A stretch of DNA of 29,924 nucleotides from an uncultured Planctomycetia bacterium (GTDB taxonomy: Bacteria; Omnitrophota; Gorgyraeia; JAHIPI01). The notes beneath the pieces were generated by a model that did not search any database, was not told the origin of the DNA, and saw nothing but the letters and a program-made list of their open reading frames with translations. The stretch covers positions 1-29,924 of the forward strand of contig CAYIQH010000001.1 in the NCBI GenBank assembly GCA_964365575.1, read 5' to 3'. The stretch's first letter is position 1. Each line of letters begins with the position of its first letter. Below, one piece after another: positions 1-29,924 of the stretch. The translations under genes were made by a program, and so were the position numbers.

Positions 1-1091
1 ACGCAGCCTTTTTCAAGAAGGTCAAGGTTTTCCCTGAACAACTTCTTATCCAAGGGCTTGCCGGCCGCTACTTTAAACCGGCCGCTGTGCATCTTTAGTG
101 ACCTGACAGTACACACCAGGACAACTGCATCGGGCTTGAGGCCGCTAGTCCTGCACTTTATATCAAAAAACTTTTCTGCCCCCAAATCAGCGCCAAATCC
201 GCTTTCAGTAACAACATAATCGGAAACCAGAAGCGCCATTTTGTCTGCCAATATTGAGCTATTTCCGTGCGCTATGTTCGCGAATGGGCCTGTATGGATA
301 AGGCACGGCGTATTCTCGGTAGTCTGAACAAGGTTCGGTTTTGCAGCTTCTTTTAAAAGCGCTGCCATCGCGCCCGCAACACCTAAATCCTTTGCGGTGA
401 CCGGCTCACCCTTATGCGTCAGTGCGAGGACGACATCATCAAGCCTGCGTCTCATATCCTCAAGGTTCGTTGAAAGCGCGAGTATAGCCATCAGTTCGCT
501 CGCTACTGTTATATCAAAACCGCTATTACGTAGAAACCCTTCTTTCCCGATGCCGATTTTTACGTTTCGTAATGACCTGTCATTTATATCCAATACCCTG
601 CGCCACGCGATAGTATCGGGATTGATATTCAGTTTATTTCCCCTGAAGAGGGAATTATCCAAAAATGCGGTTAAAAGATTATGTGCTACACCGACCGCAT
701 GTATATCGCCGGTAAAGTGGAGATTAATGTCGCTCGGAGGAAGAACCTGTGAATATCCGCCGCCCGTTCCTACGCCTTTTGAGCCAAAAACAGGCCCCAT
801 TGATGGCTGCCTTATACAGACTATCGATTTCTCTCCCAGCCTGTTCAGCGCCATGGATAAGCCGATCGTCGTAACAGTCTTGCCTTCGCCGAAGGGGCTT
901 GGCGTTATAGCAGAAACCAATATGTACTTCTTCTTGCGCGGAGACGGTTTCTCTTTTAAGAATTCCAGACTTATCTTAGCCTTATACCGACCAACAGCCT
1001 CTATGTACTTAGATGGTATGCCGGCGCGTTTTGCGATCTTTTCAATTTCTACGAGCTTTATCTTTTTTGATATACTCAGATCGGAAGTCAT
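1..1091 (-). CDS. fhs: Formate--tetrahydrofolate ligase, 3'-truncated by window edge
   Basis: Not in the ORF track; translated by hand from ATG at 1091 (ATGA overlap with the rnhB stop): [42 protein letters not shown]..., then SAITPSPFGEGKTVTTIG (P-loop), RQPSMGPVFG, INLHFTGDIHAV and GPFANIAHGNSSILAD, all hallmark Fhs motifs. Confidence 0.96.
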   Translation of the reverse strand, partial: MTSDLSISKKIKLVEIEKIAKRAGIPSKYIEAVGRYKAKISLEFLKEKPSPRKKKYILVSAITPSPFGEGKTVTTIGLSMALNRLGEKSIVCIRQPSMGPVFGSKGVGTGGGYSQVLPPSDINLHFTGDIHAVGVAHNLLTAFLDNSLFRGNKLNINPDTIAWRRVLDINDRSLRNVKIGIGKEGFLRNSGFDITVASELMAILALSTNLEDMRRRLDDVVLALTHKGEPVTAKDLGVAGAMAALLKEAAKPNLVQTTENTPCLIHTGPFANIAHGNSSILADKMALLVSDYVVTESGFGADLGAEKFFDIKCRTSGLKPDAVVLVCTVRSLKMHSGRFKVAAGKPLDKKLFRENLDLLEKGC

Positions 1092-1747
1092 AATATCCCG
1101 CCATTTACCAGACTTTTTACGGGTTCAAAGCTGTGCCGGTGCAATGGTGAAGGGCCGTGTTTCTTTATTGCCTCAAAATGGGCGGCAGTGCCATAGCCTT
1201 TGTTGCGGTGAAACCCGTATTGAGGATAAATGTTATGAAGCCTGCTCATTATTCTGTCCCGGGTAACTTTTGCAAGAATAGAAGCACACGCAATAGACAG
1301 CGAACTTCTATCCCCGCCTTTAATGCTGTGTCCTTGATATGGAATGGATAACTTTATTGTGCCGTCAATGAGGAGGTAATCTGGTTTCGTACTTAGGCCG
1401 GTAACGGCTTTTTCCATCGCCAGCCGCGTGGCATTATAAATATTCATCCGGTCGATTACTTCCCTCTGAACAACAGAAACGCTATACACGGATTTCCTCA
1501 GGATCTCGCTGTACGCAACGAGACGGCTCTTCGGCGTCAGCCTTTTTGAGTCATCTATCCTGCTCTTAAACCGGTAATCATTAAGTATTACGGCAACAGC
1601 GACTACGGGCCCGGCCAGCGGCCCTACTCCCGCCTCGTCAATGCCCGCTACAACCTTATGCCCCCTGCTTTTCGCCTTCTTCTCGTGGAGTAGCGTTGGG
1701 CGCCGTCCGGAAGATATCTTCGCCTTCAATTTTGCCTTTTTTACCAA
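1088..1747 (-). CDS. rnhB: Ribonuclease HII
   Basis: [39 protein letters not shown] and KGYGT motifs. The TTG start has GAGG 7 nt upstream and lies inside rplS. Confidence 0.95.
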
Positions 1748-2054
1748 TTTTTTTCCTCAGGTAATAAAGTTTCGCGCGCTTTACTTTACCTTTTTTGACG
1801 ACGTCGATATGGTCTATGGACGGTGAGTTTAAAGGGAATGTTCTTTCAACGCCTTCGCCATATGATATCCTTCTCATGGTGAATACCCTGCTGACCCCTA
1901 TTCCCTTCAGCGCTGTGACAGTCCCTTCAAATGCCTGAAGCCGGGTCTTGCCTTCTTCCTGAATCTTTGAATAAACCCTGACGGTATCGCCGGGCCCGAA
2001 TTCAGGTACATCTTTTCGTATCTGCTTTGATTCTATGTAGCTGATCTTGTTCAT
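1656..2054 (-). CDS. rplS: 50S ribosomal protein L19
   Basis: [44 protein letters not shown]; SD GAGAGGAG upstream. Confidence 0.98.
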
Positions 2055-2061
2055 TGTCTAC

Positions 2062-2143
2062 TCCTCTCACTTATTCTAACCAGGTTAGATACATGTAATC
2101 CTGCCCGTTCTAACCTGGTTAGATACTTGCTGGAAAATGTCCC
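2062..2143. repeat. REP-like paired-palindrome element, copy 1
   Basis: TCTAACCAGGTTAGA (2075-2089) and TCTAACCTGGTTAGA (2109-2123) separated by 19 nt. Flanks TCCTCTCACTTAT and GCTGGAAAATGTCCC are shared with the copy at 6722-6802. Confidence 0.9.
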
Positions 2144-2178
2144 CCTCCTGTCTTTACCGTATTCTGTACTCTTTTAAT

Positions 2179-2883
2179 TCATCGCAAGCGCTGTGGTGCA
2201 TCTTTCATTAAATCCGGACGGCGCCTCGCCGTCCTCTTTACTGCCTCGCGCCTTCTCCATACTTCAATGTTCTTATGGTCGCCCGAAAGCAGCACTGCCG
2301 GCACTGCCCAGCCACGGAATGCCGCCGGCCTCGTGTACTGAGGATACTCCAGCAGATTATCCTCAAACGATTCGCTGAGAGCCGAATTCTTATCTCCCAG
2401 AACACCGGGCACAAGCCTTGTCACCGCATCTATGACTACCATTGCCGGAAGTTCGCCGCAGGTAAGCACATAATCTCCTATTGATATCTCGGTATCAACC
2501 AGATGTTCCCTTACACGTTCATCAACGCCTTCATAGTGGCCGCATATCAATACCAGTCTCTTTAGTTTTGAGAGACGCTTTGCCGTTTTCTGGTCAAATT
2601 TTTTACCCTGCGGCGATAGTAGTATGACCCTTGCCCCTTGATCCCTGCCCTTTGCCGCTACAATATGCTTCAGCGCGCTATATATCGGCTCCGTTGTCAG
2701 TACCATTCCGGGCCCGCCGCCAAACGGCCTGTCATCCGCCTTCTTATGTTTGTCGGTGCTGTAATCGCGTATATTATGTATCCGTATCTCTACTTTTTTT
2801 TTCTCCTGGGACCTCTTGATTATTGATTCACCCAGAAAATCCCGGAACATCCCCGGAAAAAGCGTAAGGACATCTATTCTCAT
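2179..2883 (-). CDS. trmD: tRNA (guanine37-N1)-methyltransferase
   Basis: [60 protein letters not shown]. Confidence 0.98.
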
Positions 2884-2907
2884 AATAGAAGCGCGCTTTC
2901 TATCCGA

Positions 2908-3150
2908 TTATTTTGAGCTGCTTCGCTTCAACAGGTTTTTTACCGTGTCAGACGGCTTCGCGCCGGTTTTCATCCAGTATTCCGCACGGTCCCTCTTTAT
3001 GGAAATAAGCGGCGGGTTTTTTCTTGCATCATAACTGCCGATCTCTTCTATAAATCTGCCGTCTCTCGGATTTCTTGAGTCGGTAACTACAATCCTGTGG
3101 CACATCTTTTTATTTGCTCCCATCCTCTTTAATCGTATTACTACTGCCAT
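2908..3150 (-). CDS. rpsP: 30S ribosomal protein S16
   Basis: [41 protein letters not shown]; SD AAGGAG. Confidence 0.98.
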
Positions 3151-3166
3151 TGGTATTCTCCTTTTG

Positions 3167-3239
3167 TAGCTGTAAGCTTTAAGCTATAAGCTATATCTTT
3201 GGTTTTTGCTTACAACTTATAGCTTACGGCTTATAGCTA
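3167..3239. repeat. Inverted array of tandem heptamers (TAAGCTA-like) forming a long imperfect hairpin
   Basis: Left arm tagctg-taagctt-taagcta-taagcta (about 3167-3193); right arm tgctta-caactta-tagctta-cggctta-tagcta (about 3207-3239) approximates its reverse complement. It fills the murA-rpsP gap. Confidence 0.8.
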
Positions 3240-4505
3240 TCACTTTTCCTTTACACGCTTGATATTGGCGCCCAGCGCCTGCAGTTTTTCTTCCAGCCTC
3301 TCATACCCGCGGTCCAGATGATAGATCCTGGATACCTCTGTCGCGCCCTCTGCGACAAGGCCGGCAATAACCAGCGCCGCGCTTGCCCTGAGGTCGGATG
3401 CCATAACAGGAGCGCCGCTGAGATGCTTAACGCCCTTCACAATCGCGTTAGGCCCTTCAAGCATTATCTCGGCACCCATCCTGCTCAATTCACTTATATG
3501 TATAAACCTCTCCGGATAGATCTTCTCTGTAATAACGCTTATCCCGTCGGTGACACTCATCACCGCCATCATCTGCGCCTGTAAATCCGTAGGAAATCCC
3601 GGATACGGCAGCGTCGTCACATATATAGGCTTAAGCCGTTTCACATATTTTACATGTATGCCGTCTTTTTCCTTCGCAATACTTAAGCCGCTTTCCACAA
3701 GCTTGTCAATAGGCGCTAAAAGGTGATCATAAATGGCGCCTTTCAAAGAGACTTCTCCCTTTGTTGCGGCCGCTGCCATCATATATGTTCCGGCTTCTAT
3801 CCTGTCCGGAATTAACGCGTGAGTACACCCATATAGTTTATTTACTCCGCTGATAACGAGCCGCGGCGACCCCACACCTTCAATGTCAGCCCCCATGCTT
3901 CTCAGAAAATTTACAAGGTCAGCTACCTCTGGCTCGCAGGCAGTGCCTTCTATAACAGTCGTGCCTTTCGTCAGCACAGCCGCCATGAGTACATTAGCGG
4001 TCGCCAGGACGCTTGAGCCGAAATGGCCTCCGAGATATACGCGGCTTCCTCTTAATTTTTTGCCGTCCGCAATTATGTATCCGCTTTTGATCTTTAAATC
4101 TACGCCTAATTCTTTCAGGCCCTTGAGATGCAGATCAATGGGCCGCGGCCCGATTACGCATCCGCCCGGAAAAGAAACCTCTGCTTTCCTGCGCCTGCCC
4201 AGGAGCGGCCCCAGGACACATATTGACCCGCGCATTGTGCTGACAAGGTCATACGGCGCGCGATACTTGTCCTTATCCCCGCCTCTCACAGTCACGATAT
4301 CGTCTATCATAGAGACATCTTTGCCGAGTTCCCTCAGCAATTTTATCATCGTATTAATATCGGAGAGATACGGAACATTTTTCAGGACGCATGTATCATC
4401 GGTAAGCAGTGTCGCCGCTAATATCGGCAGCGCCGCATTCTTTGAGCCGCTTACGATTACGGTGCCTTTTAATTTATTCCCGCCTTTTATAATCAGCTTA
4501 TCCAC
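3240..4505 (-). CDS. murA: UDP-N-acetylglucosamine 1-carboxyvinyltransferase
   Basis: SGSKNAALPILAA, PGGCVIGPRPIDLH (catalytic Cys present), PDRIEAGT, PYPGFPTDLQAQ, ASDLRASAAL, HLDRGYE; GTG start. Confidence 0.98.
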   Translation of the reverse strand: MDKLIIKGGNKLKGTVIVSGSKNAALPILAATLLTDDTCVLKNVPYLSDINTMIKLLRELGKDVSMIDDIVTVRGGDKDKYRAPYDLVSTMRGSICVLGPLLGRRRKAEVSFPGGCVIGPRPIDLHLKGLKELGVDLKIKSGYIIADGKKLRGSRVYLGGHFGSSVLATANVLMAAVLTKGTTVIEGTACEPEVADLVNFLRSMGADIEGVGSPRLVISGVNKLYGCTHALIPDRIEAGTYMMAAAATKGEVSLKGAIYDHLLAPIDKLVESGLSIAKEKDGIHVKYVKRLKPIYVTTLPYPGFPTDLQAQMMAVMSVTDGISVITEKIYPERFIHISELSRMGAEIMLEGPNAIVKGVKHLSGAPVMASDLRASAALVIAGLVAEGATEVSRIYHLDRGYERLEEKLQALGANIKRVKEK

Positions 4506-4519
4506 AATTACCTTCGCAG

Positions 4520-4568
4520 TCTAACCAGGTTAGATATGCGTAATCTAACTTATTCTAACCTGGTTAGA
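4520..4568. repeat. REP-like paired-palindrome element, copy 2 (core only, overlaps the prmC 3' end)
   Basis: TCTAACCAGGTTAGA (4520-4534), 19 nt, TCTAACCTGGTTAGA (4554-4568). Confidence 0.9.
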
Positions 4569-5387
4569 AACATGATTTATTACAACGATACGGTCAAGGC
4601 CGTTATAGTCTTTAAATATTTTAATATTGCCAAGCTCCGGATATTTTTTTATAATTTCCGCGATTGCCTCGGCCTGATCGCACCCTATTTCAAACACAAC
4701 TACACCGCCGGATCTTAAATAGCGCCGTCCGTCGTCCAAAATAGCCCGGTAAAAGTCTAACCCGTCAATACCGCCATCCAACGCCCTTACATCTTCATGC
4801 GCAATCTCGGGTTCGAGATGCTTTATTTCGTCTCGTTTAACATAAGGCGGATTTGATATAATTATATCAAAATACCCTAGATAAGCACTAGAAATATTGT
4901 CAAATAGATCACTTTTTATAAATTCAATCTGCCTGTCTACGACGTTCATTTCCGCATTTTGCGATGCCGTCTCGAGCGCTGCATCCGAAATGTCGGAAGC
5001 AATTATTCTACAATTAGTTACATTCTTTGTCAATGAAATTGCTATATTCCCGCTTCCTGTCCCGATTTCCAGCATGTTTACAGGGCACCTGTCCATATCC
5101 GCGATAATTTCCAACGCTTTCTCAATCAATATCTCTGTTTCGGGTCGTGGTATAAACACGCCCTCCCGCAAATTTAGCGGCAATCCCATAAACTCTGCCT
5201 CTTTGAGGATATACTGCAATGGGTATCTGGACGCCCTGTGATTTATCGAGCTCCTGAACACCCCGGTATCCGGACAATGGTCAAGCAATATGCCCGCATC
5301 AAGCCCCGCGGTATCAATGCCTGCCGCGCGAAGCACGTATTCCCCCCACTTCAATAATTCCGCCTGATCATTGCGGCATGTAATCAT
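4545..5387 (-). CDS. prmC: Release factor glutamine methyltransferase (HemK)
   Basis: YPLQYIL, VFIPRPETEILIE, EIGTGSGNIAISL, ISNPPY, ALDGGIDGLDFY; directly follows prfA with a TAATG overlap. Confidence 0.96.
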   Translation of the reverse strand: MITCRNDQAELLKWGEYVLRAAGIDTAGLDAGILLDHCPDTGVFRSSINHRASRYPLQYILKEAEFMGLPLNLREGVFIPRPETEILIEKALEIIADMDRCPVNMLEIGTGSGNIAISLTKNVTNCRIIASDISDAALETASQNAEMNVVDRQIEFIKSDLFDNISSAYLGYFDIIISNPPYVKRDEIKHLEPEIAHEDVRALDGGIDGLDFYRAILDDGRRYLRSGGVVVFEIGCDQAEAIAEIIKKYPELGNIKIFKDYNGLDRIVVINHVSNQVRIS

Positions 5388-6463
5388 TACCTATCCTCAG
5401 ATTTCTTGTCCAAACGTAATTTCCGCTCGGCGCCTTTAAGGCCCGCTACCATTTCATCAAGGTCACCTTCCATGATTTCAGGCAGGCGGTGTAAAGTCAG
5501 GTTAATCCTATGGTCCGTAACGCGCCTGTCGGGAAAATTATAAGTCCGTATCTTCTCAGACCTGTCTCCGCTTCCGACCTGCTTTTTTCTGTCCTTGGTG
5601 ATCCTGGCCTGATGCTCCGATTTTATTTTATCAAAAAGCCGCGCATTGAGAACTCTCATTGCCTTTACTTTGTTTTTATGCTGCGATCTTTCATCCTGGC
5701 AGATTACGACCAAACCCGTGGGGAGATGCGTTATTCTCACGGCAGAATCCGTAGTGTTTACTGACTGGCCGCCGTGGCCGCCGGATCGGTATACGTCTAT
5801 TTTTAAATCTTCCTGCTTGATATTAACTTCCACATCTTCGGCTTCCGGCAGTACGGCGACTGTCACCGCCGACGTGTGTATGCGGCCTGATGCTTCTGTG
5901 TCAGGGACTCTCTGCACCCTGTGGGTACCACTCTCATATTTTAGAGAGCCGTATACCCCTCTGCCGCTTACGGAAAATACCACTTCTTTGAAACCATTTT
6001 TCTCGCTCATCGAGCTGCTGAGCATTTCAGCCTTCCAGCCTTTTTTTGAGGCGTATCTTGCGTACATCCTGTATAATTCCGCCGCAAAAAGCGACGCCTC
6101 GATGCCTCCTGTGCCGGCACGTATTTCCATGATGATGCCTTTATCACTGTCAGGGTCTTTTTCGCACATCATGTCTTCAAGGTCATGGATGAGGGTTTTC
6201 TTCCTGCTTTTCAATTCACTGAGCTCAGCCTCGGCGAGTTCCACAAATTCGGGATCATGTTTGCCTAAAAGGACATGCATGACATCTTCAATCTCTTTTT
6301 CAACTTTTTTATAATCATGATACTTCTTAACAATTTCAGATGTCTCAGCATGCTCCTTGGCATATTTCTGATAAAGCTCGGTCTTGGAGATGACATCGGG
6401 GTCCGATATCAGCGATTCCAATTCTTTCAACCGGGCCTCTTTTTTCAAAATTTCATCAAACAT
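5387..6463 (-). CDS. prfA: Peptide chain release factor 1
   Basis: [23 protein letters not shown] (PxT motif diagnostic of RF1), GGQ motif, [11 protein letters not shown]. Confidence 0.98.
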
Positions 6464-6464
6464 T

Positions 6465-6689
6465 CTAGCCTTTTGCGGGCTTCGCTGGCGCGGCCTTTTC
6501 GTACCTTTTCTTAAATTTGTCTACCATACCTGCGGAGTCAACGAGTTTCTGCTTACCCGTAAAAAACGGATGGCACTTGGAACATATATCAACCTTGATA
6601 TTATGCCTCGTTGCGCGCGTATGTATGACTTCGCCGCAGGCGCAGCTTATTGTCGTCTCCTTATACTCCGGATGTATCCCTTTCTTCAT
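6465..6689 (-). CDS. rpmE: 50S ribosomal protein L31, zinc-binding (C+) type
   Basis: [28 protein letters not shown]; four Zn-ligand cysteines. Confidence 0.97.
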
Positions 6690-6721
6690 TTGTCACTTTC
6701 CTTTTATGGCGCGGGACACTT

Positions 6722-6802
6722 TCCTCTCACTTATTCTAACCAGGTTAGAAACATCTAATTTTACATGTTCTAACCTGGTTAGAACATGCTGGAAAATGTC
6801 CC
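6722..6802. repeat. REP-like paired-palindrome element, copy 3
   Basis: TCTAACCAGGTTAGA (6735-6749), 19 nt, TCTAACCTGGTTAGA (6769-6783). This copy is enclosed by an outer inverted repeat GCGGGACACTTTCC / GGAAAATGTCCCGC (one mismatch). Confidence 0.9.
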
Positions 6803-6818
6803 GCCGTGTGGCTGTATT

Positions 6819-6842
6819 TGCAACCATAGTCTTATGGTTGCA
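6819..6842. other. Perfect 10-bp stem-loop downstream of rho
   Basis: TGCAACCATA-GTCT-TATGGTTGCA; no U-tract follows on the minus strand, so it is not a classic intrinsic terminator. Confidence 0.7.
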
Positions 6843-6856
6843 GCTTCAACGGCTGT

Positions 6857-8239
6857 TTATAATGCTTTGTTAATGCTCATCAAAAATTCTGCATTCGTTT
6901 TTGTTTTTGCCAGTTTCTCCACTAATAATTCCATCGCCTCAACAGTATTCAGTTCACTCAGAACCTTGCGCATGATCCATATCCTCTGAAGTTCGTCGGC
7001 ATGTACCAGTAGTTCTTCCTTGCGGGTATTGGACCTCTTGATGTCTATCGCAGGATATACTCTTTTCTGGAAAAGTGTCCGGTCCATCTGAAGCTCCATA
7101 TTACCCGTGCCTTTAAATTCTTCAAATATTACTTCGTCCATGCGGCTGCCCGTATCAACCAGCGCAGTAGCGATAATAGTAAGACTGCCGCCTTCCTCAA
7201 TATTTCTGGCTGCGCCGAAGAACCTTTTCGGCTTATGCAGGGCGTTCGAATCTACGCCTCCGGAAAGTATTTTTCCTGAATGAGGAACGACGGCATTATA
7301 GGCCCTCGCCAACCGCGTTATACTGTCGAGCAATATTATAACATCTTTTCCATATTCTACAAGCCTTTTGGCCTTTTCGAGCACCATATCTGCTACCTGC
7401 GTGTGCCTTTCGGCAGGTTCATCAAAAGTCGAACTTATGACTTCGCCGTGTACCGAACGCTGCATATCAGTAACTTCTTCCGGCCTTTCATCTATGAGCA
7501 GGACCATAAGCAGGGCTTCCGGATAGTTTTTTGTTATCGCATTGGCAAATTTCTGGAGCAGGACAGTTTTGCCGCTATAAGGCGGCGCCACTATCATGCC
7601 GCGCTGCCCCTTTCCTACAGGCGTAAGCATGTCCATTACGCGCATGGAAATATCTTCCGATTCATTCTCAAGAATAAAGCGCTCGTTAGGATAAAGCGGC
7701 GTAAGATTATCAAAAAGCACTCTCTCTTTTGACTTGTCGGGGTTCTCGTAATTCACCGCCTCTACCTTGAGGAGGGCAAAATATCTCTCCCCTTCCTTCG
7801 GAGGCCTTATCTGCCCGCTTACCGTATCACCTGTACTAAGGTCAAATTTGCGTATCTGGGAAGGCGACACATAAATATCGTCGGGACACGGCAGGTAATT
7901 ATAATTCGGGCTCCTCAGAAACCCAAAACCGTCCTGCAGTATCTCAAGGACACCTTCTCCGAAAAGAAGGCCGTTTTTTTCCGCCTGCGCCTGCAGGATT
8001 TTAAATATAAGGTCCTGCTTTTTAAGCGCACTGACACCGTCCACGCTGAACTGCTTTGCTATCTTGCTCAATTCCGAGATCTTCATCTCCTTAAGCTTTT
8101 CTATCTTTATTTCGCCTTCATGTCCGCGCCGCTCAACCGTTTTTTCGACGGCCTTCTCTGCTGTCTTCTCAGCTGCCTTCTCGGCTGTCCTATCTGCTGT
8201 CTTTTCCGCGATCTTCTTTGTTTTGTTATTTTCTTCCAC
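6857..8239 (-). CDS. rho: Transcription termination factor Rho
   Basis: [82 protein letters not shown]. Confidence 0.99.
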
Positions 8240-8861
8240 TTTTAATCTCCTTCCATATTTTCTTTACGATTTTTTTCACATATCCCTGACTCTTTTCGTT
8301 ATCTATTATATAATCCGCCATCTTTGCTTTTTCCCTTAGCGGTAGTTGATTTTTTATGCGCCTTTTTATTTCAGCAACGCTCATGCCTGTTTTTTTCCTC
8401 GCCCTTTCTATCTGCACCTTTGGGCCTGTCATCACGACAATTAATACATCCAGCATCTTACGCATACCGGCTTCTATCAAAAGCGGGGCATCTATCACAA
8501 TGGCCGGGATCTTCGACCCATTTTTCGCGGTGTCACGTATTGATTTTCTGATGTCGCTTATGACTGCGGGGTGTATTATGCCGCATAATTTACCCAGCGG
8601 TTTTCTATCACAAAATACGACGGCTGCGAGTTTTGTTCTGTCGACGGCGCCGTAACCGGTAAGTACCTTATCTCCGAATTCTTTCACGATCTTTTTATGC
8701 GGCTCTGTACCCTGCCGCATTAATCTATGAGCGATTTTATCGGCATTTAATACCTTCGCACCAAGTCGTTTGAACATTGACGCAATCGTACTTTTCCCCG
8801 TCGCAAAGCTGCCTGTTATACCTATTATGATCGGGCGCACCGTTTTTTTGCCCATTGTCAT
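8226..8861 (-). CDS. coaE: Dephospho-CoA kinase
   Basis: [14 protein letters not shown] (P-loop), [30 protein letters not shown]. Confidence 0.96.
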
Positions 8862-11542
8862 TTCTCCGTTTCAAGCCAATTGCGTCCTTCGCCCATCCTG
8901 ACGAGAACCGGCACCTTCAGATCGAATACACCTTCCATCTCTGCCTTCACAACCTTTTTCAATTCGTCCGCTTCATTTTTTTTTGCTTCAAACACAAGTT
9001 CGTCATGAACCTGCAATATCATTTTGCTCTTGAAGCCCTTCTTTTCAAATTTGCGCCATATATTCAACATAGCTACTTTTATCAGGTCTGCCGCTGAACC
9101 CTGTATGGGCGTATTTATGGCGACCCTTTCGGCAAACTGTCGGATGTTGATATTAGGGCTGCTTATCTCCGGCACATACCGGCGCCTGTTGAGAATAGTC
9201 GTCACATACCCCTGTTTCCGCGCCGTTTCTATCGTCTCATCGAGATATGCTTTCACGCCGGGATAACGTTCAAAATAATTCTCAATGAATTTCTCCGCAT
9301 CGCCCACATTTATATCCAGATCTCGCGATAATCCGTACGGGCTCATGCCGTAGACTATTCCGAAATTGACGGTCTTGGCTTGTGATCTCATCTTTTTTGT
9401 GACATCTTTTTCTTTTACGCCAAAAACCAGAGAAGCGGTATACGTATGTATATCGTGGCCTTTCTTGAATGCTGTTATAAGATTTTTATCTCCGGAAAGA
9501 TGTGCCAGTATACGCAGCTCGATCTGTGAATAGTCAGCCGAAATAAGTATGTCCTTTTTGTCAAGCGGTACAAACGCCCTGCGCACCTCCCTGCCGATAT
9601 CTGTTTTGATAGGGATGTTTTGTAAATTCGGTTCGCTGCTTGAAAGCCGGCCCGTCGCTGTTACTGTCTGGTTGAATGATGTATGTATCCTTGATGTCTT
9701 CTGGTTTATAAGTTCCGGCAAAGCGTCTATGTAAGTAGATTTGAGTTTAGACAGAGTGCGGTATTCCAGGATGAGGCCGATAACAGGGTGGTTGGCCGCC
9801 AGTTTTTTCAGGACTGATTCGTCAGTCGATATGCCTGTCTTTGTCCGTTTTATAACCGGCAATTTTAATTTTTCAAATAGGACATTTGAAAGCTGTTGCG
9901 GCGAATTTATATTAAACTCGCATCCGGCCATTCCGTATATTTCTTTTGTCAGCCCCGCGAGCTCCCTATCCATATTTACGGACATCTCCGAAAGAAATTT
10001 TATGTCAATTGCTACACCCGCGAGTTCCATTTCGGCAAGGACTTCTACCAGCGGCATCTCTACGTCGTTAAAAAGTTTATCAAGGCCTTTTTCTTCCAGC
10101 ATCTTTTCGAAGATCAACATCACTCTCAGTGTGACATCCGCGTCTTCGCATGAATATTCTGATACTTTTTCCAGATCCACGTCTTCAAGGGTAATGGCGT
10201 TTTTGCCCTTGCCAATGAGATCGCTTATGGGAATAGTCTTATAACTCAGATATTCCATAGCGATGTCATCCAGATTATGATTCAGTTTTGACGGGTTAAG
10301 CAAATACGAAGCTATCATTGTATCAAAATATATACCTGCCAGCCTTATGCCCTGATTACGCAATATGACATATTCATATTTTATGTTTTGTCCTGTCTTC
10401 TTAATCCTGGGGTCTTCTAAAAGCGGGCGAAGCTCTTCAAGCGCCCAGGTTCGATCTATGTCGCTTGTCAAATCCTCCATCAGCACGGCTGACTCTCTAC
10501 GGAAGGCGACATAATAGGCCTCACCTTTTTTAAATGAAAACGATATGCCTATCGGCCGTGCGGCCATTGGGTCGGTGCCCGTAGTCTCGAAATCCAAGAC
10601 AAACATATCAGCCTTCTCCAGTTTTTTGAGCAGTTCCGTAAACGCCTTTCTGTATTTTATCAGATGATACTTTGAATCTAATGACGTCTGGGGCGCGTAT
10701 TCCTGAACCAGGTTACGGAACTCAAGGCGTTTAAATAACTCCAGAAGTTTTTCTGCATCCGGCTCTCTGATCTTCATTTTTTCAAGGTCTATATCAAGCG
10801 GTACCATGTCATCTAAAGTCGCGAGTTCCTTACTGAGCCGCGCCTTGTCGGCATGCTCTATTATTAAGCGCTTTCGCGCCTCTGATTGTATCTTTTCGGG
10901 ATTATCCAATATTGCGTCCAGGCTGTTAAATTCCTGTATCAAGGATACTGCCGTTTTTTCGCCGAAGCCCGGAACACCGGTTATATTGTCCGAAGCATCA
11001 CCCATTAACGCAAGCAGGTCAACGATCTTATCGGGGCCTACGCCGTAGCGCTCCTTTACTTTTTCGGTGTCGTACACAAGTCCCTCTTTATGCGTTGAAT
11101 ACACTTTTACATGCGCATCTACGAGCTGGAGCGCGTCCTTATCGCCTGTTACAATAAAAACATCAAGTGCTTTTCCTGATAACTTTCTCGTGAGTGTCGC
11201 AATTATATCGTCCGCCTCAAAGCCTTCTTTCTCAAAAATGGGTATACTATACGCCCTGACAACTTCTTTTATCACGGGCATCTGAGTAATCAGCGCATCG
11301 GGCATCGGCTTCCTATGTATCTTATATTCTTCATATTTTTTATGCCGAAACGTCGGGCCTTTCAGGTCAAACGCTATAGCGAGATACTCCGGTTTCTCGT
11401 CCTTAATGATCTTGCGGAGCATGGAGACAAAGCCGTAAACTGCGTTCGTCGGCTCACCAAATGAGTTAGCAAGCTCCTTTATTGCATAAAATGCCCGGTA
11501 GCAAAACGAATTTCCGTCAATTAGAAATAGTTTCATAATCAA
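8858..11542 (-). CDS. polA: DNA polymerase I (5' nuclease, 3'-5' exonuclease and polymerase domains)
   Basis: LIDGNSFCYRAFYA, FEADDIIAT, LMGDASDNITGVPG; Exo I DFETTG intact; QTVTATGRLSSSEPNLQNIP, ADYSQIELRILAH, AKTVNFGIVYG, LQVHDELVFE. Confidence 0.99.
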   Translation of the reverse strand: MIMKLFLIDGNSFCYRAFYAIKELANSFGEPTNAVYGFVSMLRKIIKDEKPEYLAIAFDLKGPTFRHKKYEEYKIHRKPMPDALITQMPVIKEVVRAYSIPIFEKEGFEADDIIATLTRKLSGKALDVFIVTGDKDALQLVDAHVKVYSTHKEGLVYDTEKVKERYGVGPDKIVDLLALMGDASDNITGVPGFGEKTAVSLIQEFNSLDAILDNPEKIQSEARKRLIIEHADKARLSKELATLDDMVPLDIDLEKMKIREPDAEKLLELFKRLEFRNLVQEYAPQTSLDSKYHLIKYRKAFTELLKKLEKADMFVLDFETTGTDPMAARPIGISFSFKKGEAYYVAFRRESAVLMEDLTSDIDRTWALEELRPLLEDPRIKKTGQNIKYEYVILRNQGIRLAGIYFDTMIASYLLNPSKLNHNLDDIAMEYLSYKTIPISDLIGKGKNAITLEDVDLEKVSEYSCEDADVTLRVMLIFEKMLEEKGLDKLFNDVEMPLVEVLAEMELAGVAIDIKFLSEMSVNMDRELAGLTKEIYGMAGCEFNINSPQQLSNVLFEKLKLPVIKRTKTGISTDESVLKKLAANHPVIGLILEYRTLSKLKSTYIDALPELINQKTSRIHTSFNQTVTATGRLSSSEPNLQNIPIKTDIGREVRRAFVPLDKKDILISADYSQIELRILAHLSGDKNLITAFKKGHDIHTYTASLVFGVKEKDVTKKMRSQAKTVNFGIVYGMSPYGLSRDLDINVGDAEKFIENYFERYPGVKAYLDETIETARKQGYVTTILNRRRYVPEISSPNINIRQFAERVAINTPIQGSAADLIKVAMLNIWRKFEKKGFKSKMILQVHDELVFEAKKNEADELKKVVKAEMEGVFDLKVPVLVRMGEGRNWLETEK

Positions 11543-12357
11543 TACTTCCGCTTAATAAATTCCAGCCAGCGTTTCTCAAGGTCGCTCACGCCGTTCTTAT
11601 ACTTCCACTGATACGCATTGTTCAGTGCTTCATCCCGTGACTGGCCGTTTTTAAGGAACGTCAGGAATTTACCGAACGACGTCCGTATGTTATCTGTAAT
11701 AAGATGATCTACTACGCTCGCAGATTCCGTATAAAAGAGATCTACATTATCTTCGGGCACCTGCGGCATATTCATTAACTCAGCAAGCCGTATGTAGGAA
11801 CCGTCTTTCACGCTCATCTTTACAAACCTCTTCCGCTTATATAAGGAGCTCTGGTCATCTTCCTCAAACTGCGCCATTCCCTCTTCAAGCCATAGCGGCA
11901 TTCTTTTGCGATCCGTAAACAGGCGGAAAATGATGTGCGTCAGTTCGTGGGGAAATGTCGTCGTAGCCAGATCCGGTGAACCTTCGTAAGCAGAAAACCG
12001 GAGCGGGCTATCTTGCGCCAATCCCGCAGACCATTCCGGCGCGCCTGTGGCTTTGAGGTATTCGGCCTTTGTATTATACAGGTATATTTCGCATTTATCC
12101 TTACCTTCCCACGGCCGGAATTCCGCGCTGCCCAAATGGCCTAATATTTTTTTGTAATAATATTCAGCCTTCCACGTAAGATCATTTGCCAGATCCTTAT
12201 TATGGTGATAAATTACGAAATGCCCTCTTTCCAGTTTTTCAAATTCCGCCGCTCCGGAGGTAGGCCCCGCAAAAAAGGCCGACAAAAGCACAACCACTGC
12301 TATTCTAAGGCATAACTTTGTATACATTGAAATATCCGTTGTTATAGACAAGTTCAA
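11539..12357 (-). CDS. Secreted peptidase MA-like (gluzincin) metallohydrolase, paralog 2
   Basis: HELTH followed by [11 protein letters not shown] (HEXXH plus downstream E zinc ligand) and [10 protein letters not shown]; N-terminal hydrophobic signal. Likely start ATG 12327. Confidence 0.8.
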
Positions 12358-14215
12358 AATGTTTAAGGCTCGGCTTTGTAAATCCGGCGCTCATAGTCCC
12401 GCTGAATTGGCGGCCGGAATGCGCAAACTTGAAATCCTGGCTGTCCGGAGGAAGTGCCTCAAGAATAAATCCTATGTCATCTTTATCTACTTCCATATGC
12501 GCCGTTATATAACGCCAGCTTGAGCGGCCGCCCGCAAGATACGTTCCATGAGGAAATACGAAATAGGCCGCGCCCCACTCTCTGCACAGATTAAATAACG
12601 GATCCTCGCCTTTAGTAAATAGCGTCTCCGCCCACTGCATAGTCTTGTCGCGAATCTCTTTGGATTCCAGTTTTGCATGCAGGTTTACCGCACGCCCCGT
12701 ATATGCCAGAATTTCCGGAGAGTAACGCGGCGGGGCCAGTATTACATCACTCTTTTCGGTGTTGGTTTCTATCCAGTTCAAAAGATCAACGATATACACG
12801 GTATCGCCGATATACGCGCTTGCGCGCGAAACTGCCGCTGCTTGCAACGCTATCACTCCGATAATAAATACTGCGGAAAGCGACTTCCATAATCTCTGCC
12901 GGCCTGTCCTGAGCAAAGTCGAAGGAGGGATCACTATCAATCCGCCCGCCCAGATTGCAATAAGAAATATAGTAAATACCATTACCCTGTTCACAAATAG
13001 ATATAAAACACCGAAGGCGATGAGCAGGTACAATAAAAGATCTATACCATCTTCGGAATAGCTTTTATTTCGGAATGATTTTATAGCAATGTTCAGGATA
13101 AGCGGCAAACCGAGTATCAGCGCCGGCAAAAAATAAGTTACTGCCTCATTTAAAGGCGGAGCACTATGCGCTACATCCCACAACATCCTGCTGTCCGACG
13201 ATAAGAGATTGGGATTAAACGGCTTTTGGCCCATGAACCTGAGCGAATCTATGCCCAGCGAATATACATGATAATATATTCCGAAATGTTTAGATAAAAA
13301 CGAAAAGCCGGCTATAAGAAGAAAGGCTGATGCGATAAATATAACCGCGCGTACGCCTTTATTTATTACGTATCTTTTTACACAGAAAACCGGTAATATC
13401 GCAAAACCTAAAAGCATCGGGGAAGATACCAAAAATGGTATTTCGCGTAAATACGGAATAACTATTCCTGCCGCGGCTGATGATACCATAAGCGCAATGT
13501 ATTGCACGAAAGTATCACGCTTGTCAAACAAGATGGCACGATACGCTATAAACACAAGTGCTATCATGAGGTAGAACTGCGTAAAGTGCCATGCTGCAAG
13601 GGCAATAAACATACATATGCCCGAAAGAATGCTGTAAATATAAACTCTTCGCGAGGAGCATGTTTCGTCTTCGGCAAATGCCATAAAAAGCATATTGCCG
13701 AAAATAAACGGCAGCGCAAACGCCTCTTTAAGAAACCCGAGCCCAATCGTTCTGTTTACCGCTGCCGGAGTCACCGTATAAAAGATAGCAGCCAGTATAG
13801 CCGCAAATCTGTCCTTTGTTATATGCAGTGTAAGCGCATATACGATAAAAAGCGGAATAAGCCCGAATATCATTACAAAATTCCGTACAAATGCGTCGAA
13901 ATCCGTTCCACGGCCGAGTGCCCTGTATAGATATCCGACAAAATACTCCATTACGACGGATTCCTTGCGGAATACCTCAAACCCTTCCGGATACTGGATC
14001 TTATAGCAGACCGCCGGTATCTTTTCGCCCTTCGCGACCAAATCGGCAAAATAATAATGGAATGCATTTATATTCGTAAATGGGGTAAAGGGCCCTATGG
14101 AGCTTCTTTTATAAACATCGGCTCTCAGAAGAAAGCCCAGAATGAATATAAGCGCCAGTATTATTATACTATTTTTTAAGGAATTTGAGCCAGGCATCGT
14201 TAAGCTGCGACACAT
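12305..14215 (-). CDS. Polytopic GT-C glycosyltransferase, STT3/AglB- or DPY19-like
   Basis: About a dozen hydrophobic segments. First external loop NAFHYYF...IQYPEG resembles STT3 EL1; [16 protein letters not shown] and AWHFTQF resemble DPY19 motifs as recalled; C-terminal soluble domain [29 protein letters not shown]. Start may be 14197. Confidence 0.7.
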
Positions 14216-14966
14216 CTTTCAATCGAGGGTAATACGTAGAATAAAGCGCCTCATTGATATTTTTGCCTCCAGAAACCATTTTCTTTGAAAAAGAGGTAAA
14301 CTTCGCTCCGCCATATTCGGAAAGCAAAAAATCCACCAGGCTTGCCGATTCGGCATAAAAAAGGCTATTAATTTTCAGATCTGCGGGATAACTGCTATAT
14401 TTAACGATCTCGGTTGCAGGTATCAGAACGCCTTTTGCCAGCGCTACTTTAACATGCGCCTTATAATCATCGGATCTTTCTTCGTAAGTCGCCATGCCTT
14501 CGTTAAGCCAAAGCGGCACGCGGGCATCTACTTTTAACCCGGCTACGATCTCTTTGAATAGTAAGTGCGTAATCTCATGGGGAAGCACTTCGTCCAAAAG
14601 ATTATTACTCAGGAAGCTGTAGATCTCAGCGGGTTTTCGTGCGGATCTTGGAACTGCGATTCCACCTGTATTGGCAGCATTATAGCCGAGTCTCTTAAGA
14701 TTGTCAAGATAATCTTGATAACTGCCAAAAATATAGACACGCGGCTTCTTCTTGAGCATACTGCCTGATTCAAGGTCATTGAGAAACCGGCTGTAATACT
14801 CCTCCAGGCCGGCTGCGACAGTTTCGGCATCTTTCTGAGCAGGCGCCCATACCGCAAAATTCATGGTATTCGCATGTCCCTTTAAGATTCCGAAAGGGGT
14901 ATCATCGGCCGATCCGCACGATGCTAATGATATTAAGAATGCGAGAAAAAGCAAGGCGAGATTCAT
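14169..14966 (-). CDS. Peptidase MA-like (gluzincin) lipoprotein, paralog 1
   Basis: Lipobox LASC; HEITH...[11 protein letters not shown]; [13 protein letters not shown] is clearly homologous to 11539-12357. Confidence 0.8.
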
Positions 14967-14977
14967 AGGAGGATAGT

Positions 14978-15310
14978 TTAATTGCCCTTGTCTTTTTTGA
15001 TGAGTTTAACGGCAGTACCCGAACCATACAGATATCCGAATCCGCTGTAATAAGTAATGCCGATTACATAGTCAGCGCCCAGATCTTCGGCCTGTCTTTT
15101 TAGTTCGTTGTTTATCTTGTCGGGCATGGTTTCACTGCTTCTGTAAGAGACGACACCCAAAACATCATAATCAACTTTTAAATCAACGGTAGATAATACG
15201 ACCCCGGCCGCCCCTTTCTTGGTTGTATCTTTACCATCGTAACCGAAGGCACAGGAAAGAGAAAAAGCCGTAAACAATATGCTCATCAAAAAGTAAAATA
15301 TTTTTGTCAT
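14978..15310 (-). CDS. Exported YbjQ-like (heavy-metal-binding-domain family) small protein
   Basis: Signal peptide, then DYDVLGVV...ELKRQAEDLGADYVIGI...YGSGTAVKL, the typical YbjQ/UPF0145 pattern. Confidence 0.7.
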   Translation of the reverse strand: MTKIFYFLMSILFTAFSLSCAFGYDGKDTTKKGAAGVVLSTVDLKVDYDVLGVVSYRSSETMPDKINNELKRQAEDLGADYVIGITYYSGFGYLYGSGTAVKLIKKDKGN

Positions 15311-16449
15311 TGCTTTACCTCCTCCCCCTGCGTATCAATAAGGGTGGCTGTCAGCACTACAATTAGATTCTTCTTTTCTCTATTCCGGTATTCGTATTTA
15401 AAAATCGGGCCTATGAGCGGAAGGTCGCCTAAGATCGGGATTTTCCTCTTCACGGTGCCGTCATCAGCGTCCTGTATTAATCCGCCAATCAGGATTGAAT
15501 CGCCGCTCCGGATCATGACCGATGTCTGGGCTGTTCGCGTATCGATAATAGGCCACCCAAGATTAGCGGGAAAATTGGTGGTAGGGTTAGCAGTCAATGC
15601 AATCTGCTGACTAAGCTTTGTGACTTCGGGATGAATGTCTAATGTTATTATGTCACTGCCTTCCATCACAGTGGGCGTAACTTCGAGCGTTACCCCCACT
15701 ATTTCTTCTTCAACTTTATAAGTCTCAACATTAACATAATCTGTTTCAGTAACTCCGAGTAGCGTCGTCGATCCGATTTCAACCTGCGTAGTTTCCACAG
15801 ACGTAGCGTACGGAAAACTCCTTACAACCTGCAGGTTGGCCATCTGGCCGGACAAGGTCGTCACTTTTGGAGCGTGAATAAGATTAGCTTTTCCTTTCTG
15901 CGCAAGCATTTTAAGATAAGCTATCAGTTCAGACCCGTGATAAGCAGCTTTACTTATTAACAACCCTAACCCGGCCGTACTGGCAGCCTGAGCGAATTGA
16001 GCGGCTGTGCTGGCCGTTCCCATAAGGCCAACCACGCTACTTGTCTGGCCCGTAATAAAATTAATACTATGCGGACTGAAGATAGCCGGCTCGTCATGGT
16101 GGAGCAAATCCCAGTCCACCCCCATCTCATCCAGGTCTGTGAAAGTTATCTCCACAAATTTGGCCTCTATCTGGATCTGTTTCGGCCCCACATCCCATTC
16201 CCGTATAAGTTTAAGGGCAAGTTCCTGATTTGACGGCGTATCAGTAATAGTGAGAAGTCCTGATATCTCATCGAGCATTACCTTTCTGCCATCCTGAGGC
16301 GGCAGGTTAGTCTCCAGATATTGCTTGATCGTATATTTCGACAGGTCTTCGTTTTTGTCCTGTGCGAAAGTAAACGCCGTTGCGTAAAAATTCAGAATCC
16401 CGAAGATAAGTGTTATTTTGACAAATTTTCGCATTAATTTACATTCCAT
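15307..16449 (-). CDS. Secretin core (GspD/PilQ family), N3 remnant plus secretin domain, paralog B
   Basis: Own signal peptide (...ATAFTFA-QD); GLLTITDTPSN, PKQIQIEAKFVEI, APKVTTLSGQMA, GVTLEVTP, ITLDIHPEV, LIGGLIQ, KIPILGDLPLIGPIFK, NLIVVLTATLI. Confidence 0.9.
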   Translation of the reverse strand: MECKLMRKFVKITLIFGILNFYATAFTFAQDKNEDLSKYTIKQYLETNLPPQDGRKVMLDEISGLLTITDTPSNQELALKLIREWDVGPKQIQIEAKFVEITFTDLDEMGVDWDLLHHDEPAIFSPHSINFITGQTSSVVGLMGTASTAAQFAQAASTAGLGLLISKAAYHGSELIAYLKMLAQKGKANLIHAPKVTTLSGQMANLQVVRSFPYATSVETTQVEIGSTTLLGVTETDYVNVETYKVEEEIVGVTLEVTPTVMEGSDIITLDIHPEVTKLSQQIALTANPTTNFPANLGWPIIDTRTAQTSVMIRSGDSILIGGLIQDADDGTVKRKIPILGDLPLIGPIFKYEYRNREKKNLIVVLTATLIDTQGEEVKQ

Positions 16450-16457
16450 AATAAAGA

Positions 16458-17603
16458 TTACCTTGTCGCGGCCGGCGGCTCAGCCGCTTTACCTTCGGCC
16501 GTTATCAGCGTCGCCGTTAAAAATATTACGAGGTTCTTCTTTGTCCTGTCTTTATTCTTATACTTAAACAGCTCCCCTATTAACGGTATGTCCCCCAAAA
16601 TAGGGATCTTTTTGTCTGTCGTCTGGTCATCATCCTGAATAAACCCGCCCATTATAACGGTTGAGCCGCTCGTTACCATAACGCTCGTCTGGGCTGTCCT
16701 TGTATCAATGACAGGCCATCCCAACAGCGCAGGCACGCCCATGCCGAATGTTATGGGGTTTGCCGCCGCAGTGGTCGCTCCTTGAAAAATAGGCCTTCTG
16801 GCCTTAAGATTACTCACTTCGGGATGAATGTCCAGCGTTATCACATCGCTGTTACCTGTAACATACGGCGTGACCTCAAGCGTTATACCGGTAATCTTTT
16901 CCTCAATAGTATAGTCAAACTTCCAGATGGGATGCTCCGCCGTGCCGCTATTTTCAAAAGTAACATCACTTACGTAGGGTATGGTCTGCGTTACCTGAAT
17001 ATTTGCCTGCTGGCCTGATAAAGTCGTAACTTTTGGAGCGGATAGCAAATTAGCCCTGTTCTCGGCCGCGAGGGCATGAAGATATGCTTCTATAAAATTC
17101 TTCTTTGACCAATCTGCTATGATCGCGATATCCAGGCCGCGGTTGGTCTGAGGAAATGTATCGGTCGTGGTATCATCCCATATAATATTCCGATAGTCTG
17201 GCATATTCTGGGGGATTCTCTGATTATTCTGAGAAAGTGTGGTATCGACGCTGCCGATATTAATATCGCCGCGCTCGTACAAAAACCATTCAATCCCGAG
17301 TTCATCCAGATCCTCAAATTCAATCTCCACAAACTTCGCTTCTATCATGATCTGTTTCGGCCCTATATCAAACTGCCTGACTAGCTTTTGTATAAGGCGC
17401 TGGTTTGAGGGTGTATCGGTTACTGTCAGTATACCCGTGGCATCGCTGTAATTTATAGAGCGGCCCTCCTGAGGAGGAAGCGCGTCGTTCAGGTACTCTT
17501 CTATTGAAAGCGAGTATTCAGGACTGGCTTCCTGGGCCGAGACCAAGAGATTAGTGGCTGTCATGATTCCAACAGCAAAAATTATCGCCCCCATTATCCG
17601 CAT
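16458..17603 (-). CDS. Secretin core (GspD/PilQ family), N3 remnant plus secretin domain, paralog A
   Basis: Own signal peptide (...LLVSA-QE); GILTVTDTPSN, PKQIMIEAKFVEI, LLSAPKVTTLSGQQA, GITLEVTP, IMGGFIQ, KIPILGDIPLIGELFK, NLVIFLTATLI. Confidence 0.9.
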   Translation of the reverse strand: MRIMGAIIFAVGIMTATNLLVSAQEASPEYSLSIEEYLNDALPPQEGRSINYSDATGILTVTDTPSNQRLIQKLVRQFDIGPKQIMIEAKFVEIEFEDLDELGIEWFLYERGDINIGSVDTTLSQNNQRIPQNMPDYRNIIWDDTTTDTFPQTNRGLDIAIIADWSKKNFIEAYLHALAAENRANLLSAPKVTTLSGQQANIQVTQTIPYVSDVTFENSGTAEHPIWKFDYTIEEKITGITLEVTPYVTGNSDVITLDIHPEVSNLKARRPIFQGATTAAANPITFGMGVPALLGWPVIDTRTAQTSVMVTSGSTVIMGGFIQDDDQTTDKKIPILGDIPLIGELFKYKNKDRTKKNLVIFLTATLITAEGKAAEPPAATR

Positions 17604-17618
17604 ATTTACTCCAAGCTA

Positions 17619-18734
17619 TTACGAGCCGCTGTCACTGCTGGATTTAGTCTCAAATTCTTTAAGCCCTACCTTCCTTACCCGTCTGACGCCATATTTCAGG
17701 CGGTAGGTCCTTGTCACAAGATTTTCTTTTGCCAGTTTTTCGGGAGTAGAGATCCATATATAATTCGGCTCGACTCTGTAACTCAAGTCTGTCGCTCTTA
17801 GCGCGATATTAAGGACTTCCAAAAGCGGCAGCTCGTTTACCGTGCTGAATGTTATTTTGAGCGGAGTACCCTCACCGGCTTTTGCTAACGCGCCCTCATC
17901 AATTACGATAGTCACGCCCGTGATCTCCATAAGCTGCCGTATTACATCGCGTATATCGGCTTCGGCCAGGCTCACAGCCGGCACCATCTTTTCAGAAAGC
18001 TTTTTCATAAGCGCCTGCCTTGCCTTTTCTTCCCTTTCTTCTTCCGGCGATACAATCTCTTCGATCTCTACGGGTTTTCGTTCAGGTTTTACCGGCGGCA
18101 GATATGCCTTTTCAACTTCTAGCATAGCCGTCTTTTCCTGAACTGTTTTTTCCTGCGTTGCTAAATCCGTATCCTTGTCCAGGTCTTTCTGGTCCGCCCT
18201 TGCCTTATCCATGCCGCCCTGTCGCCGCGCCCTCTTGAGCCATTCCAGAATATCCTCATTCTCATAATCCAGCACCAGTGCATTTTGGAAATCCAGAATA
18301 GCGCCGTCAAAATCCTTGGCGCGGTATTTTTCCTGTCCGCTTTTCAATAATTTCTTTGCCATTACGGACGGCGATTCTATCTTCTGACGCTCCCCCGTCT
18401 TGACCTGCACACTTTTAAGGCCCCGCTTTGCGTCCGCGCTATTGGAATCTATCTCCAGCGCCCGCGAGAACTGTTCGGTTGCTGCGTCATAGTTTCCGGC
18501 TTCCAAAAAACCTTTGCCCTCGTCTATGAAATACTTCAGCATAGACTTTTCTTTCTCTTTCTCTATCCTTTTCTCGGAAATCATAAGATCGGCTGCTTTC
18601 TTGGCGTCATCGGCAGCATTAGCATTGGATTGGGTTACAAAAAGAAGTATAAGAGCCGTATAAAAGAGCGATATCGCGCGTCTCTTTTGAATCTTTGTGG
18701 TTGGCATAGACATCTCCGTATTTATTATATGCAA
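17619..18734 (-). CDS. Exported TPR + coiled-coil + STN/N0-like protein (stand-alone secretin N-module)
   Basis: Signal peptide; two TPR blocks (GNYDAATEQFSRALEIDSNS, KDFDGAILDFQNALVLDYEN); STN-like VSLAEADIRDVIRQLMEITGVTIVID...LPLLEVLNIALRATDLSYRVEPNYIWIS; ends TRTYRLKYG...KSSSDSGS. Likely start about 18707. Confidence 0.75.
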   Translation of the reverse strand: MHIINTEMSMPTTKIQKRRAISLFYTALILLFVTQSNANAADDAKKAADLMISEKRIEKEKEKSMLKYFIDEGKGFLEAGNYDAATEQFSRALEIDSNSADAKRGLKSVQVKTGERQKIESPSVMAKKLLKSGQEKYRAKDFDGAILDFQNALVLDYENEDILEWLKRARRQGGMDKARADQKDLDKDTDLATQEKTVQEKTAMLEVEKAYLPPVKPERKPVEIEEIVSPEEEREEKARQALMKKLSEKMVPAVSLAEADIRDVIRQLMEITGVTIVIDEGALAKAGEGTPLKITFSTVNELPLLEVLNIALRATDLSYRVEPNYIWISTPEKLAKENLVTRTYRLKYGVRRVRKVGLKEFETKSSSDSGS

Positions 18735-18735
18735 A

Positions 18736-19488
18736 TTATTTGGTTAATTTTATTTCTGAGCCCTTTGAAAGTAATATAACACAATCGGGCTGAATGTCAA
18801 TCACTTTATAATCGTCTATTACGCCTGCTATCTCGACATTAAACGTTTTCTTTGATATATTATCATACAGCAAAGCGCTTAATTTGTCGCTCAATACCGG
18901 CTTGTTAAGCAGAAAATTTATTTTGCGGCCCTCGGCATCTATCGCCTCAATCCTGTCCTTTGCGACCCTCTGTATCTTGTAGCCGTTTAATGCCCCTCCG
19001 TCTTCAACAAATTTGGTAGTGTCCTTCCAGTTTATCTGCCCGATGAGTTTGTCGGGCATCTCTATGTAACCTTTGTACATAATCGGGAGCGGGACATATC
19101 CTATCGACCGCAGGACAAAATCATGCGCAGTAACCGAAACGACACCTACGGGCGCAACTTCAGGATTATATTTTGCGAACGGGTCACGCTTTACACCTTT
19201 TGCATATGCGTCTTTGGATTCCGGGTATTCGGCTCCTTTAAGAATTCCCTCATATTTTTTTATTTCCTCAAGGCTGACGGAGGGCGATATGCGCATACTC
19301 GTAGCCGTCTCGGATATCTTCTTTTCTATGCTGTCGCGGGTACTCTTAACTGCCTTAAGCCCCACTACGGCAAGAAGCGTCACGACCCATATTGCAATGA
19401 GTGTCTTTAAAACCATCTTTTCAATATTGCTCTTGGGAAGAAGATCTGCTATCTTCTTTATGGCATCCGTTATTTTGGGAACCCTCAT
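18736..19488 (-). CDS. PilP/GspC-like bitopic protein
   Basis: N-terminal TM, RDPF motif, then beta-rich YKGYIE...GYKIQRVAKDRIEAI and a second similar segment DYKVIDIQPDCVIL; sits between the PilO-like gene and the secretin genes. Confidence 0.55.
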   Translation of the reverse strand: MRVPKITDAIKKIADLLPKSNIEKMVLKTLIAIWVVTLLAVVGLKAVKSTRDSIEKKISETATSMRISPSVSLEEIKKYEGILKGAEYPESKDAYAKGVKRDPFAKYNPEVAPVGVVSVTAHDFVLRSIGYVPLPIMYKGYIEMPDKLIGQINWKDTTKFVEDGGALNGYKIQRVAKDRIEAIDAEGRKINFLLNKPVLSDKLSALLYDNISKKTFNVEIAGVIDDYKVIDIQPDCVILLSKGSEIKLTK

Positions 19489-19509
19489 ACTTTAACCGCC
19501 CCTCGACCG

Positions 19510-20352
19510 CTAATTGATTAATTCTGCCTTAACCAGAAATGCGGCCTGAAGCCTGCTCTCCGCAGCCTGGTCCTTATCAAGCACATCCTTGGTCTTATTA
19601 ATATCAAGATCGTCCACGACGAAAATAAACGGCGAGACTTTCAGCCGGTACAGAAAATCCATCAACTTTGAATATGTGCAGGTGATCTTAAATGAAACAG
19701 CTATCTCTTCGTAAATTTTTGTTTTTCCCGGCTCGGGCGGAAGAGGCAGCGCCTCAGCTATGTTTCCGGCATTAGGCATAGGCGGCATAACCTGCGCATG
19801 GGCTTCTTCCTTTTTAACGTCTTCTCCGATAAAACTTATTTCATCGAGCGAAACCACGCCGGTAAGCGTCATCAGGTATATCAGCTCTTCCAGCACTTTG
19901 AGTCTCTTTATGAGATATGGTATTTCCATAGAGTCAGAGAGTTCTGTTTCGTATTTCGTAAACCCCAGTGAGTCGGGCAGGCCCAGAGAAAAATCCTTTG
20001 CCTCTTCGCGCAATTTTTTCTGCGTCTGTATCAGCTTCTCCTTGAACTGCAGCGAATCCATGCTCTCGGGCGGCACTTCTTCGCTGAGCGGTGACGCATG
20101 CGCTAGTTTCAATCTGCTGTATGCACTCTTGAGCTTGTTCCGTTCGTCCTCAAGAAAAGACAACGAATTCTCAGTAAGTGGCATCTTACTTTTCTTGACA
20201 AATCCGTCTATCGTCCCGCTTGTCGTCATTATCTCTTTGCCTATCTTCGCATCCTGAAGCATGAAAAAGACGAACAAGCCGATAGCAAACACGAGCGCCG
20301 CTGCCAGTATGCCTATAACAACCACTGAAAACAGGTTTCTCTTAAGTATCAC
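19510..20352 (-). CDS. PilO-like / Amuc_1100-family protein
   Basis: N-terminal TM and coiled coil, LQFKEKL...SLGFTKYETE...LKVLEELI, ferredoxin-like end ITCTYSKLMDFLYRL...FIFVVDDLDI; follows PilMN. Confidence 0.7.
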   Translation of the reverse strand: MILKRNLFSVVVIGILAAALVFAIGLFVFFMLQDAKIGKEIMTTSGTIDGFVKKSKMPLTENSLSFLEDERNKLKSAYSRLKLAHASPLSEEVPPESMDSLQFKEKLIQTQKKLREEAKDFSLGLPDSLGFTKYETELSDSMEIPYLIKRLKVLEELIYLMTLTGVVSLDEISFIGEDVKKEEAHAQVMPPMPNAGNIAEALPLPPEPGKTKIYEEIAVSFKITCTYSKLMDFLYRLKVSPFIFVVDDLDINKTKDVLDKDQAAESRLQAAFLVKAELIN

Positions 20353-21616
20353 TCTTGCCTCTCTTATCCGGAGGAACTATTTTCATTTTTATCGTGAATG
20401 CGCGTATATCTTCGGTTGACTCCTTATCCTTCAGCACATTTGCGGACTCAATTTTTACATCCGTGAAATACCCGGATTTTATCAGCATATCCTTGAAGGT
20501 GTTTATATTCTCAAATGTGCCTTCGGTCTTGCCGTTCACAGCAATATTATCTCCGTCCCGGCTTATCTCCGTAAGCCAGAGATTATCCGGCAGGATCTTC
20601 ATCATTTCCGCAATCACCCTGATCGCCTCGTCGCGTTTAGTCGAAACTTTTTCTATGAATTCCAGGCGTGCCTTCAAATCGCCCACTTCGGCCTGAAGGC
20701 TCTCTATCTCCTTATTGAAGCTTGTATACCGGTCTATGAGTGCGGATGTCTTCATAAGGCTTCTGGTCTTATCCCGGCTGCCCCACATCATAAAATGCGC
20801 CAAAGTCGCAAAAATACATATAACTACGATCAGCGATCCGAATATATACCATCTTTTTTTCTCAAACTCTTTGGATTTCAGTATCTCTCTCGGGAGAAGG
20901 TTTGTCTTAGTGCAAAGGGGCGTGACTGTCTTTAGCGCAAGCCCTATAGCGGCATCCATCCTTCTCGCCAAATTTTCCGTGGGGTGGAAATCTATATCGC
21001 TCTTTATCTTATCAAATATATTTGCCGGCCTTGTGGGTATATCGAGGTTTTCATGTATAAACCTGTCCATATTTTTGATCTTGGAAGCACCGCCCGTAAG
21101 AAGAACGTCCTTTATCACTTTAGTCTCGCCAAACTGCGACTTATAATAACCAATGGACTTTGATATGTCGCCCAGCATCTCTATCAGGACCGGATTTATC
21201 GCGTCTGATATGTCGGCGGCGTGCGGCGACAGCGTTCGCTCCTCGGAATCCATGGCGATTATGCCTTCTTTCCTCTTAATCTGCTCCGCCTCTTTAAAGC
21301 TGATCTTAAGATGCGCTGCTATGGCTTTCGTAAGGTCATTACCCCCTATGAGTATGCTTCGGGTCCATATCTTATGCTCCTCCACTATTATGATATTGGT
21401 GTTCTTTGCGCCAATATCAAGTATGAGCTTGTCTTTAATCTCTCCCACGAAGTCCAGGGCATTAAAAATTGAAAAATAGGAGACTTCAACGAAATCAGTT
21501 TCAAGGGGCGTATCCGCGAGCAGTTTCAGTTTTTCCTCTACTATATCTTTTTTCACAGCTACCAGAATTACATCCGTTTCCGGGCTGTCATACGCTTCAA
21601 AGACTCCGTAACTCAT
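20342..21616 (-). CDS. PilM C-terminal part fused to PilN (second piece of an apparently frameshifted pilM-pilN gene)
   Basis: VILVAVKK, LILDIGAKNTNI, IGGNDLTKAI, EAEQIK, ISKSIGYY, LLTGGAS (actin-like ATPase motifs), TNLLP, a TM segment, then PilN-like LPDNLWLTEI. Confidence 0.85.
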   Translation of the reverse strand: MSYGVFEAYDSPETDVILVAVKKDIVEEKLKLLADTPLETDFVEVSYFSIFNALDFVGEIKDKLILDIGAKNTNIIIVEEHKIWTRSILIGGNDLTKAIAAHLKISFKEAEQIKRKEGIIAMDSEERTLSPHAADISDAINPVLIEMLGDISKSIGYYKSQFGETKVIKDVLLTGGASKIKNMDRFIHENLDIPTRPANIFDKIKSDIDFHPTENLARRMDAAIGLALKTVTPLCTKTNLLPREILKSKEFEKKRWYIFGSLIVVICIFATLAHFMMWGSRDKTRSLMKTSALIDRYTSFNKEIESLQAEVGDLKARLEFIEKVSTKRDEAIRVIAEMMKILPDNLWLTEISRDGDNIAVNGKTEGTFENINTFKDMLIKSGYFTDVKIESANVLKDKESTEDIRAFTIKMKIVPPDKRGKSDT

Positions 21617-21972
21617 ATTACTTCATTAATGGGAAACGGCACCTGAAGCTGGGCTTCGTATTGGATGATTTGCTCGATTTTGCTTTTGGCTATCTTGGGG
21701 ATTTTTAGGAATCGTATGAAGACCGACTGGCTGGGGATGGAGAGCGCTACGCTGCCGGAATCTATCTGCTCCTCCGCAAGAAGTTTCTTGAGCTTGTCTT
21801 TGATAATGCTGGTTCTTTTCTCGGGATCGTCAAATGCGGGGTCTATGTCAAGCTCAATAAGGCAGCCTTTAGAGAGATGGTACCCATCGCGCGTCTTTTT
21901 AACTTCTACAAGCTTTATAGCGCTTTCGCCTATGTCAATTCCGAAATATCTTTTGCTCTTAAAATTCAACAT
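21613..21972 (-). CDS. pilM: PilM N-terminal fragment
   Basis: FGIDIGESAIKLVEV, VALSIPSQSVFIR, QIIQYEAQLQVPFPINEVI; stops exactly where the conserved W-x-Y is expected. Confidence 0.88.
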   Translation of the reverse strand: MLNFKSKRYFGIDIGESAIKLVEVKKTRDGYHLSKGCLIELDIDPAFDDPEKRTSIIKDKLKKLLAEEQIDSGSVALSIPSQSVFIRFLKIPKIAKSKIEQIIQYEAQLQVPFPINEVI

Positions 21973-21995
21973 TCAATATCTCGTGCTATTTTTTA

Positions 21996-22217
21996 TTAGA
22001 TTTTTTTGCTGCGCCTGGGAACGGCGTTTACCGTCTGCGACTTAAGCCATCTGTCTATGGAACTCCTGTCAAAGCGCCAGACGTGGCCTACTTTTATGCC
22101 GCTGATCTTCTTCTCGTGAAGCCAGTTGTAAATTGTCTGCTTCTCGAGTTTCAGGTACTCAGCCAGTTCCTCTATGCTCATCAGTTGCGTCATACTTACC
22201 CCCTCTGCATCACGCAT
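21996..22217 (-). CDS. Excisionase-family (HTH_17, MerR-like/BldC-like) DNA-binding protein
   Basis: LMSIEELAEYLKLEKQTIYNW...ISGIKVGHVWRFDRSSIDRWL. Probable true start is ATG 22193 (SD GAGGGG). Confidence 0.88.
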   Translation of the reverse strand: MRDAEGVSMTQLMSIEELAEYLKLEKQTIYNWLHEKKISGIKVGHVWRFDRSSIDRWLKSQTVNAVPRRSKKI

Positions 22218-22248
22218 ATGTAAACTTACTTACTCTTACTTATAACAA

Positions 22249-22277
22249 AGTATACATGTATATTCTTACTGTGTCAA
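22249..22277 (-). promoter_or_regulatory. Sigma70-type promoter for the HTH-pilM-secretin operon
   Basis: Minus strand TTGACA (22277-22272), 17-nt spacer, TATACT (22254-22249); overlapped by the perfect palindrome TATACATGTATA (22251-22262). Confidence 0.75.
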
Positions 22278-22321
22278 TAGCCGGCGTGTGATTTTTGGCA
22301 GATATGCCGGAGCGGTTACAG

Positions 22322-23473
22322 CTAAGGCAGGTGCGCTTCCATGTAATATATTTTCTGCGGACTCGAGGTAGAATATACAATCCGCGGCACATCGGATTTA
22401 TCCAGGCAGATTGACAGGCTGTCTAACTTGTCTTCGTAATAAACCGCAGGTATCTTCTGAAAAAACCACCTGATGCCGTCTTTAGCCCCGTAATACAAAT
22501 GCGGCTCTTCGAACACAGCTACATGCAGCCTGTCTCTGGAATCTATTGCGAGCGATACCCTGATTCGCTTATTTAGGTCTATTTTTTTGATCTTTTCGTA
22601 CATCCAGATACCGTTACTTCGCCTGGCAATGAAAAGATATGACTGATCGCGCACATTACCGGATAGCGCGCAATAGAGGACATTGCGCTTATCAAATTGC
22701 GCGGTACCATTCGGGTCTTCCAGCATACTGAAATTCTTATCAAGCTTTTCAAACTGCCACCCCATCGCCCCTTTATAATAATGTCTGACTCCGCCGAATT
22801 TTTGCTCGGTCATGATGTGCGGCGACGGGCTTGGGCCATGTGTAACAGCTATTGTGGCAGCTGCGGTATACATGCCATACATTTTGATATCAATAATACC
22901 AAGGCCCTCTGCCGGCCGCCATACTCCGTCATTTTTAAACCGGTAATTAATCTGCAGCCCTTTAGGCTCCAATACATTATTCCAGTAACAAACATGCGGG
23001 ATATTGTAGTCGTCAACTGCTACAGATTCGTAATTACCTGTCCATGGGCCCTGCATCTGACTCTCTATCCATTTGTCGCCCTCTTTGGTTACATACCAGA
23101 CGCCCTGCCCCCACTTAGTCGCAAACGCTATCTGGACATTCCCGTCAGTACCTATAAAAATTGAAGTTTCCGCGCATGGATTGGGCTTAGAGGCAACTCC
23201 CGTTATATGCCAACTATTCTCCTCTTTGCGCACATAATAAATTGAGGTAGAGGTTGTAGTGGCATGATAATCCTGCCCGTAACAAATATGGATAGTGCCG
23301 CTCTCGTCTATTGCTGCAGATGGATTAACGCCGCTTGCCACTTCCTCAATAGTCCATCTGTATGGCGAAAATTCGGCAAAGGCAGAATTAGATTGCGAAA
23401 AAGCCAGGTTTATTATGCTGAATATCACGAATAGGCGCGGGTAAAAGAAGGTAAATATGTTGCAGTTTCTCAA
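22322..23473 (-). CDS. Secreted beta-propeller-like hypothetical protein
   Basis: Signal peptide ending AFA; repeated blades such as SAAIDESGTIHICY, SVAVDDYNIPHVCY, SLAIDSRDRLHVAV, SICLDKSDVPRIVY; TTG start with GGTGG SD. Confidence 0.6.
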   Translation of the reverse strand: MRNCNIFTFFYPRLFVIFSIINLAFSQSNSAFAEFSPYRWTIEEVASGVNPSAAIDESGTIHICYGQDYHATTTSTSIYYVRKEENSWHITGVASKPNPCAETSIFIGTDGNVQIAFATKWGQGVWYVTKEGDKWIESQMQGPWTGNYESVAVDDYNIPHVCYWNNVLEPKGLQINYRFKNDGVWRPAEGLGIIDIKMYGMYTAAATIAVTHGPSPSPHIMTEQKFGGVRHYYKGAMGWQFEKLDKNFSMLEDPNGTAQFDKRNVLYCALSGNVRDQSYLFIARRSNGIWMYEKIKKIDLNKRIRVSLAIDSRDRLHVAVFEEPHLYYGAKDGIRWFFQKIPAVYYEDKLDSLSICLDKSDVPRIVYSTSSPQKIYYMEAHLP

Positions 23474-23636
23474 AGGACATCACCACCTTTGAACAACATG
23501 CTTTCGTCAATATAAGTATATCACATGAATGCAGTTTTTGGTAGATGGCCTACTCATTTCAGCAAGTACCCTTTTATGTCCTCTTTCTGAAACAGGTATA
23601 CATGATTATTATTGCCTTGTCGAGGGGGCGCAGTTT

Positions 23637-24308
23637 TTATGCAAGTAACCTTTGAGCCAGGCGGTGTAATTCCGGGTTTGCCAGCGCGAGAGCTTTTTTC
23701 TTTACAACCCTTGAAAAATACTCCTTCTCGGTTTTAGTCATCCTCTCCCGCCTCAGCTTCTTTAAAAATAGCTCCTTCTGCTTAGCAGAAAAAACCTGTG
23801 ATAGCGAATATTCCAGGCCAAGTTCGTCTTTGACGGAAAGCAGTTCATTCAGTTTTGCCTGCGTCTGGCTTAAAAAGTAGCTGCTGAAAACCGCCTTTAG
23901 CCGCTGCGTAGACACTTTGTGTCCCGCGGGATTTAAATCGTCATCTTTTTTGAGTTTTTTAAGGAAATCAGCGTATTCTTTTTTGCTTTTATTTACAAGC
24001 AATTTGTATAATCGGCCTGCCCACGGGAATTTTAGATTGGAAAACTTATAAAGGGCCAATGACATTGCCAGAAGCGAGGCTAAGGTTAATCTGTCGGGTC
24101 GTTTCGTTAAGTGCTGATTAAGGTTATGGTAATCGAACAATCCTCTCTCCGCGCTATTAGCCAGCACTACCGGAAAGCCCTCCCATAAGCGCAACTCTTT
24201 CGATTTGACCATATCTGCCAATGTTAAATTCGCGTCATAGTCTTCCTCTGCATCAAAAAGCGGTAATCCTAATGCGCCTACTCTTTTGAAAAGCGTATCA
24301 TTTTTCAC
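23637..24308 (-). CDS. Hypothetical partner of the nucleotidyltransferase (putative antitoxin with a C-terminal HTH-like basic region)
   Basis: The ORF track gives 23637-24476. A GTG at 24308 with GAGG upstream overlaps the upstream stop and is more plausible (about 223 aa: MKNDTLFKRVGALGLPLF...FSAKQKELFLKKLRRERMTKTEKEYFSRVVKKK). Confidence 0.6.
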   Translation of the reverse strand: MKNDTLFKRVGALGLPLFDAEEDYDANLTLADMVKSKELRLWEGFPVVLANSAERGLFDYHNLNQHLTKRPDRLTLASLLAMSLALYKFSNLKFPWAGRLYKLLVNKSKKEYADFLKKLKKDDDLNPAGHKVSTQRLKAVFSSYFLSQTQAKLNELLSVKDELGLEYSLSQVFSAKQKELFLKKLRRERMTKTEKEYFSRVVKKKALALANPELHRLAQRLLA

Positions 24309-24888
24309 CCAATAACCTCTCTTTTTTAGCCATATTGATAAAGCTATCGAATTGTTTATTAACTCTGTCTTCTGAAATATCAAAGGCAGCCGTTTCCCTG
24401 AAGCGGGATACCAATCGTCTAAAATCAATTTCGGCCCGCCTGCTTTTGAGCAATAAAAGACAATCATCAATATCAACTGTTGTCGCTCTGAATATCTTGC
24501 TTATGATGATATCATAATAATTGAGTATGCCGATATAAATACGGCTGAATTCTTTAACCGGCATGTTATTGCCTTTTTGTAACGGTGATTCAAGCAATTC
24601 CGTAGTATGTATTGCCTTACCTTTAAACAGGTCAAAAATAAATCCGCCGTCTTTCCCCCAACCTGCTCCAGTTGCCGCTTTATACCCCAACTGGCTTAGG
24701 ATGACGGTAAGATATTTGTATTCATCTATATTTGGCACCAGCAGATCAACATCTTTCGTTGACGGTTTTATGCCTAATAGTGTCAAGGCCGTCCCCCCGC
24801 AGGCAATCAGATGCACTTTCTTTTTGAGAAAGCTGTCCCACCCGCTGATAATGTCCAGCAACCATTCTTTATTTATCCTATATTCCAT
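24298..24888 (-). CDS. DUF6036-like / AbiEii-superfamily nucleotidyltransferase
   Basis: LIACGGTALTLLGIKPSTKDVDLLV matches the GG...T-x-D-x-D pol-beta-type NTase signature; DIIISKIFRA...DIDDCLLL. Confidence 0.75.
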   Translation of the reverse strand: MEYRINKEWLLDIISGWDSFLKKKVHLIACGGTALTLLGIKPSTKDVDLLVPNIDEYKYLTVILSQLGYKAATGAGWGKDGGFIFDLFKGKAIHTTELLESPLQKGNNMPVKEFSRIYIGILNYYDIIISKIFRATTVDIDDCLLLLKSRRAEIDFRRLVSRFRETAAFDISEDRVNKQFDSFINMAKKERLLGEK

Positions 24889-24927
24889 ACAATTTCTTGT
24901 ATTAATTTATACAATTACTTGCACTAA

Positions 24928-24956
24928 AGTATACAATATTTATTTGAATTTGTCAA
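24928..24956 (-). promoter_or_regulatory. Sigma70-type promoter of the NTase module
   Basis: Minus strand TTGACA (24956-24951), 17 nt, TATACT (24933-24928), 40 nt upstream of ATG 24888. Confidence 0.75.
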
Positions 24957-25109
24957 GGGTATCGGCAGGTAAGCTATGGTAGGGTGGCACTTTATAGGAT
25001 GTCACCGTATTCTACGTAGCCTATAGGCAAATTAATTCGAAACTGAGAACGACTTGATGGATACTTTCGGCAGGTAGGTTATGGTGACGTCTTCTTAGTG
25101 GACAAGCTT

Positions 25110-26120
25110 TTAATAAGTTTCTTTAAGTTTATAATATCCGTCTTTAGGATTTCGGTAGCCATCTACAATACCCCAGTGTTCTTCGATATGATTATTTAGC
25201 TCGGCTGGGTTGCCAGCTTTATCCCATTCGTCCGCCCATTCAAAAATGACGATACCTGCTAATTCGCCTTCCACAGCTCTAACTTGCCCCTGAATCGCAT
25301 CTCCTTGTGTAGAACCCTCTAGACAACTGCTATATCCCGTCTCGGCTATAATAACGGGTTTGTTATACTTCAGTGAAATTTCCTTAAATTTTTGTACTGT
25401 TTCTTTTGCCTTTTCACGGCTGAACTTACCATCCAACCAGTCGTATATCCCTACATAGACATTATATGACAAAATATCCAAGAAGCCCGCTCCTAGGCGA
25501 ATAGATTCGTCCCTATACCCTAGATTTGACCCCGTAATAGGATGATAAGGGTCGACATCCTTAATGGCTTTATATATTTCCTCAAAGAATCTATTAACTT
25601 TTTCTTCGCCATATCTTCTGATTGAATCACCTTGCTTACCAAAAGTAAAAGGCGCATCGTTCCATATATCCCATGCTAAAATGCACTTTCTATCTTTGTG
25701 GCGCTCTACATTCCTTACCGCTATGCTTTTGAGCCGTTCAAGTTCAGCGATGGAATTGAAATCCGTCCAATCGCCTGGATATACCACATTTTCTATGACC
25801 ATAATATTATGCTTCTCGGCTAGGTCAAGCATAGTATCGGGCAAAGGCCGATATGTCCGGATGGTATTGATCCCTGCTTCTTCCATTAACTGAAAATCTT
25901 TTTCTATTACTTCTTTCGGGATCTGAGAATAATGCTTTATCTTTGGATAATTTAAGGCATAGGCAACGCCCTTTATAAAAAATTCCTTACCATTGACACA
26001 AATTTTTCTGTTTTCTATGCGAATATGCGCTGCCTGAGACGATTCTTTCGCCAGAAGCGGGTAGACCTCTCCAATCAAAAGTAGGCATATCAGAATTATA
26101 ATAGTTTTATAGTTTTTCAT
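25110..26120 (-). CDS. Secreted clan GH-A TIM-barrel glycoside hydrolase (GH2/GH17/GH158-like)
   Basis: Signal peptide; NGKEFFIKGVAY, DFQLMEEAGINTIRTY, ILAWDIWNDAP (acid/base position), DILSYNVY, PVIIAETGY (nucleophile), FEWADEWDK, EEHWGIVDGYRNPK. Confidence 0.85.
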   Translation of the reverse strand: MKNYKTIIILICLLLIGEVYPLLAKESSQAAHIRIENRKICVNGKEFFIKGVAYALNYPKIKHYSQIPKEVIEKDFQLMEEAGINTIRTYRPLPDTMLDLAEKHNIMVIENVVYPGDWTDFNSIAELERLKSIAVRNVERHKDRKCILAWDIWNDAPFTFGKQGDSIRRYGEEKVNRFFEEIYKAIKDVDPYHPITGSNLGYRDESIRLGAGFLDILSYNVYVGIYDWLDGKFSREKAKETVQKFKEISLKYNKPVIIAETGYSSCLEGSTQGDAIQGQVRAVEGELAGIVIFEWADEWDKAGNPAELNNHIEEHWGIVDGYRNPKDGYYKLKETY

Positions 26121-29100
26121 CTTTTTTGACTGGGCTAAATTTCAGATAATCCCATATTATCCAATCACAGCCTGCAAGCCATTCTAAACTTATGACATTT
26201 TCGCCTTCTTTTAAACTATTTTTTGGTATTCTAACACATAGGGACTCTTTGGCAGTAGTTATGTTATATGTGCCATTATCCTTATCATTCACCAGAACTT
26301 TAAAGAAGGTGCCCGACATCTTAGGTTGGCTGTCTATAGGTTGGATGTCAAATGGTTTGATAAAAAGTCCGTAATCGTTGTTAAGCATATCTTTGCTTAA
26401 GTAAAACTTAATATTGGTAATCGGATCTTGAATTGAAATTGCCCTCTCAAATTTCTTAAAATTTTCGCCTACTGTATAGTCATCCGATACATCCATCTCA
26501 TGCGAGAATTCTTTGAAAAAACCGTCATCACCTCCTATCTCCCAGCTTTCAGATGGTTTTTTAACATCATTTATTGGCTCAAATTTAAGATAGTCCCAAG
26601 TCAGCCATTGCCCGCCTGCGAGCCACTTAAGCGATAAAACATTTTCACCTTCTCTCAGGCCTTTATCAATATAGATGGTAAACGTAGTTCCGTCTTTATA
26701 TGGACAACTTAATGTTTCGATAAGAGCATTGTTCAATAGCACTTCAAAATTTACATATTTATAATTTCGCACATCCCAGTTGCATGCATAAATAGAAAAA
26801 ACATAGCTTCTATTCAAATCATCCTTTGTAAGGAAAAAATGGATATTCGTTACAGGATCAAGCATAGTTATGGCACGCTCGAATTTCTCAATAGGATCGC
26901 CTACGTAATAATCATCCTGAATGTAGGCTTGATCCAGGAATTCATCATTAGAGTCGTTCCGGACGCCTATCTCCCATGGCATCTGCGGTTCTTTGTAGTC
27001 CGGTATACCTTTTAAGTGTTTCGAAATAACAAAATTATCAATATAAAATGTAGCACCTTCCCTATTATGACCATAGCATAACTTCATATAGCCGATAGAA
27101 TCGTAATCCGCTATTATCAGCTTTTCAACTATCTTATTAGCCGTGTATTTTTTCAGCATACCATATAAGTCGAATTCGGCATGGTGCCAGCTATTATCGG
27201 GGACGATACCGTCAATTTTTCCCATCTTCACCATGTTTAGTCGTTCATGAACTTTATCATCATCGGTAAATTGAATGTCATACCATCTTTTTCCTGCCTT
27301 CACCAAAAAATTGATTTTGACATCCTTCGATATCTTATAATCAAAACTTACTATAGGATATTTTTCTGCATCGTATGAGATGCTTCTGACTATCGCCCCG
27401 AAACTGCCGCCGTATTTTTTGTTTTCAAGCTTAAGACAAAAACTTTTATCTTCTCTCGCTTCGTTATCCAGCGTGAGCGTTACCCCTTCTTCGCCGTCCA
27501 AGTTTTCCCACTCGCCAAAACCATCTTCAAAAGTATCCTGCGTTAAACATAAATTCTGCGGTAAAAGCGCTTTGGCCTGCAGCGAAATAATATCTTTTTT
27601 CGTCTTTACATTAATAGCCTTTTTGCTGTCGGCCAAAGATTCGATAATAATACTCTCACCGATATTTCTGGCGGCTAACGTCTTCTCAGCAAAGTCTGTT
27701 TTGTCGGATAGTTTGACTACTGCCCTATAGCAAGCCGTATTAAAGCCCGTTTCTAGCAAAAGTACTTTCATGCCGCGTGGGTCGGTTAATGAGCTCTTGA
27801 TAAGTATAGGTGCGGCATTGATGGAATTCCTATCGGCATCGTCGCCAGTAAGTTCTATGAAAAGCGATTCGCCCGTAGTTATTTCTTTATTACCTAAATC
27901 CTCTTTGAAATCCGAATCTTTCAATTTAAGGGATTTTATTTTTTTCGGGTTTTTTATAATCAGGCTTACGGTAACAATATTTGACGAGGGGCTTGTATTT
28001 CCGAACTCATCAACAGTTTTAGCCATAACCTTGCTCTCGCCGAAATCAAGCACCGCTTTGCTCAGTTTAAAAATACCTGTTTTTTTATCGCTTATGGCCT
28101 CGCCGATTTCTTTATTCTTTACATAAACTTTTACTTTCTGAGCAGGCTCGGCCTCGCCAGAAATATCTATAATATTAAAGTGGATTTCTTTGGGTAAGTC
28201 ATAAAGGATGGGGGCCGTAATGTCTTTTCTCCTTTCAAAAACTGCATAATAGGCATAGAGTTTTTGGGTACCTTTAAGCTCTGCGGTCAAAGACTGGTCA
28301 TCTTTGTTTTGGATAGTCGGCAAATACTCCCAAATTCGTAACTCAGGATTATACGCATATATGCCAATACGTGCCGTATCTTTTACAGTGCTCAAATCAT
28401 GCTGCAGTGCAAGATGAGCCGGCCTCCCGAAATCCACGCCTTCCGGCTCTATTTCGTAAATTGAGCTTATTAATTCATACCCTTCTTTTTCTCCCAAAGT
28501 AGCAAGATAACTTTTTCCCATATCTTTTATGTTAAAAAGAAGGAAGGGCATTTTTATGGAGTGCTCTTCGAATGCCAGGGTTACTTTTTTATTAACACTT
28601 TCGACTTCTCCGCCATAAACGAACGAGACGACGGTTCCTATATCTATATTTACTTCATCAACGGCTTTATTTCCTTTATCGTCGAATGCGGTAAGTCGCA
28701 ATATATATGGTCCTGACAGGTCCATATCCGTATCGTAATAATAGTATTCCTTTAATCCTGTATCCCAGGTAGTTAAATTGCCGTGCAACGTTTCATCGCC
28801 TATAGCCAAGTCTTCTATTCGCGTTTTGTCTGCTTTTGGTATTGTCGACTCTTCAATTTTTGTCCATTCATTTGGCGGGTCCTGTTGCGCATATTCTACA
28901 ATATATTTTTTGAAATTTCTTCCGCACGCTACTCCGAATACAGGCACTTGCGCCCTCACTAACGTACCGCTTTTAGGAACGTTGATCTTTGCAATAAGGT
29001 GATTCACTTTGGTCGGAAATGTTTCTACCTTTGTGTCGTTTATATAACATTCAATCTCATACAAACCGTCTTTGACGTATTCACATTTACTATCCTTGCC

Positions 29101-29388
29101 ATCCCATACAACCGCATATTCGCCGGGCAATTGGTTGGCGGTATCTTCCAAAAGCACGACGGGTTTGCCATCTTGGACAAGTTTGATTAAAATAGAACTG
29201 GAAGTTTTTAGGGCGTAATAGATCGTGACATCGCCTAATATATCATCCGTTGCTCCCGGCGAGATCAAGTCAGATGATATCTTAAAATTATACGACGGGG
29301 ATGGGACAGACAGCTCATTTATAGAAATGGGAAATGCACTTGAAGTCGATATCAATAAAGAAAGGACAATAAGAAGGGCTCTAAGCAT
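26107..29388 (-). CDS. Large secreted multi-domain protein (FlgD-Ig, Ig-like, ZU5-like, CBM-like and two tandem PL4-domain-III-like modules)
   Basis: Signal peptide; GEYAVVWDGKD...DGLY (FlgD-Ig); LTTWDT...GPYILRLTAFD (Ig); YEIEPEGVDFGRPAHL (ZU5-like); DTFEDGFGEW...KYPIVSFDYKI (CBM-like); two WEIG...EF...FERAI repeats 144 aa apart. Confidence 0.65.
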   Translation of the reverse strand: MLRALLIVLSLLISTSSAFPISINELSVPSPSYNFKISSDLISPGATDDILGDVTIYYALKTSSSILIKLVQDGKPVVLLEDTANQLPGEYAVVWDGKDSKCEYVKDGLYEIECYINDTKVETFPTKVNHLIAKINVPKSGTLVRAQVPVFGVACGRNFKKYIVEYAQQDPPNEWTKIEESTIPKADKTRIEDLAIGDETLHGNLTTWDTGLKEYYYYDTDMDLSGPYILRLTAFDDKGNKAVDEVNIDIGTVVSFVYGGEVESVNKKVTLAFEEHSIKMPFLLFNIKDMGKSYLATLGEKEGYELISSIYEIEPEGVDFGRPAHLALQHDLSTVKDTARIGIYAYNPELRIWEYLPTIQNKDDQSLTAELKGTQKLYAYYAVFERRKDITAPILYDLPKEIHFNIIDISGEAEPAQKVKVYVKNKEIGEAISDKKTGIFKLSKAVLDFGESKVMAKTVDEFGNTSPSSNIVTVSLIIKNPKKIKSLKLKDSDFKEDLGNKEITTGESLFIELTGDDADRNSINAAPILIKSSLTDPRGMKVLLLETGFNTACYRAVVKLSDKTDFAEKTLAARNIGESIIIESLADSKKAINVKTKKDIISLQAKALLPQNLCLTQDTFEDGFGEWENLDGEEGVTLTLDNEAREDKSFCLKLENKKYGGSFGAIVRSISYDAEKYPIVSFDYKISKDVKINFLVKAGKRWYDIQFTDDDKVHERLNMVKMGKIDGIVPDNSWHHAEFDLYGMLKKYTANKIVEKLIIADYDSIGYMKLCYGHNREGATFYIDNFVISKHLKGIPDYKEPQMPWEIGVRNDSNDEFLDQAYIQDDYYVGDPIEKFERAITMLDPVTNIHFFLTKDDLNRSYVFSIYACNWDVRNYKYVNFEVLLNNALIETLSCPYKDGTTFTIYIDKGLREGENVLSLKWLAGGQWLTWDYLKFEPINDVKKPSESWEIGGDDGFFKEFSHEMDVSDDYTVGENFKKFERAISIQDPITNIKFYLSKDMLNNDYGLFIKPFDIQPIDSQPKMSGTFFKVLVNDKDNGTYNITTAKESLCVRIPKNSLKEGENVISLEWLAGCDWIIWDYLKFSPVKKDEKL

Positions 29389-29389
29389 G

Positions 29390-29924
29390 CTATTTAAACA
29401 CCGCGCCTGACGCTATGGCGCGAGGGGTTTCTTTGGCGATAAGCGCTTCTACAAAGGCGTTGGCTCCTTTTATAATCGCCGAGATTTGCGCATCTTTGGC
29501 ACTTTTAAGTCTTTCAACAGCCTGAGCTATCAGTTGATTATTTAATCGGTTATTCTCTTTTTCTATCCGGCTTATCGATTCCTGAGGAGCTTTATTTTCC
29601 CTTAAAGCCTGGATGGTATTTATATTGTTGCCGAATTCCGATTCCATTTTGCTGATAAGCTTTTGCTTTTCAGCTTCAAAATTATCCTCGATCGCAACTA
29701 CCCTTATGATATCCTCGTTTATTCTTTGATTTACGATCTTATTAATGTTGTCAAGCAGGGCGCGATATTCACTAGACAAATAATCCGGCAATAAATACTG
29801 ATAGGCAATAAGAGTCCTATAATTATATGGCGCGTCCTCTACTTTTTTCAATAAAGAAGTATCCATATTTGCGTTCAATAGCCGAGTGGCAATGCAATAT
29901 CCGTATTGTTCGAATTTTCTCTTG
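29390..29924 (-). CDS. Hypothetical protein, 5'-truncated, with a coiled-coil C-terminus
   Basis: The frame of the 29390-29878 ORF stays open to the window edge (KRKFEQYGYCIATRLLNANMD...), so the TTG at 29878 is probably not the real start. Confidence 0.6.
   Translation of the reverse strand, partial: KRKFEQYGYCIATRLLNANMDTSLLKKVEDAPYNYRTLIAYQYLLPDYLSSEYRALLDNINKIVNQRINEDIIRVVAIEDNFEAEKQKLISKMESEFGNNINTIQALRENKAPQESISRIEKENNRLNNQLIAQAVERLKSAKDAQISAIIKGANAFVEALIAKETPRAIASGAVFK

Follow-up and report, generated by a model that had tools for sequence, protein, structure and literature searches.

The minus-strand genes at positions 11539-22277 of a 29,924-nt stretch of DNA (the window) from an Omnitrophota MAG are likely to encode the outer half (periplasm and outer membrane) of a PVC-type type IV filament machine, akin to type IV pili and type II secretion systems, followed by an optional enzyme tail. 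This assignment rests on sequence comparisons and predicted folds. The core genes are, in order: an HTH_17 gene; a PilM-PilN fusion; PilO-like and PilP-like genes; a gene for a TPR protein with an N0 domain; secretins A and B; and a YbjQ-like gene. The tail comprises a Peptidase_MA_2 gene, a DPY19-like GT-C glycosyltransferase gene, and a second Peptidase_MA_2 gene. The inner half lies on another contig, C8, which carries two PilB/GspE genes, PilT, PilC, a GspG-like pilin, and minor pilins; relatives have the two halves side by side, the inner one directly upstream.

Layout and limits of the operon

Profile searches and fold matches located every gene listed by an earlier, sequence-only reading, in the same order and with the same tight packing: all intergenic gaps are 23 nt or less, and the remaining junctions are overlaps. 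That reading also called the operon complete, which fails at 11539, since the last peptidase gene and polA share 4 nt. The packing goes on through polA, coaE, and rho, with overlaps of 4, 4, and 14 nt. With no break in the packing at polA-coaE-rho, and with the first peptidase gene containing a second conserved promoter, the 3' end assigned to the operon is arbitrary. At the other end, the 7.6 kb upstream of the first promoter hold unrelated genes of lower GC.

Core order is the same in 20 related genomes from at least nine families, and in a metagenome locus (L037). From PilM-PilN to the YbjQ-like gene, the core is complete in all 20 genomes, except at contig ends. Across these loci the tail adjoins the operon wherever it occurs. 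The polA-coaE-rho genes also follow the operon in almost all relatives and synteny in this lineage is generally very stable, so a position next to the operon says little by itself about function.

The operon begins with a σ70-type promoter (TTGACA-17-TATACT, with TG before the −10; positions 22249-22277, minus strand) that matches the consensus at 11 of 12 positions. Its hexamers are conserved upstream of the HTH gene in six loci: the window, L037, and genomes G006, G002, G001, and G007. Just downstream of the −10 are AGTAAG direct repeats (22225-22240, minus strand; one match in the window, against 0.03 expected by chance), and each of the six loci has related AAGTAA(G) repeats flanking its promoter. 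The HTH_17 or excisionase-family DNA-binding protein (65 aa; 21996-22193, minus strand) matches PF12728 (E 2.7e-16) and TIGR01764 (57.9 bits; cut-off 28.8), and its gene directly precedes pilMN in L037 and the same four genomes. The repeats are probably the operator of this protein, which would regulate the operon and probably its own promoter as well. The promoter with its repeats would drive both the HTH_17 gene and the structural genes.

This promoter had been described as the only one. However, the first peptidase gene contains a perfect consensus (TTGACA-17-TATAAT, 12 of 12 positions; 14679-14707, minus strand), located upstream of the GT-C gene, and two relatives (G006 and G002) retain both hexamers despite a diverged spacer.

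The alignment proteins

The PilM-PilN fusion (about 543 aa; 20342-21972, minus strand) appears in the assembly as two ORFs (119 and 424 aa) because one base is missing, a 1-nt deletion at 21613/21614. The window reads NEVI-stop/MSYG where relatives read NEVIWSYG. All four Logan contigs, from three public runs, contain the extra base, which restores the Trp codon, and pilMN is a single ORF of 528-610 aa in every relative with a complete gene. The two pieces match PF11104 (E 4.4e-13 and 3.4e-24; PilM_2 profile positions 1-109 and 122-339), followed by PilN (PF05137, E 3.2e-11). The Amuc_1101_fam model matches them at positions 4-116 and 119-525. The actin-like PilM and the PilN of type IVa pilus (T4aP) PilMNOPQ systems are thus both present, as one protein: the PilM part would be cytoplasmic, fused to membrane PilN.

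The next gene (19510-20352, minus strand) encodes a bitopic protein resembling PilO, GspM, and Amuc_1100. It matches T2SSM_b (E 3.2e-6), as well as Amuc_1100_fam (E 2.1e-15) and GspM (E 1.9e-7), the latter two under the curated NCBIfam cut-offs; the profile search gave no PilO Pfam match. The L037 ortholog carries PF28028 (Amuc_1100).

The PilP- or GspC-like protein (18736-19488, minus strand) was recognized by fold comparison. It has an N-terminal membrane helix as anchor, without a lipobox; an HR domain, at residues about 131-197; and a second β domain. The AlphaFold2 model has pLDDT above 90 over residues 121-250. VIA-align gives Z 9.5 against the GspC HR domain (3oss_C) and 8.1-9.3 against PilP structures; among unrelated folds, the next one reaches Z 3.9.

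A secretin in separate pieces

No single-chain PilQ with N0 (and AMIN) is encoded here. Instead, N0/STN lies on a separate protein, and two cores of about 380 residues carry one N domain each. The separate protein (371 aa; 17619-18734, minus strand) is exported and matches TPR_11, STN, GspD N0, and Amuc_1098_fam (positions 156-370). It is colinear with the N-terminal part of fused secretins (768-1493 aa) from distant families. Judged by these matches, it is the secretin N-terminal module encoded as a separate gene. Of the class's 201 genomes, 26 have free TPR+N0 reading frames of 366-451 aa.

Secretin A (16458-17603, minus strand; PF00263, E 1.5e-45) consists of a signal peptide, one N domain, and the secretin domain. 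It lacks N0 and the S domain, and aligns to GspD residues 294-571 of 5wln. Its best score is to GspD, as for the secretin cores of this locus; against TIGR02515 the secretin scores 163 bits, with a cut-off of 284. Secretin B (15307-16449, minus strand; PF00263, E 8.7e-38) is a colinear paralogue, 44% identical, with the same minimal architecture. Both are present in all 19 genomes compared, and they are the only two secretins detected in this 58%-complete genome. The secretin tree supports the first-copy (A) clade at 95/94; the duplication is older than the families, and both copies are always retained, with similar divergence.

The gene following secretin B, here and in every relative examined, encodes an exported 110-aa protein (14978-15310, minus strand) with a predicted YbjQ/DUF74 fold (AlphaFold2 mean pLDDT 84). 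Foldseek matches are 3qkb (E 1.9e-5), 1y2i (E 8.8e-5), and RcsF 2y1b (E 4.5e-4), with TM 0.50-0.58; a further YbjQ/DUF74 structure used in the comparison is 1vr4. No Pfam PF01906 match was found at E <0.01. Unlike the cytoplasmic YbjQ, this one carries a signal peptide, and its gene is tied to the secretin pair; no such gene was found behind fused-type secretin pairs.

The combination of an HR-domain fold (Z 9.5) and an N0 domain points to a docking contact like that of GspC with GspD in type II secretion systems (T2SS). The N0 protein in turn would join non-covalently to the pore of secretin A, secretin B, or both.

A parallel with the Akkermansia muciniphila cluster Amuc_1098-Amuc_1101 had been proposed for the front half, and it holds. 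The Amuc_1098-Amuc_1102 cluster has a PilM-PilN fusion, an Amuc_1100-like protein, and a TPR+N0+secretin protein in the same order (PMC5332112). All three Akkermansia models (NF042912, NF038287, and NF045709) match, far under their equivalog cut-offs: 197.2 versus 650 bits for Amuc_1101; 56.9 versus 180 for Amuc_1100; and 54.8 and 159.6 versus 750 for Amuc_1098. By these scores, the window proteins are related to the equivalog families rather than members of them. Moreover, the Akkermansia secretin is one chain; here it occupies three genes, and the HTH gene, the YbjQ-fold gene, and the enzyme tail are additional.

The enzyme tail

Both peptidases are exported gluzincins with intact motifs, HEXXH plus a downstream Glu, and both match PF13485 above its cut-off. 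MA1 (14169-14966, minus strand; E 1.2e-16) is a predicted lipoprotein with an LASC lipobox; it has HEITH at residue 130, and NEGMATYEE further on. MA2 (11539-12357, minus strand, probable start 12327; E 2.9e-13) has a signal peptide, HELTH at residue 137, and EEGMAQFEE further on. MA2 is the commonest tail gene among relatives.

The DPY19-family GT-C gene (12305-14215, minus strand, probable start 14197; 630 aa in the database copy of the protein) matches PF10034 at 90.4 bits (cut-off 27.2). A profile of seven orthologues matches Caenorhabditis elegans DPY-19 (7zlg; E 1.2e-15; profile positions 108-541), the alignment starting at chain residue 171. The segments LRE(N/S)FA(L/F)PFI and W(H/Q)FTQF are shared with the eukaryotic DPY19 tryptophan C-mannosyltransferases (7zlg; PMC10154233). 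QYPEG (E77) and E90 are invariant in the seven orthologues; the catalytic acid of CeDPY19 is Glu71 (PMC10154233). Unlike its eukaryotic counterparts, this bacterial protein is encoded behind a secretin operon, and the candidate acceptors lack the WxxW/C sequon, which is missing from every operon protein and from the pilins of contigs C8 and C54. Across the assembly, no ORF contains as many as three WxxW.

The DPY19-like gene occurs in 7 of the 201 genomes, always directly behind this operon, and behind the secretins in three of three metagenome contigs (L037, L040, and L049). Among 21 genomes, the window's included, 14 have peptidases in the tail, seven have DPY19, and six (G001, G003, G025, G180, G142, and G145) have neither; MA1 relics in G003 and G005 mark a decayed tail. 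The tail had been described as dedicated to the machine. It does stay beside the operon wherever present, but its absence from six genomes and its decay in two speak against the stronger word.

The two exported zinc peptidases and the glycosyltransferase would form an optional module behind the core. Most likely, the GT-C enzyme would use a polyprenyl-phosphate-linked sugar to glycosylate a pilin, a part of the machine, or an exported neighbour; the peptidases would be exported partners or cargo. TfpW, the GT-C enzyme for group IV pilin glycosylation in Pseudomonas aeruginosa, uses a polyprenyl-phosphate-sugar and is encoded next to the pilin gene. Both enzymes are of the GT-C type and adjoin type IV pilus genes, but the two come from different GT-C families, and TfpW is encoded beside the pilin gene, not behind a secretin.

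The tail might also be a syntenic passenger, lodged between the secretin operon and polA, serving general envelope maintenance without a working link to the machine. This is somewhat unlikely, yet several observations agree with it: the unchanged packing into polA, coaE, and rho; the synteny inertia that keeps polA behind the operon in almost all relatives; the losses and relics; and the consensus promoter within the first peptidase gene. In addition, Peptidase_MA_2 homologues occur elsewhere in 31 of 41 genomes, and ordinary glycan clusters contain Dpy19-like genes that are more distantly related. The DPY19 subfamily itself, however, has never been found away from the secretin locus, whether in genomes (seven of seven) or metagenome contigs (three of three). 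In G033/L040, moreover, the gene stays behind the YbjQ-like gene even though polA is no longer downstream; there, the next genes encode a different protease (S8) and a giant TIG/PKD protein. An exported protease adjoins DPY19 repeatedly, from two unrelated families.

The inner half of the machine

In the same genome, contig C8 encodes two PilB/GspE ATPases, PilT, PilC, a GspG-like pilin, and four minor pilins; GspJ- and GspK-like pseudopilins are present as well. With C54, C8 accounts for the pilins, PilB, PilT, and PilC that go with a T4aP PilMNOPQ module. The PilT-family ATPase (454 bits; cut-off 319) lies between the two long ATPases. A search of the 58%-complete genome for a prepilin peptidase found none, and the assembly leaves the pilin/ATPase block on a contig separate from the window. 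C8 ends inside the GspK-like gene, whose ortholog in G006 sits directly before HTH-pilMN, as it does in G001. In at least nine relatives (G002, G006, G025, G122, G097, G180, G142, G051, and G067), genes of the C8-type block immediately precede (HTH-)pilMN in the same orientation.

In the T4aP systems of P. aeruginosa and Myxococcus xanthus (3jc8), PilM, PilN, PilO, PilP, and the secretin follow the same order (the 3jc8 PilP gives Z 9.3), and PilB, PilT, PilC, and the pilins occupy a separate transcription unit, as here. The window differs in having PilM fused to PilN; a PilP-like protein with a membrane helix and second β domain in place of a lipid anchor; and a secretin that lacks AMIN, has its N0 on the separate TPR protein, and is duplicated in its core.

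A second alternative, judged unlikely, is a type II-like secretion machine whose exported neighbours (the MA peptidases, S8, and TIG/PKD proteins) are cargo rather than modifying enzymes. Pullulanase, PulA, is the comparison for MA1, which would be a surface lipoprotein cargo. Consistent with this reading are the GspG-, GspJ-, and GspK-like pseudopilins; the two long ATPases, which both reach the GspE equivalog cut-off (647.7 versus 630.25 bits); the GspM-like and GspC-HR-like parts; the best match of secretin A to GspD; and, for export, the MA1 lipobox, the MA2 signal peptide, and the different exported proteases that occupy the same position in different lineages. The HR-domain fold and N0 domain also recall GspC-GspD (3oss, 6hcg). 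Against it, the same cluster encodes a PilT-family retraction ATPase, which classical T2SS lack; the PilM-PilN fusion takes the place of GspL; and the equivalog cut-offs are unreached for GspD (196.6 versus 351 bits), GspM (30.9 versus 60), and the GspG-like pilin (45.1 versus 88.9). N0 and pore are separate polypeptides here, without N1, N2, or S domains.

The earlier proposal of a self-contained trans-envelope machine without pilin or motor ATPase is scarcely credible: neither a prepilin motif nor a T2SSE match occurs in the 29.9-kb window, and its scanned ORFs include no T2SSF/PilC, but C8 and C54 encode pilins and motors, and the two halves are contiguous in at least nine relatives. Moreover, we know of no function for PilM, PilN, PilO, and PilP apart from a PilC/ATPase platform. 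For the machine, that reading had also suggested a possible part in attachment or host contact.

Implications

The filament-machine reading carries a caution: when a MAG is fragmented, the absence of pilin and motor from one window can mislead.

A bolder proposal joins both unusual parts of the locus. The DPY19-family enzyme may glycosylate a pilin, machine part, or exported neighbour of a machine whose pore is built from three gene products (the free TPR+N0 protein and two secretin paralogues), with the YbjQ-fold protein possibly a fourth. In its entirety this is doubtful, and quite unlikely to be correct throughout. If true, a bacterial DPY19 would for the first time have a function assigned to it, and this would be the first secretin known to be hetero-oligomeric. 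Nothing on the separate N0 gene, the secretin pair, or the DPY19-type gene of this locus came up in the papers searched.

To our knowledge, every secretin structure solved to date is a ring of a single protein. Here, a separate docking gene and two diverged pore paralogues persist across at least eight or nine families, making a secretin ring of unlike parts a testable question. DPY19 is known to us only as a eukaryotic tryptophan C-mannosyltransferase, and this locus would be the first genomic context pointing to a job for a bacterial DPY19-type glycosyltransferase.

The gene string and its parts

The window is the entire contig C1 of a MAG (773 kb, 67 contigs, 58%-complete) whose named relatives are Candidatus Omnitrophota, and its genes lie on the minus strand without exception. 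The string claimed in the sequence-only reading, running from a promoter to a second peptidase gene, is present, with caveats that concern pilMN, the boundaries, and the pilins and motors. It begins with a promoter-like site recognized as a sequence motif (TTGACA-17-TATACT, 22277-22249, minus strand), followed by three sets of profile matches: a 65-aa HTH_17/excisionase-family ORF (21996-22193), PilM plus PilN (20342-21972), and a GspM/PilO/Amuc_1100-like protein. Next comes a 250-aa protein without a Pfam match, assigned as PilP/GspC-HR-like through its structure model: residues 131-197 form the HR domain (VIA gives Z 9.5 against 3oss_C and 8.1-9.3 against PilP structures; the nearest unrelated fold follows at Z 3.9). 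Profile matches then identify a TPR+STN/N0 protein (17619-18734) and two secretins of about 380 aa, A (16458-17603) and B (15307-16449). An exported 110-aa YbjQ-like protein follows, its model matching DUF74/YbjQ structures (E 1.9e-5). The string closes with a tail of three genes, again assigned by profile: a first Peptidase_MA_2 (MA1, 14169-14966), a Dpy19-family GT-C glycosyltransferase (12305-14215), and a second Peptidase_MA_2 (MA2, 11539-12357). All of these genes overlap or are spaced by gaps of at most 23 nt.

In the assembly, pilMN is represented by a 119-aa and a 424-aa ORF, which overlap in ATGA and jointly span the PilM_2 and Amuc_1101 profiles with nothing lost. A natural ATGA-coupled fission of pilM and pilN is ruled out by relatives and by read-derived contigs. 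Every relative with a complete gene has one ORF of 528-610 aa, and relatives read PFPINEVIWSYG where the window has NEVI* and then MSYG, a G being missing from a Trp codon. The missing base, a C after plus-strand position 21613 (window 21613-21616), is present in 4/4 independent Logan contigs, from three metagenome runs and two studies; apart from this base, the public run X1 matches the window exactly in this comparison. On this sequence evidence the split is an assembly artefact, a 1-nt deletion, and pilMN is one gene.

A secretin in three genes

Metagenome locus L037 and 20 related genomes from at least nine families all show the same order of PilMN, PilO-like, PilP-like, TPR+N0, secretin A, secretin B, and YbjQ-like, apart from genomes in which the string is truncated at a contig end. 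Of the 201 genomes sampled from the class, 26 have a free-standing TPR+N0 gene (reading frames of 366-451 aa). In distant families, the first of the tandem secretins is instead a fusion of TPR, STN, and secretin (768-1493 aa), colinear with the window's TPR+N0 gene and secretin A taken in that order; the second retains its own STN. The window's clade thus displays gene fission, and both of its secretin cores are without N0. A partial match to Secretin_N (profile positions 14-69) was considered as a sign of a gene break within that domain, but speaks neither for nor against it: fused homologues match likewise (10-69, 13-69).

Both copies are present in 19/19 genomes, each with its own signal peptide. 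A maximum-likelihood tree groups the first copies of the split clade together (support 95/94) and apart from the second copies, so the secretin duplication predates these families. The two copies have diverged to a similar degree: mean identity among orthologues is 50% and 48%, and 44% between paralogues. Moreover, secretin A carries the motif N218..TA..PIW227 (residues 218-227; conserved in at least 90% of 19 orthologues), which secretin B does not; there, the equivalent stretch is variable and longer. These features fit non-redundant roles for A and B, and would be compatible with a mixed ring as well as with two separate rings. The YbjQ-fold gene goes with split-type secretins; none was found behind fused secretin pairs.

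A third secretin arrangement at this locus was seen in L049, a metagenome contig from a more distant lineage: a 690-aa TPR/STN protein, a 364-aa minimal secretin, and a 685-aa TPR+STN+secretin fusion, followed by an 80-aa ORF and a TPR-fused Dpy19. Literature searches returned nothing relevant on tandem or heteromeric secretins, or on secretins or pili of Omnitrophota.

Pilins and motors on other contigs

The window contains no prepilin motif, no T2SSE match, and, among the scanned ORFs, no T2SSF match. The headline of the sequence-only reading, that there is no pilin or motor ATPase, is an artefact of viewing one contig. Contig C8 of the same MAG encodes both: two HTH_17 ORFs; an AIRC-like protein; two long PilB/GspE ATPases, both exceeding the GspE cut-off and one with a c-di-GMP-binding MshEN motif; PilT, also above cut-off; PilC; a GspG-like pilin; and three more pilins, including a GspJ-like one. 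C8 terminates inside a gene for a giant GspK/PilX-like minor pilin, of which only the N-terminal half is present. The full version of this gene directly precedes HTH-pilMN in relatives G006 and G001. In G002 and G025 the entire block, from ATPases to pilins, immediately precedes pilMN on the same strand, and the stretches fetched from G006, G122, G097, G180, G142, G051, and G067 show pilin genes of the block in that same position.

The two small HTH_17 genes (C8 10424-10803; L010, the locus on C8, 1425-1801) stand ahead of the ATPase/pilin block, so that small excisionase-type HTH proteins head both halves of the machine's genes. A second set, comprising PilB, PilC, two pilins, and a canonical PilM, is found on contig C54. 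No prepilin peptidase (PF01478) was found in the 58%-complete assembly, whose incompleteness keeps this from being proof of absence.

In the window genome, a stretch of 7.6 kb ahead of the promoter (22322-29924, minus strand) holds unrelated genes: a 383-aa exported protein, a 279-aa protein, a DUF6036 nucleotidyltransferase, a GH2-like hydrolase, and a 1093-aa Ig/CBM protein. This region is not syntenic with relatives, which have the GspK-like minor pilin gene there. GC falls to 0.37-0.40, and on that basis the region may be an inserted island; its presence would reflect either insertion or rearrangement, or else a matter of assembly. Searches for a homologue of the GspK-like gene's C-terminal half, and for the window's upstream genes in relatives, came back empty, which left no sequence from which to rebuild the join between C8 and the window.

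Promoters and boundaries

The upstream promoter is well supported as a predicted element: its hexamers, the TG-extended −10, and AGTAAG-type repeats recur before the HTH gene at six loci. In the window, AGTAAG direct repeats (22225-22240, minus strand) directly follow the −10, and an extra GTAAG lies in the promoter spacer. These repeats probably serve the HTH_17 protein as its operator.

The claim of one promoter and one complete operon is too strong. At the 3' end, overlaps continue from the last peptidase gene into polA (4 nt), from polA into coaE (4 nt), and from coaE into rho (14 nt), with the first real gap after rho, before rpmE; no convincing terminator was found at 11539. Moreover, a perfect σ70 consensus (TTGACA-17-TATAAT, 14707-14679, minus strand) lies within MA1. 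Both of its hexamers are kept in G006 and G002, with a diverged spacer, and the site may drive the GT-C, the second peptidase, and polA-coaE-rho. The rpmE gene (ribosomal protein L31, 74 aa; 6465-6689, minus strand) was located in the apparent rho-prfA gap.

An optional tail

The region after the YbjQ-like gene was readable in 21 genomes, the window included. MA1-Dpy19-MA2 follows in the window, G006, G004, and G002; an MA1 relic and then Dpy19 in G005; Dpy19-Dpy19-MA2 in G007; and Dpy19, an S8 protease, a small ORF, and a TIG giant protein in G033. Only MA peptidase(s) follow in G012, G032, G161, G122, G051, G097, and G067, and there is no tail before the next housekeeping gene in G001, G003 (which has an MA1 relic), G025, G180, G142, G145, and G038. 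In these tail-less genomes the next gene is polA in five cases, and none was identified in G038. The survey shows that the tail is optional and has been repeatedly lost; to judge from its sequence, it is decaying in G005 and G003. The MA1 relics lie between the YbjQ-like and next genes (G005:C46:5000-5137 and G003:C77:4783-4902), and are 52-53% identical over ~40-46 aa, one with a TAA stop.

The Dpy19 gene is present in 7/201 genomes of the class, each time directly after the YbjQ-like gene, and in 0/14 control genomes. Three metagenome contigs share this placement: L037, L040, and L049 (the more distant, TPR-fused version). In L040, an S8 protease and a PKD/TIG giant protein come after Dpy19, in place of polA. 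More distant Dpy19-like proteins number 1397 metagenome cluster representatives (E ≤0.001), and those genes examined lie in ordinary glycan-synthesis contexts. Single-sequence phmmer against PDB gave no match for the GT-C or for peptidase 1, and DPY-19 was reached only with a 7-sequence GT-C profile. In MA1 and MA2 alike the HEXXH+E motif is intact and an export signal is present; a lipobox is seen in MA1.

The acceptor rule of eukaryotic DPY19 is a WxxW/C sequon (PMC10154233). No such sequon was found in the operon proteins or pilins, nor in an assembly-wide search, so this rule is not obviously applicable. The literature held nothing relevant on bacterial DPY19.

A possible machine

The sequence-only reading, of a trans-envelope machine with dedicated proteolytic and glycosylation enzymes, is partly supported. 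The observed framework consists of the parts list and how it is conserved, the promoter, and a link in the genomes to pilins and ATPases. From there, knowledge of T4aP and T2SS suggests that PilM-PilN and the PilO-like protein would connect a PilC/ATPase platform to the PilP-like protein. The HR domain of the latter would dock with N0 in the manner of GspC-GspD (3oss), and the N0 protein would join non-covalently with the pore of secretin A, secretin B, or both. More speculatively, the YbjQ-fold protein might be an accessory, particular to the split secretin, in its assembly or its ring; the GT-C might glycosylate a pilin, some other part of the machine, or a neighbouring exported protein; and the peptidases might be partners or cargo.

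The system may act as a retractile pilus, to which PilT and PilM-PilN point, or as a secretion device, to which its GspE-, GspG-, GspJ-, GspK-, GspM-, and GspC-like traits point. Its interest lies in the conserved three-gene secretin and in a bacterial DPY19-type glycosyltransferase placed exclusively behind a secretin, together with exported proteases.

What the first reader, a model, noticed from the sequence alone, without database searches (positions are those of the whole stretch)
16458..18734. Secretin split inside its N3 domain: a free TPR-STN module ends in the first N3 strand
Seen: 17619-18734 has TPRs and an STN/N0-like domain and ends TRTYRLKYG...KSSSDSGS-stop. After a 15-nt gap the next gene starts with its own signal peptide and then YLNDALPPQEGRSINYSDATGILTVTDTPSN, the remainder of an N3 domain. 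Knowledge: GspD/PilQ secretins are normally one chain (N0-...-N3-secretin), and N3 often carries a disordered Ser/Gly-rich loop after its first elements. Inference: the gene was cut in that loop, and N3 could be rebuilt in trans by strand complementation, giving a detachable periplasmic adaptor. A separate signal peptide argues against a simple frameshift artefact.
Basis: partly seen in the sequence, partly recalled or inferred. Interest (0 to 1): 0.85.

Follow-up and report, generated by a model that had tools for sequence, protein, structure and literature searches.

The report
Pilus secretin split inside a domain
In this uncultured Omnitrophota bacterium the outer-membrane pore protein of a type IV pilus-like machine is one chain in relatives, but here it is three conserved genes, cut inside a small periplasmic domain that probably re-forms when one chain donates a beta-strand to the other.

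Summary
On the minus strand, gene 17619-18734 encodes signal peptide, TPR, N0/STN domain and the strand LVTRTYRLKYG, followed by 22 more residues. Two stops and 15 nt later, gene 16458-17603 starts with its own signal peptide. Its mature end begins directly at helix a1 of the same N domain, followed by the secretin pore. A second, paralogous core lies at 15307-16449.

The split is not an artefact.
- About 90 N-module clusters and several hundred short cores show it.
- Junctions differ between relatives.
- Independent assemblies bridge the junction without indels.

Single-chain relatives (707-893 aa, Amuc_1098/PilQ type) are colinear with the two chains. One is a positional orthologue in another Omnitrophota genome. 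The cut falls in their hypervariable loop between b1 and a1.

AlphaFold2 leaves the tail disordered in the N-module alone. In a read-through construct it becomes a strand in the canonical b1 position, at moderate confidence. Complementation in trans is therefore likely but not shown.

All 12 informative split loci from the sampled genomes carry exactly two cores. The two fused loci examined carry one.

The known rhizobial "split secretin" is cut between domains, not inside one. The scan has already found this architecture in several other Omnitrophota genomes. I found no paper describing it. Verdict: new variant of a known kind.

The parts
17619..18734 (-). N-module gene: signal peptide, TPR helices, long helix, N0/STN domain, strand b1 and conserved tail. 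Length 371 aa from the TTG start; the start is probably M10 at 18707, giving 362 aa.
   Evidence: ORF. Pfam TPR_11, STN and weak GspD N0. 90 homologues of about 360-375 aa. AF2 model with mean pLDDT 84. Maps to positions 156-370 of the 805-position Amuc_1098 family profile.
17724..17990 (-). N0/STN domain (residues 249-337)
   Evidence: AF2 strands and helices at 255-337. Structural matches to GspD N0 3ezj (Z 8.4), InvG N0 2y9k (Z 8.6), FpvA/PupA signalling domains and FecR-C 4m0n (Z 10.2), and to PilQ N0 4ar0.
17688..17723 (-). Strand b1 of the split N domain (residues 338-349, ENLVTRTYRLKYG). It is the most conserved stretch of the N-module.
   Evidence: Mean majority fraction 0.84 over 80 sequences. 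Coil with pLDDT below 50 in the N-module alone. Strand E96-101 in the read-through model. Solved N3+secretin structures align from model residue 94-96 onwards.
17646..17687 (-). Second conserved tail segment (residues 350-363, VRRVRKVGLKEFET). Its partner is unknown.
   Evidence: Conservation 0.75. R351 is invariant; R354, V356 and L358 are at 90% or more. Corresponds to GxGxFxxF in many fused homologues. Low pLDDT in both models.
17604..17645 (-). The break: variable Ser-rich end (KSSSDSGS), TAA, in-frame TAG, and a 15-nt spacer with a GGAG ribosome-binding site
   Evidence: Sequence. Last 8 residues have conservation 0.28. Falls in the hypervariable linker of fused homologues. Bridged without indels by contigs of runs X2, X3 and X5.
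16458..17603 (-). Secretin core A (381 aa): signal peptide (about 1-23), remainder of the N domain (a1-b2-b3-a2, about 32-80), secretin pore domain (177-367)
   Evidence: Pfam Secretin E=1.5e-45 and Secretin_N positions 14-69 of 69. 776 homologues, the best 120 all 231-414 aa (three of them under 343 aa, two of those labelled partial). In homologues the mature N-terminus begins 2-6 residues before a1. AF2 N-domain elements H162-169, E177-181, E186-191, H193-207 with pLDDT 79-87.
15307..16449 (-). Secretin core B (380 aa), an old paralogue of core A (about 44-45% identity) with the same truncated N domain and its own signal peptide
   Evidence: The A and B subclades have moderate support, SH-aLRT 85 and 86. 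Two cores follow the N-module at all 12 informative loci fetched from the sampled phylum genomes.
14978..15310 (-). Small 110-aa protein with a lipoprotein-like signal (…FSLSC). It overlaps the end of core B by 4 nt. Candidate pilotin.
   Evidence: ORF. A 102-110 aa gene lies at the same place in four of the five relatives' loci examined; it is absent from the divergent locus. No family match. The function is an inference.
18736..19488 (-). 250-aa membrane-anchored protein between the PilO-like gene and the N-module. Possible PilP/GspC-type partner of N0.
   Evidence: ORF. A 225-250 aa gene lies at the same place in relatives. No Pfam or NCBIfam match. The function is an inference from position.
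19510..20352 (-). Amuc_1100-family / GspM-PilO-like protein
   Evidence: Pfam T2SSM_b E=3e-6. NCBIfam Amuc_1100_fam E=2e-15 and GspM E=2e-7.
20342..21972 (-). PilM-PilN fusion, broken here into two ORFs of 119 and 424 aa
   Evidence: PilM_2 profile positions 1-109 in the first ORF; positions 122-339 plus PilN in the second. One gene of 536-556 aa in relatives.

Best explanation
This is a fixed gene fission of a PVC-type type IV pilus secretin (Amuc_1098/PilQ family; layout TPR, N0, one N domain, secretin pore).

The ancestral single chain carried a long disordered loop between strand b1 and helix a1 of its last N domain. In one Omnitrophota lineage that loop was replaced by a stop codon, a ribosome-binding site and a new signal peptide. 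The pore half exists in two copies (A and B).

All three chains are exported separately through Sec. In the periplasm the conserved, intrinsically unfolded tail of the N-module inserts its b1 strand into the four-element N domain of a core. This restores the b-a-b-b-a fold and tethers N0, and through it the PilM-N/PilO/PilP-like inner-membrane platform, to the outer-membrane pore.

Shown: the split, its position, its conservation, and the homology to fused forms. Inferred: assembly in trans, which core accepts the strand, and the stoichiometry.
For: 1. The anatomy is complementary.
- The N-module ends with b1.
- Core Secretin_N matches start at profile position 14.
- Mature cores of homologues begin 2-6 residues before a1, so there is no room for their own b1.

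2. Twelve single-chain TPR-STN-Secretin_N-Secretin proteins (707-893 aa) are colinear with the N-module plus core at 26-34% identity. The break falls in their hypervariable 0-70 aa linker.

3. On the 805-position Amuc_1098 profile the N-module covers positions 156-370. The best-scoring stretches of cores A and B cover 660-802 and 554-804. A fused relative covers 2-804 in one stretch.

4. There is a positional orthologue. In another Omnitrophota genome the order PilMN, Amuc_1100-like, 707-aa fused secretin, PolA matches the order PilMN, Amuc_1100-like, 225-aa gene, N-module, core A, core B, PolA of the split loci.

5. The tail is the most conserved part of the N-module (0.84 and 0.75, against 0.51 for the TPR region). 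Yet AF2 predicts it as coil with pLDDT below 50 when the N-module is alone. This is the signature of a binding segment.

6. In the read-through model the tail forms strand 96-101.
- Solved N3+secretin chains (pIV 7ofh, GspD 5wq9, PilQ 6ve2, InvG 6pee) superpose from model residue 94-96 onwards.
- The 62-residue N domain of MxiD aligns 59 residues over model 95..208 at 2.5 A.

7. It is not an artefact.
Against: - The strand is placed with only moderate confidence: the pLDDT block covering it averages 70 and the next block 52.
- The model was a covalent fusion with an unpaired alignment. AlphaFold may simply have completed a familiar fold.
- No coordinates could be inspected. The pairing is inferred from structural-alignment ranges.
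- No experiment exists.
- With one N-module gene per two core genes, all translationally coupled, a simple 1:1 completion of every core is not guaranteed.
- The second conserved tail segment has no assigned partner.
Confidence: 0.7

Rival explanations
1. The N-module is an independent accessory protein, for example a TPR pilotin or a peptidoglycan or platform adaptor. The cores work with a truncated four-element N domain. The b1-like tail binds another partner, such as the PilP-like protein, or it augments the edge of a neighbouring subunit rather than completing the fold.
For: - TPR proteins such as PilF/PilW are separate pilotins in other type IV pilus systems. There are weak hits to PilW and PilF.
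- The AF2 placement of b1 has only moderate confidence.
- The gene ratio of one N-module to two cores means not every core need receive a strand.
Against: - The whole N-module, including its TPR part, is colinear with the N-terminal half of single-chain secretins of the same family. It is therefore a secretin fragment, not a pilotin.
- The tail is homologous to b1 of those proteins and is its most conserved segment.
- Structural alignment puts it in the canonical b1 position.
Confidence: 0.2
2. Assembly or sequencing artefact, or a recent pseudogene: a frameshift or nonsense mutation in a normally continuous secretin gene.
For: - The genome is a low-coverage, 58%-complete bin.
- The neighbouring pilMN gene does look frameshifted.
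Against: - 90 N-module clusters and several hundred short cores show the split.
- Each half has its own signal peptide.
- Junctions differ between relatives: a 15-nt gap here, 4-nt and longer overlaps elsewhere.
- There are two consecutive in-frame stops.
- Contigs from other samples and studies bridge the junction without indels.
Confidence: 0.01

Closest known systems
Amuc_1098-family PilQ of the PVC type IV pilus-like cluster (Akkermansia muciniphila Amuc_1098-1102; NCBIfam NF042912), and the single-chain TPR-STN-Secretin_N-Secretin proteins found here (P0274, P0341 and others)
   Same: - Same domain order: TPR, N0, one N domain, pore.
- Same neighbours: PilM-PilN, Amuc_1100-family protein, and in some loci Amuc_1102.
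- Same b1 ... loop ... a1 layout.
- Colinear alignment at 26-34% identity (PMC10688800 for the Akkermansia cluster).
   Different: - There it is one polypeptide and one gene. Here it is three genes, with the chain broken in the b1-a1 loop, a new signal peptide, and a duplicated pore half.
- Scores are far below the family cut-off: 55, 160 and 135 bits against 750.
Rhizobial and Pseudomonas syringae T3SS 'split secretin' RhcC1 (NolW) / RhcC2 (PMC3574062, PMC3973906)
   Same: A secretin function encoded by more than one gene and conserved in a lineage.
   Different: - Type III system, with the genes far apart.
- On pNGR234a, NolW is N0 plus a complete Secretin_N (profile positions 1-63 of 69).
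- RhcC2 is a full Tad-like secretin (T2SS-T3SS_pil_N, BON, Secretin).
- The division is therefore between domains. No fold is shared by two chains, and the pore half is not duplicated.
Canonical type IVa PilQ and type II GspD secretins
   Same: Secretin pore domain, a ring-building N domain next to it, N0 at the periplasmic end contacting PilP or GspC, and a pilMNOP-like operon.
   Different: - They are a single chain.
- They carry AMIN domains or N1-N2 repeats instead of TPR.
- They form homo-oligomers from one gene.
Donor-strand complementation in chaperone-usher pili, and the predicted CpaI-CpaC contact in the Caulobacter Tad machine (PMC13170226)
   Same: The working principle: an incomplete beta-sheet fold in one periplasmic chain is completed or extended by a strand from another.
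   Different: Unrelated folds and families. There the incomplete fold is an Ig-like pilin or a beta-sandwich, not a secretin N domain that is whole in relatives.

Membership tests
Secretin superfamily (Pfam PF00263) | C-terminal secretin pore domain | tested here: met
   Core A scores 155 bits and core B 130 bits against a cut-off of 27.5, covering the full-length profile. The fold matches InvG, GspD, pIV and PilQ at Z 10-12.5.
Secretin superfamily | A complete b-a-b-b-a N domain (PF03958) preceding the pore in the same chain | tested here: not met
   The cores match only profile positions 14-69 of 69, at 25.6 and 19.8 bits (cut-off 28.2). Mature N-termini begin 2-6 residues before a1. Strand b1 sits on the upstream gene.
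N0 / STN domain (PF07660, PF21305) | STN/N0 fold at the periplasmic end | tested here: met
   The sequence score is just under the cut-off (26.8 against 28.4 bits). The modelled domain superposes on GspD N0 (Z 8.4, 1.9 A), InvG N0, TonB-receptor signalling domains and PilQ N0 4ar0.
Amuc_1098-family type IV pilus outer membrane protein (NCBIfam NF042912, equivalog) | One chain covering the 805-position profile at 750 bits or more | tested here: not met
   N-module: 54.8 bits, positions 156-370. Core A: 159.6 bits. Core B: 134.9 bits. The cores' best-scoring stretches cover positions 660-802 (A) and 554-804 (B). They cover complementary parts of the profile, far below the cut-off.
Amuc_1098-family cluster | Operon with PilM(-PilN) and an Amuc_1100-family protein | tested here: met
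   PilM_2, PilN, T2SSM_b and Amuc_1100_fam matches upstream. Same order in relatives.
Type IVa PilQ (TIGR02515) | Score over the cut-off, and AMIN domains at the N-terminus | tested here: not met
   163 and 123 bits against a cut-off of 284. No AMIN match; the N-terminus is TPR instead.
Rhizobial split secretin RhcC1/RhcC2 | Type III secretion context, with the division between whole domains | tested here: not met
   No T3SS genes lie in the operon. NolW carries a complete Secretin_N, and RhcC2 is a Tad-type secretin.
Type IV pilus / type II secretion machine (function) | Motor ATPase and platform protein in the same genome | tested here: met
   Five T2SSE matches over the cut-off and two T2SSF genes on contigs C8 and C54. 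Pilins were not searched for. That these motors serve this secretin is an inference.

The most novel reading that the evidence does not exclude
The pore is an obligate hetero-oligomer in which one N-module serves two different cores. Its tail carries two conserved strand-like segments: b1 (TRTYRLKY) and RKVxLxEF. One would complete the N domain of core A. The other would dock on core B, or on the neighbouring subunit.

This would halve the number of N0 domains relative to pore subunits. The symmetry of the periplasmic gate would then be uncoupled from that of the barrel.

The reading fits three observations:
- the invariant 1:1:1, translationally coupled gene set;
- the fact that split loci always carry two cores while the two fused loci examined carry one;
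- the split-specific extension of tail conservation.
Probability: 0.15. Interest if true: 0.8.

Novelty: new variant of a known kind. Interest (0 to 1): 0.55.

Why it matters
Secretins are regarded as single-gene homo-oligomeric pores. Here a whole lineage has kept, over deep divergence, a pore whose periplasmic coupling module is a separate chain. That chain would be held only by a shared fold, and there are two non-identical pore subunits.

If the predicted assembly holds, it would be a natural split-domain system in the periplasm. It would be a tractable case for asking three questions:
- how N0 rings are coupled to pores;
- whether secretin rings can be heteromeric;
- how symmetry mismatch with the inner-membrane platform is handled.

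It also warns annotators that 360-400 aa "GspD" proteins in Omnitrophota are halves of a larger unit.

Tried and rejected
- MAFFT alignments of the read-through construct with full-length core homologues (A4 and A5) put the cores' signal peptides and helix a1 onto the N-module. They were discarded. Trimming the homologues' signal peptides gave a correct alignment (A6), which was used for folding.
- Searching pNGR234a for the rhizobial split secretin by guessed coordinates failed twice. A family search of the record found it.
- Literature searches for Omnitrophota with secretin or PilQ, and for secretin strand complementation, found no description of this architecture.
- A Foldseek search of the N-module alone gave only generic TPR matches plus PilQ N0 and PilF. 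This gives no specific clue to the role of the TPR part.
- I first thought that the cores of the divergent L007-type lineage keep their own b1. That rested on a poorly aligned segment. Their N-module tail has the same b1 plus GxxFxF layout. The point is left open.
- No third structure job was available to fold the N-module tail with both cores together.
Full report
**What is there**

Positions 14978-21972 of the minus strand form one tightly packed operon. In order:
- PilM-PilN, here in two ORFs.
- An Amuc_1100-family / GspM-like protein.
- A 250-aa membrane-anchored protein with no family match.
- The N-module gene (17619-18734).
- Secretin core A (16458-17603).
- Secretin core B (15307-16449).
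- A 110-aa lipoprotein-like protein.

Downstream are a Peptidase_MA_2 gene and a GT-C gene.

The N-module has a Sec signal peptide (…QSNANA|AD), TPR repeats, an STN/N0 domain, and then ENLVTRTYRLKYGVRRVRKVGLKEFETKSSSDSGS. It ends with TAA and an in-frame TAG. A 15-nt spacer with GGAG precedes the ATG of core A.

Core A starts with a signal peptide (…LLVSA|QEA). After eight to ten residues comes SIEEYLNDALPPQEGRSINYSDATGILTVTDTPSNQRLIQKLVRQFD.

Pfam matches the Secretin_N model in both cores only from profile position 14 to 69. The strand that opens that domain is missing. The incomplete genome holds only these two secretin domains.

**The split is real and old**

- The N-module has 90 clustered homologues. 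Nearly all are 350-390 aa, come from Omnitrophota metagenomes, and range down to about 35% identity.
- Core A has 776 homologues. The best 120 are all short, 231-414 aa; three are under 343 aa and two of those are labelled partial.
- In five examined loci of close to very distant relatives the order is the same: PilMN, Amuc_1100-like, a 225-250 aa gene, N-module, core, core. A 102-110 aa gene follows in four of the five; the most divergent locus lacks it.
- The junction differs between genomes: a 15-nt gap here, 4-nt ATGA overlaps or longer overlaps elsewhere. This excludes a shared sequencing error.
- Contigs assembled from other samples and studies cover the junction with no insertion or deletion. 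Two are identical to the window and one differs by 15 substitutions.
- Among 201 sampled species genomes of the phylum, 14 have a strong N-module match in an open frame far shorter than a fused secretin (122-522 aa; two are cut by contig ends).

**Where the cut lies**

I searched about 1.8 billion representative proteins with a profile of N0 plus tail. It returned single-chain proteins of 707-893 aa with TPR, STN, Secretin_N and Secretin domains. One is annotated as Candidatus Omnitrophota.

Aligned with the N-module C-terminus joined to core A, twelve of them are colinear at 26-34% identity. After N0 comes (V/E)T(R/K)xYxL, which is b1. In many a GxGxFxxF segment follows. Then comes a hypervariable, low-complexity linker of 0 to about 70 residues. 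Then (S/T)I(K/E)D(V/I)L…P.P.GSK…RTGTL.V.NTP.N, which is a1-b2-b3.

The stop, spacer and signal peptide of the window fall inside that linker. Two fused proteins have almost no linker, so b1 and a1 are normally adjacent.

The mature ends of core homologues begin only 2-6 residues before a1. They cannot supply their own b1.

The Amuc_1098-family profile of NCBIfam gives the same picture. The N-module covers positions 156-370. The best-scoring stretches of the cores cover 660-802 (A) and 554-804 (B). A fused relative covers 2-804 in one stretch.

A fused 707-aa gene occupies the same chromosomal slot in another Omnitrophota genome, between the Amuc_1100-like gene and polA. Another fused gene sits in an Amuc_1102/PilM/Amuc_1100 cluster like that of Akkermansia (PMC10688800).

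**Does the domain re-form in trans?**

The tail is the best-conserved part of the N-module:

| Region | Mean majority fraction |
|---|---|
| b1 | 0.84 |
| Next 14 residues | 0.75 |
| N0 | 0.74 |
| TPR | 0.51 |
| Last eight residues | 0.28 |

AlphaFold2 on the N-module alone (80-sequence alignment, mean pLDDT 84) gives confident TPR helices and N0. It leaves residues 338-371 as coil, with pLDDT below 50 at 341-345 and 348-350.

The second model was a read-through construct: N0 plus tail, X, then core A with its signal peptide acting as a linker, using an unpaired alignment. There residues 340-345 become a strand (E96-101). The pLDDT block holding it averages 70. The core's a1-b2-b3-a2 scores 79-87.

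Coordinates could not be inspected, but structural alignment locates the strand:
- Solved chains that start at N3 superpose from model residue 94-96 onwards. These are pIV 7ofh, GspD 5wq9/5wq8/5w68, PilQ 6ve2 and InvG 6pee/6dv6.
- The isolated 62-residue N domain of MxiD aligns 59 residues over model 95..208 at 2.5 A. Once the low-confidence linker is removed, this requires both the tail strand and the core elements.

This is consistent with strand complementation. It remains a prediction from a covalently linked construct at moderate confidence.

**The two cores**

A tree of cores and of the pore halves of fused proteins puts the main split cores in one clade (SH-aLRT 100). Inside it are an A-type and a B-type subclade, with support of 85 and 86. 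The duplication is therefore old.

In the divergent L007-type lineage the two cores are each other's sisters (99). That means either a separate duplication or gene conversion.

At every locus fetched from the sampled phylum genomes that holds an N-module and enough flank (12 of 12), exactly two cores follow it. The two fused loci examined carry a single secretin gene.

The genes overlap or nearly abut, which suggests coupled translation. With one N-module per two cores, either half of the N domains stay incomplete, or synthesis is unequal, or the second conserved tail segment serves the second core. I could not test this.

**Comparison with what is known**

The phrase "split secretin" exists for rhizobial and some Pseudomonas syringae T3SS clusters (PMC3574062, PMC3973906). 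I looked at the pNGR234a genes:
- NolW/RhcC1 is N0 plus a complete Secretin_N (profile positions 1-63 of 69).
- RhcC2 is a Tad-like secretin with T2SS-T3SS_pil_N and BON domains, next to a CpaD-family gene.

That division is between whole domains, in a different system, with distant genes. It is a precedent for multi-gene secretins but not for a fold shared by two chains.

The working principle resembles donor-strand complementation of chaperone-usher pilins, and the predicted CpaI-CpaC contact in the Tad machine (PMC13170226). Literature searches found nothing on this Omnitrophota architecture.

Earlier follow-ups of this scan reached the same reading on other Omnitrophota genomes. Their pointer to NF042912 was checked here.

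**Context and function**

The genome encodes several T2SSE ATPases and two T2SSF platform proteins on other contigs. A pilus or secretion motor is therefore available. That these motors work with this secretin is an inference.

N0 domains of secretins contact PilP or GspC in studied systems (established knowledge). The unannotated 250-aa protein just upstream is a positional candidate for that role.

**Verdict**

- The placement of the cut and its non-artefactual nature are well supported.
- Re-formation of the domain in trans is the most likely mechanism (about 0.65-0.7) but rests on prediction.
- The "detachable adaptor" idea is untested.
- It is a new variant of a known kind, of moderate interest.

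Noticed in passing
window 20342-21972 (-), junction at 21613-21616: PilM-PilN is broken into 119-aa and 424-aa ORFs with an ATGA overlap inside the PilM fold (PilM_2 profile positions 1-109 and 122-339). In a 78%-identical relative and in distant relatives it is one gene of 536-556 aa. This is probably a frameshift, either a sequencing error at about 5x depth or real decay.
   Followed up: partly
L013:13670-15097 and L013:1373-2077 (pNGR234a): The C-half of the rhizobial 'split secretin' (RhcC2/Y4xJ) has T2SS-T3SS_pil_N, BON and Secretin domains and is followed by a CpaD-family gene. It looks like a complete Tad-type secretin rather than a fragment of a T3SS secretin. NolW carries N0 plus a whole N domain.
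   Followed up: partly
P0211, P0212, P0214, P0218 and others: Many proteins of 700-2500 aa carry 4-8 tandem copies of an N0/STN-like domain closely related to the one in the N-module. Their nature was not examined.
   Followed up: no
L007:7335-9640, L023, L025: In a divergent lineage with a 438-aa N-module, the two cores are sister paralogues rather than A-type and B-type. This suggests an independent duplication or gene conversion.
   Followed up: partly
P0304 (OED35662.1) and P0318: Longer N-modules (615 and 690 aa) also end just after N0, b1 and a short tail. One is from a 'PVC group bacterium (ex Bugula neritina AB1)'. The same cut may therefore occur outside the main Omnitrophota clade.
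   Followed up: no
window 12305-14966 (-): A Peptidase_MA_2 gene and a DPY19-like GT-C gene follow the secretin genes here and in a 78%-identical relative. More distant relatives have Peptidase_MA_2 or polA there instead.
   Followed up: no
window 17604-17621: The N-module ends with two consecutive in-frame stops (TAA TAG), and the next ATG is in the same frame. Read-through is doubly blocked.
   Followed up: yes
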